Source of the DNA: Lophium mytilinum
Taxonomy: Eukaryota
NCBI GenBank assembly: GCA_010093605.1
Contig: MU004184.1
Location: forward strand, 692,801 to 756,800
Direction of reading: 5' to 3'
DNA: 64,000 bases
The position numbers were made by a program, and so were the translations under genes. The notes under the pieces are model-generated. The model made no database searches, had not been told where the DNA came from, and was given only the letters and a program-made list of their open reading frames with translations. Positions within the stretch are counted from its first letter, which is position 1, and each line of letters begins with the position of its first letter. Below, in pieces: positions 1-64,000 of this stretch.

Positions 1-2
1 CG

Positions 3-1211
3 TTCGGAGCTGACTCTGACAACGAAGAAGATGAGGGTGGTGCATTCCCCGATCGCACTATGCCCATGCAAGCCGAGTACTCCCCCATGGATGACGGGCC
101 GTTGGACTTTAGCAATGGCTTCCAGTGGGAGACGAGTCTGTCGAACCAATTCAACCCTGTCCCGGCTCGCTACCCGGCGGGGCCCCCACGCAAGCAGGTG
201 ACAATTGGGCCAACGGAAATGGTGCCTTCACCGCAAGACCACTGGAGCCCTGGAGGCAGCCTTGGCCGTACCCATGGCTCTGCCGCGTCAGTCAGCGACA
301 TCCGCAATCGTGGCAACGACCCGAGACGGCAGAAAATACCCCGCACCAGTTCCACTCCCAACGCTGCTGGCCTCGCGCAGCAGCAAGCGATGCATGGCCG
401 GCCGCAGTCATCGCCAAGCTCACCTCCAGAATCCGGCTTCAGTTCCGCGGCACCTTCGCGGCCTACCAGTCCGGGAGGGACCAAACAGGGTGATCAGAAC
501 GGCGTGCCGACGACGTGTACGAACTGCTTCACTCAGACTACCCCGTTATGGCGACGAAACCCCGAAGGGCATCCCCTGTGCAATGCCTGTGGTCTCTTCT
601 TGAAGCTGCATGGTGTTGTGCGGCCACTATCGCTCAAGACGGATGTCATCAAGAAGCGCAATAGAGGAAGCGGCAACACCGTTCCTGTTGGCACAGCATC
701 AACACGCTCGTCCAAGAAAGCATCTCGCAAAAACTCTCTTGCACAGACACCGGTCACCACTCCCACGTCTGCAAAAGCGAGTGGTGGCGATTCAGAGTCG
801 CCAAAGTCTACAGGGTCTGGCGGCGGAAACTCGGCCCCGAATGCCTCAGGCATATCTGGCGGCGCTGCAGGACTCAACAAGAGTGGCGTGGTCCCAATTG
901 CCCCAGGGCCGCCAAAACCGCAGAGCGCTGGGGCAGGCTCTAACCAAAACCGCAGTGGCAACGCTCCTCCAAAGAAGGCCCGTCGGCTAAGCAAATCTGG
1001 TATGATGGAGTTTGAGATGGGTGATGCCGACGACACCAGCGGAAAGATAGCGGCACCGCCGACCGTCCGGAAGAAGGAGTCGGCGCCAATGATCCCGCCC
1101 AATATTGGCAGCCAGAATATGGGCAGTTTGCCCATGGGTGCGATGGGACAGGGTCTCGCAACAGGAGTCAGCGGGCCCCAGGAATGGGAATGGCTCACAA
1201 TGAGCTTGTGA
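3..1211 (+). CDS. areA: GATA-type nitrogen regulatory transcription factor AreA/NIT2, 3' part (5' end lies before the window)
   Basis: Frame is open from nt 3. GATA zinc finger [50 protein letters not shown] and the diagnostic AreA/NIT2 C-terminus EWEWLTMSL. Confidence 0.97.
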
Positions 1212-2794
1212 AGTGTCAAAAGACACACTCATCAAGCTCCCCAGCACATCGTACTGCACGTTTTCGCCGCGTGTTGACGAGGACCGGGGTTCGAATGCCT
1301 CGGTGATGCCTCTTCCAATTGCAACACCTACGATGGCTTCAAGGCGGTTGACATTGTCCTGCCATTACTGTCTGAACCGGTTGTTTGCAAACTCCCACCG
1401 CCAGGCTTCCCGTTCATCAACACATGCATTGTTTGCGACATTTGGCTTGTGGCGTTCAGGTGTTCTGTACTTGCTTTTGATTTTGGGAGGGCCGGGTGGT
1501 TTGCGAGTGCAGCGATTCCAGAGCTCGATCTGTCAGTCCCTACCATCATTGATTCCCCCCTCGCGACACGTTCGTGCTTTCCAAAGCTATGGTTCTGGCT
1601 GGCAGATTCTTCATGATACCTCGGATCATCTTGTTGGGGAGGTCTTATAGAGCGGTTTTGGTATTCTTCAGAGCGACATTACACAACACCCTACTGGCTA
1701 TCACCTACTCAACCCGCTGGGTGAAGGAGGCAGGCGCTTCACACCGGCATCAATCACATCACTACACTACACTACTACTACCATCGAGCGCGAGAAATTC
1801 TTGCGTCGCCACTTCCGGGACCGCGGTTAGGCACTCCCAATCTACCGCAGAGAGCATCTAATCACGAGAGGGTGGGTAATGAGTTCGACGGGTCGGGTTT
1901 ATATCCTTTTCCTTTTCAAGCTGCATGAATCTAATGAATTTGCGTGTTTGAGTGATTCCCTTAGATCAATGGTGTTTGCTGTTTGCTACTTGCTCTGATT
2001 CTCCACTTCTTTATGGGATTGTGCTGTTCTGTGTGAGCTGGAATGCAATGGAAATGGGTACATAGATGGCCATTGTGCAGCGTGGGGTTATTACTACATT
2101 GGAGGCAGATGGGATGGAATGACTGCTCATGCCGATGTCAGGGGCTGAACTGGGGGCTATGTTTTCATGGATCTGGCCAATAACGCTAATTGAATTCAGG
2201 GCCTGGCAGGAGGGCATGTAGTAGTAACAACATGGCTGTGCTTAGCATATGCCTTTTGTTTTATCGTTTTCTTTAATGCTTACCTACGATGTGCAGCCTG
2301 TCTATAGTAATCTCTGTGGGGTGCCAATTTCTGGTCCAGTTTGAAGAATCACGGAGTTTGACTCCTCAGTACCTCAGCATATCACATCTGCAATATGCTC
2401 AATTTGCGGCTCAAGGTGGAACGTCGAATGCGTTTAAATTGGATACGTTGGACCCTTGATTGGCCGAAGGGCGAGGTAGGTATTAGACTGGCTCCTATTT
2501 ATACATTCCTCCGACGACGGCCCGATTTTAACGGTCTCTACATTTAAGTTCGAATCTCATCGCAAACCGAGCAGACCAATCCGACTTCCTAACGTGTGTC
2601 TCCCAAGGTGACTAAATTGAGTAAAGCCTTTTGCTGACGTTCGGGAGCCAAGCTACGAAGCCAAGCTGGGAAGCCCATGCTGCATCTGTATCTCTATCAA
2701 TATTTTGAAGCCCCTCCAAATCCAAGCTCATACCCATATAAAGTCCACAATTACACAGCATAACGTTGAGAATCATCAGCGAGGTAATCGATCG

Positions 2795-4030
2795 TCAACC
2801 TTCGGGCTCCACTAACGGCACAGTAGATAGCATCCAATCCTCTGTAGAGGCATCTCCAGAATGCGGTCGCATCTTTCCGTGAAACACATACACATCAACA
2901 GTTTCCGTAGGCTTTTCCTCGTCCCCAGGAACTTGGAGGGCGGTCTGGCACCCGATGGCGAAGCCGGCATCCGTCATCAATTCGAAGAAGACAGCTTCGC
3001 TGGAATGGCGCACCTTCATGGCAACCAACACGATGGCTCTGGGAGACCTGTTTACCAGTGCAGAGAGCGTGCGGACGAGCGAAGGGCTGCTGTCCGCATT
3101 GTACGTACAGTCGGCTACGATTATCAGGTCCAGGGCTTTGCTCTGAACGTCTCGAGGGAGGGGCTCGTCCCAATCCAGGGTTGTGAATGAGACTGACGAT
3201 GACATGGCTGGCTTCATGATTTCAATGTTCCTAGCCACTATTTCTTCGGCTTCTGCGAGGTCCGTAAGGAGCACTTCACAGTCTGGGACGCTCTGCGCAA
3301 GGCCAATGCCAACCTGAGCCATATCAGTATAGCAGGGGTTTAGCAAAAGCCTCATATAAGATCTCTTACGATTCCACACCCTGTCCCAAGCTCCAAAACA
3401 CGAAGTTTCTTGTAGGTAGCAGAACTCAATACGCGCTCCAATATGTCCAGCCCATTGGCTTGGAGTGATACTACGCGGTCGAGATAGGCTGAGAGCGCGA
3501 TGCCGGCATCCCTGAGCAAATTTAGAAGCTGTTGACGACCAACAGACAAAGGAAGGCTACCATAGGTGCCGTGCTATACTCTCGCCGGTCTCCTCCCATA
3601 TACTCAGTGTCCGATTGTTCAACGGCATAAAACGTCTCTCAACTTTCTTCTCGGCGATATAAAGGCCGCTCGGGGGATCGATGATCCCACTCCATGCTGA
3701 AACAAGGCTGGGCAAGTCTGCATTCAGACTATAGTGCACCTCGAAATGATCCGACTCGGGGCTTCCTTTGAGGCTCACATGGAGTTGGGCCGGCCATTCA
3801 ATATCGGTGTGGCCTGTATCAAAAGCGACTGGGAGCGACCGCATGCCGCTCGTCCATTTTAGGACCTTGCGGAGGGCGATCTCGCCATCTGCATCAGCTG
3901 AACAGAGGGAGGCAACCAGGATGACATCTTCTGCCAGGAACGAATCGCCCAAGTCGGACGTGATGGTGATTAGAGCGCTCAAGGTGGTGCCTTGCAGGCG
4001 GGGCGGTTTGAGAAAGCGAATATACCGCAT
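2795..4030 (-). CDS. SAM-dependent protein methyltransferase, Methyltransf_16 (METTL21-like) family; exons 4030-3561, 3511-3370, 3313-2795
   Basis: Spliced product joins HLW-DAG, VLELGTGCGIV-GI (SAM motif I), LTDL, LDW and DLIIVADCTY. GT..AG junctions keep the frame. Confidence 0.9.
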
Positions 4031-4565
4031 CGCGGATTGCGGACGTGTGTGAAAATGAAGTTTTTGGTCTCTTTAAAGTGCCTCCGAGGGCGAATATGTA
4101 TGACGTCGAGTCGACCCAATTCACTTCAAAGCGTCAAGCCACTGCCGTTAGTTGCGAGAAGCTGCTGATGTGCCTACTACTCAACGGGTGCTTTGCGAAT
4201 GGATAGTTCTGGAGTCGAAGTCTGCATGTGACGGGCATCGTGGTGAATATGGCCCCACGTCGCGGTAGGTTTCAAAAGCGCCTTTGAGGATTTTGTGACC
4301 GACGTGCCTTTGTGTGCTGGAGCTAGATTCCAAGGTTGCTAGTATAGTTCTTGTAACTTTGAAGTCGACGAAAAGCCACATATCTACCCACGTTCCCAGC
4401 CATCTTCTTTCTTAGTGGAGGTTTCGTGGCCGTGCCTCCAGCTTGCTCCCCGCGCGGCTCTTTCACGGCACGCCTCGCGCCTCGCTCAACATCACACCCA
4501 CCCACACCTCGAGCTATCGCGACCTCCATGTATCGCAGGCCGGCACCTGCCCGCCCGCATCTGCA

Positions 4566-6047
4566 ATGTACCACCGAGGCGATCCACGCTGGACGCGGCG
4601 CGTCGACACCTTTGTGCACGGCATCGAGTCGGCCAACGAGTCGGCCCAGGCCAACCTCTTCACCTTCGCCCACAACTACATAGGGCCCTGTCTGGGTTCC
4701 GTAGGGAACGCCTTCCACTCCTGTACCTCCTCGTGTTTCCCCTCCCGCGACGACCGTCGCCGCCATCGAGGCCGGTCGCGCGGCCGAGCTGAGCTCAGCT
4801 TCGACTTCTATGACGACTGGGAAGAAGACGAGAATGATGGCCTGCTAGGGTGGGGGAACGACGAGCTGGACCGCCTGCTTGCCGGCTCGAGGAGTTATGG
4901 CGCTGCACAACCTGCGCGACAGCGCGCCATGAGCTATGGCACCAGACGGGACCGCGATGCTCGATTCCCAGGCGGACGCCGGAAAAGCGCTGTACAGCCT
5001 CATGATGGCGGCCCGGATCCTACCATAATCCCCAGCAGTTCCTATTTTGGCTTTTTGGGGAGGCTGCCCTTCAACATTGGGGGCAAGGGGCTTCGATACA
5101 AGCCATCAGCCGCAGACTTGACCGAACATCCGGGCGCTCTGCGCCGAACGGATGAGGAACAGCCATTAGTGGAAGACAGTGACGAGGACGAGGCCTCTGG
5201 GGAAGGGAGAAAAGGACACAGGCGGAAAAGAAGCCAGACGGCACTCTCAGGACACTCGGGGCACACCACGGACTCGTTGAGCTCAAGAGGAGATCTCTTT
5301 CCCAGCGAGGACGAGGACGACGCTATACCCTTGGACGATGAGTTCACAATGGCGTTAGAGCGGCGGCAAACTGGGCTGGGAATGGACGACACCAGTAGTG
5401 GGAAGACGAAGTCGTCCAAAGCAAGACCGGCTGGTTCTCGCCTGTCGACCCGGACAGTCTCGTCGAGAAGCACGCACGAGTCGGGACGAAGAAACAGAGC
5501 AAATTCGCAAGTTAAACATCGTGATCCGGGGATTGAGGAGGTCCCCTCCTTGTCCGACCTCAAGCAGGAGGACGAGCGTGTGCGACTAGAGGAAGAAGCG
5601 GAGGTCGAGAGGAAACGCCATGAAGCACGTCAAGTAGCCCTCAAGCGGGGGCTGAGTGTGGATCATTTCGTAGTAAGTTATGGGATAGTGGGCACTGTGT
5701 CTTCACCGCTGATGTTTGAATAGCCATCTGAGAGTAAACATGACATTGCGGTACTGTCGCCGTCAAGTTTACCGTCCCAGAAGAGCTCGAACCGTCAGTT
5801 TTCATCTCCTGTGCTTTCTCCACAAACCGTCGAACCCCCGCAAACCCCCGCATCCATGCCATTCCCGACTTTCGACTCTCAAACTGCTCCAGAGAGCGGT
5901 GCCTTTGACATGGAAGGATCAGAGTTCTCAAGTGCTGTCCCGACACCAAACAGGCCGCTCTCACTGAGACACGAACCAGCCCAGAGTCAACCGACTTCCA
6001 CGTTTGTTCCCGCGCGACTCCCGCATTTCGCGCCTGGACCGGATTGA
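4566..6047 (+). CDS. Fungal hypothetical protein, largely low-complexity/disordered; exons 4566-5672, 5724-6047
   Basis: Long ORF from ATG 4566 (MYHRGDPRW...FDFYDDWEED...GLRYKPSAADL...DLFPSEDEDDAIPLDDEF). GTAAGT donor at 5673 and TAG acceptor at 5723 join in phase with the 5811-6047 ORF. Confidence 0.8.
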
Positions 6048-6920
6048 ACGAGAACATATAGTTCAGTGTATTATCACCGTAGTCTCGAGATCTACCAGCT
6101 CCAGGCCAGGCCTTGCGACAGGACTTCACCAAACTTGAACAAGGTAGTGGCTTATTCGAGAACCACATGATCTTATCTCAGGGTATGACGTCCTGCCGAT
6201 CAGCGGCAGCAGGAGAATCCTTGATGGGGTGTTCTAGGAGCTAGCCGTTCCTGTAGCCCTACGTTCTCTGTGGACACAAAGCTCCCAGTCGAATCTGGGA
6301 ATGAGTCTCCCTTCATGATCCTATTGAATCGATCCATTCAATTTATCTTCAATCCGACACTTCGGTTCTAGCGCGATGTCAAACATTAGCCGCATGCTAG
6401 CCGCTAGCCACGACGTCAATGAGATTTGAGCTTTGGAAGTTCCAGCATAATATTGTAGTCAATATCACGGACTGAAGCTTTCGAATAGGTACCTAGGCTA
6501 TGTTTACCTAGATGAAAACAAGTTTCACCTGAAGCATTATTGCTGTTGCGACGCATATGTTACTAGTACGGAAATCATTCCATGTTCAAAGACACTATGC
6601 TAATGGCGTGAATTTTGGATCTTCATGTTCAACTGTGATATTGTGCTCAAGCCCACGTCCCAGTACTGGAGCCCTGAGACTCGTATATACTTGTCTTCAT
6701 GAGATCGCTCGGAGCTTCGTCGATCGTGCAAGGACTGTCGTTGAATCGACTTAGGTGTCTACAAGTACAGAGAATCAGTTCACCCCGCCCAGACCGGAGG
6801 AAAATTTTACTATCCAAGCACAATATGTGAACCAGGCGCAAGTAGTCTCAAGCAAAACATGTCTTTGTAGTCTACTCCGCACAAAGAGAGGAAATAAAGA
6901 GTTCGGGCAAAAGGAAAGAT

Positions 6921-7037
6921 AGACCCAAGCGGGAATCGAACCAGCAAAAACTCGAAGGGGTGCGCTGATACCGCATCCCTAGACTGATGAGTGAAATGCA
7001 ACGAAGATTCATCGAGTTACCACTCGGCCATCAGGTT
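6921..7037 (-). ncRNA. tRNA-like Pol III element (aberrant tRNA, tRNA pseudogene or tRNA-derived ncRNA); no anticodon assignable
   Basis: On the minus strand: A box TGGCCGAGTGGT, B box GGTTCGATTCC, imperfect acceptor stem AACCTGA/TTGGGTC, T-stem GCTGG/CCCGC and a T-run just downstream. D-stem and anticodon arm are non-canonical. Confidence 0.55.
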
Positions 7038-7541
7038 CAGTGTTGTTACAGCGAGCCGCCCTTGGAGTTCTGGGAGCTGTTCGAAGTTAAATGGTATATA
7101 ACCTATAAAGTCTGTTAGGCCTCCACTAACAAGATATTTTAGCGGTTATTCACACCGACGCTCAGCGCCGATTAAGGCTTGCACGTGCAATCTTACGTAT
7201 CATCCGGAGTAAAGCAGCTGCGCCTCGCGTGTCTCTGAACCGTATATGCAGATTGGAGATACTACGGTTTGCGCAAGATATGCCACCCTCCCACATCCAG
7301 ACCATCTTCGCTTACAACCCTCAACAAATCAGACTGTCATCAACAAAGACACGGCAAATGCAACGTCTGGTAATTACTACATGTCGACCTACTCGGCACA
7401 TCACTTTCCTGAGTTTTCTGCGTGTCTGTGCCTTCGAGGATGTGGCATGTCATTTTGCTTGCGCCCAGTGCGCCCCGTGCGATGACGGGTTTGGGCGGCG
7501 ATCTGTGGATTGCGGATTGCGACGTGCGATGCTCGGGTAAG

Positions 7542-8150
7542 TCAGCGTGGCGAGGGACGTTCGGGCGGAAAGCGGTGGTTGTTGCGAGGGGTGGGGAGAT
7601 AAACAGGTGAGGCCAGGTTAGGTGATTCTCTGTTAGTCACGCTGGGAGTATATGATGCGATTTTGGAGGAGGTATAAAATAAGGTTGAGGGCTGTATAGT
7701 ATTGGACTCTTTATTGGAGGATAGGAGGGGGTTTAGGATCAAAATAACATGGGCGGAGTAACTATGTGGGGGAGTGCTGGGCGGGTTTGGGTTTAACTTG
7801 AATATACTTTGGGATATATGGCTGTGGGGTTCTAGGAGGCAGATGGACGGGTTATTGGGATGGAGATAAGTGGCTTCTGTGGGTAAGGATGGTTGTGGTT
7901 AATCTTTTGTTTCGCTGATTATCACTTTTATAGATGGAATGGAGGTGATTAGCGTTGTTGACGTTTGGTGGCCTTTATTATTCAGGCTTTTGATACTGCC
8001 AACTTCTCTGACAGCAACATATTTGGTTCGAAGATCTGTTTTGCACGACCCAGCCCCGAGCCGTGTAAATGCTGCGGGTTTTGGGTTCACTTGATGCTCG
8101 AGCTCGTCTTCTCTGCTTCTCCGTTACGAGGATGGAGCACATGGTTACGA
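7542..8150 (-). pseudogene. Probable RIP-degraded ORF remnant next to the repeat element
   Basis: ORFs 7899-8090 and 7542-7742 share one frame that is open between them except for a TAA at 7899-7901. The + strand is C-depleted and the translation is rich in N/K/I/S, as expected from G>A changes on the coding strand. Confidence 0.4.
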
Positions 8151-8566
8151 GGTTAGACACACGGATATATCACTTCTCTAGTTCGCCTCTTCATTACTCG
8201 ACATCACTGAAGATAGGTACGTAGTGAACGAAGATTAGCTTCATCAATAAGTAATTTAATCTCTACTTTATATTACTCCTACCATCGCCTATTACTGTAA
8301 TCTCTCGCTCGACGACCTCTTTCGCGTAGAACCTGTCTCCTAGTGTACAACTATCTTCACCACCTTCCCAGCGCCTCAGTTCAATCCATTTCACCGACAA
8401 CTCCTTGTCAATCACACACACAAGTCAGATCTCCGCTTCCTCTTTCAACCCCAAAGAATTTTCTCTTTTCAGATCTTACTCGGGATGTGTCTTTCATACT
8501 CTAATAAATTAAAGAAAAGAAGTCTCGTAACTCGAAATATGAAAGCAAAGCCACTCCCCACCAACT

Positions 8567-11500
8567 ACGCGGCAATCCGCAGCGCTTAATGTTTGCGTAA
8601 TCCGCAGTCTTTTCGCAAACTTTGCCTTGTGCGTAATGCTTAGAAGTCCCAAGGTCCCCGGACTGAAAAGAAGATTTGAATTGCTTCTCGACTGATTACG
8701 CGGCAAAAGGTACAAAAGCAATAGCTAAGTGGCTACGTCCTCCCTACGTGTCAAACTTTGGCGTGTGTCTTAGACGTGCTAGATGGTTCTTTGCCGCCTA
8801 CCAAAGCATGTAATATAGGAAGATTAAAGGGGGTAATGTTATTCAGCCCTTTACTTTAAGGGAGATTATCTAAGCGGCTATATATTCCCTGCGTGCCAAA
8901 TCTTAGCGTGGTCTTCAGATATATTAGACGGTTCTATACCACCTCCCTGCGCACGTAGTATAGTCAGGACAAAGGGACGGAGCGGAAAGGGGAGGGGGGG
9001 TATAGATAATGGTATCTAAGCAGCTATTTCTTCCCTGCATGCCAGATTTTAGCCTATTTTATGGGCGTGTTAGATAGTTCTTTGCCGCCTACTAGCGCAC
9101 GTAATATAGACAGGATAAAGGGGAGGAAGAGGGGTGTAGGGAAAGAGGGGGGAGAGGGGTTTAAATTATTATTTATAAGCGGCTATATCTTCCCTGCGTG
9201 CTAGACTTTAGCGTGGTTCTTAAATATATTAGATAGTTCTTTACCGCCTACGAGCGCACGTAGTATAGTTAGGACGAAGGAACGGAGGGGAAAGGGGAGG
9301 GGGGTATAGATAATAGTATCTAAGCGGCTATTTCTTCCCTGTATGCTAGATTTTAGCCTGTTTTATAGGCGTGTTAAATAGTTCTTTACCGCCTACCAGC
9401 GCATATAATATAGACAGGATAAAGGGGAGAGAGAGAGGTATAGGGAAAGAGGGGGGGGAGGGGTTTAAATTATCATTTATAAGCGGCTATATCTTCCCTG
9501 CATGCTAGACTTTAGCGTAGTTCTTAAATATGTTAGATAGTTCTTTACCGCCTACGAGCGCATATAATATAGACAGGGTAAAAAGAAGGGGTATAGCGCG
9601 GGGGGATAGGGGTGCATAGATACTAATACCTAAGCAGCTACTTCTTCCCTGCGTGCTAGATTCTAGCGTGGTTCGCGGATGTATTAATTAGTTCTCTACC
9701 GCCTACTAGCGCACGCAACATAGATAGGATAAAGGGAAGGGGTAGGGCGCGGGGGGGCAGGAGTCTAGATACTAATAGCTAAGTGGCCACGCGTTCTCTA
9801 GATGCTAAACTTTAACAGTGTTATTAGATATCTAAGACAGTTTTTTACGGCCTACCTGCGCGCGTAATATAGGCATACTAAAGGGGGAAGGTTATTAGGG
9901 GATAAGAATTCAGCCCGTCATTTATAAAATATAAGGTAAGTAGCTATATCTTCTCTAGGCGCCAAACTTTTACATTGTTATTAAACGTCTAATACAGTTC
10001 TTTTCCGTCTCTCTGCGCACGTAATATTGCCAAAAAAAAAAAGGGGGGGAGGAGGGGGGGTAGCGTGGCGTGTAGAATCCAGCCCGTCTCTTATAGAATA
10101 ATAACTAAGTAGCTATTTCTTCCCTAGATGCCAAATTTTAATAGTGTTATTAGATACTTAAGAGATTCCTTTGCCGCATATCTGCGCACGTAATATAGAA
10201 AAGATAAAAGGTATAGTAGAAGAATCTAGCCCGTACTATATAAATAATAGCTAAGTAGCTATATCCTCCCTACGTGCCAAATTTTAATAGTATTATTAGA
10301 TACTTAAGAGATTTCTTTACCGCATATCTACGCACGTAATATAGGAAAGATAAAAGGTATAGTAGAAGAATCTAGCCCGTACTATATAAATAATAGCTAA
10401 GTGGCTATATCCTCTCTACGTGCCAAATTTTAATAGTGTTATTAGATACTTAAGAGATTTCTTTACCGCATATCTGCGCACGTAATATAGGAAAGACAAA
10501 AGGTATAGTAGAAGAATCTAGCTTATACTATATAAATAATAGCTAAGTGGCTATATTCTCCTTACGTGCCAAACTTTAACATTACTATTAGATGCCCAAG
10601 ATAGTTCTTTGCCGCCTATCTGCGCACGTAATATATAAAGAGTTGAAATAAAGAAGGGGGGCTGCGAGGCGCTGGGGCGGCGGGCGCCACTCTAAATAAT
10701 AATAGCTAAGCGGCAGCGTCTTCTCTACGTGCTAAATTCTAGTATAGCGATAAGACGTCTAAGACAGTTCTCTTCAATCTTGCAGGCGTCTATTCGGGAT
10801 TAATTTAAGTGAGGTATATGGGTTCGGGGGTGAGAAGAAGGCCCAAAATAAACAAAGGTCAGTCAAAACACTCTCGATTACGCGCATTTCTCGCAGTTAG
10901 TGTTTGCAAGAGTTGCAGCCTCTCTACGAACTTTCCCCGTATTCCAAGTTGAAAGAAGCGAAGGAGGGGAGGCAGGGAGGGGAGGTCCGAACGCAACGAA
11001 TGTGAGCTAATTTGTGTTCTTTCCAATTACACGGAAATTTCTTGTGCTCAATATCTATACGATTTCCAAGCTTCGTACCAGTTTGCCGTGCAGTTAGGGC
11101 TAGTATGCTTGAGAAAGGGGGGAGAGGGGGAGGCTCCTAAAGGCAGTGCACGCGAGGGATTTTATTCTCCGGCTAATTACACGGAAATTTCCAGTGCTTA
11201 ACATTTACGTATTTCACAGCTTATTCATAAGTTTGCCATGTATCCAGAGCTAATAGGACCGAAAAAGGGGGGAAAGAGGGAGGATTTCCGGAGTGGATAT
11301 ATGTAGGCTAATCCATTCTCTTTCTAACCACGCGGCAATCGTTAGTGATTGATCTTTACAGTCTTTGCAATCTATCTACAGTTTTGTCGCGTATTCGAAG
11401 TTAGTCAGAGTGGGGAACGGGGGGGGGGATAGGGGAGATCGGCTAAGTATTAGGAGATGAGCATGTAGGTAAGCTGTTCGGAGGTCGAATGCGCGGCAAT

Positions 11501-12796
11501 TGCTAAATCTACTTCTTGTGAGTGATATAGCCTTCCTGGGAACTTTGCCGCGTCTTTCGACAAGCGTTTAAGAGTCAGTAAATCACTGTTCAGCCAGCTA
11601 GGGCGAAGGAATTCTCGTCTTTCAAATCGTGACTTAAAAAGCCTCTCTACGTGCGCACCTACATGGAAATTCCCTCCTACGTACTATATATTATATCTGA
11701 ATGCTTTGCGCGCTTGAATTGTATGCTGAAGTTTATTGCAGCACTAAAAGAGGTAATTTAGTCCCTATTATTTAATAAATATAGAACGTAGAAAAAGAAC
11801 CTATATACTCTACTACGCTGTAAATACTCTTTATACTTTCTATTTTCCATCTATAAGCTTTGCCGTGTAATATATATGCTAAAAGTAATTGCAGGTCTAA
11901 TAAAAAAGAGGTCGGGGGCTAAGAGAATTTCCGAGCTTAAGAGTACTAGAATGTAAGAGCTTACTGCGTGCGTAACAACGCGGTAATTGTTCCTTGGGTA
12001 GTTTATCTTCCTTCGGCGTCATTTGCGATCCAGAATGTGCCTGTAGAGGAAATAGGGACGAAGGAACCAGCTGGCTGGGACCGCGGGCCGACCCGCGGAT
12101 ATTCAAAGCCGGCAATTTAGCACCCAATCTACGCGACAATCGTTCTTTGAGCAATTTGCATCCTATTGGTAAAGTTTGGCATCTAGAAGATGCTTGTAGA
12201 GCAATTAACGGTGAAGCGATGACCGGATGGCCGGATGCGGTCGCTGTGCCTGATGAGGATATCGGAAACTGCCTTTTCATTACCAAAGCTACGCGGCAGC
12301 TGCCCTTCAAGTGGTTCCTCTTCGTACGATAAAATTGGCGCTTTTACTTTCGTACAGATGGAGGTTATAGGGTTAAAATGGCGAAGAAGTGTCCAGACTT
12401 GAGAAGCGCGGGCTAGAATGGCGAGCAATCTACGTGCGCAGCCATACGTCAATGATTCTCTACGTGATTTTAAATCATTAGCTAGATTTTGGCACTTAGG
12501 GTCCTAATTGCGCACGTAGAACGAGTCCTCGGGGTAAGAAGTGGCTCCAGGAAGCGCGGACCGAAACCGTTGGCAATCTACGTGCGCTACAAGACGGCAA
12601 TGATTCCTTACGTGCTTAGTTATCTCCACTGAGATTTTGGCACCTACAAACCCAGTAGCGCTCGTAAATAAGTCTTTAGGGCAAGGGGCTGCTCTACCTA
12701 AAGAGCGCAGACTAAGCCCGCTCGCACTTCACATGCGCTACAACGCGGCAATGATTCTTCATATGCTTCGTAACCTCTGGCTGGTTTTTGGCACCT
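8567..12796. repeat. Degenerate tandem array of about 28 units (period about 145-170 bp), each with two inverted half-sites separated by 35 or 44-45 nt
   Basis: 14 clearly related units start at about 8725, 8870, 9016, 9175, 9320, 9479, 9630, 9779, 9936, 10105, 10251, 10397, 10543 and 10706. More divergent units lie at 8567, 10880, 11029, 11179, 11330, 11491, 11661, 11815, 11978, 12131, 12291, about 12441, about 12592 and 12743. Confidence 0.9.
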
Positions 12797-13506
12797 GGAG
12801 TCCTCGGAGCGCACGTAGAGTGAGGCTCAGTATAGAGGGCTCCTGAATCTGAGGAGCACGAGGCATAACTGCTCGTAATGTCACTTTGAAGGCTACCCCT
12901 CGGCTCAAAGTTTTAAAACCTGATCATGAAATCTAACGTGTTTCTCATTTGTGCTCAGCTACCTCCGACACCATGAGTGACAATTAACCTCGTGTAACAG
13001 AAGAACCTTGGATGTTGAAGTCAGTGTTGATATGGGCAGCGCTGTTTGCGCCTTCGGTAAATGCCCGCTCCTATACACCACAAAGTAAAAGGCAAAGTGA
13101 GTACGCTTCCGGCTATAAATCCGCTTAACCAGACATGCCAGACGAATTTCCAGATGCAATGTTGGGGGAAAGGAGAAGGGAGGTGAGCGGGGGAAAGAGA
13201 CACAATCGTTGACAACACTGAGATTTAGCCTTGCTCTGTCTATTGTTAGAGTGCGTTAAATGGAAAGTGAGGAGAAGCGTACCCAGTTGTGAATCTACCA
13301 ACATGTCTCCATAAGCTCCGCATCTCCAAAGAGGTTCCACTTTGCCTGCTGAAGCCTGGTCTGTATGAAGTGTTTCAAGAGGTCCAGGGGTATTCTCGTA
13401 TGCTTGCGAGTGATCAAATGCGATGAGGTGGTAAGTGAAAGTTAAATGTGAGCATTGGCGTTGTTTGGGGTATATACTATATTTAATTTTGTCAGCCTCT
13501 ATCACA

Positions 13507-13613
13507 GCAGTGCAGATGGGTCCTGTCCTCATCCGCTGCACCAATTAAAGCATTGGTAGCATTGTCCTCTATCCCGGGCGCAGTGCAGGTGGGTCCTGTC
13601 CTCACCCGCTGCA
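13507..13613 (+). repeat. Two direct copies of a 34-bp hairpin-forming unit
   Basis: GCAGTGCAG(A/G)TGGGTCCTGTCCTCA(T/C)CCGCTGCA at 13507-13540 and 13580-13613; the copies differ by two transitions. Confidence 0.85.
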
Positions 13614-13802
13614 ATAAGAACCCAAAAGCCACTATCTACCCACGAAAGTCCTCTGCTCAGGCAGCGAGGCGGTCCGGGCTCTAGAGGTGATGTTACCCGT
13701 GTTCGATTCCTACTAGCTTCGCTATTTCTTTTTGCTTTTTTTTGCGTTTCGATACTCTCGGGTCCGTCATTCACTACGCACCGTACGTACACTTTACTTT
13801 TG

Positions 13803-13830
13803 CCTTCATGTAGGGCAACCTACATGAAGG
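13803..13830. other. Perfect 12-bp stem-loop with GCAA tetraloop
   Basis: CCTTCATGTAGG-GCAA-CCTACATGAAGG read directly from the sequence. Confidence 0.9.
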
Positions 13831-14542
13831 GCGAGGTGTTTGTGATACGCCTTGTAGTCTATGTACCATGAGTAGAGGACGTTGCTACGGTAGGTGAATG
13901 AAGATCAGGCACACATGACCAGGCTCACGAGCACCTTCTCAAATGAAGATACATACTGCTACTATCGTTTGAACCATCTTGAAGTTCAAGAAAACCCAAT
14001 AAAACGATGCTTTCTACGTCTTTCAGGGATAATTGCGAGTGAACTTGGTGTAGAGCGGCGAAATGACCGTGATCCTCAATGGGAATGGGGGCGACTGGCG
14101 CGCAGGGGAAAGGCCTAAGATATGTCCCCTCCAATAGAGTGCTGAAATCACCGGCTCCAGATGGCGTTCTTGTTTCAAGGCATAAAATCTTAATGTTGGA
14201 GATATAAGGTAGTTTCTACCGTCACTGATTCAACATAGGCTGAAGAACTCGACTGACGAATCTACCTATCGCCAGGCTGCAAGCCCGACTCTACACATAA
14301 GAGTCTATGTTCCTTGCAAGATTGGCATGCCTTGGAAATACAGGGGGTTGAGGAGTGAAATGGGATAGAATACACACAGGGATGATCGAAGGGGATGCGA
14401 TACAGGTAAGATGACTGGCCATAAACATCCCGTACTGAGCATAACAAGACAACCAGGCACCAGTTACACATCAGACTCTCTCGTCCCAGGGCCTTCTGCC
14501 ACCCTTTGTACCTCGACATCATCCCCCATGCCAGCCCCAAAA

Positions 14543-15663
14543 TCACGAAAGCCATCCAACCTGCGGCGTCATCGCTCCACCATCCGTCGCGGGATCTGGC
14601 TTTCCGAACAAGTTCCACTCCGCCTGCTGAGCTAGCGTCTTCCCGTAAAGGAACTGCATGAAGTCCCATGCGAAACATCCGTTGACTGTCTGTGCAGACA
14701 TACTGTCGATGACATCCTGGTAGCACATCAACTGATCTGCTACGGAACACGCGAGCTGGAACACGCAATCTTTGGGCGGAGAGGGTCCGCACTCGTACCC
14801 GGCGTTGATCACGCTGACGAACCCTTCGACTCCGTAGAGCTTCTTGAGAGACCGAGCCTCGAGCCGTCGCACGACCTTCTGTTGAATATTGGCCATTTCG
14901 AACAATGAGGCTACACCCTAAATCAAGCAGTATAATGCCAAGGTTGCATTTTCTTCGTTTCCCGTCGTGTAGTCTGTCGGCACTTAGCGGTCCCGTGAGC
15001 GATCCCGTGGGTACGCAAAGTATCGAGCTAGCGCGCAGTCTGGTATAAGGAAGCCGGTGGCCATGAATTCAAACACTCTGTCGAACGCAATCGGCAAGTC
15101 GATCTTGGAATCTGAGCTTACGGTCATGACTGGGACGCTGTTGCGTATTTCTCGAGTCTGTGGGAACGCTGGTCAATATACGGTCTCAATTCTAGATCGA
15201 CAGGGAAGGTGTAGACCTACTATGTGTTCGTGGGTCTTTTTGGACTTCTATAGGATGTTAGCGATACTCGGAGAGGGCCTTTGTGCTCTGTGGTGGACCT
15301 ACTCCGAAGGTTTCTAGCTCTCGCTAGATGACGGGCGATTGTAGTCGTACGTCGAACTTGTCGAGACACCAGTGATACTGACCGTAGACAACCATGAGGG
15401 TATGGATATCGCCTTTCAACAGCTTCAAGCCAGCAGTCCTAGCATTTGTTAGCCGTTACGTGCCATGACTCGAGTACTTGTATGCTCATCGCTTACTCTG
15501 TAGGCCGCCATGCATCTGCAACGCCCGGCGGCAGCTTGCCTAAGTGCCACGGGCCAAAGTCGAAGTGGGAGTCTGCGACCCGATCCATTAACTGCCGGTA
15601 CGCTGGCAGCTTGATGCCCGAGTTGGACGCGTTGCCCGTATCGTGAATGTCGTTCACCTCCAT
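14543..15663 (-). pseudogene. BTB/POZ-domain-like gene with premature stops (probable pseudogene)
   Basis: ATG at 15663 and an intron GTAAGC...GCTAAC...TAG. Exon 2 reads LKGDIHTLMVVYGQYHWCLDKFDVRLQSPVI*RELE, with TAG at 15324-15326. Later segments are AFDRVFEFMATGF and FEMANIQQKVVRRLE...FVSVINAGY, resembling fungal BTB proteins, with further in-frame stops. Confidence 0.5.
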
Positions 15664-16704
15664 GGCAGGCAGAGGGAGAGGGGATAGACTCAGTCAGCAG
15701 TGTGAGTCGATTTTGGATGGAGGTGGATGTTTTGGCCTCGGGCCTCAAGGTCGAAGAAATTGACGCGATTGCCAAGCAACGGAGTTTTGATAGTGAAAAG
15801 AGAGTTGGTTTCGCGCCAACACCGAATCACACCTGCACTCATTACACCACTGTTTGGAGGCCGTCGACACGTTCTCACGCACTCTAGACTCAATGCGATC
15901 TACCGGCCAAATTGAACCGCGGTGATACTGGATGGAAATCCCTTACCCCTGAATGATACGAGGATGCGCTATTCCATGTATCAGAAGACCCAGTAGAGTG
16001 GCTGGATGGGATAGCGGGGGATGAGAGTGAGCTTCGACTTGTCAAAAGAAGTCGCAGGCGGCCACATATACCGCTGTGAAATGGGATGCTCGAATTTGGT
16101 AGAGTGGACGAGGCGAGATATGAGGTTGAAAATGGAGTGACATTGGGGGAGGTGTGATATGCAGAGTCCGGATTCCTTGAGGCTTCAGATCAGGACAGCG
16201 ATACTAACGTATTGCAATCAAGATAATCGAGCCCCCTTGGCCATACCGTTTGAGAAGTGATGTGGATGTGCATTCTTGAGGCTTCAAATCGCACTATGGA
16301 CCTGACGTTATATGAAAGACACGAGAGTCCACTAGGAAGGCACAAAACGAATCAGAAATCAAAAACACGAAGCTTGATTTAAAGGGCTACAACATTTTTG
16401 TATGCACTGGTTCTACACAAAAGTCTATATACGGTATTGCAATGCAAGAGGTGGATGTGACGCCAGAGGATACGTTCAACAACAAACTAACAACACCCAG
16501 TATTACCGTCGCCAAACGCCGCGCCAACGCACGTGGAGCGAGACCACTATACACAGAAGTCCGCTATGATTATGGCTAGACTTAAAGAAAAGAAAAGAAT
16601 GAGGGAAGCGTGGCTCCTACAGAATACCATAATTATCAGTGACGCCTCATTACGGCACGGCTCCATCCACCGAGGAGCTTGTCGTGCCGTCGATTTTCAG
16701 CCGC

Positions 16705-19700
16705 TCACAGCGAAAACCGGCTTGTCGTCGCCTTCTCGTCGCTCTTATATTCGCTGTTGTAAATGCTGCTGCTTCCACTCTGCGGGCCGCTCTCTGGGCC
16801 GCTCCATTCCACGCTCTTGCCCTCTTCGATCATGTCCGCACTCTCCCGCTTCGATAGTAGGTCGTCTGGGAAGGGAAACAAGGTCCGCCGTCTAGGCGGG
16901 TTCTTCTCACTAGCACTCAACCACACCTGCTGCGTGATGTCTTTGCCCAACGCCTCGATGATTGGAGTGACAATTGGAAGGGAAAGGAAAAGAACCGCAT
17001 AGCTGGAGATGCCAACGATGGCGACATTGATGCCATAATTGAAGCCACGCGATGCGAGCAAAACCATGAGCCAAGAGCCCCAGCTCCAAAAGACGAGACC
17101 GTGGAGAAGGTAGATGGTGAAGATGTGAGGGAAGACGAGAAGGAAGGCCTTTCGGCTCAACAGCCACTGCACTGCTGGGGATATCTCCACAATAGCCTGC
17201 ATACCAACTGCGAATAGCAGACCGTTGAGACGAGGCACGTAGTAAGCTGGGTATCCCGCGTTGTCAGTGCGCGCGAGGGGCTCGCCCGAGGGCACATCGG
17301 GGTGGATGTTGTTTTCATAGGTGGCGAAGTTGAAGTCGGTCCAGTTGGGAATTACGTTTGAGGAGAATCCCAAAGCGACGGACGTCCAACATAGAAGAAG
17401 AAGCGGGTAGTAAGCATAAGCGCGGGAGTAGAGCCACGGGCGCCACTTGTAGGTGACGTCGAGATCGGCGAGCATGAGACCAAGCCATAGGTAGCTGCCC
17501 CATGATTGCGCATACCAGTGATTTACGACAACAAAGGCATAGTAGCAGAAGCGCTTCCAGGCGGTCTTCATCTCGTATACGACGACAACGCCGAGGAGGA
17601 CGAGCCAGGATCCTTGAAGCTGCACTGCGATCGTCCAAAGAACGCCCGTGCAGTAGTTGAATGTGATTTGAGGAACAGCATTCGGGATGAGATAGATAAG
17701 CTCGAGGACCTCGCTGATGTAGTGGCCAAACGTAGGAAAACGTGCCACGTATGGCCAGGTGGACCAAGAGATAGATGGCGTGTACTCAAGGAATTTGGTT
17801 GCGCCACAATCGATGACGAAGTACTCGAAGAGCACGACCGTTGACACGGGTATCATGAGACGCGGAGTTCGTCGTACAGCATTCTGAGCAATGTCTTTCA
17901 AGTTTCCACTCTTGAGGTACTTGGCGACCAAGAAACGAGTTGAGGTTGTGAAGAACACACCAAGCCACATCTGGTTGAGGATGAAAGGAGAAACAATTTT
18001 CTGGGCCCAGTACTCGCTCTTGTGATGGAGCGGAGCGCCTGGAATGACAATGGCAGGAACATAGGAGAGACCAAAATGCATGACCGTGACCAGTATCGCA
18101 CAGATAGCGACGAGGCCGGCGAGATAATCAATGCGCTGTCTGGGAGGATGGACAGTCATACGCGGTGCTGGCAGAGCAGATTCAGTCACAGTCGACATAG
18201 GAATCTTGCCCTCGGCACGATCTGCTGCCGATTCGTGGACTTCCAAGGTCTTTTCCGATACCATCCCGGGCGACTTTTGGTATTCCGCAATTCGGTTTTG
18301 ATGAGAGTCTGGAAGTGGGATATGTTCCCTGGTAGTGTTGAAATGGCTGGAAGAAGCGGAGTATGGCGTCGTCGCCCTCGGGGTTGTTGCTCGACTATCC
18401 CATTTCACAGAGGCTGTTTGCGATGACTGTCCGCCGTACATGGACGAGGCGCTGTATATCGAGGGTTGGCGACTTGGACCAATCTGCTCAATTGCCATAT
18501 CGTCTTCCTCTCGTTTAACACCGAAGTCGAAGCTGGACTTCTGGGCTGGAGTCGTACCGCCAGATGCCAAGGTGTCGTTCGAGCTAGCCACTTCGGGTAC
18601 GGCCGGTTCCGCTGACGGTTGGCCATGACCGTGACTAGCTGAGGCCAACTCCTTTCGCCAAGGTGCGCGGCGCAGGAAGGCGTGCAGGAGCAAAAGAGAT
18701 GAGAATGCAATGCAGATGACCGATATCCATAGTGCGGGCATCCTTCTGATGCTTTTGTGGCTAGCTTGCTCCCATTTCTTGGTCGCAGCTTCATCGTGCG
18801 GCGTGGACCCACGAATGGTGATATCATCCATGGAGCAAGCGTCTGTGAGGGGACAGCGAGAAACGAATTCGGTGTGCTGTTCCACGCTCATGGTCGAAGA
18901 GTTGAAGAACATGCGCACCCATGCCACACTGGCTACAGATTCCCTTTTGGGAGGTCCTTCCATGGAATATTTGTTGCCAGTCGACCAATGCTTCAGATAG
19001 AACGGAGCTGGAACAGAGGGCATGCCCTTGTTGTCTTTGTGCAAGACAGTCCTGGTGCAGTTGCCCCCAATGTAGAAATTGATGTACTCCTTCGTCCAGT
19101 CGATGCGGTATTCGGTGTAGTCCCAAGCATCAACGCTTCCGTTAGTGGCGGAGTTGGCCAACGTGGTGTAGTTGTGGTTCGCAGACGCATTGTGGCTCAG
19201 ATCGGTGTAGTTCATCCCCAAGTTTCGAGTAGGGAATTCCCCGCTGACGAAGGTGCCAATCCAGGCTTCGTTGGCTGCGTCCGTATTCATGACGCTTAAT
19301 TCGGTGGATTCGGTGTCGTTGTACTGAAGCATCATGGACATGGCGCTGCCGCCGATTCTCTGTGGTGGCGATTTGATCAGGGAGCGGAAAGAGCCATACT
19401 GAATGTCCTTTCGAACAGTGTGCATCCCGCTGCCCACAACAAGGTGGACATCAGATGACGGTTGGAGGTGGAAGTCCAGAGAGCCCTTTTCATTCAATTG
19501 AAGGTTTTTCGGGTCCGCACCCTGGCGGTAGATGGCATTCCAGTCTTTCTCGTAGTTGTTTGAGTATGACTCCTCTTGGAAGTCGGGTAGTGGCAGACCG
19601 CTGGTCTCGTTGAAGTAGACAATGATGGAATCCGTAAATAGCTCCTTCGTGGAGGCATCGTAATACCCGCAGGAACAGTTGTTGCCGTTGCCGCCAGTGA

Positions 19701-19776
19701 CATCTGCTCGTACCGACGCAAAGGAAAGCAACGCCAGAGAGACAAAGGAAACGAAGGGAGTTGATCGGGGAACCAT
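16705..19776 (-). CDS. Membrane protein: signal peptide + GH16-like (ConA/jelly-roll) domain + TM helix + low-complexity linker + acyltransferase-3-like multi-pass domain
   Basis: Intronless 1023-aa ORF. Hydrophobic N-terminus followed by CSCGY. GH16-type segments RKDIQYGSFRSLIK, YTEYRIDWTKEYINFYIG and PSVPAPFYLKHWSTGN. AT3-type segments RIDYLAGL...HF, GVFFTTS, AVRRTPRL and GVLWTIAVQLQGS. Confidence 0.88.
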   Translation of the reverse strand: MVPRSTPFVSFVSLALLSFASVRADVTGGNGNNCSCGYYDASTKELFTDSIIVYFNETSGLPLPDFQEESYSNNYEKDWNAIYRQGADPKNLQLNEKGSLDFHLQPSSDVHLVVGSGMHTVRKDIQYGSFRSLIKSPPQRIGGSAMSMMLQYNDTESTELSVMNTDAANEAWIGTFVSGEFPTRNLGMNYTDLSHNASANHNYTTLANSATNGSVDAWDYTEYRIDWTKEYINFYIGGNCTRTVLHKDNKGMPSVPAPFYLKHWSTGNKYSMEGPPKRESVASVAWVRMFFNSSTMSVEQHTEFVSRCPLTDACSMDDITIRGSTPHDEAATKKWEQASHKSIRRMPALWISVICIAFSSLLLLHAFLRRAPWRKELASASHGHGQPSAEPAVPEVASSNDTLASGGTTPAQKSSFDFGVKREEDDMAIEQIGPSRQPSIYSASSMYGGQSSQTASVKWDSRATTPRATTPYSASSSHFNTTREHIPLPDSHQNRIAEYQKSPGMVSEKTLEVHESAADRAEGKIPMSTVTESALPAPRMTVHPPRQRIDYLAGLVAICAILVTVMHFGLSYVPAIVIPGAPLHHKSEYWAQKIVSPFILNQMWLGVFFTTSTRFLVAKYLKSGNLKDIAQNAVRRTPRLMIPVSTVVLFEYFVIDCGATKFLEYTPSISWSTWPYVARFPTFGHYISEVLELIYLIPNAVPQITFNYCTGVLWTIAVQLQGSWLVLLGVVVVYEMKTAWKRFCYYAFVVVNHWYAQSWGSYLWLGLMLADLDVTYKWRPWLYSRAYAYYPLLLLCWTSVALGFSSNVIPNWTDFNFATYENNIHPDVPSGEPLARTDNAGYPAYYVPRLNGLLFAVGMQAIVEISPAVQWLLSRKAFLLVFPHIFTIYLLHGLVFWSWGSWLMVLLASRGFNYGINVAIVGISSYAVLFLSLPIVTPIIEALGKDITQQVWLSASEKNPPRRRTLFPFPDDLLSKRESADMIEEGKSVEWSGPESGPQSGSSSIYNSEYKSDEKATTSRFSL

Positions 19777-21417
19777 GGTGCCAAAAGAGTGTGGACAGGG
19801 AGTCGCTGGAGGTGGGTAGAGGTGCTGTCAGAGTGCCTCCCACGGTATGCTGTTCCGGGCCCGGGGTGCTTTTGCATGCGTGAACGGCTATGAACGAGCA
19901 CGTTGGCAGACGTCAAAGGCTGAAATGCTCGGGGCTGAAATGCTCCTGGGCAACGGCTGGAGGCGCAAACCGGAGATTCAACGATGGCCGATCCACATGA
20001 GGACAGCACGCTTCCGGACTTTGGGAGGAGCCGAGCAGTGAGAGGAGAGAGCAAAAAAAGGCCCGCACATAAAGCTCAAACGGGACGGTTGATAGGAAGA
20101 AAGGCGGTGATTCAGGTGATGCCTGCAACTTCAGAAGAGACTTCTGCGAGACGGCCCAATTGCACCACAGAAGCAGCGTTCCGCCAACAGCATGTACAAG
20201 TACCGTCTTGCTGCGTCGTCTCCCTTGCTGGCTTGAATGCATGCACCGGAGAGCACACAAGCTTGGCTGGCCGAATTGGGCGCCGCCTGGGATCCCCCCT
20301 GAGCACGGGCGGCGGGCATTTCATGGCTGGCAAGCGGAAACATGACGGTGGAGACAGAGTGGAGAGGATGCAGAGACGGGTTGGGAGAGGCGCAGAGACA
20401 GCGCAGAGACAGGCACGGATCGGCGTGGTGGTGAGCCAGGGGAGCTTCGGCGTGGTGAGGCGTGAGAGGTGTGGTTGGAGTGCTCCCTGGGCGTGGGAGA
20501 TGCCCTGGCGCACATCCCGTTCCTAGCGCCAGGAATTCCTCGCCAAGGCTTCGCTGCATGCTCTCTGCTGCTCTAGGGATAGTGAGGCGTATAGTGATGC
20601 ACAGTGCCGCCGGGCGAGCCATGCGTTGGGGGAAACTAACCACGTTGCCCCGACTCAACACCATCTGCAACAGCAAACCGTACCACGCAACACCACAGGC
20701 CCCCGCATCCGTCCCCCCCGATGCGGCTGCCCAGGCCTGCTGCCACACCCTGCCACACCCTTCGGCCGGTCTTCGATATCTTAGCACCACCGAAAAGCAT
20801 GCTCCCCCGGCACCGTGACGCATCGTCGTCGCTGTCGTCGTCGTCGTCGCGTTCGACCCATGCCGCAATGCAGAGTCTTTCTAGCAGGTAACTACCGGCG
20901 ATGCATCCGCACGCCATGACAGGATTAGATCGACAGCGATTGCGCTCCAGCTTCACCCAGCATCCACCCAGGGCGGCATGCGTCCCCCCGGGTGCCCCTA
21001 ACCGTCTACGTCAGGTACTCAGCGGCTGATGAGGTACACGGAAATTCGTCGTCGGAAGCGCTGATAGCAGCTGCTGCAGCGCTGATCCTCTGCAGCATGC
21101 CCACCCTTGTCTTATTGTTTTATTTCTCAACACTATCAAAAGTCACCTTTCGCACCGATTCGTCCTTCTCTTTCTCGTTATCGTCCGTCTTTACACCACC
21201 CTGTCACTCGTTTTTGTTCATTTTTGGGTTGGTGATAGAGTGCTGTTCGGTCCTTGACATACCACTACACATGCCGACTCTACTACTATAATATCCACTT
21301 TTCAGTTGCTTCGTCCTTCTAGGGTACCACCGGCCATCATTCTTTCTGGCCAGCCCATTCCATCGTTTATACTTGGTTTCAACCTTGACACTCTCGCTGA
21401 GCAGTTCCACGGTCAAC

Positions 21418-23008
21418 ATGTCGGAACCGAAAGATTTCACGGTCATCGAAATTGCCGAAGATCCTTTTTACTCTCCCCAAGATGCTGCTGCTGAGGCTCC
21501 ATCGACGAAACCAAAGTCGTTTGCCTCCAGTGACACGGTTGAGCGTATCTCCGCATTTATTTCAGATTGGACCCCTTTCTGCCTCGTTGCTTCGTATTAT
21601 GTCTTCTCAACATGCCTCTACATGTACTGCAGCGACGGCCTCATCGCCATTTTCTGGTTCATCTATATGTGTACCAACTTCTACATTGCTGGCGCCACCG
21701 TTCTCGAGGCGTTCATGAGCATCACACCTTGCCGGGAAGCTAGGAAAATCGTCACCCAAGCAGAGCAGAAGGCATGGAACTTTCCTACGCCAGACAGCGA
21801 GCTCCTAGTCCTCGATCTACTCATTGTTGCCTATCTTCCCAATGAGAAGGACATCATCATGGATCGAGCACTCTACGCTTTGCAACAAATCGACTACCCG
21901 CGGGACAAGATTCGAATCAACATTCTTTACAACACCCCGAAACCCATGGAGGCATTGGAGACCCAGTTAAACGACCTCACTCACCGCTTTCCGCATGCCA
22001 GGGTCATCAAAGTCCCGGGCTCTACCTCGAAGGCGGACAACCTCAACTACTTCCTCACGCTCAACACTGGGTCTGACCTCATTGCGATCTACGACTGTGA
22101 CCACTACCCGCATCCCAACGGCCCACGCTGGGCTGTTGAGCGCTTTATGGCCGACGAGGAAATCGATATTGTGCAAGGTCGATGCGTTGTCTTCAATGCA
22201 GCCGAGACGTACTTGACGAGCATGATTGCCGTTGAGTTTGACAAAATTTACGCTGTATCGCATCCAGGCCGTGCGACCATGTGGGGCTTCGGGTTGTTCT
22301 GTGGCTCCAACGGTTATTGGCGAACTTCCCTCCTCCGCGACCTCAAGATGGACGGCGATATGCTGACTGAGGATATTGACTCGGCGCTGCGGGCATTCTC
22401 TAGGGGCGCAAAGACGGTACACGACCTCAACGTTACTTCATACGAACTCGCACCCACCACGTTCCCGGCATTCTGGAAGCAACGGCTTCGATGGGCTCAG
22501 GGTTGGGCGCAAGCGAGTATGAAGCATGTGAAGATGGTGTACAACAAACCCCAGGATCAGATCCACGCGAAGGACAGTCGCACGTTTGTGGCACGATTTG
22601 GGATCTTCTCATTGCTTCTCATCCGAGAGGCGAGCTACTATCTGGTCACTCAGTACACGTGCCTTGTCCTCAGTTTCCTCATCGTCAAGTTCCCGCGGAC
22701 TGGCGGCGAGCTCTTCAAACTAGTCTACTTCCAATACCCAATTTCGCAGTGGCTCTTCATTATCAGGTTCGTACTACAGCTTCCCCGCTCGCAGAGCTTA
22801 TGACTAACGAAAGTGCAGTATTGTATGCCTTGTCGCGACGCTGTGGATCACCAACCAGGTGAAGTCGGAGTTTGTGACGAGGAAAATGATTATCTCGTTT
22901 TCTGCAATGTACCCTGCCTATCTGATCCTTTCGGCGACGATTGGCCTGTACGGGCATGCAAGGCAGATTGTCAGGTATAGCTCATGGAACCCTACTGCGC
23001 GGACGTAA
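21418..23008 (+). CDS. GT2 processive glycosyltransferase (cellulose-synthase/IcaA-like fold); exons 21418-22766, 22819-23008
   Basis: Two N-terminal TM helices, then AYLPNE, SKADNLN, YDCD (DxD), CGSNG, LTED and QRLRW (QxxRW), C-terminal TM helices and a terminal WNPTART. The intron GTTCGT..CTAAC..CAG keeps the frame. Confidence 0.92.
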
Positions 23009-24586
23009 GAGCCCTTGCTCTGACGGCTGCTGTGTCGTCACGTTGTCACAGCGAGCGGGTTCGGCAAGGCTCCTTGCATTGGAAGAAGCTTATCGTCTTC
23101 CTTGACATTTTCCGGCGGTTTCCCGGTACCATGCGACGCAGCAGAGGTGCCGACGGGTCTAGGCAACGAAGGGTTATTCTTGGGTCGGGCGTTTTCTGCG
23201 GGCATGAACTGCACATGGAGCTGCGTGCAGCAGCGCACATTCCTGTCAGGGCTAGAGCAGTCTCATTCTGCACCTATATGTACATACATAATAATTAATT
23301 CGACTGCGACTGGTTTCCTACAACAATATGCTGTGCCCCTGGCCTGACTCGCGATATTCTCGTCTGGTTAATCGGCCAGTGACGTCTCCGCTGCAGCTTT
23401 TCGCTTTCGCTCTCATGCTTCCGACTGTGCCACTGTGAAGCATCCAGCATGCATGCCAGCATCCAGAACCCGAGCGTCCGCGATGCAGGCAGCCGACACT
23501 TCCCGAGTCTTTGCCTCTAACCTTCATCATTGTGCACAATCGCAGTGGCGACTGCATAAGTGGCTGCCTATTTTTGAAGGCGCATAATGTACCAGGTGTG
23601 AGCAAGCCTTCCCTGAGATGTCGCTATACAGCTTCGCCGGAAGTTCCCAGTCTTGGCCCTCCCCCTGCCACACAGATCGGCAGCGCCAGAGAGACATCAA
23701 TCTGATACCCCCATTCCAATCTTCCTCATAAGGCGACGGCCGCCCACGCAGCTACGCGATTAGGATGCATGCCGCTAGTCAACGGCGATCGCAGTCGACT
23801 CCGGCGACGCGCGGACCGTTTTGCAATATCCACTACGGCCATCTCGACTGCGAGTGGAGCTGCCGCGGCTGAGAATTGGCTTTATTGTCTTGGACCCACC
23901 TCCCGACGCAGAGATGCCAGGAACATAGTTTGTAGATGCACAGTCGCTGCGATAAGGTGTGCTGATCGCGATGCCACCCTGGCAAGTCTGCCGCATTAAT
24001 GAGGATTGCTAGTGGCGGTCGGCTTCGCACGGGACTGGCTGCTCAAGGCGCCCAACGCACGGCTGTGGCTGTTCCCGCGCGCCGGTGTCGCTTGGTTTGG
24101 TGGGCAGATCGACAGGGACCGATGTGCTGCACGGCTTCGGTTGGTAGCAAGCCCAGCACGCCACCATGAGCCCTCACCGACGACAGGCGCACTGACACCC
24201 GGGACACCCATCCCATCTTCGCACCCCTCCCCCTCAGCCCTCCGCGACACGCCCCGAAGTGGAGGCACAGCGCGCACCCGTCCACGGTACACCTGTGTCA
24301 CCACGCGCCCCCGAGCCGCGCAATAGGAGCGGCGTCAGAGAACGCAGGCGGCCTGTCGATCTCGGCTCCTCTCCATCCATGGCTCCATCACGTCCGTCGT
24401 CGCCGGCGACCCGTCCGCCGACCCTCGACCATCAAAAGAGCAGTGCATGGGGTGCTGCAAGGGGCAACAACGCTGGCCTCTGAGTGATGCGTCCGTTCCG
24501 CAGTCTCCTTCTTCATCATCATCATTTCTGTAAATAAAGATATTGGCAGCGAGCATTTGCAGCGTACCTAAGAGCAGGCCGTCAAC

Positions 24587-25955
24587 ATGGGCTTTGAATT
24601 CCCCCCCGCCCTAGTGCCAGCACCGCGCCCTCACGTCTTCCGTGAGCAGGACTATCTTATTGGCGTGCGCGGTTTCCTCGTTGTTCAGTCATTCCTTTGG
24701 GTGTTTCTCACGACTTTCGTTCCCGCCACTGTTGCAAACGCCGCCAATTCAGACGGCCCTCTCTACCAGACCATCATCCGCAAGACCTTTTCTGTGCTGT
24801 TCTGGAACGATGCTCTCATCTACTCCGCCTTTATCTTCCTGTCCGCCCGAACAGTGTGTCTGCCTTTCCTCAAGGACACCTCCCGCCAAACCATCGCGAG
24901 CTCCATCTTCCGCCGCGGCTTGCGCATGTGGTTTCCCACCGCCGTCGCCTTCGCCATCGCAACCCTCATCTTCTCGCAGTCAGGGGTCGCCTACATGGAC
25001 GACTTCAAGACGCGCACCGGCAATGTCTCCATTGCAACTCCTCGTCAGATTCCCAGCTTTCTCAACTGGTTCAACTCCATGTTCGAGGTCTTCTGGGTGA
25101 CCAAAAACACCAATCTGCAAGCTGCCAACACGGCCTTCCCCTCGCAGACCCTGTGGATGATCACCACCATCTACGAGCAGAGCTTCACCATCTACATGAC
25201 CATGGTCACCATCCCCTACACGCGTCGTTCGTGGCGTGTCAAGGCATTCGCCGCATTCATCATCACCGCCTGGTGGGTCCAGTCGTGGGCCTGGTACAGC
25301 ATCGCCGGCCTCCTTATGGCTGACGCGGTTGTCAACATGTCTTTCCGGGAGAAGGCCCGTCGCGGCATCAAGGTGACGCGTTCCTTCACCTTCCCAACGT
25401 GGCCAATTTATGGCTTCCTCATCCTTGCGGGGTACGTCATGGAGTATCTATGGGTCGCATGGCGGCCGGACCTGCGAAGTGCCGAGCTCAAGGGCCATAC
25501 CGGTCTGTACAATGCCGGATCATTGAATGCCGGCTTCGATGTCAACGGTCCCCAAGCACGTGACGACAACTTCTTGATCATCATCGGCTTCTTCTTGTGT
25601 GTCGAGCATTTCGAGATCTTGCAGCGAATATTCAGAACGTCGGTGTTCCAGTACTTGGGCAAGAGGTCATTCAGTAAGCTCGCCCCCTTTCTCTACACGT
25701 CGGCATCTTTGCTTTAGACTCTCTAACACACCACCAGGCTTCTTCCTAATACAAAGCATCATAATCTACACCGCAGGCATCAAGCTCTTCGCCGAGATGC
25801 ATTTCGCCCATAACATAGCCTTTGCTGTCTCGACATTCCTTTGTCTAGTCGTATGTGTCCCGCTCGTCGCACTGACCACAGAGGTATTCTATCGTCTCGT
25901 GGACTATCCGTCGACCGTGTTGGCGCATTTGGTGTTTGATTGGATCCGCACATAA
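24587..25955 (+). CDS. Acyltransferase-3-like multi-pass membrane protein; exons 24587-25673, 25738-25955
   Basis: DYLIGVRG, FIFLSAR, IFRRGLR, TLWMITTIYEQSF, QYLGKRSFS/FFLIQ and FYRLVDYPS motifs typical of fungal AT3 proteins. In-phase GTAAGC..CAG intron. Confidence 0.85.
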
Positions 25956-27062
25956 AGTGTGATCTTGAGTGAGCGTGTGCAAAATCATCAGAGAAGTATA
26001 GCGTCTTCAATAACAAAGATGCCTCCACGGAGGAAACAAGCTGGGTTTCAGGAGGAAGGCTTTTCTATATCTCATCGTTTCGTTCTTTTCGTCCAACAAC
26101 AAGCGGACTTTTGTATATTATTCGTGGCGGGATTTAGCTTAATGCAGCGTAATCGTCTCAACATCTTCTCATGACTTGTTTGAACTTCGCAGTCTGTGCA
26201 GTTTCAAAATGATATCACAGCTCCAACACACGCTCAATTTAGAGATATTTCTCGTAATAAATGCTTGGCGCACGTGACGGATGTTATTCTTTCCTCTGCT
26301 TGTCTATAAAAGTAGAGCTTCCCCTTCAAACGTCTGCACCTCAAAGCAATGAGTCTGAGATGGGATCCCATTAACAACACCGAAGGTGGCACATCATGGG
26401 AGTTGGACTTGCCCTGGACTCGAGGGTGGAAGTATCAAAATAAATTACGATCAGAACCATGGTCGGGGAAGAGAAAGTGGTGTGGAGTCCCATGAGCGCT
26501 CACTCAATGACCATATGTAATGGTGTTCACAGCCACGCTGGTCAATTAGTTCTCATTGTTTCTTGGTTCTGGCGCCAGCCTTCTGCTCTCCAGTTCAATC
26601 ACTTTCGTCAACACCCCGTAGAGGTTCTCATCATCACACCTGTACACATTGACACGCACACCTATCACCCTCCTATTCCGCCTCTCACACACACCATCGG
26701 ACATAGGCAGCAATGTTGTTGAACACAACCACGTTCGACACCCGCACCCAACTCCGCCACCACTCCCACACCATCGTTCAAAATCCCCGAGGTAGATGAT
26801 AGTACCACATCGTCACTGCCGTCCGACGGGTTCGATTCCTCGAAATCCCTCGCCTTGAGGAGGAAGTTGCTCCAGCCGTCGTCGAAGTTTTATACCCCCT
26901 TCCCAGGAACACAACGTGACCATCAGCTGACTCCTTCCCGTTACTGAACTTCCATACTCGCCGGGTAGGAGTGATAATCCCTCAACCTCGCTTAACCCAC
27001 GTGACGCGAGGGTTTCATGACGGGGAGGGAGGAGTACTTCGTCCAAGAGGGCGTTTCCCCAT

Positions 27063-27300
27063 ACGCGGACTTAGGCTTTACAATCACATCAGCGTGCGTC
27101 AACGTCAGGGTATCAAGGGTCCACGCAGAAGAAGTGGGGAGAGACCCTACCTTCCTCCCCACACGCGGACTTAGGCAATAGCTGCGTCAACACCAGGGCA
27201 TCAAGCGCCAGAAGAGGGGTACAAAGAGACCCTTCCCCCCATGTGCGGACTTAGGCAGTACAATCACATTGGTGTGCATCAACAACCCAGCATCGACATC
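27063..27300 (+). repeat. Three degenerate direct repeats (about 80-100 bp), intergenic
   Basis: GCGGACTTAGGC at about 27065, 27165 and 27244, each followed by TGC(G/A)TCAAC; copies 1 and 3 also share TACAATCACAT, copies 1 and 2 share AGAGACCCT. Confidence 0.75.
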
Positions 27301-28653
27301 AGGGTCTCAACCCAACAATCCGGTTGCAATCTACGGGAACAAACCCTCCGAACGCGCATCCTCGGATCAGACGGCATGGCATTATCGATCGTCTAACGCG
27401 GGGGGAAGATCGTCGGGTGTATGTATTTGAGACGATCAGTGCAGGGTGGGGTGGATGCTTGAGGGCTGGGGGGGTCTTGTCATCTTTGAATGATAGTGAT
27501 ATTCGCCTCTGGGGATTTGGGATACTCACCATCATGAAGATCTGAAGGCGAGTATCCTTCGACCCCAACTCCGCGGACTCCCCAACATAGCTCTCTTGCC
27601 TGTTCGTGGTTGAACGCAAGCCAATCTTTCTTCCTCCATCATTCATAGCGCGTGGAATTTGATCCACAACCACTCCACCTCTCCCATCGCATCCTTATGT
27701 CACCTTTTCGACGCACCACCCACACCGCAAGACATCATTCGACAATCTGTGATATCCTGATGTCCAGGGCAAACCCCTCTGCTAGAAACGAGTTTCCATA
27801 GCTCGAGGTGGAGTTTTTATACCTATGTCTAAGCGGCCGTCACGTGGACTCACCTACAGACTCAAGCGAGCCACGATACGAGTCCTAGAACAGTTCCTGC
27901 ATTTCCTCCTAAACGTGACCTGGTGTGAGTCACACGACTACCACATGTCGCCGTTGGGCTTGGGGTATAAAACCCCACCAAACTTCCGTACTACGTACTC
28001 CCTCAGTATGGAGAGATGATGGGAGCTGCGAAGACCAATTAGTAAATGGAGCAAATGGATCATGGTGTCTGGGGTGCAAAATAAGCGCAGAACACATAAC
28101 ATGGAGTGTGTTGTGTTGTGTCAGGAGCAAAGCCGGCTGCACCAACAGCACATGTGTAGGGAGTGGTTCAATCGAGATCAGTGAACACCATCATCTTGAG
28201 CTGGTCGTGGTGAGCATGAGATATTGTAGGTGGAGAAGAGCAGCTTCGAAAGATGGTGCTGGGATAGCGTCCGATCTCTGCCGCTGCTACCAACTCCTCC
28301 ACTCACCCACCCCATAATTCACTAGTGTAGCGATGTCTGAAACTCAACACCTCCTCTTCCATGACATCTTTCGACGATCAGGTTGAACTCTCCGGTTTCG
28401 AATGTGAGGAAAATATCGAGGACGGGGAATCGGGAACAATATGTACGGAAACAAAGGCTCATCACGCGTACACCTGTTCTCGTCAAGTGATTCATAGTAG
28501 CAATGTTTTCCTTTTTTATACGTACTCGTAAAGAGGCTCAGAAGTTGACCCAAAGGCTAAACCGTATCCACCGTTTAAAGCACCCCAAAAACCACGTCTC
28601 ACTTCGCTTGAGCTGTTGCCTTATTCCTCCCTATCATTCCGTCAACATAACCT

Positions 28654-30513
28654 TTACTCCACCATCTTCAACTCCTCAGTTCTTGCAGGAGCAAAAGTGT
28701 CTCGCCATTCATTCCACATTCTCTCCAGCTCTTCCACGTACTGTGCATGCAAACTCTCAACATATTCCCTATCCGGCTGTTCCTGCTGCATAACCTTGAT
28801 AGGATGCCCTACCACCACGTTGAGCGGGCGACGGTACGGCATCATGCCAACGTCATAATTGAAAATTCCTCTCGCATGAAACAGCGGGACGGTGAAGCCC
28901 ATGATCTTCTTGACGAGAAGCTGGAACTTGTGGACCCAGGGATGGGTCTTTGCGTCGACCTGGTCATAAATGTCGTTCTCGCCGAATCCCAAAACGGGCA
29001 CGAGATCCGCGCCCGTGCGGATGGCAATCTTGACGAAGCCCTTGCGGCGCTTCAGAACAAGACGGAAGGTGCCTGGCCGTGCGTCCAGCGACTCTCGGGC
29101 GCCGCCGACAACGATCGTGATTGCGCGGCCCATGCCTTCTCCGTTCGGACCGCCGTGGGTGAGAAGCGCTTCACAGGACTCGCGAGAGACGGAGGCCAAG
29201 CCCATGCGCAAGGCATACTCGCGGTAGAGGGGAATGCGGAAGTTGGCGTCGAGGGTGAGTAGGGTGTTTGTGATGCCTGGGAAGAGCTGGGAGAAGCCGA
29301 GAGCTTCGGTAGCAAAGGCCGCCCAGGCGCCATGTGAGATGATGCCGTGCGGATGGTACCCGAAAATGTACTTCCGTGTCGGTGGTAGTTCGGCAGAGCG
29401 GTGCAGGCGCGCCGGGTAGTAGGAGGCGAAGAGCGACCAAATGGATGAGCGACGCCAGCGCTCACTACGGTGAGAAAGCTTCCCGTCCGTGCCAGCGTGC
29501 GAGAAGAGGACATAAAGAGAGTAGGGAAGTACGATGGGCCAGAGGAGTGGAACGCCACAGGCGAGGAAGAAGATTGCTAGGAGGCCTGCAACGCTCAAGG
29601 TGTGCATCAGGACAACTAGGGTTTGAAGCCGTCTTTGTAGTGGCACGTTGAGGGGTGCGTAGCGAATCCTGTAAGACGTTAGGTCGGTGCGACAATGTCT
29701 TATCGCAGAATTTTCAAAGATTGAGATTTATTGCAAGCCATGAGCTGCATTGCTTGCATGAAGGGTGATCTGGTGTTTGGGGGCTCTGAGTCGAAGCGCT
29801 TGCAGCTTAAGCTCCTAGATGTCGATTCTAAAGGATGGAGTGGCATACTTGCTTGCTGTCCACCCTGCTCCGGCCTTCCTTCCATGCACCAGCTCGCCCT
29901 TCTTGGCTGGTTTCTCCTTCTTGGCTACTCGAAGCTGGCGATTGTAATCTTCAGAGGGCTCAATGCTTGCCAGAAGCCCGCCGTTTCCGTTCTTGTGTTC
30001 GTGGTATATGTAGTGTTGCGATCGTGAGGATGGCCTCGAAGACGTCGAGACGGAACCATTGGATTTCAAGGACGAGTGTCTCTTGTGGCCCTTTCGTGTT
30101 GGACTCTTGGGGCTGTCATCCTGTCCAGATCCTTCATATTGCTCCTTCTCAGGCTCGATCGGAGCAGGTGTTGGTTTCGCACGCTTCGTTGATTGAGAGG
30201 CTCCATTCGGTCGTTCAGCCAAGCCGTTTGTACTGTCCAAGCCATTGAGATGAGTTGTTGGGGCATTGAGAGGGAGGGGAGGTGCTTCGAGAGCCTCCGC
30301 GAAGCTCTTCTCATGGTCCCCATTTTCGTGTCGGGGCCCAGACGATCCATTGAGCGACGTGGTGGCGGCTTCAGGTGCTCCGGAATTCTCCTTTGCTGGT
30401 CGATGATTTATTTGGGAGTCGGCAGGGGCTTCAGTAGCTTCAGCGTAGCTCTTGGGAGCGAGATGTTGAGCCTCTCGTTCTTTGGGCGCGGCGGGCTCCG
30501 GATTGAGCGACAT
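28654..30513 (-). CDS. DGA1: Diacylglycerol O-acyltransferase 2 (DGAT2); exons 30513-29849, 29668-28654
   Basis: IRYAPLNVPLQRRLQT, YYP, FGYHPHG, VVGGARESL and RKGFVKIA...GADLVPVLGFGEND are DGAT2 hallmarks. Confidence 0.95.
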
Positions 30514-31041
30514 GGCGCGGGGTTGTCTGAGACCGCAATGGCGTATCGAAGAAAGGGAGCTCGTGTGGTGTTGCTATAGGTCCTGGGGGCAGATCATGGT
30601 GGCAAGGAAAGGGAGGACTGGGGCAGCTTTGGCAGAGACATTATCGGCGTGGGTAAGCCCTGCCCTACGAGAACGGATGACGTCTGCGAGCGGAAGCTTC
30701 GTTGGATTGGCTTTCACCCGCCGCTGCCAAGAGCAGACTTCAACGACACACCTCAACACCACGGCTCCTCGGCCGCTTTACGTTATTATTCCTATTTGCT
30801 TTATACATTTCAAGGGTCTTGTGACAGGCTAGAGTTGAGATGATTAAACGGGCACACTCTTGTCATCCGGCGGAACATAAAGAAGGCAAAGTGCTGCCTG
30901 TGTCGAGTCATACCCAGTCGTGGAGGACCTCCATATAACCCAGACCTAATCGATTCTTTACCATCCTCTAAAAACACTTTCAAAGTCATCACGGGCTTAT
31001 CGAACGCTCCTTGAGCTTTGACAGCTGCCTGAAGTTGGAAA

Positions 31042-32288
31042 ATGTCGTTCCAACTGACCTCGGCGCATTCCTCCCGTGTCACAAAGAGTAGAAGGCCAAA
31101 GCTAGATCCCCTAGGTCTACGCCGCTCTTCAACAGGAAGCCCTCGCAGAAAGTCGTCGCAGGCCTCGCCGGAGAAGAAGAAACCCGCAAGTAAAGAAGAT
31201 GAGTTCTTCGACGAGAAACTAGACGACACGGGGATTATAGCTTCCCTCGCCGCGGACCTCAACTTTCGTGATGTACCGATATTCCTGCTATATATCCAAA
31301 GCCGCATGTTCAGTGATATCCCTGAAAGGGCTTCTGGGATGAATGGAGCCCGAATTGCAGAGGTGCTGAACTATCGGCTCTCTTTACCGCCCATAGTCAC
31401 ATTGGCGCACATTCATGCCTTAAGCAAATCACCTACTACGACCGAGAGAGAGATTGCAGAGCTGACACGGGCGGGTGTCATTCGTAAGATTGCAATCCCT
31501 AATCGTGGAACAGGAGCTGCAGCCGTGGGCGAAGGGTTAGTGTTAGTATCTGAATGGGAGAGGCTGGTCCAATCCCATCCTCGCCTCGACGAGGAAGCGA
31601 AAGGTGGGGACCCCTCCATCCATATATTTCGAGACCCAAAGGCTGACTTTGAGCAGCTAAATACATATCCCTTCTGAACAGCAACCCAACATCAATCGCC
31701 ATCTCCGGGATGGAGTTCACCCCCAATGAAGCCTCCGCGCTGACAGAAGCCGGTTTCCTGACCACAGCAAGCACATCCTCCTCGGTATCTAGTCTCTTTG
31801 CTCGACCGGGTGCGGGAAGCCTTGGTACTCTCGCCTCTCTAGCCACGGCAGGATCAAAGAACGCTTCAGGCTCTTTAGCAGCCGTGGGCGGAGCACAAGC
31901 CCAGGCGAATATCAGCGGCGGAGGCTCAGGACGCAGAACCGGCTCATTAGCTCTGTACAATTTCTCTCTTCCCAACACCGGCGTAGTCCTCCGTCTCATC
32001 GTCGATGCTCGTAATCACCTCCTTGGTATGCTAAAGAAGACCAAATATCGAGAGGCACCAAGGAACGTACTTCACGAGCGCTGGGATGGTGGCATTGCAG
32101 GCGAAGCTGCACAGAGTCGAGCGAAAAAGGCTAGAGGGGAGTTCACTGGCGTGTTACCAGCGCGCACGAAGAAGTGGAGACAACTCAATGGCCTAAGATT
32201 CGAATGGATCTTGGAGGAATGTGTCGGAGCTGGCCTAGTTGAGCTTTTTGAGACGCATAGTGTGGGGGTTGGCGTAAGAGCCACATGA
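31042..32288 (+). CDS. STK19-family (winged-helix) protein; exons 31042-31603, 31657-32288
   Basis: LPPIVTLAHIHALSKSPTTTEREIAEL, LTEAGFL, SLPNTG and GLRFEWILEECVGAGLVELFETHSVGVGVR match the fungal Stk19 family pattern; the intron is in phase. Confidence 0.8.
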
Positions 32289-32430
32289 GTGAAGCTTCTA
32301 TTGTCAAAGCGAATCAGCAGTAAAAGACCAATCCATGCATTTCACACCTATATACGCTAGAAGTACATCTATGGCACATACCTTCCAATTCAAGCCCTCA
32401 CCAAGTCGTACTCTATAATCAATGAGAAAA

Positions 32431-33899
32431 CTATGCCGATGCCTCCATCTTGTTCAGAACGGCACGAGTGTACTCGTGGGTGGTGGAGTTGCCTCCCATG
32501 TCACGTGTTCGCGTTTTACTGTGAAGGGATCAGCCGTTGCCTTTAGCATCTTTATATGTCCGAGGAATAACTCACCCTTCAGCAATAACGTCGTAGACAG
32601 CCTTGGAGATACGGTTGGCATGGTCGTCTAGTCCAAGGTGGCGCAGCATCATGGAAGCGGAGAGAAGGAGAGCCGTTGGATTAGCCTGATCCTTGCCCTT
32701 AATATCGAGACCAACGTGACGGCAGCCGGGCTCGAAAACTGCAACGTCCCGTCCCATGTTGCATCCAGGTACAATGCCGGGTCCACCGACAAGGCCGGCG
32801 CCGATGTTGGACAAGATACCTCCGTAAAGGTTAGGCATGACCATAACATCGAATTGCTGTGGCCGGGAGACACATTGCATAGACGCGTTGTCCACAATCA
32901 TATCGTTGGTTTCCAAGGTAGGGTAGTCCTCGGCGACCTTCTTGAAAGTGTTCCTGAACAGACCGTCGGCAAGCTTCATGATATTGGCCTTGTGAATGCA
33001 AGTGACCTTCTTCCGGTTGTTGGCAAGGGCAAAGGCAAAAGCGAACTTGGCAATGCGCTCAGATTTCGCCCGAGTGATGATCTTGAGTGACTCGACGACA
33101 CCAGCGACAGACTGATGCTCCAGACCAGAGTATTCACCTTCGGTGTTTTCTCGGATAATGCAAAGATCGACGTTCTTGTGGCGGGTTTCATATCCAGGAA
33201 TGTTCTTGATGAGGACGATGGAGGCGTAGATGTCGAGTTCTTGACGGAGAGCAACGTTGAACGATTGGTGACCAGACCTCTCGACAGGTGTGTGCAAGAT
33301 ACCTATGCTTTCCGTAAGCGGGGAGAGCTCCATTGCGCCGTTTTAGGACTGCCGTACCCTTCAGACCGAGCTTGTTACGCTTCAGAGAAGCAATTGACTC
33401 CCTGAAAAGGTCTTCCGAGTGCTTATCGCCAGTCTCGACACCAGACACGTCGACCTGTTCCCATTCGATAGGGACGTTGTCTGCCTTGAAGATCTCCTTG
33501 ACCGATTCTGACACCTCAGCGCCGATACCATCACCTGTGGTATCCTGTTAAAAGCTGCGCAGGACTATGTGTAGTTGTAATTGCCCACCTGGGATCAGGG
33601 TAACGGTGTATTTGCCGCCGAACTTGGTAGGTTTGAAGATGTCGTGCTGAATCGTGGCCATTGCTGTCGGACAAATCGGTCAGCCTCCCAATTGTAGTAG
33701 CGCTCATAGTCCTTTAGGTCCTTCTCACATCTTGTAGCCATTGAAGGTCCGGTAGCCCATCGTGAAGCAGGCTTTGCGCCCCGCAGAAGGGTCTGGTTTG
33801 AACAGTCGTGTTAGCTTGCGACGCGCGACTTGACAATGGCAGAGCGGAGCTGCGGTGATTTCGTACCTGCGCCGTCTTCTGGGAGCTCCGCGATAGCAT
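32431..33899 (-). CDS. IDH1: Mitochondrial NAD-dependent isocitrate dehydrogenase subunit 1 (multi-exon)
   Basis: [60 protein letters not shown] and [14 protein letters not shown]; last exon TRDMGG...MEASA*. Confidence 0.96.
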
Positions 33900-34401
33900 G
33901 GCGTCGGGTAGGGAGGAGAGGTCTTGGGATGGTGAGGGAGATAGAGGGCGGAAAGAAAAGCAATTGGAAGCTGAGATCGACCTCCCGGTTTGCGGGTCTT
34001 GGCACGCAGGGAATCTAGCCCACTTCGTCGATCCCGCGGCGTTTTAGCACCATTTACCTACTGCTTTGACTGCAACGACGCGGGATCAAGGCGCTCCTGT
34101 TCGAATATCTGATATTGGCACTCTGGTACCGCTTTAGAAGTCGTCTTTGACACCAACCCCCATGAGCTTCTGCTGGGATTGCCTCATATGACGACCGCGG
34201 ATATCCGTGCCTACATTCACTCTTTCGCATGAGCACACAGCATCTTGTACCACGTGTCCGCGTGTTTACGCTGTCGACCTTCTGTATTATTATAGAAATC
34301 GCTTGTCAAGTTCACACCAGGCAACAACACATCAAACCTGGACCGAATCCCCACACCACCACAATTCTCCCACACCAAACCAACCACACCCCCACAGCAT
34401 C

Positions 34402-34986
34402 ATGGCCAAACATGACCAGCACACGCTAACTACCGCCAGCATCGAAGGTACCGAACCTCCTTCAGTTCTCGTAGAAATGCACCGACTCGGAGAGACTAAG
34501 TATATTTCAGCCACCGAGAACTTCCTCGACAACTACTACGTGGCACTCCAAGGCTCCAGGCACACCATCGCATCCTACTTCTGTCCGTACGAGCGCTTCG
34601 CTGATGGCAAGGAGCTTCCGGGCATCGTCTGGAACGGCAGCGTCTTTCGCACCCCCGAAGAGTACCAAGCACTGTACGAGGACCGCATGCCCTACACACA
34701 CTACGAGGTACAATCCTTCGACTGCCATATTCTCAACCCGACGGCCATGCCACCAGAGAAGCTGAAAGGAGGAAGCGGAGACCCAGACAAGGATATCGAG
34801 AAGAGGATGAGCATCGTCGCGATGGTCAGCGGGACTGTGAGACTGAATGAACCAAAGACGGGCCCGTTGAAGCAGTTCAGCGAGACATTCGTGCTGGTGC
34901 CGAATCCTGAGAAGACGGCCAATGGACCAAAGTCCGGGGTGAAGGGTTGGATCGTCCAGAACATGAACTTCCGATTTGTTGTTTGA
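34402..34986 (+). CDS. NTF2-like nuclear export factor (NXT1/p15-like); probable 63-nt intron 34448-34510
   Basis: ATENFLDNYYVAL...IVWNG...THYEVQSFDCH...MVSGTV...FSETFVLVPN...QNMNFRFVV is an NTF2-fold pattern. Confidence 0.8.
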   Translation: MAKHDQHTLTTASIEGTEPPSVLVEMHRLGETKYISATENFLDNYYVALQGSRHTIASYFCPYERFADGKELPGIVWNGSVFRTPEEYQALYEDRMPYTHYEVQSFDCHILNPTAMPPEKLKGGSGDPDKDIEKRMSIVAMVSGTVRLNEPKTGPLKQFSETFVLVPNPEKTANGPKSGVKGWIVQNMNFRFVV

Positions 34987-35419
34987 GAGTATGCGATCGG
35001 ACGGGTTGGATGATCAATCAGCGGCGCACGGGGGACATGGAAGGATTAACGACGGAGTATAACATCCGGGCCCCATGTCTATTCGTTGGTACTAACAGTA
35101 TAATAGCATACATTTAACGACTCGAGCCTCAGTGTTCGCCCAATCACCCAATCAGACGATTAGAACGGAGAACAGCGACTTCCGCTTGTTCCACCCAAAT
35201 ATCTACTCGGTACCCTTAGCCTCCACTCACGAATATGTACGATCTTGAATGTGTTTCTATGGGGCTATGGTGATTGGCAATTGGAATCTAAGACTATAAT
35301 GAGGTTGGCAAAAGATGCACATATAGGCTGGGACCTGAACTACGAAAATAGAATGTGATACCTTATAGAGATATGGCAAGAAAAGTCGGCTATAGTAAGC
35401 AAGCGCCTAAGTTTCCATC

Positions 35420-36050
35420 AACACTGTCAAGCTCTCTTGAAAATGTATGCAGTCGTTGTCCACGAGTACGTGCGAAGTTAATCTTGAGAACCAATCCAAG
35501 GTCCACACGCTCTCTCCCCTAGGCTTTCCTGATCTTGCCTAGTACCGCTTGAGGCCCTCCAGTTCAACTTTCAGGACTAAAGAGCAACAGTCCTGGCAAG
35601 CCTAATAACCCCCCGGGCCACCTCAGACGGCATTGACGTGGTGTACACAGTTTCTCTACTTGTGTGTCTTTGCCTGCCACTGCTTAAGACCCTTCAGTAC
35701 ATTTTGTAAAATAGTAAAGCCGCAGTCCTGCAAGTCTGACAGCTCCTCGGGCCACCTCAGGCGGAGTTCAAGTAGTACACCCTTTTCCTAGGCGTGTGTA
35801 TCGTTGCTTGCCAATGCTTGAGGTCCTCCAGTACATTTCGTAAAACTGTAAAATAGTAGTCATGGCAAGTCTATCAGCCCCTCGGCCCACTTCAAAACCC
35901 GTTATAGTGGCGGACTATCTTTCTAGACATGTGTATCCGTGCTTGACCTTGCATGAGGTACGCCAGTACACTATGAGAAATTGAAAGCAACAGTCCTGGG
36001 AAGTCCGACACCTCCCCAAGCCACCTTGGACGGTGGTAGAATAAACTGCC
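35420..36050 (+). repeat. Degenerate 134-135-bp tandem array (4 clear copies + 1 decayed)
   Basis: Units start at about 35549, 35684, 35818 and 35953, sharing TGAGG..CCAGTACA, AGTCCTGGCAAG, GGCCACCTC and CTAG..GTGTGT blocks. Confidence 0.8.
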
Positions 36051-36460
36051 GTTCTACATTGAACAGGGCTTGACTGTTCATCATAAGGTATCTGTGTGAT
36101 ACAATTTCTCAGGATCTCTAAAACGTCTAGAAAGAAATCTAGGGCCACGGCTCGCACTTTGAAACTTTTCACACCCCTTTGCCGCCGCCTGGGGTGGACT
36201 AGCGGATTGACCAGTTGATCAAAACACCGAACTTCTATCTGATTCCGGACCTCGAAAGCCCTACGAAGCACGACTAACAGTGGTAGAAAGGTGAAGACGG
36301 ATCTGCAATCGGACTATCACGTGCGGGATTCACCATTTCACTTCATCGCCAGCTAGCCCCACCGGAGTCTTTAGTCATCAGCCAGCACGTCGCCGTCTTC
36401 AACTTCACCACTTCCGTTGCTACCTCTGCTTTCTTCACCCTCATCGCCAAATCATCCAAC

Positions 36461-38328
36461 ATGAGGTGCAACGAAAAAGGTAGCAGCCGCCACGCAGAGG
36501 TCCATATTGGAGTGGACGGCCCCACGGACCTACTTGACGAATACGGCGAGTTCGTCGCTGAGGATGGAGCCATTTGCTGCTTCGTGGGTGTGGATGTTGG
36601 CACCAAGCTCAGCATTGCCACCCATTTCATCGGAAAGACTACGTATCTCGCTACCGACGTCTTTATTGACGGGATTCTCCGCGCCACGAAGTTTGCAGCA
36701 TGCAGCGGAAAGCACAAGATGAATAAGAAGGATTCCATCAACACCTTCCTATTCCTACAAGCCGAGTCGAAGGAACTCCTACGAGAAACCAGCATTGAAG
36801 TCACTGCCATCCGATCTGACGTCGAACTCGGTCCCTTCAAGGAATGGGCTACTCAGAGTGTTGGTGTGATCGAAGTGCGCTTCTCAGCTTTGCGACAGGC
36901 AGGGGAGATCTACAAGGCCACAGATGTGACTTGGTTCAACGAAGCAGCCTCCTGGGTGGACGTCTATGGGCTCAAGGCAATGTATCCGAGCGTTGCTCCT
37001 GAGTACGAGCTTACGCCACGAGCGGAGGGTTCGCAAGACTACAACAAGACATCAACCATGACAAAGGTCAAGAAAGCACAGGTTGATCGTCCTGGTGACG
37101 GCAGCTGGGCCGTGTTCCGCTTCTACTACCGGTCTCAGCGTAAGAGAAGTTCCTTTCAAACGACGTCATAGCCTTTCACTAATCTATTGCGACAGAGTCT
37201 ATCGCGGCCGCCAAGATGGCAGTGAGCTACTCAACTGCCGATGAGGTCAAAGGCACCTCTCGCCCTCTAAGTAAACTCAAGTTTGTGGACGACTCGAAGA
37301 TTGAGGAACTTGCGCCTAAGGACGAATCAGCTGCAAGCAAAACCCCAGCCATGACGAAGAATCAAGTTCGTTCTAAGCCTAAGAGTCAGACCTCATCTGG
37401 AAACGACGCACCGAAGGTCTCTGCTCCACCTACAGCTAGCTCTAGTAGAAGTTCTGTGCAGCCTATGGAGACACAGCCGGGCTCTTTCGACACTGATGAG
37501 ATCCTCGCGAATCTAAGGAAGGAAGCTGACGAGACGAAAAAGGTTCGCCTTGAGTTGCAGAAGGTCGCAATCAGAGCTATGCGGAAGGAGACCGAACAGG
37601 AACCTGACCCAACCGCTGCAGGCGAAGCGTCTTCCAACATGTCTTCCACCAAACCTTCCCTCGAAGAAGCCGATGAGAGCGGAAAGATGACCGCCGAATC
37701 CGCCAAGTCCACCGAAGTCGACATGGTCAAACCCGATAAATCATTATTTGGCCCTTTCCCGGAGAACAAGAATCAGGACGAGAACATCGTGAACAAACAG
37801 CAGGACAAGCCCGTTCCGAACAAAGCTGCTCAGCCCAAGTCGACCACCAAGAAGCCCCACGGCCCTGCAAACGGTCAAATCAGCGATACCAAGAAGCGAG
37901 CCGATTCGAAGTCTCCAACCCGCAGCAAGGATCCCGAGCAAGCCAGACGCCCTGCCCCGATCGAGACCTCGGAACCCGGCTCGACTTCCACCCCGTCTGC
38001 ACCGGGTGGTAACCTCCCCAACGGCCCCCTGACGCCGTCAAAGCGTCCTGCTACACCCCCGAAAACACCTGCAGCCAAGCGCAGCAAGCCAGGCCCAACC
38101 ACCGAGGAGCACGAGTCTCTTGATGCCGAGCTCGTGGCAGCTAGGGAGAAGCTGCTTGCAGCACGACATAGGAGGGAGGAGGTCGAGAAGCGAAAGGAGG
38201 AGGCTAGACGCTTCGCAGAGAAGAAGAAGGAACTGGACAACCTCATGGAAGAGATACAGAAAGAGGAGAAAATGGCAATGGAGGCTGAAATGGAGGAAGG
38301 AGAATGGGATTTTGAGGTGGTGGAGTAG
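36461..38328 (+). CDS. Hypothetical protein: N-terminal beta-rich fungal domain (DVFIDG...FRFYYRS) + low-complexity linker + C-terminal coiled coil; intron 37140-37195
   Basis: GTAAGA..CACTAAT..CAG intron joins the 236-aa and 370-aa ORFs in frame. Confidence 0.75.
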
Positions 38329-38826
38329 GCTTTGAGATCATTCTGGAGGTGCCATTATGCAGCGGTCTAGGATGTCAAAATTTGGAGGCTTCAAGCTGGG
38401 ATCGTGGATGGAGGTTATTAGGAGGGTATATGGTGGCTTCAATGAGGTCGAGGACAGGGAAATTGGATGGTACTTGGCGTTTGATTTCAGATTGCTCGAT
38501 TGTGGAGATCTTCTGGCGCGCTATCTTCTGATACGCTTCCGGTAGGTCTTCCGCGTCTGAGCGCGAAGTGAACTGCCACAGTTTGCCTCCTTTTTCTTCT
38601 CTTTACGAATGCTCCGGGCATGTCAAATAGGCACATTGCTTCAATGATAGGAGTACATTATACCAAACACTGACACTCTAGACTGTGATAGTGCACTAAG
38701 CGTGGTCATGTTGATTGCTGCATAACGCTCAACAATACTACTAAGAACTCCGTTTCATCGCTCGCTTTCCCTTCAAACAGATAAAAATGAACCATTCTGG
38801 GCCGAAAGTGATATGCATTGCTCCCA

Positions 38827-39338
38827 TCATGGGCGAGGCGGTGGTCGCATATTAGCCTTCACGCGCTCCACAAGCTCAGCCGACGTGGCCAACGGATTCG
38901 GGTGGAGTTTGCGCTTGACGCTGTCAGAAAGTTCTCGAGGTATTAGATACGTGACAGAAACTTACATTATTGAGCCACCGACGGCACTCTTCTGATGTCC
39001 AGTTCTCTGGCTCTGTAGGGAAGGTTAGAAATGAGCGAAGAAGGTACATAGACAGAAGACAATGACGTACCACCCGTAGGATCTGGCTGCGCAGGGAAGA
39101 TATCACTGGGGCCCCAGATACTCCATGCAGCGACTGCGGTCACAATAGCGGCAAATGCTGGTAGAAGTTAGATATGGTAGTAAGATGGAGACGACTTGGT
39201 GGCGAATACCAATGAATGGGCTCTAAAAGTAAACATTAGCAAGAACGTAAGAATAAGGTGAACTGAATGACTGGATACAGAAAAGCTTAGGCTATAGCAT
39301 ACCTTAGCCTGGGTAGCACGATCAAGAGGTGTCGGCAT
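38827..39338 (-). CDS. Small single-pass membrane protein (about 75 aa) with a C-terminal helical motif; 5 exons (39338-39303, 39222-39210, 39157-39071, 39012-38966, 38913-38827)
   Basis: Manual splicing gives MPTPLDRATQAKSPFIAFAAIVTAVAAWSIWGPSDIFPAQPDPTGEPENWTSEECRRWLNNRKLHPNPLATSAELVERVKANMRPPPRP*; all introns are GT..AG. Absent from the ORF track as a unit. Confidence 0.8.
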
Positions 39339-39683
39339 TGTTCTTTGCTTCTGGCTGCTTGATGTTGGAGGTGGCGCGCGATGCAGTTTCAGACGCGCGA
39401 AAGCTTTATCTTCAGAGTTCCTCACTTTCCAGAGAATTATCAAAAGGACGAGAGTTTCGCATAGGATTCCAGGCAGAAAGGTACGGATGATGTTGCAAGC
39501 TGGCCGCAACTCATATGGCCGTCGTCACCTTCCACGTGATATCGAGCTTAACTACGGCCCGCTCTAGCGGGGAGGTTCCTGTAGTCTACCGTTGCAGCAA
39601 GCGAATTATCGCATTTGAATTTCGCACCTCCACATTCGAGGATCCTTACGACAAACAAGCGGCACCTCACAACAACCGCCAAC

Positions 39684-40207
39684 ATGCCTTCAGAAATCTC
39701 GGACCTCAAGCAGTTCATCGAGATCTGCCGCCGCAAGGACGCAAAGTGTGAGTCTTGCCGCCCAGCCCAGACCTTCCTTCGCCCCGCCGAAGCCTCGTTT
39801 TTGTGGGGAGCACGGATTTCTTCAAACTATGGCGGGAGCGGCTCAATGGATGATACGAGCAATACTCTGGATGATATGTTTGAATAGGGTTGCTAACGAA
39901 TGTCTGTAAATAGCGGCGCGCATAAAGAAGAACAAGAAGAGCAACCAAGTCAAGTTCAAGGTCCGGTGCAGTCGATACCTCTACACACACGTCGTCAAGG
40001 ATGCTGGTCGCGCAGAAAAGCTGAAGCAGAGCTTCCCCCCTGGTACGAACACTCACAGCATATACCCATTCGCCGATTCGGAAAGACTTGAGAAGTGGAT
40101 AACGCGGCGCAATGGGAACGATAAATTGGATAATGGCTGATGATTGTGTTGCAGGACTCCTAGTTACCGAGGTCGCCAAGAAGAACCCCAAGGGCAAGAG
40201 GGCGTAG
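39684..40207 (+). CDS. RPL38: 60S ribosomal protein eL38; exons 39684-39747, 39914-40042, 40155-40207
   Basis: [28 protein letters not shown]...[13 protein letters not shown]...[12 protein letters not shown]. Confidence 0.96.
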
Positions 40208-40438
40208 ATGGGCAACGAAGGATGGAGATGCATTGCTGAAGGCAGAGGGCAGGGTGTTTCTTTGGCTTCATTTCACGGCATGGAATACGGGAAAACGGCG
40301 ACATGAACACGTTTTCGGACAGTTTCGTGAGCGGAATTCAATCAATGGGTCCCTTCATGAAACTCTAGTCGTCTATCTCGTGAATGAGGTGTTCTCGTGA
40401 AACATAACGCAGATCCCCCGGATCCGACTGCCCTACTT

Positions 40439-41647
40439 CTAGACCTTGAATTTGTACTCGTCCTTGCGATCCAGGTATACTACCTTCGAACTCAGCCCGG
40501 CCTCTTCGACAGCTTTTTTGAAGTCGGAAAGGGGAGACGCGAAAAGGTCGTAGTCACTGAAGAGTTATTAGCATGGCGGAGAAGTGTTGCTCATGAACCA
40601 GCTTACTCATAGTGTATTGGAATCGTGACCTCCGGCTCAATCAATTGTATTAGCTCGACTCCCTGCTTCGCATCCATGGTCACCATCAATAATGGTACTG
40701 CTAGCGACGGGATAGTAGTTCCACCGAGGTGTATCAACATGAGGTCAATGCTCTGATCCTTGTATCGCTCGTGGATCTCTTTCAACTCATCCACCATCAG
40801 AGTGTCGCCGGACACATAGATCCTGCCCGAGTCAGCCATGATGTAACTCGCACTCTGACTGTCTCACCTGTAAGCATTTTCAAAGCTCTCCGAATCACTG
40901 GCGCTTCGGTATCCCAGTTCAATCATCCATCCATTTGTCGGAGGAACCTTTCTGAGTCAGCACAAACAAGTCCATCATACATCCTCGAAGTACGAACGGC
41001 TTTCAGAAGGTTGTTTGCAGCAGACAATAGCCCTGGTTTGACGTGCTGCCCCGGCATCCCAGTGACTTTTATACCAGGCTTTCTTCCAGCACGAATGGAA
41101 CCTGTCTCGATGTCCAGCATCAAGCTCTGGAAGAAATCCAAAGCATGAACCTCGCTGAACGAGTCTTCACCTTTGGATTGAAGACAGCTTTTGGCATGTG
41201 GAGTCGTGACGATTGGTAGATCACGTCGCAGGGACTCCTCTACTTTCTGATCAAAGTGGTCGCCGTGGTAGTGAGAGAGGAGCACAACGTCAATCCGGGG
41301 AAGGTCGTGGAGGTCCACAGCTGGGTTCGTGATTCGCTCTGCAGATACTCCCGGGCCTAAATGGACGTGCTCGCCGGCGTGCAAGAAGTTGGGATCGGTC
41401 ATAACACGGATACCTTCCCATTCTCTACTAGTGTATTAGACGGGAACGATGGAAGTCGAAGAATGCTTCGCATTGTTTACAATATGGTGGTGGCAGTTCC
41501 CACGAAGAACAAACTCGCAGTTTCGCCGCCAGGACTAGTTGGATGAAGTTTGGTTTCTTTCGCTTTGGGAAGACTTGTCGAATGTGCTTTGCGGTCCCTA
41601 GTGGGAGCCTCTTCTTTCCTCGGATCGACGTAAAGGTGTTTCATCAT
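40439..41647 (-). CDS. Metallo-beta-lactamase-fold hydrolase (multi-exon)
   Basis: FFVGTATT, MTDPNF, LLSHYHGDHFD (HxHxDH), IYVSGDT, IHLGG and IPIHY motifs; last exon ends DEYKFKV*. Confidence 0.88.
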
Positions 41648-42141
41648 GGTGGAAAACAGAGTGACTAGCGTAAATATTGCAGCAAGGCAAACAATTGAAC
41701 ATAGAAGAGAAGAAGAAGCGGAAGGGTTCACAGAAGGCTTCGGTAAAAAAGGCCATGTCGTCACTGGTGGTAATGATTCGGGGCTTGTGATGCAAGGCAG
41801 AGGCGGACGAGTGATCTATGTGTAGGTAGAACTCAGGAAGCTGGGACCCCGCCAATATGACTGCCATCTCACGCCAGCACCATCGCGGCACTGCCTGGAA
41901 GGGATGACGAAGCTTGGGACGAGATACCTCGATTTGATGGAAGCGCGGATGCAGGAACCATGGGTTGCGGAGATGTTGAACCCCTGACAGCCAAGGAAGC
42001 ACCACTGACTACGTCTTACCCTTAGTCGCATAAACCATGAACAACTGTCAACTTCATCGCCCTACTGTGCAGCTAATATCCTCACTCTCTTAGTAACCAT
42101 TACTCCCCGTAGCCTCACCTCAGCCTCTCCGCCCTCCGGGC

Positions 42142-44504
42142 ATGAACACCAGGGACCCTTTCAATCTCCGACCTGGATCCACTGCCTTCAACCTCCTCCA
42201 GCACAGCGCCGCGCGTGCCGCGACCTACACTCGCCAGGCGGGCCAACAAGCCCTCGAGGCCGGCAAGCAGGCCCTCGAAGACACCGGCATCGCAGACGGC
42301 ATGTCGTTCGCTGTCCCGCGCAACGTGCCCACATTCAACGATCCCAACGGCGTCCGCCGGCTCGAAGACTCGGTCTGGGGTAGCTCGGGGCAATCGCGCT
42401 TCGGAGGGAATGTGGGCGAGGCAATATCAGGCGTATTTGGCGAAAAAGGGCTGCCGATGTACAAGGACAAGCCATATAATTATGGGACGTCGATGAGGAA
42501 GCCGAAGTGGTTTCGGAGGAAACGGGCACCAGGGACTGTCTTTTTTCTAATAATAGCTTACTTCTACTGGTTCGGCTGGCCGTGGTCTGGAGGGGATGCC
42601 AACAAGAAGGGAAACGGTGGTGGGAGATCGTGGGGTTTCTTTTCAGCAGTGGAAGAAAAGGTGGATTGGGACGAGAGGCAGGAGAGTGTGAAGGACGCGT
42701 TCAAGTTGAGCTGGAAGGCATATGAAGATCATGGATGGGGTACGTTATTCCTATTTTCATCCCACAGCCGACGTTCATTCTACAGAATCTAATTAACCAA
42801 TGATCAGGCTATGACGAATACCATCCCAGCTCCAAGTCAGGTCGGCACATGGCGACGGGCGGACTGGGCTGGATTATCGTCGATGCTTTGGACACCATGA
42901 TGCTGATGAATCTGACAAGGGAGCTTGGACATGCCCGTCAATGGATATCGACTAGCCTCACCTACGACAAGGACCAAGACGTCAACACATTCGAAACGAC
43001 TATACGCATGCTGGGCGGTCTGCTGTCGGCGCACTACTTGCAAGGGATTCTTCCCGGGATGAAACCTGCGGAGGACTCAACTGACGAGGATTTGTATCTG
43101 GAGAAAGCCAGCGATCTCGCAGATCGACTACTATCAGCGTACGAGTCAAATTCTGGTGTTCCATTTGCTAGCGTCAATCTCAAGACGATGAAGGGGATCC
43201 CATCGCATGCTGATGGCGGTGCCTCATCTACTGCAGAAGCAACAAGTCTTCAGCTTGAGATGAAATATCTTGCCTACTTGACCGGAGAGGCAACGTACTG
43301 GGAGAAGGCAGAGAAGGTCATGAAAGTCGTGGATGACAACGGTGCTAGAGACGGGCTCTTGCCTATCTTCATTTACGCGGATCAGGGTACCTTCAGAAGC
43401 AATGAGATTCGTCTTGGAAGTCGTGGAGACTCGTACTACGGTAGGACCATGGTGCTGCTCTCTCAACATGCTGGCTAATTTAATTCTAGAATATCTCATC
43501 AAGCAGTACTATCAAACTGCGAAACAAGAACCCATCTATCTTGAGATGTGGGAGGAGGCTCTCGCCGGTGTCCGCAAGCATCTAATCACGTATTCTCAGC
43601 CGTCGAATTTCACTATTCTGGCTGAACGCCCGAGCGGGCTCAGTGGCCATATTTCTCCAAAAATGGACCATCTAGTTTGTTTTATGCCAGGCACCATCGC
43701 GCTGGGCGCTACCGGAGGCTTGACCGTAGAGGAGGCTAAGAAGCTACCGTCTTGGGGCACCAAGCAGGAAGAAGAGATGGAGCTTGCAACCGAATTGATG
43801 AAGACATGCTGGGGCATGTACAAAGTTACGGCTACTGGCCTGGCGCCAGAAATCGCCCACTTCAACATCTACGACCCGCCTCAAATGATGCGGCACGGGA
43901 TTCTGAAGGGCCCGGAAACTCTCGATCCAGCCGACGATGCTGATTGGAAACAGGACTATATCCTCAAGCCTGCTGATACGCACAATCTGCAGCGCCCGGA
44001 GACTGTCGAAAGTCTTTTCTATATGTGGCGTATCACCGGAGACGAGAAGTACAGGAATTGGGGCTGGGAAATGTTCCAATCGTTCGTGAAACACACGCTT
44101 CTCGAAGACGGGGCTGGGTTCAGCAGTATTGGTGACGTCACCCAGATTCCGCCGCCATCGAGGGATAATATGGAGAGCTTTTGGCTGGTATGTACTCGTT
44201 CTCTCTTTACTACTTGAGATCTTGCTGACTTCCTAATGCGTAGGCCGAAACTCTGAAATACTTTTATCTTCTATTTGGCCCCAACGATGTCCTCCCCCTC
44301 ACCGAAGTCGTCCTAAACACCGAAGCTCATCCGCTGCCTGTCTTCCAACCCGATAAGAAGAGATTCAAGACGGGGTGGACGCGTATCCCTAGAGATCCGA
44401 ACGGGAACTTGCATCCGCCAGAAAAGACAGCGGAGGAGCCAAAGAAAGAAGTCACGAAAACCGTGCGCGTTGAATCTGCAGTCGCGTCGGAAAGCGCTAT
44501 ATGA
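42142..44504 (+). CDS. MNS1: Class I alpha-1,2-mannosidase (GH47), type II membrane protein; 4 exons
   Basis: N-terminal TM segment, then [78 protein letters not shown] and NTEAHP. Confidence 0.93.
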
Positions 44505-45079
44505 GGTTCTCGATGCTGTTTTAAAAAAGGAGCAATGTTTGTACACCACAGCTACCGTAAGCCATTTGCATAAGGATGGCGTATATAATGCATTTGGATT
44601 GCATAATACCCTTCGGAGTCCGTGAAAGGCTTCGAGGCTGTGAGATTCAGGTACTGTAGCATAGTGTAATCTCTGCATCAAAAGCATGAACGTCGCTCAT
44701 CTGCCGTCATTCGATCTCACCATATTATCAAATCCTAAGACGTCGTGCTTTTTGATGTCTTTTTTAACATTCGTCACGTGATCATCATCTGCTCTAGACT
44801 GTTCCTTTTCACGTGCCAAGGAAGCACATTTCTCTCTCTACGAAAGCCAGGGAGCATTTTCAGTGGCAGGTTATAAGTCTGTGCCCATCATTTTGCCAGT
44901 TATATGGGTGCCCTCGTAGGGATTCCACTACGTAGGCAGCATGTCAAGTTTCAGAGAGTTTAGATCTTGGGATACACTCAAAAGTAAGAGCTGAGGTCAT
45001 AAGTCAATGCTAGGACATCAGCCATATAAGCGTCTTCGCCCAGATCCTACCCCGCAGATGACATTCCCGCTATCGACTT

Positions 45080-46247
45080 CTACTCCTCCATTCCTTCCGC
45101 CGGATTCCCCGGATTTTCTAGCTTTATTCCCTCTGCCTCAATATACTGGAAGAAAACTATCATCCGATCGTCCAGGCCCTCCCACCGCGAATAGACTTGA
45201 CGACACTTATACAAGGCCGCTTCGTACTCCACTCTGCTCCAGCCCTCCCGCAGGAAATTCGCCTGCATCTTCTCGAGCGTTAGGGTCATTAACTCCGGCA
45301 TCTCGAATGCGGCCGCCGCACCAAAGAGCAGGATGTGGTGGTGTAGAGGCGAATTGTACGAAGAGCGGGCGCCGTTGCTGCTGCGAGAAGCGGAATTAGC
45401 CGACGCGGCTGGGTCGCGGTCTGAGTAGTCGCCTGAGTACGCGAACTCGAGACAGCTCTCGATGATGGTAGGAGTATGGTCGGAGATCGTGCAGCTACCG
45501 CCAGGCTAGAGAGGAGCATCGTTAGTGAGTCAATCCAAAGCTGTCACCGGGAAGATGGCAAGCTTACTGTTAAGTCCTGCGGAAGTAAACCTCTCGCGCG
45601 CGTGGTAATGATGTTAAGGTGGACGTTCCATTCTATGCCTGCACATCGGATGCTGTAGTCGCTATACGTGCCATTGTGGAGAAGCTTCAAGAGCTGGTCT
45701 CTGGGAAGACTATCAGACTATGGTAGGACGAACATCTTTGGGAGGTGGCTTACTTGCTAATGGTGCTCGATTGCTGCTGCGTCTTCATCCCGGACGCAGT
45801 GTGTGCCTTCTTACGCCTTCCCACATCTTCTGAGGGTTCCTCTCGCTCACGCTTCTTCCCGCGCGAATGCTCTCCCCCAAACAATGTAGGCTGATATGCA
45901 TTCTGCTGGGCCCCAGTCAAGCTAGATGACGACTCATTGAGAGAAGGGAGAGTGGGATATGCTACGTTGCCACCAACGCTCGGAGCGGAAGGGGTATGAG
46001 CAGCGGTTGGAGTGATCGCGGCGTCCAGCATCTCTACGCTACCACTGGTATCACGGTGAGTAGAGGGACCAGATGTAGCGGCCGAGAAAGTCGTAGAAGT
46101 CGGTTCCGCAGATGCAGCGGTATCCCCAGGTATGGGGTTTGTGCGCGAATGACCAGACATAGACTTATCGCCATCCGAGTCTGAGTCCAAGTCTGACCAG
46201 TAGTAGTCGTCGAACCCGTAGGTGAGCCCGACGTTTTCGAAGCCCAT
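45080..46247 (-). CDS. BTB/POZ-domain protein (3 exons)
   Basis: Exon 2 LLHNGTYSDYSIRCAGIEWNVHLNIIT and exon 3 ISDHTPTIIESCLEFAYSGDY...HILLFGAAAAFEMPELMTL follow the fungal BTB pattern; introns start GTAAGC. Confidence 0.75.
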
Positions 46248-48174
46248 TGTTTCGAGGAGGCGGAAGAGCAGAGTCGGCTAAGAAGGGCGGTTGGTGATGT
46301 GGTAGTGGCAGAGTTGACCTGCTGTCGCGATCTAAGCTCAACCCAGGAATCGGGTGTGTGAATAAGTAGGCTCTTATTCTCGATGGCGAAGGTTTTTATC
46401 CATGCGGTACCTTGGCAATGAAAGTGAGACGGCGAAGATGGGTTTCAAGCACAGCGCCACAACTTCTGTTGAATGCATGCTGTAGCGTCTTCACTCAAAT
46501 ATGTACATAGGGCGACCGTGTTTACTACGGGCATCAATTACTGTAGGTAATCTCATAATCCAACACCTTCTCTCAAACTCATATCTCGAGAAATAATGGT
46601 GGGAAGCCTCCTTCATGGAGAGCATCCATAATGACCAAGGGAAATATTCCGTGGTAATAACCTAGAGAGGCATCTATATCGCATGTTGATGAACGGAAAG
46701 GACTACATATTATATTACAACGTGAGATGCTAGGTAAATATGGCGGGTAAGAGAAGCGTTCGGTATTGATAATGACTGAGAACCTGTAGTAACAGCTAAT
46801 ATCTTATGGTGTTGGCTAGTATCTTATATCGCAATAGCGGTACCCTACGGCGAAAGCTAAGTGCATCTAGGATGTGTATCTAGGAATGCATTAAAGCTAA
46901 CATACAGAAACGAAGTCAAGTTTAATACCATTATTGCTTGCTGTGGTAATTGTTATAATCCACCACGCCAACATAGTCAGGTTCAGGACTTGATTTGCGG
47001 GACCCGACCCAGAGCCATGTAAACGTAGCCAGAGCTAATTTACTTAAGGCTCAAGCTTGTCTCTCTGCTTAGGTATCACAAGCTAGGAGAGTTTTATGTG
47101 CCCCTACAGGGCCTCTGACACGCTGATGAATTTCCTGCGGAAGATACTCACCGTGGAGCGCTCTGCTGTGTAGCAGATCGACCACCTCTCCGTACCCACA
47201 GTATGACCGCAGACAACCCTCCAGGTAACGATGCAGGCAACATCATGACTCAAGAATCTCACCTTCTGCCTAAACCTACTCTCACCCCTGAGCTGTTGCC
47301 TAACCTTTTCTCAGCTATAAGACCACACATTTCCCTCGCCCAAATCTGTTCATCAGCTCTCTTTGCCATTATGGCTTAGATCAAGTGTAGTATCTGTTCT
47401 TGCTCAGTCTAACCGCTGAGGAAAGCGGTGCCACGGCCCGCTTACCTACGTTTAGGTTTTATCTTTGGAACCCTCTGCACCAGCCTTCAAGCAACTTGCT
47501 GTGCGAAGGCTGGGGCAACTGTGTCGCTGGTATTTGCACTGCCTCCGGCTGACGCGAAAGCTTTTTTCATTGAGTTCCTGTCTTCATGGCGGGTCTTGAA
47601 GAAGAACTGAGATGGAGAGAGGGGAGGACGAAGTTGAAGCCGCACGGACGCTAGAGTTGAGACTAATTGCTAGGATCTTTCAGGGGACTTGTCATCCTCA
47701 CTCTCAAACCCTCCAGTACCTCTATAGCTCCTGCACTATTGCTGCACGATGCCATCTGTATATACGAATACTTGAACGGAATGATACTTCGGTGCATATG
47801 GATTTTGGACTCACGAAGGCTCCGGCACGCGTCATTATTTCAGGACACCAAGTATCAATCTCTAGAGAAGCTTGACAGCATCTCCGGGATCGGATATTAA
47901 TACACGGTTCCAGTTTGTCCAAGAAGTAGCTGCCGTTAGCGCAGACTCGAGCCGATCTGGCGGGGCATGTTGTGCGGGGGTTGGAGGACCTGAAGCGTGG
48001 AAATGAATATCCGCTGCGGAGCCCAACACCCACTTTACCTCCAGCTGGCGCCAGCTTCTAGAGCTTCCATTCGGATGAGCACATGAACAATTCTAGATCC
48101 CAGTACAAAATGAAGGGTCCGCCGCGTAAGAAGCAGCTCTCACGCGCAGAACATCCCCCGCGATTGCTCTCATC

Positions 48175-49563
48175 ATGGCTCCTACCGGCAACCACGCCCT
48201 CATCTTTGGAGCTTCTGGAATCACAGGCTGGGCCATTGTCAACGCAATTCTGAATGGATACCCTACTAAGGATGCTTTCTCAAAGGTTACCGCTTTAGTC
48301 AATAGGCCGCTGTCCAGAGAAGTGGCTCAGTGGCCAGACGATCCTCGTTTGCAGATAATTACTGGGATCAATCTGTTGAAAGGAACCCAGGAAGAGCTTG
48401 AAAAGGAGATCAAGGAGAAGGTCTCGGGGGTGGAGACCGTGAACCAGGTCTTCTTCTATGGTATACTCGACAATCCAAAACATTCCATCCCGGGCTGACG
48501 AAAGATCCCAAGCCTACAAGCAAGACAATGATAACGACACCGAGTGCCGGGTCAACGAAGACATGTTGGAGCGATCGGTATCAGCTATCGAACACCTGTC
48601 ACCGGAAATGTCATACGTTGTACTCCCCAGCGGCACAAAGGTCAGTCTTTAGGTGCTTAAAACCATGTGAATCAACGAGCTCATGCGCACTATAGATCTA
48701 CGGCATTCACTTGCTGGATGGATTCCCATACGCAGACAAGCTTCCGCTCAGGGAAGACCTACCACCGATTGCAGAGCCATACGTCAGCCAGCTTTTCTAC
48801 TACAACCAGATCGATTGTCTAAAACGGTTGGGAAAGGAGAAGAAATGGGGATGGTGTGAGGTGCGACCAGACAACATTGTAAGAAACACAGTCTTATGAC
48901 GAAGCTTTCAAGTATCTAACATGGAGCGTTCAAGATTGGCTTCGTCCCAAACAACAACGCCTACTGCCTCGCTCAAACTCTTGCTCTCTACCTCGCTCTC
49001 TTCCGCTCCGTCGAAGGCGCCGGCGCCAAATGCGCTTTCCCAGGAAACCCCAAATCTTGGGTAGCCAAATACAACGAGTCACCGCAAGACATGGTCGCGG
49101 AGTTCTCCATCTATGCGAGTCTGCACCCAGAGAAAACGTCGGGCAAGCCGTTCAATGTTGGCGGACAGCTGGATACCTGGGAAGGCAAGTGGCCGATCAT
49201 CTGCGATTATTTTGGCCTTAAGGGCACCGGGCCGGAGGACGGATCGCCTCAACCTGGATCCTACATCGCCGAGCACCGGAAAGAGTGGGATGAGCTGGAG
49301 AAGAAGGAGGGGCTGAAGAAGGGGTCGGTGGATAGCGATATCACGCATCCTGGCTTCCAGGTAAGATATAGACTTGATTCAGATACCCGACTTTTGGTCA
49401 TCTTATTGACGTTGGCTAGTACTTTATAATGTCCTTGTTCAACTTCGATCGTCAAATGGATATGACGGCTAGCCACAATGTTGGATATACCGTAAATACG
49501 GGCACGAAGGAGTCATGGAAGCTCACATTTGACAGAATGAGGAAAGCGAAGGTAATTCCATGA
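48175..49563 (+). CDS. Atypical short-chain reductase, PRISE/SirQ-like (5 exons)
   Basis: ALIFGASGITGWA Rossmann motif, LPSGTK/IYG, FYYNQID, WCEVRPDNI/IGFVPNNN and FDRMRKAKVIP*. Confidence 0.85.
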
Positions 49564-49720
49564 AGGCTTAGCCAATCTATAACTCTCTCCGTCTTCTGAG
49601 CTCGTAGTTTCCACAATATATATCACAGACCCTCAATGACCTACCATTTACTCATCCAACATATACACCATGTGTACGGAGATTGGCATTGGCTGTCTCC
49701 GCAATACATATCTCCGCAGC

Positions 49721-51561
49721 TCAATTCCTGATATCCGTCAACTTGATCATCAACGGACTCTTTTCCCACGTATTGAACGCCCGCAGCCCTGCATACTCAT
49801 TCGCGGGGCTCCACAACGGTGCACCGTCCGCAAACTCGACATCGAAGTTCCACAACAAAGCGGCGAGGATGAGTCGAAGTTCCACATACGTCAAGTTGCG
49901 CCCGATGCAGCCTCTAGGCCCTAGCGAGAACGGCTGAGACGCCTTCTTGATGTCGCTGTCGTACTTTGAGTCTAACCAGCGCTCTGGAATGAAGGCGTCC
50001 GGGTTGACGAAGTTCTTGGGGTTGTGCGATGCGGCCCATGAACTAACACATACGGATGTCTTCATAGTGGTCAGTATATCCTATATGTTAAAGTGAAGGC
50101 AAGAGGTAGACTTACTCCTTCAGGGACAAAGCGGCCGTCGATATCGGATCCCCCTTTCGGGACGGTTCTTAGCAGCCCGATAGGAACGGGCGGGAAGATT
50201 CGCAGACCCTCTTCGATGCACGCGTTCATCCACGGCAATTCACCAACCTTCTCCATAACAAGGTCTTCGGGCGTCTTAACGGCATCCCGAATCTCTTTCT
50301 TGAGCTTATCCAGCATAGGAGGGTTTCGGATGAGGTGGTTCAGTAGACCACAGAGCAAGGTAGCCGTGGTTTCGCTTCCAGCAACACTTCGGCGTATCAG
50401 CGTTGGTCACTGCCAATCTAGGGGGTAGACTTACATGAACAGTGCAGAATTCATGATGACCTCGTCATCAGAGACTTCGTTTTTCTTCTCTCGTTGCTTG
50501 AGAACGTACCAAAGGAAGTCCCTGTGCTCCGTCTTCGCTGCCATGCGTCGGAGTGCCTTTTCCTTCGAGTTCGTCAAATGCTTCACCCGTCGCTGGCGAA
50601 CGATACTAGGAATACACCACAGCAAGAACTGCTGCGCCAGGGTACCAGGCTTCGCAAACCGGCGAGTAGCTTGCTCGATAGCCCCAGACTTGATACTCTC
50701 GTAGATAAGAACGACCCAATTCGCCGACTCGCTACCCTCACCTATCCATCAGTCAGTACGCAAAACATAACAGAGCATCCTCAGAACGCAGCGCCATCTT
50801 CAAAAAAACTCACCTTCCTCCAAACACCCAAACGGCTCTCCAAAACTCAGATCGCCAATGATATCAAACGTCGCGAAGTTGAACCAGGACACCATATTCA
50901 CCGCCTTGCCTGCCCGCGCATGCTCCCGCAGCCTCTTCACAAACAGCTCCACATACCCCACCAAGATGGGCTGCTGCTCCAGCAGCGCCTGCTTGCTGAA
51001 CGCGTGCGCCAGCGCCCGCCGCTGCCGCGCGTGGTGCGCTTCGGGTGCCATGGTCAGGTTGGTCGCGCCGGGGATCGCCTCGACGGCCCCGACGTGGATG
51101 GGGTCTTTCTCCATGTTGGGCAGGCCGACGCGGTGGCCGTAGATGTCCTCGAAGGCGCGCGGGGTGTTGAAGGCGAGCTCGTTGGGCATCACGCGCACCA
51201 CGGGGCCGTACTGGTCGTGCAGGATCTTGTATTGGAAGGAGATGCGGCCGGTTAGGAGGTAGTAGATGCTTGGGATCTGGGCCAGATTAGTATTGAGGGG
51301 AGTTGGGCGTGGTTGGGCGGTGGGTTGGCTGTATGTACTGGAGATATGCGCCATAGCAGCGGTCCGGGATACTTTGCGAGTGGGTGAAGGGTGAGGCGGT
51401 AGATTGCTACTAGGGCGGAGTATATCACGAACTGTCTCTTGTGTTAGCATTCGAAAGTTGTGGGAGTCTCGATTGGTGATTATGAGGAGATGGGATACAC
51501 TCACGGCAATGGGCAAGCCCACAGCCAGGAGCGTGAAGCGGTCATAGTCAGCTAGAGCCAT
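49721..51561 (-). CDS. Cytochrome P450 (CYP65/TRI11-like pattern), multi-exon
   Basis: N-terminal TM segment, [59 protein letters not shown] and heme motif [11 protein letters not shown]. Confidence 0.93.
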
Positions 51562-52159
51562 TGTGTCAAAGAATGGAATGAAGTGTGCGAGATCTGGCTC
51601 GGCGTCTGCTTCGCCATTTCGCTCCCATCGCGAGCTTCATATACCAAGCTCCAAAGGTCACAGGCGCATAAGTTGCCCTTGCACTAGAGGAGAACTACGT
51701 GGAATTGGTAAAGCTGTAGCTCTAAGTGGATAAAATCCAGGGGGCCGTCGGAAAAGCGATCGCGAGGGGGTGGAGACGCAGGTGTGCTGACTTGAAGCAG
51801 GTCATGATCTAGAGAAAGATAGCGAGAAATATGTAGATGGCTAGATACTCTGAAGTGCAAGGAACTGACACATAGTTACCAGATGAACGGAAAGCTTGTT
51901 TAGGAGCACTATACCCCAATCAAGACATCTATTTGCTCGAAGTCACGTTGCTGAAGCATCGGAAGACCAGAGGCTGTGTACCCCGCGCCTCCACATCCCC
52001 GCATTGATGTAACGCGCTAGAGCTCCGGAAGGGAAAGACTTGATTCATGCTAACGCTGGAAATGAAATTGACTGACTCGTGCTCCCAATTTGCCCCATGC
52101 GCCCACAATGCTGTATCATCAATATCATACATCTAATACACTCTCCTTTCATAGAAATC

Positions 52160-53087
52160 TCATGCTGCCTTTACTGCCCATGATGGGTCTGGTCCAATTG
52201 GCGGCGTAATCCACCCTGCCTTTGCCACTGCCTGCAGGCCCCCAAACCAAATATCGCCCATGTGCTTGTATCCAACAGGAGTCCTAGGTAATCGTCAGCA
52301 TCAACACTCATCCTCACGGTGGGATAAACCAGAACTTACGGATGAAGCCCATCAATCAGCTCATCCTTCGTGACACTAGAGAAATCCACAACGGCCACCT
52401 TCCACCCATCATCCGCCCTTTGCTTCACTACCGCCGGCACCTGCGCATTATATGTCTTGATCCTCGCCTCTGTCGCTGCATCTTTCGCGTTGATGATCTG
52501 CGCAACCAACACTACACTCTCCGGCAGCGCTTTCAACACTTGATCAATCAAAGTGCCCAGCCTCGTCGGCGCATCTGCATAGGGCTCGTTCGACGGTGGG
52601 ACTCTGTCAAGGTCATTCGTGCCGGCATGGAGCAGCACGACGTTTGGCTTCATGTCTAAACCTGGGCCTGCGATTCCCGCGATCCCTGAGATGGTATAGC
52701 CCGGGTAGCCTTGGTTGTAATTATCGTTCATGATGCCGGAGCGCTGAGTGCCAACAAAGAGCCAGTTGGAGCCGGCGATGTCTTCGGAGAGCCCGAGGCG
52801 GTAGCCGTCGGTGCCGTTGGTGCCGTTCCAGCCATAGGTGATGCTGTCGCCAAGGGGCAGTATGCGGAGTTCGGTGCCGGGGGCGACAATGGTGCGTTTG
52901 GGGGTTGCGCTGTGGGGAAGAGAGGTGGCGAGGGTGAGGTCTGAGGACGTTAGAGAGGGAGGACGAGATGTACTGAGTGGTATTCTGAAAACAGTAGAAA
53001 AATTGTTAACTATCAGAGAAGTTACTTACAGAATGCTAGTAATACTCCTACTGGGAGCACAAAACGGGAACAGAATCTCGAAGACAT
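52160..53087 (-). CDS. Secreted SGNH/GDSL hydrolase (CE3-like esterase); 3 exons
   Basis: Signal-like MSSRFCSRFVLPVGVLLAF, then RILPLGDSITYG (block I), GYPGYTI, LLHAGTND (block III) and DGLHP/TPVGYKHMG (block V). Confidence 0.88.
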
Positions 53088-53723
53088 TTTTGTTTTGCAG
53101 AAATTAAACGACCTAGCAATAAAGGGAGAGTTCTGTAACTCCCTTGGAGCGTCTTGTTCAGCCCATCTTATATCCATTCTTGTGGGGTCTGAGGCGTGCT
53201 GTGCTATCACACGACAGGACGTGCTGGACGATCGGCGGGTAACGTCGCATCCCACAGCCTTCTCTCGCTCCTCCGTAGGGCTGATTGTCTCCCGATTTTA
53301 ATAAGCAACTGCGCGTTTAAGGCCAGTGATTCTCTAGTAGGCAAGCTTGTAGGTGGTTGAAGACCCCTGCGCCTTGCGAATCTCACTCACGTCAGCCCAA
53401 GGTCGCCGAATCCTTCCAGCACATCATACGTCATAGGGCTAGTGTGGTTGGATGGACGAATGAATAATGACACACCTAAAATCGAAACGGCCAATCAATA
53501 CCTATTTTTAGATATTGCGTCTCCTAATCCAAAAGAGGGGGTTGCTCATATATATTGAAGTAACATGCAAGCTTCAAACTGGTTCACTCAGGCGCAATAT
53601 TTGTAGGTACTATACTAACCATTTGCGAGCAACGCTTTATGCAAAATAGACAGATCATGTGAGAAAATCTTAGATATAGATATTCTTGATAATTGTGGTA
53701 TTCCTACATCTTATCTGCAAGCT

Positions 53724-56700
53724 CTACAAATTCATTGTAACAGTCATGCTATTGCTGTGGACTAACAGCGCCGGCGGCAAGTCCTGACACAAGACCTCCA
53801 AGTCTCCGAGATACCTCACGCTATCCGCTTCGCTCTGGCACGTTCCTTCGAGTGGACTTGGTAATGTAGTGAAGAGCACCGCAGTGTTGGGCCCTGAGTG
53901 AGTGCGCATCAACTCGTTCAAGATCAGGTGCTGGGCTCGACACGGAAGATCGTTGAAGCTTAGAGGGAGGGAAGAGGGGAGGGGGAACCCGCTGGCTTGT
54001 GTAGAGTTGCGGGAGGTGAATTGAGAGACGAAGGGGTCCGTAGGGACGGTGGCTGGAGACGGAGAAGCGCGGTGGTAGATGGACTCTTTCCCTGGGTCAC
54101 GATCGGGCGAAGGTTGGTCGGTGAACATGATGGACGGGCCAGGCCCATCCTCTGTAGCTACTTTCGTCCTTGGAACTGGCTTCGAGGAGAATTTGGGCAT
54201 CGATTGATTTCGCATCATGGGCGGCCGAGCTGATGATTGGAAGTTCTGGGTTGATAATCCAGGAGTCTGAGGCCCACCCTGCGGATTACTAGTAGGTGGA
54301 GCTCTTTTAGGAGCTCCACCTACCAAAGCTGTGTCGGAGGCTGTAGTATCGGGGTGTGGTCGGAGAGGGGTGACTTCTGACGTCGCTGATAATATCCCAC
54401 GACCAGTGTCTGAGAATTTGCGAAGATTTAATTTTCGTGCAAGAAACGGCAGCCGCATACTGGCGCCCATACTCCTTGTGCGTCTGACAGGTGTAATTGG
54501 TCGTTCATCGTCAGAAGCGTCCAAATCGTAATCCGAAAGATCATTTTCGCTGGCTGCAAGGTCTTCGCTTTCAGTGTGCACGGCTTCGTCATCGCTTTGA
54601 TCAGCAGCAGATGAGCCCTCACTCTCACTGCTTTGACCATCCACGAGATCTGGAGCCAGTCGATGAGTTCGCATCCCCATATTGACGCCGAGTTGGTTTA
54701 TCTCCGAAAATGAAGCCTTCCGTTTCGTTCTGCGAAGCATCTTCTTTAGGCCTTCAAATCGGTTCACCTTGGGTTCGCTTCGCCCGTGGACGAAGGAAGA
54801 GGTTGGCCAGCTAGTGACCGCACCGAGCAAGTCCTCAACGTGCGCTAGCTCCTGGCTAGAGCTGATAGACCCAGTCTTGCCTCGCAATTTTTGTACATCC
54901 TGCCACCATTCTTCTTCCCTCAGAACTTCGTCAATTTGTTCAGCAGCTTCAGCATTGTCGCCTTCGGTGTTACCGTTGATAATGACTTCATAGGTTTTCA
55001 GATCTCCACAAGCCAGCCAAAAGACGAGGACCTCAGCCTGTATCCTCAGGTTTGTGAGAAGAGCGGTAACACGGCCTCGCTCTTCCTCCACGTCCGACTC
55101 GTATTCCACGAACACAGCAACTCGTAACCGATATTCTCGTTTCCAGGACGGCACAGTGTTAAGGATACATCCTAGCTGCAAGATGAGCGTATAAGTGTCG
55201 AAATTGGTCGTTAAGACATTTCGCCTAGACGGATTGCCCTCACCACCAGTTGATAGCTCAGCTGACATCTGAATAGGCCACATATCGATGTGTTTCTTGG
55301 AGCTTTCTTCCACATCCTCGCCTCCAAATTGCAGCGATGAAAACAACCTTTCCATTCGCGAAGGTTTTGGCCCTGGCATTTCTAGATCCTGGAATCCTTT
55401 TGCTACAGCAACGTTGATCTGTAATCGGAGCAAGAGGTCTTCTAGTATGGTAACGTAATTTTGTACGCCGATAGCATTCTCTCTCCTCATAGTGTCAGTG
55501 GGTAGTCTACCATGGGGATTCGCGTCTTTTGCGCCTCTTGCGTCCTCTTTAGCAGTCTGCTGACTCGGAGCAGCTGATGTAGGCCGAGAGTGTTGAGGAG
55601 ATGGGATTTCAATGAGAGGATTGGATTCTCTGAGTTCGCCAAGGTTGTAGAATCCCATGACCACGATGTTTGGTCGCATTCCACCCAAGCCTGCGCTAAG
55701 AACGATATTCCGAGCTCCCCACTCGACCTCAGGCGAGACTGCGATGTTGATGAAAGCTTTGATTTTGGAAAAGTCGATATATTTCGTCCACGCTGTTTGT
55801 TGACGCCGGGCTTCCGGTACTGCTCCTCCGAAATCTTGCGTAACAATCACGTGGCCCAAGACGAAAAGGGCACCTTTTTTGAGGGAATTACAAAACTGAA
55901 TGAGTTTGTACTGCCGCCGAGGATCGTTGACGAATAGAAGAATCTGGGGCCTCCAGAACTTGACATGCTCTTGTCGTAGTCGAAGGAGATATTTTCGGAC
56001 TTGATGGTAAATGAGGCTCTGGCTCACGTCTCCCCATGGCTTCGGGGGTGTCGTGTAGTGGATCAGAAGGAATAAAATCATCAATATTGCGACACACGCT
56101 GATGCATAGAACTGATCCACGAAAAACATGGTCGCACCACTGACGACTGTTCCGATTGCAGCCGTCAACCAATTAAAGTAGTGGAAAGAAGGCCGAAAAT
56201 TTGGGGCGGAACTGATTTTGAGAAGGAAACAGGCTAAGTTTGTGACCAAGAAAGTCATGAGATAGGTCATAGTGATGAAGGAAGCGATTTGGTTGATGTC
56301 GGAAAGCATAGTCAGCTGTGCCACAACGTACGTTATGAAGATAGCATACGTCGGCTCGTCGGCTTTCGCAGTACCTTGACCAAATATAGAAAGACCTGGG
56401 AGGAGGTGGTCGCGAGCTAGAGCCTGAAGTAGCTTGGCAGAGCCAATTACTCCCATCAAAACCGAGAACAAGGACGTTGCAAACTCCCCAAGGAGGATAA
56501 TGACTCCGGAAACATTGACCTAGCATATCATCAGTTCTTGGCATTTTAGCATAGACCTTTACATTTATACATACAAGCTGGATGACATTTGTGTTCCGGT
56601 AGAAAGATGCCCGCGTTATGGTAGCAGCCATTGACAAAATGACAACGGTATACGAAACGAAAGTGAGTAGTAGGCCATAAAGAGTGCCTTTTGGGATAGC

Positions 56701-58019
56701 TTTGCTTGGATGCTTCAGATCGCCTGACATACTCGCACCACTGGACATTATTAGCGTTGAATATTTGAGCTAGATAGCCCGGTACGGTCACTTACGCGAA
56801 TATGCCACCCGTGGCAGGAAACAGGATCCCAAACAAGTCCTGGAAGTTCTCTCTTCCCTTCAGTTGACTGCCGGCGGCTCCTTTAGTCAACGCAGGCATG
56901 AGGTTACCACGCAAGGTTTCAAGACTCAGACCGGTATATTGGATACCTTCTCTGCGGCTTTCGAAAGGGCTCATGATTAGAGCTGAGAATGGGATGCTGA
57001 AGGTAGCTATGAGCAAGATGGCCAGCAGGCCATTACTCGCTCTGGCAAAGAGGCCGCTTCCAGCCAAACAAATACTAGTACAAAGTAGCAAAACGACCGT
57101 CGCCCACAGGTATTGCCACCAGAAACCTTCTGGCATCCACTGATGCCAGCCACCGGTCATTGACCCGAAGTTCTCAATGAAGCAATCAATGAGACCGACA
57201 GCATTCATACTAGTGTTGAAAACGAAGCCAAGGTAGAAGACAATGCCAATGGAGCCCCCAAACTCGGGACCAAGACTCCGCGAGATGAGATAATAGGCAC
57301 CACCACCTCGAACAGTTCCATTGGTGGCAATAGCAGAGATGGACATGGTGGTTAGAAGATTTATAGCATAGCATGCAACGAGCAACCCTTCATATCGTTA
57401 GTGATAGCACTCTGCAGGCTCACTCATACTTACCCAGCATGCCTACTACACCACCTTGTCCCAGAATGAAGCCGAAACGGAGGAACATCAAGATACTGAG
57501 CACATTGAGCGTAGTAGGAACGAATACGCCAGCAAAAGTGCCCAACTTTGATGTCCCACCAACTGGCCTGGGGAATGCTCCTGGCCGTGGCTTGGACCCA
57601 TCGGTCCGCTTGGCGTCATCCGTAGCATGCATTTGCGCAGTCAGAGAGTCGTTCCCAAGTACGGCGTCTCCTGCGAGCTTCCGGCGTGAAGTCGAAGCTC
57701 GTCTGCGGCCTGGCGAGGGGTGCCATGCTGAGGAGAGCCATTTCTGAAGAAAGTTTGGTGAAGTCGGCCCATCTTGCTCTTGCTCCTGGGTCCCGTCGTT
57801 GCCTACAGGCTCGTATGGGTTTCCTGTCCGTTCAGAATGGGCAGAGAGGCCGAGCAGTGGGGTTTCTTCATTGGGCGAGGGCGTCGGGAGCGGTGCCACT
57901 GAAGATCGTCTTGCTAACTGCTCAGCATCGTCGGTAGCGGTGCGTGCTAGGAAAGTCGAATGCGTTCTGGGTGGCATGCGCCTGCGCGTGTTGGACCCAT
58001 CCTGTGCGGCAGCTGACAT
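53724..58019 (-). CDS. VHC1: Vacuolar cation-chloride cotransporter (SLC12 family), 4 exons
   Basis: KLGTFAGVFVPTTLNVLSILMFLRFG, AIATNGTVRGGGAYYLISRSLGPEFGGSIG, FPATGGIFA/GASMSGDLK, HVKFWRPQIL and GLGGMRPN. Confidence 0.93.
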
Positions 58020-58695
58020 GGTTGACAGCTAATGGTCGTTGAGGCGGCTCAAAACAAGGTCACGGGAAGGAACCGTGTCTCGGTTATACGTGCTCTGGAT
58101 GTGGTCGTAAGGCAAGAAGAGGCGATGTCTGCAAGGCAGATCTGGGAGTTCAGCCACACGAGAAGACGTGCAGGCGAGAGAGCATGACGGGACTCGTAAG
58201 GGGCTGTAAAGGAGTGAATTGAAGGAAGAAAGCACGTCGTGACGTGCAAATGGTGTTGATATTGAGTCCTGGCCCGAAGATATCGCGAAGTAAAGAGCCA
58301 ATCCTGGGTGACGTCGGTCCCTTGTGATCGAAGAAATCCTCGTGAAAACCCCAGACCCCCAGACAGACCCCCACGCAGCTATCAGGCCCTTCTCCAGGCC
58401 GTCTTCAACCGCACGACGGGTGACCAGCACCGCCTCGTTCTCTGATATCTCAGTCGCTCCCTCAGCCCGATGCCTTATACACACGCGCCCTGAAACACCA
58501 CGCTCATTGCCTGGACGCTGCTCCCTGTATGCCTGCTCTGCTTCCAGCTCACCTAGCTCTCCGCTGATCTCCGCATCTACGCCCACAGCTACCACCACAA
58601 TCGTCTCTCCGTTTCCTTGGATAGAGTATAACGCGGTACATCCTGCCATCCCGTTCCCCCTATACCCGCCAGGTTGAGCACCGTATCCAGTCGCC

Positions 58696-61095
58696 ATGGC
58701 AGACCACCGACGAGAGCCGTCAAGCCAGTCCAATAGGGCTCGGCCGGTACCCATAAACAAACCGTCTGAAGACTCAAGTGCTTCGCAGTCTGTAGAAGGC
58801 TCCTACGCAAAAGCAACGGCACGTCTAGGTTCTCCGATTCCTTCATTTCGAGGAGGCGGCTCTCCAGCTATACGCCAAATACCCACGCCCTCCCAACTGG
58901 GAACAGACGAACCCTCACAATCAGAAACCCCATTACCAGGACGCAGTGGGGCACAATCGTCTATACCTGGGCCGGGGGATTCGGCCCTCTCGCATGCATT
59001 TCGAGAGTCTCTCGGTAGAGGCGGAGGAAGCCCTCCACGCTTTGGGACACCTCCAGTCCGTGGTCTTTCGCCAGCACCTTCGAATCGCGTCCCACTCAGT
59101 CACTACGGCTCTTTTGACGCGAGAGCAGGCAGTCCTGGTCCCTTCGAAGACCCGGAAGTGATCAAGCGGCATCTCTTCGACCCATCCAAAGACACAACGG
59201 GCGTATCGGGCTCCCCACGAGCATCTCAGCGGCACACAGGGGAAGGATCTGAACGGGGACGGCCCAGCACCCGCGATGGGGAGGAGTTCTCTAGTCTACG
59301 GCTGCAGGGCGGGGATGTGACACGGCAAATATACAGATGGACCGAACAACAGGAAGCAGAGGAACAAGCTAAGATGAAGAGAAGTCAGAGCTTCCACTCT
59401 CCCCGGCCGAAGGTTGAAGATCAATCTATGGATATTGATACCATAAAGCAACCTGGTGGATTCCGGAGAAACTTCTTACGGAGAGCGGCAGCGAGTCCAT
59501 CGCCCGGACCAGGACCGGGCCCATCGAATTACGGCTCATTAAACATAGGAGACAGACCACAGCCTGTTTTCACCACAAACTTCCTCGAATTTTTGAGTCT
59601 CTATGGCCATTTCGCAGGAGAGTCATTAGAAGAGGACGACGAAGCGTTGGGACCGGACGAGTATTTCTCCTCCGACGCGTACGATGACCAGTCCCATGGT
59701 GGCAGCGAAGACGACCGCGAATTTGGCGAAAGCAGTGCCCTTCTTACTCCTGGAAGGAGACGCCGCCGTCGTAAGGAGGCCACTGCTGGCAAGGGTAGCC
59801 CTACCGGTGCCGCTCTACTACTTCTCAAATCTTTCGTCGGCACGGGCGTCCTGTTTCTCCCGCGTGCATACCTCAATGGCGGCATGCTCTTCAGTAACCT
59901 CGTACTCCTTGGTGTGGCCGGGCTAAGCTACTATTGCTTCGTACTACTTGTACAGACGCGCCTCCAAGTCGAACATTCCTTCGGCGACATGGGATTGCAC
60001 ATATACGGCCGGTGGATGCGCAATTTGATCAATTTCTCATTGGTCATTAGCCAAATAGGCTTTGCTTCAGCCTACATCGTCTTCGTTTCCGAAAACCTTC
60101 AGGCATTCATCCTTGCTGTCTCAGATTGCCGAACGTTCATTGATATCAAGTACATGATCCTCATGCAAATGGCCGTTTTCCTGCCATTGTCGCTTTACCG
60201 CAATATCAACAACATTCAAAAACTCGCTTTGGTCGCGGATGTTTTCATCGTTTTGGGTCTTGTCTACCTCTATTATTATGATATATACACCATCGTTGAA
60301 CAACACGGTATCTCCGACATCAAGAATTTCAATCCCAAGGACTGGACGCTATTCATCGGCACCGCTATCTTCACTTTCGAAGGGATCGGCCTCATCATTC
60401 CTATTCAAACAGGAATGAAGAATCCCAGAAAATTCCCGAACGTGATGGCAGGCGTCATGGTCATCATCACCATCATTTTCGTCAGCATGGGCGCGCTCAG
60501 CTACGCCGCTTACGGCTCAAAGACCAAAACAGTGGTCATTCTCAACATGCCTCAAGACAACCACTTCGTCAACGGCGTGCAGTTCATCTACTCGCTCGCC
60601 ATCTTGCTTTCAACTCCGCTGCAGATCTACCCTGCTATTGAGATCACTTCACAACAGCTTTTCAGCCGCACAGGCAAATACAACCCTTACATCAAGTGGA
60701 AGAAGAATGTATTCCGTTTCTTCATGGTAGCGGTTTGCGCATGTCTAGCGTGGGTCGGCGCCAACGATTTGGACAAGTTCGTTGCGCTGGTAGGGAGCTT
60801 TGCGTGTATTCCGTTGGTGTACATATATCCAGTAAGTTTACCCCCGGTCGTCTCCGCCTATAGCTCCAACTGTCAAACCCTCTCCCGACACTGCTTGTAT
60901 ACGAGGAATTTCTAACATCTGATCTAGCCAATGCTCCACTACCGCGCTATCGCCAAGTCTCGCTACGCAAAATGGTCGAATGTCTTAATCGGAGTTTTCG
61001 GCATCTTCGGTATGGTCTATACTACCGTTCTTACTGTCTCGAGTTGGGTCCACGGTGGCGCGCCGAAGCCACCTGGGTATTGCGATGAGCGGTAG
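58696..61095 (+). CDS. Vacuolar amino-acid transporter, Avt3/Avt4 (AAAP/Aa_trans) family; last exon 60928-61095
   Basis: LQGGDVTRQIYRW, PGGFRR, FLSLYGHFAGE, LLKSFVGTGVLFLP, GTAIFTFEGIGL and LVGSFACIPLVYIYP/PMLH. Confidence 0.93.
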
Positions 61096-62109
61096 GCTAT
61101 CGTCGTCATTGTCGTTTGTTGTTTCGAAAGTGGAACGTTTCTTCTGGGTTTTCTGGGCTAGGCCTGTTGGTTTCTATCGGTTCAATATTAAGATTAAGAC
61201 ATAGATTGTAAATAGGTCGGTTCGCTCGCGCGGAAGTATTCATATTGTTCAGAAACCCGTCACACGCTTTGTATTGGAGATTTTTGGAGTCAAGGGTGGT
61301 GTAAATAGGTCTGTAGGGCTTGTAATTTTATGTTTACATTGGTAATTTGGAACGTCAATATCTCAAGTGTTGGGTATAGTGGCACAGTTCGCTTCTGTAT
61401 AATAAATAAGCCTAATGAAAGCCGATCCGACGAAGTCTCGCCGGCAATGCAAGCTTATCTAAAGATTTGACATACTGAGCAAATGGTTCTATGCTCTAAG
61501 CTGCCTTCTTCTTTTACGGGAGAACTGCTGCACTGATATCAAACACTCTCATCGCGACCTTGCTATCTGGTATCACACATGTCTGCGCGGCAACCGATGG
61601 CCTAAACCAATTCCCTGCGAAAACATGCTTCTTGATTATCGAGCTCAGAACAGTTTTCTGAACAGCGAGTAAAAGGTTGGTGAGGATTGGGAATAGTGTT
61701 ATATAGCCTAGTTGGCATTGGCGGGCTCTCTGATATCAAGCGCTTAAAGCGTGAGATATGTATAAGATACCTCCCCCAGGTTTCCATACAGTGTGTTTAA
61801 AACGTCGGCTTTCATTAGCCTATCCTCGATTCTGTGCATATCAGCATGTCCTTCATGGAGAACGACCTCTTGAGAATCCTGTGTAAGTATGGGTTGATTC
61901 GGTCCCGGTATGTCTTTTCTAGAAACCACCACCACGAGCACGTAGAAGTTCAGCATTTCATGAGGACATGATTCGCATTGTTTGAAAATCCGACCCTACG
62001 ATGATTGTCCTGGCAAGAAAATGCACTGAGCTTGTCCATTCCTCGTCAAAATGGTTCCAGAAAGCCCAAAGCCCACAAAGCCACTCATCCCTCGACACAC
62101 TCGACCACT

Positions 62110-62922
62110 TTAACGAGTAGTCGCCTTGACCTTCGGTGCCGAGCCCTTCGCTCCTTGCTTGCTCTGAATCCGCTGGGTCTGACCCTTCGCCGCCGCTGAA
62201 GCCGACTTCGCCTTCTCCTGCTTCTTCTTGCTCTCTGCCGCAGCCTTCTTCTCCTTGCCCTCACTGATGGCGGCAGCACGGGCGGCCGAACGAGCCTCGG
62301 GGCGCATAGAACGGCGCTCCTTGATGACGTCGAGCGAGGCACCGACGATGGCGCGCTGGTGCTTCACGGTGCGGCGGGATCGCTTCTTGGCAACTTCCTG
62401 TGGGTGGCATAACATTAGCCCTAGAACATCTACGCGACAACCTGACGGAATGAGATCTGGGCTGGGCAATCGTCCTATGTAGGGGGCCATGGGTTTCTTT
62501 CCATTGTATGAAGGAGATCCCGCATAGCGCCCCTCCATCGGTCGAGTGCCTAATCCAATTGCCTTCAAAATGTATATGCAAGCGATCCGGCGCCACTAAC
62601 CTCAGAAATGCCCTTTTTGTGCTGCCTCCGGTAGAGAGTGGTCCAGGCGATCCGACGGGGGTTCTTTCGCTGCAAGAAGAGCGATTCGGTCTTGCCATTT
62701 TGGAATCGGAAGATCTTGCTGTCACCGCGGATGTAGAGCTTGCCCTGTTGTCGCGAATGTATATGTCAGCTTTGGCTGCTTCACAAAGTATGCCGTCCTC
62801 CACAGAATTCATTTGGAGGTGGCGGCTCCGGAGGTTCGATATTGGCGCTGGGGGAGGGGGCGACAACGCACCTTGCCCGGGTAGATTTTCTGGCCGCTGA
62901 AGGAGTCGTCGTAGGTACGCAT
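62110..62922 (-). CDS. RPL24: 60S ribosomal protein eL24; exons 62922-62872, 62744-62601, 62397-62110
   Basis: [52 protein letters not shown]...[25 protein letters not shown]. Confidence 0.96.
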
Positions 62923-63168
62923 GTTGGCGGTGGTGATGCGATACCTTGGGGTTAGTGTACTTCGTGGTCGTCGTCGTTGCGGAGTTTTTGGCTTTGTGTG
63001 CGGAAGCGAAGTGCCAAGACCGATGTAAATGCACGGGCCATATCACCGAAAATGGTCGTCATTCCGCTCGATGTCACAACCTGAAACCTCATTAGAGAGC
63101 GCTGAAGCCCTGTATAGAACATGCAATATCTTCAATTTCTTCTAGTAAACCACACGGACTCCAGACAT

Positions 63169-63176
63169 CAGTCACA
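63169..63176 (+). promoter_or_regulatory. Possible Homol-D-type ribosomal-protein promoter element upstream of RPL24
   Basis: Exact CAGTCACA about 250 bp upstream of the RPL24 ATG; a single 8-mer could be chance. Confidence 0.35.
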
Positions 63177-63812
63177 GAATCTACCATCTTGATATTCAGG
63201 TCTTGGCATTGAATAGATTAGATCTGGGTCTGACTCAATTCGGGGGCTTTCAGGAGCTACATGGATAACAGATTTTTGATGAACATGCTACTTTTCTCCC
63301 CCAGCTTAATAGTCATAGCCCATCTTGAGACAGTAAATCCAATGTGAGTGAGATGAAGAAGGCAATAGTTCTATTGTTAGCCTTCGCACCATAGCGAGTT
63401 TCCGAGGGGTCAGTATGAAGCATCATTGAGCGGCTGGGATAAGCTATGGAAGAAGCCAGCTCCGCAGGTCCGTGGTACTATTCGTATTCGAAAACAGTGT
63501 CACATGAGCTCGCCTAGGCTGATGCCCTGCCACTGTGCCTTCATGTTCAGGCTTTAATCAAATATGGCATTCTGTTCCATCCAGAGGATGCTAGAGGGTC
63601 CTGAAAGTACTCGCTAACTAGTTCAACACTCAGCCGCAAAGGAAATAGCAGGTTATGTCAGTCAATCGAATCGCAAACGCCCGACGCTTCCAAAGCCTTC
63701 TTCGAAGCTGCATGTCTAGAAAGTCGGCCGTATCCACAATCTTGCCGTAAACGCCGTTATGAGGCCCGTAAAGGGAGCTAGACACTTACTGCCAGCTGTG
63801 CCGATACCGTGT

Positions 63813-63985
63813 CTATTTCGCATAGGTTCTCGTCCATTCTCGAGCTGTCTCGATGGCTGCTTTCTCGTCTTCCTTCCACTTCTGAGCGACATCGTTTGCG
63901 AGAGGGTCATCAGGGTTGGGAGCGCCCAGGAGGGCTTGGATGGAGAGAAGTATTGTGCGGATCTGGAGGGCCGGGGACCAGTTGT
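63813..63985 (-). CDS. UBC13: Ubiquitin-conjugating enzyme Ubc13, last exon (gene continues beyond the window)
   Basis: After a CTAAC..TAG acceptor the frame reads [56 protein letters not shown]. Not in the ORF track. Confidence 0.92.
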
Positions 63986-64000
63986 CTAAGACATGTTAGA

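What the first reader, a model, noticed from the sequence alone, without database searches (positions are those of the whole stretch)
8567..12796. About 28-unit array of inverted half-sites with quantised spacing (35 or 44-45 nt) at near-nucleosomal period
Seen: every unit carries ACGYGSCAA...TTTGSCRCGT-like inverted half-sites. Hand counts give a 35-nt gap in a representative 8725-10790 unit and at 11661, 11815, 11978, 12131, about 12441, about 12592 and 12743 (12291 is about 34-35). The gap is 44 nt at 11029, 11179, 11330 and 11491 (about 44 at 10880; 45 at 8567), roughly one helical turn longer. In the 10.9-12.8 kb units the enclosed and linker sequences are largely unalignable, yet half-sites, gap length and the 145-170 bp period persist. 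Inference: neutral satellite decay should erode gap length along with sequence, so this looks like an array of sites for a dimeric DNA-binding protein, recombinase or transposase, or a nucleosome-phased structural locus. I do not recognise it as a described fungal element.
Basis: partly seen in the sequence, partly recalled or inferred. Interest (0 to 1): 0.82.

Follow-up and report, generated by a model that had tools for sequence, protein, structure and literature searches.

The report
Fungal repeat array keeping spaced boxes
Between the tail ends of two fungal genes lies an old row of 28 copies of a roughly 150-base non-coding unit that has kept a short mirrored DNA word and its exact spacing while the rest drifted, most likely as docking sites for an unknown DNA-binding protein, though no function is shown.

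Summary
The array is real: 28 units, 8565-12820, period 145-179. Each ~90-bp core holds up to four copies of an 11-bp box (CTACGYGSYAA), arranged ->-> <-<-. The inner gap is 36 nt in 21 of 22 short units and 44-46 nt in 6 long units. Two sister arrays exist (C9, 13 units; C4, 5 units); all three lie between convergent genes. Constraint holds up: held-out C9 units show 2 transversion steps in 18 half-site columns against 48 in 36 enclosed columns, and 3 indels in 40 units against 27-37 expected. Corrections: the long class is one related clade (about one insertion), so 'quantisation' rests on one event. The 14 middle units are inverted, RIP-hit and alone show no box constraint. Periods are not helically quantised, there is no RNA fold, and no transposase or recombinase lies nearby. 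Best reading (0.5): a dispersed satellite-type family of rigid protein-docking modules, partly decaying. Rivals: amplification-dependent survivorship (0.22), neutral decay (0.15).

The parts
8565..12820 (.). Whole tandem array, 28 units plus one interrupted unit, mean within-block period 153 bp
8565..8632 (-). First unit, long-gap class (46 nt), related to units 10878-11489
   Evidence: (z 5.5 to 10878, 8.9 to 11177)
8696..8706 (-). Orphan left box of a unit that the middle block interrupts (inferred)
8725..10772 (+). Middle block of 14 four-box units (box1-8nt-box2-36nt-box3-2nt-box4), inverted relative to the right block, RIP-marked, closest relatives in the C9 array
10780..10790 (-). Candidate right box of the interrupted unit (degenerate; inferred by eye)
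   Evidence: sequence printed
10878..11555 (-). Five long-gap units (44-45 nt), one related group with a net ~9-nt insertion near the left box; orientation rests on weak likeness to unit 12129
11647..12820 (-). Eight short-gap units of the right block; the last three carry an outer inverted repeat (12 nt perfect at 12429-12440/12509-12520); related to the C4:572.6-573.3 kb array
4416..7758 (+). Left neighbour: expressed, spliced gene without Pfam match, 3' end facing the array (context)
16383..19827 (-). Right neighbour: GH16 glycoside hydrolase gene, 3' end facing the array (context)

Best explanation
An old, low-copy, dispersed satellite-type family whose ~90-bp core is a rigid DNA docking module. 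A sequence-specific protein reads the 11-bp box, probably as a dimer or pair of dimers that bends or wraps the core. The inner inverted pair (47 bp centre to centre) and the outer boxes (12-13 and 19-20 bp further out) must keep their geometry, so boxes and core length were held by selection while enclosed bases and linkers drifted. Units multiply by local tandem duplication; blocks moved or inverted between loci by ectopic recombination; RIP erodes recent expansions, and the 14-unit middle block may be partly dead. The likeliest role, given the tail-to-tail position, is a chromatin barrier, organiser or decoy platform rather than a promoter. SHOWN: architecture, three loci, constraint on boxes and core length, RIP signature, no coding or RNA-fold signal. 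INFERRED: protein binding, oligomeric state, route of spread, role.
For: In 26 M units, 8 observed vs 24.5 expected under homogeneous GTR, 0 of 1500 simulations as low; p=0.019 even against the best any two 9-mers. R family (13 units): 15 vs 54, p=0.025 (these units were partly recognised by their boxes). Identity between M and R subfamilies 0.61-0.67 in half-sites vs 0.31-0.34 enclosed. Enclosed indels 3 in 40 units for 137 transversion steps vs 33-37 expected from six paralogous flank fragments (46 gaps, 448 substitutions, 171 transversions) or 27 from other tandem repeats (115/585). Linker length differs in 17 of 24 closest-pair comparisons, core length in none. Four boxes share one motif. 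Left and right boxes keep fixed differences and are no more complementary within a unit than between units (5.60 vs 5.61): sequence read-out, not hairpin repair. No RNA fold. Both orientations in one array. 3 of 3 arrays between convergent genes or ORFs.
Against: The window's middle block alone has no transversion deficit (7 vs 15, p=0.54) yet still no core indel, so low indel counts are not tightly tied to box constraint; C9 half-sites are not spared transitions (25 in 18 columns vs 48 in 36). Eleven sister pairs: transversion ratio 0.5 (p=0.017), all substitutions 0.82 (p=0.15). The exact box is not enriched genome-wide (57 hits vs 78 for the reversed control), so it is not a common transcription-factor site. 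Other short-unit arrays in this genome are also gap-poor (L029: 2 gaps per 68 transversions; L015: 12 per 160). Linkers contain G-runs that slip easily and their alignments are rough (the aligner also opened 3 compensating gap pairs in cores). No binding protein identified; no relative genome available to test conservation.
Confidence: 0.5

Rival explanations
1. Selfish amplification: the boxes are cis sites of a transposase, recombinase or rolling-circle protein, and only units with intact boxes and spacing get copied. Constraint is survivorship; copies decay neutrally afterwards (MITE- or Helentron-like miniature element in tandem).
For: Asymmetric bipartite inverted ends resemble transposon ends (recalled). 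Constraint is strongest on deep branches and weak or absent in the youngest block. Three unlinked loci. The middle block's junctions fall within about 18 and 8 nt of boxes; junctions at conserved boxes are reported in nematode satellites (PMC3694981, passages).
Against: No solo copies or half-elements: box3-box4 and box1-box2 patterns with up to 3 mismatches list only array loci (28 and 14 hits). No shared flanks or terminal repeats among the three arrays. No transposase, Rep or recombinase Pfam hit in 28 + 84 ORFs. Five mutually distant units at 11659-12289 still keep gaps of 36, 36, 36, 36, 35. With boxes covering about 44 of 150 nt, junctions near boxes are expected by chance.
Confidence: 0.22
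2. Neutral old tandem repeat: one of many decayed duplications in this genome; apparent conservation comes from mutation bias (RIP, context effects), low indel rate outside homopolymers, and short-tract conversion at the few places still alike.
For: Old tandem duplications occur in each of nine 10-kb stretches checked. RIP signature in the middle block (TpA/ApT 1.54, (CpA+TpG)/(ApC+GpT) 0.69 vs 0.69 and 1.23 in the rest of the window). Middle block shows no half-site constraint. The long class has about one origin.
Against: RIP makes transitions (established knowledge), yet the deficit is in transversions. Homogeneous-rate simulation is rejected even for post hoc windows. The conserved stretches are four copies of one motif. 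Indel deficit about ten-fold against two in-genome controls.
Confidence: 0.15
3. Nucleosome-phased structural array: one nucleosome per unit, boxes presented at fixed rotational positions.
For: Mean period 153 bp; 11-bp A/T periodicity in M cores, p 0.004-0.013 by column permutation; the long-class insertion aligns as 10 nt.
Against: Six of 24 within-block periods are 145-146 bp, no longer than a ~146-bp core particle (PMC4938642, passage). No 10-10.5-bp quantisation of periods. Periodicity is weak in R units (p 0.06-0.16), peaks at 11 not 10.2, and comes from one ancestor.
Confidence: 0.08
4. Array of structured RNAs or an RNA scaffold.
For: Quasi-palindromic cores; a CT-rich leader-like stretch at 8280-8520 (sequence).
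Against: RNAalifold gives 0 consensus pairs; mean folding z +0.06 and -0.25 over 28 units; no Rfam match at E<=1; no tRNA; units in both orientations within one array.
Confidence: 0.05

Closest known systems
Satellite DNAs with a conserved box (CENP-B box; Meloidogyne Box 1/Box 2; PMC3694981, passages read)
   Same: Tandem non-coding monomers that diverge strongly while a short box stays; blocks of different monomers joined near boxes.
   Different: Here four copies of one 11-bp box in inverted, rigid geometry; about 47 units at three gene-rich intergenic loci; nothing suggests a centromere; no binder known.
Candida albicans MRS/RPS repeats with COM29 (PMC6896093, passages read)
   Same: Fungal, dispersed on several chromosomes, sub-repeats of about 80-170 bp sharing a conserved short sequence, function unclear.
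   Different: No resemblance of the box to COM29 as printed there (by eye); no 2-kb higher-order unit and no shared flanks like HOK/RB2; arrays are 0.7-4.3 kb, not about 50 kb; host is a filamentous ascomycete.
Helentron/HINE (DINE-1) non-autonomous elements carrying tandem repeats (PMC4067079, passages read; PMC7492417, search listing only)
   Same: Short inverted repeats of 11-15 bp; dispersed ~150-bp tandem arrays.
   Different: The inverted boxes are inside every unit, not at the ends of a carrier; no shared termini or 3' hairpin around the three arrays.
MITE-derived or subterminal transposase-site arrays (CACTA, Foldback; recalled)
   Same: Multiple short sites in direct and inverted orientation.
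   Different: No TIRs around the arrays, no solo copies, no transposase nearby.

Membership tests
Dispersed satellite-type tandem repeat with conserved box | Head-to-tail non-coding monomers of similar length | tested here: met
Dispersed satellite-type tandem repeat with conserved box | Short segment conserved beyond the monomer average | tested here: met
   not met within the window's middle block alone
Dispersed satellite-type tandem repeat with conserved box | Protein shown to bind the box | not testable with these tools
   needs EMSA, pull-down or ChIP
MITE / non-autonomous TIR element | Dispersed solo copies with TIRs and target-site duplications | tested here: not met
   patterns list only the array loci; no shared flanks
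MITE / non-autonomous TIR element | Autonomous partner with the same ends | tested here: inconclusive
   none beside the arrays; no genome-wide transposon census was possible
Helentron/HINE | Shared subterminal inverted repeats and 3' stem-loop bounding the array | tested here: not met
   flank comparison of the three arrays found only chance-level matches
Helentron/HINE | Rep/helicase partner in the genome | tested here: inconclusive
   PF14214 no hit, but the controls were silent too
Tyrosine-recombinase core site (lox/FRT type) | Inverted binding elements 6-8 bp apart (recalled) | tested here: not met
   inner gap 36 or 44-46 nt
Tyrosine-recombinase core site (lox/FRT type) | Linked recombinase gene | tested here: inconclusive
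   none near the arrays; DUF3435 no hit with silent controls
Structured ncRNA array | Conserved, covarying fold or Rfam family | tested here: not met
Candida MRS/RPS | COM29 box, 2-kb RPS unit, HOK/RB2 flanks | tested here: not met
   unit and flanks differ; COM29 compared by eye only
Nucleosome-phased array | Positioned nucleosomes in register with units | not testable with these tools
   sequence proxies mixed
Repeat-protein ORF (intact or RIP-broken) | Frame-preserving period and open frame | tested here: not met
   4 of 24 periods divisible by 3; 71-103 stops per frame

The most novel reading that the evidence does not exclude
This is one member of an undescribed, recurrent class of cis-acting elements in filamentous ascomycetes: arrays of rigid multi-site protein-docking modules, each family with its own motif, placed in tail-to-tail intergenic DNA and kept by selection despite RIP. 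They would act as chromatin barriers, pairing or replication-origin platforms, and this family's 11-bp box would be read by a dedicated, possibly transposase-derived protein.
Probability: 0.27. Interest if true: 0.75.

Novelty: new variant of a known kind. Interest (0 to 1): 0.45.

Why it matters
Filamentous fungi with RIP are thought to carry little functional tandem repeat DNA outside rDNA and telomeres, and their insulators and replication origins have few defined sequence elements (own knowledge). A repeat whose boxes and geometry resisted transversions and indels over long times gives a concrete 90-bp probe with natural spacing variants (36 vs 45 nt) to find the binding protein. If the class suggested by the unchecked scan notes holds, it would be a new layer of fungal intergenic elements; if binding fails, it is a useful case of how old repeats mimic selection.

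Tried and rejected
Rfam at gathering score on the window: only U2 at 47353; at E<=1 on the three array loci: 0. ARAGORN: 0. Consensus fold: none. Hairpin or cruciform repair as the keeper of the arms: rejected. Repeat-protein ORF: rejected. Perfect inverted pair with gap 20-60 anywhere in the genome: 0 exact matches. Metagenome scan with the box3-box4 pattern: 11 loci, each a single match limited to the pattern. Viral scan with the inner pair: 11 single matches, 0 HMM hits. Paralogous flank loci L011-L014, L016, L017 carry no family unit. The array in L015 and the repeats in L029-L037 are other families. Helitron_like_N and DUF3435 searches were blank with silent controls: uninformative. Expression: no RNA holder listed; RNA-type contigs of run X3 cover 2500-7758 and 16383 onward, with zero depth over most array bins and unexplained depth in bins 9013-9513 and 10015-10515; no conclusion drawn. 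Linker homology could not orient the blocks. The genome could not be scanned with a profile model, so more divergent arrays may be missed; a branch-by-branch test of constraint was not done, which leaves survivorship open. Nine literature searches listed no description of this element or motif; the library lacks most subscription journals and I opened no supplements.

Full report
Setting. The window is G000:C4:692801-756800 of a 43.4-Mb, 49-contig genome. Its genes are fungal; the IDH1 subunit's best named match is Coniosporium apollinis at 98%, then Phyllosticta at 96%, so the host is a filamentous ascomycete, probably a Dothideomycete (inference from one conserved protein).

Observation. The units are there. 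Anchoring on 11-bp boxes, the window holds 28 units from 8565 to 12820 with periods of 145-179 bp. A PWM pair scan finds gap 36 eighteen times and gap 45 four times in the array, and no gap more than 3 times in 50 kb of the rest of the window (PWM trained on the units). DNA contigs span both block junctions without differences (possibly the assembly's own sample).

Anatomy. An iterated profile shows a ~90-bp core with four boxes of one motif, CTACGYGSYAA-like: box1, 8 nt, box2, 36 nt, inverted box3, 2 nt, inverted box4, then a 47-80-nt linker. The array has three parts. The 14 middle units (8725-10772, 'M') match the profile on +; the right units ('R') match on -, so they are inverted relative to each other. 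The six long units are related to each other inside the gap (z 3-9 for several pairs, near 0 for some) and align to R units with a 10-nt insertion and a 1-nt deletion. The M block appears to sit inside a long/R-type unit whose left box is at 8696 and whose right box may be at 10780 (by eye). So there are two gap classes and about one event separates them: 'quantised' cannot be claimed from one event.

Family. DNA search finds two more arrays: C9:995-997 kb (13 M units plus a degenerate first unit) and C4:572.6-573.3 kb (5 R units). Patterns for box3-box4 (28 hits, control 12) and box1-box2 (14 hits, control 0) with up to 3 mismatches list only these loci. The single box is not enriched genome-wide (57 vs 78 control). 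The three arrays share no flanks. Each lies between genes or long ORFs whose 3' ends face it: here a spliced + gene whose RNA contig ends at 7758 and a - GH16 gene; on C9 a pectate-lyase-like - ORF and a 482-aa + ORF without Pfam match; on C4 a ribosomal protein L5/L11-type gene (+) and a - FG-repeat ORF. No transposase, Rep or recombinase domain was found in 28 long ORFs of the window or 84 shorter frames around the arrays. No array was found in 11 metagenome or 11 viral pattern hits.

Is it constrained? I counted transversions because RIP makes transitions, and the M block is RIP-marked. In 27 M units: 10 steps in 18 half-site columns vs 70 in 36 enclosed (p 4.5e-5). Simulation under homogeneous rates on 26 units (junction unit 10725 left out): 8 observed, 24.5 expected, 0 of 1500 as low, and p=0.019 against the best any two 9-mers. 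R family: 15 vs 54 (p=0.025). Length: 37 of 40 short-class units at three loci have gap 36, i.e. 3 one-base indels for 137 transversion steps, against 33-37 expected from six paralogous flank fragments and 27 from other tandem repeats in the genome (115 gaps per 585 transversions, one row duplicated). Linker length differs in 17 of 24 closest pairs, core length in none.

Results against. The window's M block alone (13 units) gives 7 vs 15 (p=0.54), and C9 half-sites are not spared transitions. Sister pairs show a weaker deficit: 0.5 for transversions (p=0.017), 0.82 for all changes (p=0.15). The M block keeps its core length without detectable box constraint, and some other short-unit arrays here are also gap-poor. 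Old tandem duplications are common in this genome. So the constraint is clearest on deep branches; whether it still acts on every unit is open.

DNA or RNA? No consensus fold, mean folding z near 0 on both strands, no Rfam or tRNA match, no excess complementarity between the arms of one unit, and both orientations in one array. Left and right boxes keep fixed differences at positions 4, 6 and 8, as expected of a degenerate protein site. The array is not coding.

Nucleosomes and helical phase. Periods are not quantised at 10-10.5 bp, and six of 24 are 145-146 bp, about the ~146 bp of a core particle (PMC4938642, passages). M cores show an 11-bp A/T periodicity (p about 0.01), weaker in R units; it is post hoc and from one ancestor, so only a hint of bending or wrapping.

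Mechanism. Most likely (0.5) each core is a rigid docking module for a sequence-specific protein, multiplied by tandem duplication, moved or inverted by ectopic recombination, and eroded by RIP in recent expansions; a barrier, organiser or decoy role between convergent genes is my guess. From memory the box contains pieces resembling ACGT-core (bZIP/bHLH), ACGCG (APSES) and GGCAA (RFX half-site) motifs; none was tested. Rivals: boxes as cis sites for the copying machinery (0.22), neutral decay with mutation bias (0.15), nucleosome phasing (0.08), RNA (0.05).

Comparison. It works like satellites with a conserved box (PMC3694981, passages) and resembles in outline the Candida RPS/COM29 repeats (PMC6896093, passages); it fails membership of MITEs, Helentron/HINEs (PMC4067079, passages), recombinase core sites and RNA families. 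Nine searches listed no description of this element; the library is partial and no supplements were opened. Earlier scan notes, unchecked, describe box-keeping arrays with other motifs in this genome and between convergent genes in other fungi; none matched this family by sequence or place. They are leads, not support; the word 'docking' and the idea of a recurring class come from them.

Verdict. Real, constrained, non-coding, family-specific; new variant of a known kind; interest 0.45.

Noticed in passing
window 6690-6861, 6903-7260, 7442-8120, 13392-13781, 15713-16178: The flanks are a patchwork of 170-700-bp fragments with 70-81% identical paralogues at five other loci (plus a second copy of 13509-13691 on C16), suggesting frequent dispersed short duplications in this genome.
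   Followed up: partly
L009 2700-3310 (C9, about 0.7 kb from the sister array): A second, unrelated ~161-bp repeat with direct and inverted copies; 1 gap per 18 transversions in the best pair.
   Followed up: partly
L015 2270-5340; L029 5183-5927: Other array families (108-140-bp and 208-bp lags) that are also gap-poor, unlike the ~400-bp-unit repeats in L032 and L035, which carry many gaps.
   Followed up: partly
window 14546-14917 (-): 124-aa frame with a 28% identical paralogue in L017 and no Pfam hit; no RNA contig cover; possibly a gene fragment.
   Followed up: partly
window 45203-45502 (-) and L010 6121-6558 (-): Paralogous frames (31% identity); they look BTB/POZ-associated to me (recalled, no Pfam hit).
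   Followed up: no
window 47353-47564 (+): U2 snRNA gene (Rfam RF00004, 88 bits).
   Followed up: no
window 11272-11324: A linker with a purine-rich then pyrimidine-rich half forming a 15-nt, 80% inverted repeat; several other linkers show the same compositional split.
   Followed up: no
window 8867-9737: Higher-order 304-bp dimer (145 + 159 bp units) inside the middle block, a sign of recent unequal crossing-over.
   Followed up: no

Follow-up and report, generated by a model that had tools for sequence, protein, structure and literature searches.

The question raised by this locus is whether three neighbouring membrane-protein genes of Lophium mytilinum, encoding a GH16-like/AT3-like fusion, a GT2 synthase and a stand-alone AT3-like protein, form one unit that builds and acylates a polysaccharide. 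The genes lie in a window, i.e. the whole stretch of DNA that was analysed, of 64,000 nt (assembly GCA_010093605.1, contig MU004184.1, positions 692,801-756,800, forward strand). An initial annotation had described the fusion as divergent from a GT2 gene with complete motifs, followed by a stand-alone AT3 gene, and this arrangement was confirmed by open reading frames, Pfam matches and splice joints. The features, in window coordinates, are as follows:

16705..19776, minus strand: coding sequence of the fusion, an intron-less ORF of 1023 codons (1023 aa), lying in one unbroken contig of run X1 (16383-20487)
16897..18141, minus strand: AT3-like (TmAT-fold) domain of the fusion, residues ~546-960
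18871..19695, minus strand: GH16-fold domain of the fusion, residues ~28-302, predicted extracytoplasmic
19294..19308, minus strand: catalytic strand of the GH16 domain, degenerate, with S157-T-E-L-S161 instead of E-x-D-x-E
20488..20658, no strand assigned: gap of 171 bp separating the contigs of the divergent fusion and GT2 genes, delimited by contig ends
21418..22766, plus strand: GT2 exon 1, with YLPNE, KADN, DCDH, LFCGS, TED and QRLRW
22767..22818, plus strand: GT2 intron, 52 nt, GT..AG, joint found in 4 of 4 runs, clean frame
22819..23008, plus strand: GT2 exon 2, completing a protein of 512 aa
24587..25673, plus strand: exon 1 of the stand-alone AT3-like gene; Arg28 and RxxR kept, V39 in place of the TM1 His
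25674..25737, plus strand: intron of the stand-alone AT3-like gene, 64 nt, GT..AG, joint found in 4 of 4 runs, clean frame
25738..25955, plus strand: exon 2 of the stand-alone AT3-like gene, completing a protein of 434 aa

Co-expression had been proposed as a check on the locus, and it was borne out in part: all three genes have transcript contigs in the same runs, which attests to presence only and not to co-regulation. The sequencing runs are not recorded as RNA; splice joints mark the four used as cDNA-like, and contig depth in them is unfit for ranking genes or showing co-regulation. We conclude that all three are genuine, expressed genes with the predicted splicing. The coding spacers, put at about 1.6 kb by the annotation, measured 1641 and 1578 bp. 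X1 contigs cover most of both, with no more than 171 and 872 bp left bare, so that UTR makes up the greater part of the spacers. The 171-bp gap is a probable shared bidirectional promoter, within limits set by contigs that do not mark true starts; no 8-mer was shared above background among 18 divergent spacers (7 vs 6-9). The flanks had been called non-genic or decayed. This description holds on the left, where diverged repeats occur and the stretch at 8-12 kb has a RIP-like signature, but the right flank is less empty, with an X1 contig beginning at 26555 and a DAGAT gene at about 28.7 kb.

The annotation had named unlinked orthologues as evidence against a common function, and orthologues proved to be linked across several fungal classes. 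Specifically, both partners were present in all 19 metagenome GT2 loci with full flanks (14 of them distinct), and at least one partner in 43 of the 44 with a flank of at least 3 kb. Three gene orders were seen among the linked loci. The accession numbers of the trio are consecutive in each of the three genomes looked up, and in Sarea the locus tags are 002080/81/82. The exceptions, in which a GT2 homologue stands apart from its listed partner, are L082, the Lecanora helva tags and a second Sclerotiniaceae paralogue. The homologues considered are the best 120 of 1881, 414 and 324 matches, a selection too narrow to place the trio in, or to exclude it from, Aspergillus, Neurospora, Fusarium, yeasts or Umbilicariaceae. 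A fourth conserved gene was not found: no outside gene recurred in more than two other loci among the 22 compared, using ORFs of at least 70 aa, a threshold that very small genes could escape. In conclusion, the best reading of these sequence comparisons would be a Dikarya-wide module, found in smuts as well as in lichens, moulds and plant-associated ascomycetes. Targeted literature searches, which reached few subscription journals and included PMC4059230, found no description of the trio, and the tables of the TFT1 preprint may list this GT2 clade.

The initial annotation had likened the locus to a bacterial layout of synthase, glycoside hydrolase and acyltransferase. From N- to C-terminus, the fusion, which has 414 homologues of similar length, comprises a hydrophobic N-terminus, the GH16-fold domain, a membrane helix (346-370), a disordered linker and the multi-helix AT3-like domain; nine N-glycosylation sequons fall in residues 1-345. 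Residues 106-274 match PF00722 (GH16) in Pfam with an E value of 1.3e-7, and the predicted model of the domain matched lichenases in Foldseek (E 1e-9) and 3i4i in VIA-align (Z 19.8, rmsd 2.6, 200 aligned), showing the beta-jelly-roll fold expected of GH16. The register of the catalytic strand was set by a paralogue of the same genome, L164, which retains ExDxE. In this register, a position census found Glu at position 157 in 0 of 121 sequences and at position 161 likewise in 0 of 121, and neither ExDxE nor ExDxxE, the mark of an active GH16, occurred in any of 132 fusion homologues. Because the catalytic motif is gone in 132 of 132, the GH16 domain is probably catalytically disabled and probably acts as a glycan-binding module; with the catalytic glutamates lost family-wide, the hydrolase part of the layout has to be revised. 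Other acids persist in the strand (E/D154, E156 and E159) and, read in another register, could confer some residual GH16 activity.

For the two AT3-like proteins the family label was correct, on indirect evidence. Neither window protein matched PF01757, the curated AT3 cut-off not being reached, and NCBIfam returned nothing for either; PF07779 (Cas1p/CASD1 O-acetyltransferases) was absent from the window proteins and from 25 homologues. The label derives from PF01757 matches in 6 of 25 trio homologues at E up to 1 (best 5e-8), from precomputed homologue matches and from the TmAT fold. The model of P0244, a homologue 92% identical to the stand-alone protein (pLDDT 92), matched HGSNAT (8jkv; Z 15.2, rmsd 4.7, 297 aligned) and GWT1 (8xik; Z 10.1, rmsd 5.0, 280 aligned) in VIA-align, the next row having a Z of 6.4; Foldseek gave no match with the stand-alone model at E up to 0.001, whereas VIA-align did. 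The fusion AT3-like domain matched HGSNAT 8tu9 (Z 13.1, rmsd 4.9, 322 aligned). In these models, both domains have the ten-helix fold for acyl-CoA transfer of HGSNAT and GWT1, members of the TmAT superfamily as described in PMC12423673; in contrast to the trio, HGSNAT and GWT1 have other acceptors and no linked synthase, and identity to them is 8-10%.

The essential AT3 motif of TM1, R/K-X10-H, is incomplete in both window proteins. Alignment with three canonical fungal AT3 paralogues of the same genome (L167-L169) showed that the fusion keeps His567 and RxxR, with A553 and V556 in place of the TM1 Asp and Arg. Throughout the fusion family the motif His is present in 121 of 121 sequences and the Arg in 0 of 121, while the stand-alone family has the Arg in 121 of 121 and the His in 0 of 121. 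RxxR at the start of TM3 is retained by both (R636/R639 of the fusion in 121 of 121; R110 and R113 of the stand-alone protein in 121 and 112 of 121), as is an outer-loop E-x3-H that aligns between the paralogues (E300/H304 in 121 and 120 of 121; E821/H825 in 120 and 121 of 121). The two domains are paralogous over 413 columns (E 3.5e-35), and in a quick tree without bootstrap the fusion AT3s form one clade and the stand-alone AT3s another, each with ascomycetes and smuts. Among distant fusions R-X10-H is intact in 10 of 12 and has lost both residues in two; smut-fungus fusions retain both Arg and His, an argument against one ancestral motif having been divided between the paralogues in a strictly reciprocal way. 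In distant stand-alone proteins from ascomycetes and smuts, the His is absent in 36 of 36.

In OafA, R14A and H25A each abolish activity (PMC7448272), and therefore neither window protein reaches the standard of an active enzyme. As each lacks half of the essential motif, acylation is less certain than the labels suggest, and we regard acylation by the trio as likely. We propose the fused AT3, in which the catalytic His, RxxR and the conserved outer-loop E-x3-H remain, as the catalyst, with the His-less paralogue as its partner. Two other assignments, both unlikely, have to be weighed against this one. Both proteins might be active by a non-standard chemistry, adding two acyl groups or acylating two positions, like GumF and GumG on xanthan. 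GWT1, which is among the fold matches of the stand-alone homologue, has neither the TM1 Asp nor the catalytic His and is active as a TmAT enzyme (PMC12423673), and RxxR and the aligned outer-loop residues persist in both paralogues. However, each of 31 characterised bacterial AT3s has the His, as do the three canonical AT3s of the L. mytilinum genome and the smut fusions, and its absence throughout the stand-alone clade looks more like a changed role. It is equally doubtful that in these ascomycetes acylation by the AT3-like proteins has ceased and that they serve as scaffold or export subunits of the synthase complex, the polymer remaining unacylated. Such a loss would suit the missing OafA-essential residue in each window protein and the two distant fusions with neither residue, and for IcaC, whose role is still called open in PMC9558356, the first proposal was PNAG transport; but across 121 sequences there is almost no variation at His567, in either RxxR motif or at the outer-loop residues, and the smut fusions have the full motif.

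As regards the synthase, D226, D228, E318, D319, Q355, R358 and W359 are present in 121 of 121 GT2 sequences and T317 in 120 of 121, and the closest named homologue among the matches listed is likewise 512 aa long. By its motifs (DxD, TED, QxxRW and FxGS), the GT2 is an intact processive-type synthase. Its sequence matches in the PDB were to BcsA only, LFCGS aligning with FFCGS of BcsA; a crude hydropathy scan showed hydrophobic segments at both ends and two strong helices above threshold. With exon 1 only, the CelA model TIGR03030 gave 89.7 bits (cut-off 699) and the PgaC/IcaA model TIGR03937 gave 69.1 bits (cut-off 422). UDP-glucose is a weak substrate call, because both models score far under their cut-offs and because bacterial relatives also adjoin a UDP-sugar dehydrogenase (L089) and a UDP-GlcNAc 2-epimerase (L100). 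An amino-sugar polymer, PNAG for example, as the product, with the trio as a fungal counterpart of icaAC, seems improbable: homologues carry the database label 'N-acetylglucosaminyltransferase-like', the PgaC/IcaA model does give 69 bits and GT2 with AT3 is the IcaA/IcaC pairing, but the CelA model scores higher, the PDB points to BcsA only, neither a deacetylase nor any other fourth gene accompanies the trio in 22 loci, and the GH16 folds in the matches listed bind glucans and galactans. Just as improbable is a short lipid- or protein-linked glycan, acylated, instead of a long wall or matrix polymer, since the small size of the GT2 (512 aa, two strong helices in the simple scan) and the acylation of a glycolipid by GWT1 are set against QxxRW, TED and FxGS, invariant as in processive synthases, and a glucan-binding fold outside the membrane that suits a longer chain. 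Judged by sequence, the polymer is probably of the beta-glucan type.

Staphylococcal icaADBC, in which the GT2 IcaA is accompanied by the AT3-only IcaC (PMC9833829, PMC9558356), had been cited as an example of the hydrolase layout; this does not hold, as icaADBC carries a deacetylase instead (PMC9558356). Like icaADBC, whose AT3 is thought to acylate the emerging chain, the trio has a processive GT2 adjoining an AT3-family gene. Unlike it, the trio is eukaryotic, has two paralogous AT3-like proteins with partial R-X10-H and a fused dead GH16 domain, has no deacetylase or small synthase partner (22 loci, ORFs of at least 70 aa), and its GT2 lies far under the PgaC/IcaA cut-off (69 vs 422 bits). 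On this comparison, the trio would resemble icaAC in working but is no member of it. As in OafA, OafB and OatA (PMC7448272, PMC9833829), an AT3 is linked, by way of one more membrane helix, to a domain that lies outside the cytoplasm and faces carbohydrate; their SGNH domain is C-terminal and catalytic, whereas the extra domain of the trio is N-terminal, of GH16 fold and apparently non-catalytic. Aspergillus TFT1/CelA is also a fungal processive GT2, TFT1 making mixed-linkage glucan (bioRxiv 10.64898/2026.09.17.752320, PMC4344333). In contrast to the trio GT2 of 512 aa, TFT1 is numbered to at least residue 558 and works alone in yeast; fungal MLG synthases of this type are described as 70-96% identical to AfTFT1, which was tested by Komagataella expression, an assay that suits the trio too (bioRxiv 10.64898/2026.09.17.752320). 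A second GT2 of the same genome, L002, with 23-24% identity to the trio GT2, looks to us to be of the CelA/TFT1 type. Length and the separate L002 argue against assigning the trio GT2 to that type.

The Aspergillus galactosaminogalactan cluster comprises a GT4 synthase, an epimerase, a deacetylase and active hydrolases. In common with it, the trio would be a grouped set of fungal genes for an exopolysaccharide, pairing a membrane synthase with enzymes that modify the product, but a Pfam scan of the 27 long ORFs of the window found no GT4, epimerase or deacetylase, and active hydrolases are likewise missing from the trio.

The closest non-fungal relatives of the GT2 form an uncharacterised clade in Leptolyngbyales, Actinomycetota and Armatimonadota, with 34-44% identity and the same motifs; one is fused to BcsB. 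An AT3 gene adjoins the GT2 in 33 of 79 of these relatives, mostly from one cyanobacterial clade plus two actinobacteria, which is an independent hint in favour of the proposed module. In contrast to the trio, the bacteria have a single AT3, mostly with intact motif; it branches separately from the AT3s of fungi and is not their source. The fungal AT3 profiles matched nothing among the ORFs of 80 bacterial loci, and the GH16-AT3 fusion was absent as well. Transfer of the GT2+AT3 pair as a whole from bacteria is thus unsupported, the AT3s branching apart in a quick tree without bootstrap and the 80 loci being unmatched. The fungal GT2s were not nested among the sampled bacterial GT2s (FastTree, one long outgroup).

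Set beside the observed linkage, expression, folds and motif states of the trio, the reading that we favour, and to which we give about an even chance, is that of one membrane module whose product is a surface or secreted polysaccharide bearing O-acyl groups; the fusion would be the catalyst, partnered by the His-less paralogue. The annotation's proposal that the locus makes and acylates an uncharacterised glycan is thereby retained as far as linkage and same-run contigs go, without the hydrolase role and with less certainty on acylation. In this module, the GT2 would polymerise a UDP-sugar, most likely UDP-glucose, moving the chain across the membrane. The disabled GH16 domain, anchored outside by its own helix, would bind the emerging beta-glucan and offer it to the AT3 domain to which it is fused, as SGNH does for AT3 in OafB and OatA, and the AT3 domain would transfer an acyl group from cytosolic acyl-CoA to the chain. 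The predicted topology (a signal, a domain outside the membrane, a helix, a linker in the cytosol and an AT3 that starts on the inner side) fits this scheme by comparison with that given for OafB (PMC9833829). The His-less paralogue might be a conserved non-catalytic or half-active partner, whether as a scaffold, as a co-subunit of the synthase or by binding acyl-CoA. The fusion of filamentous ascomycetes has also lost the CoA-contacting TM1 Asp and Arg, and may therefore lean on its partner, where the Arg persists.

More speculatively, and with little probability in our view, the trio could be the machinery for linear O-acylated fungal beta-glucans such as pustulan, a partly acetylated beta-1,6-glucan (PMC7389562, PMC7164778), made by a processive GT2 and not by the Kre pathway. 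The AT3 pair would then be one split enzyme in filamentous ascomycetes, to which the fusion contributes a glucan clamp besides the catalytic His, and the partner the CoA-binding Arg.

Few clustered fungal polysaccharide pathways exist, and the trio adds a candidate. The available text of one review (PMC9558356) gives little on the acceptors of eukaryotic AT3s, and that of PMC12423673 places fungal AT3s only in natural-product clusters and in GPI or capsule pathways. The trio would give candidate genes for O-acylated fungal glucans known from chemistry alone, would be a natural case of a disabled GH16 serving as an acceptor-binding module, and would test whether TmAT enzymes can function as pairs of a catalytic and a non-catalytic member. 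Expression of the three genes in yeast, followed by product analysis, offers a direct route to the polymer. As the trio is conserved in fungi as diverse as smuts, lichens, moulds and plant-associated ascomycetes, a widespread surface polymer seems to have gone unrecognised.

The three genes of interest (hereafter the trio) lie in a fungal window, and among the matches listed the closest named homologues of their products come from Mytilinidion resinicola (92-96% identity). The features discussed here are the following:

16705-19776, minus strand: gene 1, GH16-like/AT3-like fusion, 1023 residues, intron-less; hydrophobic N-terminus, GH16 domain (Pfam match, E 1.3e-7), membrane helix 346-370, low-confidence linker, helical membrane domain
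21418-23008, plus strand: gene 2, GT2 synthase, 512 residues, one intron
24587-25955, plus strand: gene 3, stand-alone AT3-like membrane protein, 434 residues, one intron
16383-20487, 20659-23320 and 24193-26077: three separate contigs of sequencing run X1
from 26555: transcribed piece in the right flank
28654-29727: DAGAT gene, at 28.7 kb

Transcript evidence was taken from four of 11 listed runs, originating from four studies. Contigs of all three genes were found in each of the four, and the introns of genes 2 and 3 were present in every run as GT..AG joints. The trio genes are expressed, the presence of contigs meaning expression and not co-regulation. Run X1 is identical to the window at every letter, and in it at most 171 bases between the contigs of the divergent pair are uncovered; because the contigs extend into them, the 1.6-kb spacers of the initial annotation, correct as to size, are mostly UTR. 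The same annotation described the flanks as non-genic or decayed, which holds on the left side, where diverged repeats accompany an RIP-like composition at 8-12 kb, but less so on the right, with its transcribed piece and DAGAT gene. Specifically, the RIP-like dinucleotide signature spans window positions 8000-12000, which have diverged copies elsewhere in the genome and are a probable transposon relic. On the right, a 524-base X1 contig begins at 26555, and no long ORF was found there (26555-27000 and beyond). The DAGAT gene also occurs near the trio in two Pleosporales-like loci (L004 and L006), which looks like ordinary local synteny.

Scanning metagenome contigs with the GT2 alignment gave 127 confirmed stretches, of which the best 80 were retained. 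Among loci flanked by 8 kb or more upstream and 5.5 kb or more downstream, 19 of 19 (14 of them distinct at 95% nucleotide identity) had the GH16 and fused AT3 domains together with the stand-alone gene. Where one side reached 3 kb or more, 43 of 44 loci contained at least one partner, the only exception being L082, the most distant GT2; overall, a partner was seen in 49 of the 80, and the other 30 have less than 3 kb of flank. Three gene orders were observed. Besides the arrangement in the window, the stand-alone gene can sit between its two partners (L027, L041, L044, L064, L071), or it lies upstream, with the fusion on the downstream side (L053, L054). To control for ordinary synteny, ORFs outside the trio were compared among 22 loci, and none of them turned up again in more than two others. 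The divergent GT2 of L082 (36-42% identity) lies on a 64-kb contig, with no partner in the 3.4 kb upstream or the 9.7 kb downstream.

Named genomes gave a comparable result. All three genes carry consecutive accessions in three of three genomes (M. resinicola, Lepidopterella palustris and Zopfia rhizophila) and consecutive locus tags in Sarea resinae, while Lophium, Coniothyrium, Neocucurbitaria, Coniosporium, Alternaria atra, Diplodia, Macrophomina, Claussenomyces, Monilinia and two Paecilomyces species have two of the three side by side. Against linkage stand Lecanora helva, whose tags are far apart, and the second GT2 paralogue of Sclerotiniaceae, whose tags are not beside the listed stand-alone gene. 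Botrytis, Monilinia and relatives have two GT2 paralogues of this clade (P0110 and P0115 clusters), and in Monilinia laxa only one of the two is tag-adjacent to the stand-alone gene. Both AT3-like types occur in the smut fungi Tilletia and Violaceomyces, an observation limited to the presence of the types. In conclusion, the orthologues are linked in several classes of fungi, and the trio is a real, conserved, expressed three-gene module.

The initial annotation had placed a GH16-like glycoside hydrolase in gene 1. The fold is borne out, by Foldseek (E 1e-9 to lichenases) and by VIA (Z 19.8, rmsd 2.6, 200 aligned residues, many GH16 subfamilies tied), but the catalytic motif is missing. The nearest GH16 paralogue in the same genome, L164, shows N-D-S-Q-E-I-D-M-E after the same upstream block, and alignment to it puts the nucleophile register at S157 and the acid/base register at S161, both on the model's strand 157-163. 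Glu was found in 0 of 121 sequences at either position, and neither ExDxE nor ExDxxE was present in any of 132 sequences, distant fusions included. Since positions 154, 156 and 159 hold acids with fair conservation, some activity in a different register is possible; the domain likely serves in binding.

The fusion and the stand-alone protein do not match PF01757 themselves, although their homologues do. The stand-alone model, which is of the 92%-identical homologue P0244, matched HGSNAT (Z 15.2, rmsd 4.7, 297 aligned), as did the fusion (Z 13.1); GWT1 was matched at Z 10.1, the next row being at 6.4. The two AT3-like domains are paralogues (E 3.5e-35, 413 columns), and the stand-alone family profile finds fusions among its next relatives. 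The bacterial AT3 accounts consulted present R/K-X10-H in TM1 as a motif conserved without exception, and in OafA the change R14A or H25A is enough to remove activity (PMC9833829, PMC7448272). Three canonical AT3s of this genome retain the motif. Among 121 sequences per type (the query plus the best 120 of 414 fusion or 324 stand-alone matches), the fusions all keep His567, with Arg replaced by Val, Thr or Leu, and the stand-alone proteins all keep Arg28, with His in none. From 149 distant sequences, we counted those longer than 330 residues with both positions aligned: His was absent in 36/36 stand-alone types, and the fusions kept both residues in 10/12 and neither in 2/12. The latter, P0635 and P0639, are possibly decaying copies. 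One chytrid stand-alone AT3 retains both residues. A quick tree resolved a single clade for each type, separate from the bacterial neighbours and containing both smut-like and ascomycete branches; by these clades and the residue counts, the His-less partner is old, and the fusion's Arg was lost later, within the filamentous ascomycetes.

RxxR is retained in both types, as is an aligned E-x3-H on a loop placed outside by helix count. Two active enzymes would nevertheless be an unlikely arrangement given the stand-alone protein's missing His, although GWT1, described as a TmAT enzyme working without this residue (PMC12423673), lends that reading some support. It is likewise doubtful that neither AT3-like protein acylates, His567 being kept in all 121 fusion sequences.

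The complete motifs reported for the GT2 were confirmed, the processive motifs being intact in 120-121 of 121 sequences (best matches and query). Among proteins of solved structure it is related only to BcsA chains (LFCGS aligned with FFCGS), and it scored 89.7 bits with the CelA model and 69.1 bits with PgaC/IcaA, both far under the cut-offs. The nearest relatives form an uncharacterised bacterial clade (34-44% identity). An AT3 gene lies within 600 bp of 33 of 79 bacterial relatives, most with an intact TM1 motif and largely from one cyanobacterial clade plus two actinobacteria. Some members of the bacterial clade adjoin a UDP-sugar dehydrogenase or UDP-GlcNAc epimerase gene. Such two-gene GT2 and AT3 units were seen in Leptolyngbyales and some actinobacteria (L095, L097, L112, L116, L129, L090, L136 and others), several of these AT3s having Tyr or Gln for the TM1 His. 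A Patulibacter GT2 of the same bacterial clade is fused to a BcsB-like domain (L085:214-4242, 1343-aa ORF). Based on the BcsA relatives, the CelA score and the BcsB fusion, glucose is the better guess for the sugar, a guess and not a result. A PNAG-like product, for which the lower PgaC/IcaA score may be weighed, is improbable, and a short lipid-linked glycan has a similarly slim chance beside the intact processive motifs.

AfTFT1, presented in the accounts consulted as a proven fungal mixed-linkage synthase (bioRxiv 10.64898/2026.09.17.752320; PMC4344333), is longer than the window GT2. The genome has a second processive GT2, L002 (G000:C5:472160-472981 and downstream), 23-24% identical; it looks like the CelA/TFT1 type and, around its DxD, departs at several points from the motifs normally seen.

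Linkage, expression, folds and motif states are observed results; in the mechanism that we propose as the likeliest beyond them, the GT2 would extend a chain, probably of the beta-glucan kind, and export it; on the outer face the dead GH16 domain would hold this chain beside the AT3 domain to which it is fused, which would move an acyl group from cytosolic acyl-CoA via His567, and the His-less paralogue may act as scaffold, co-subunit or acyl-CoA binder. As a whole, we consider this scheme evenly balanced between right and wrong.

No description of the trio cluster was found among the articles, mostly open ones, listed by targeted literature searches. The articles consulted describe partly acetylated pustulan, a beta-1,6-glucan with linear chains from lichen fungi (PMC7389562, PMC7164778). 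The trio shares with IcaA/IcaC the working plan of a GT2 and AT3 pairing, and its fusion follows the layout of AT3-SGNH proteins. Even so, the trio is no icaADBC locus, its GT2 falls outside both the CelA family and the PgaC family, and its other domains belong neither to active GH16 enzymes nor to motif-complete AT3s. We know of no synthase for pustulan or similar acylated glucans. We regard the trio as a variant on the synthase-dependent systems for acylated glycans.
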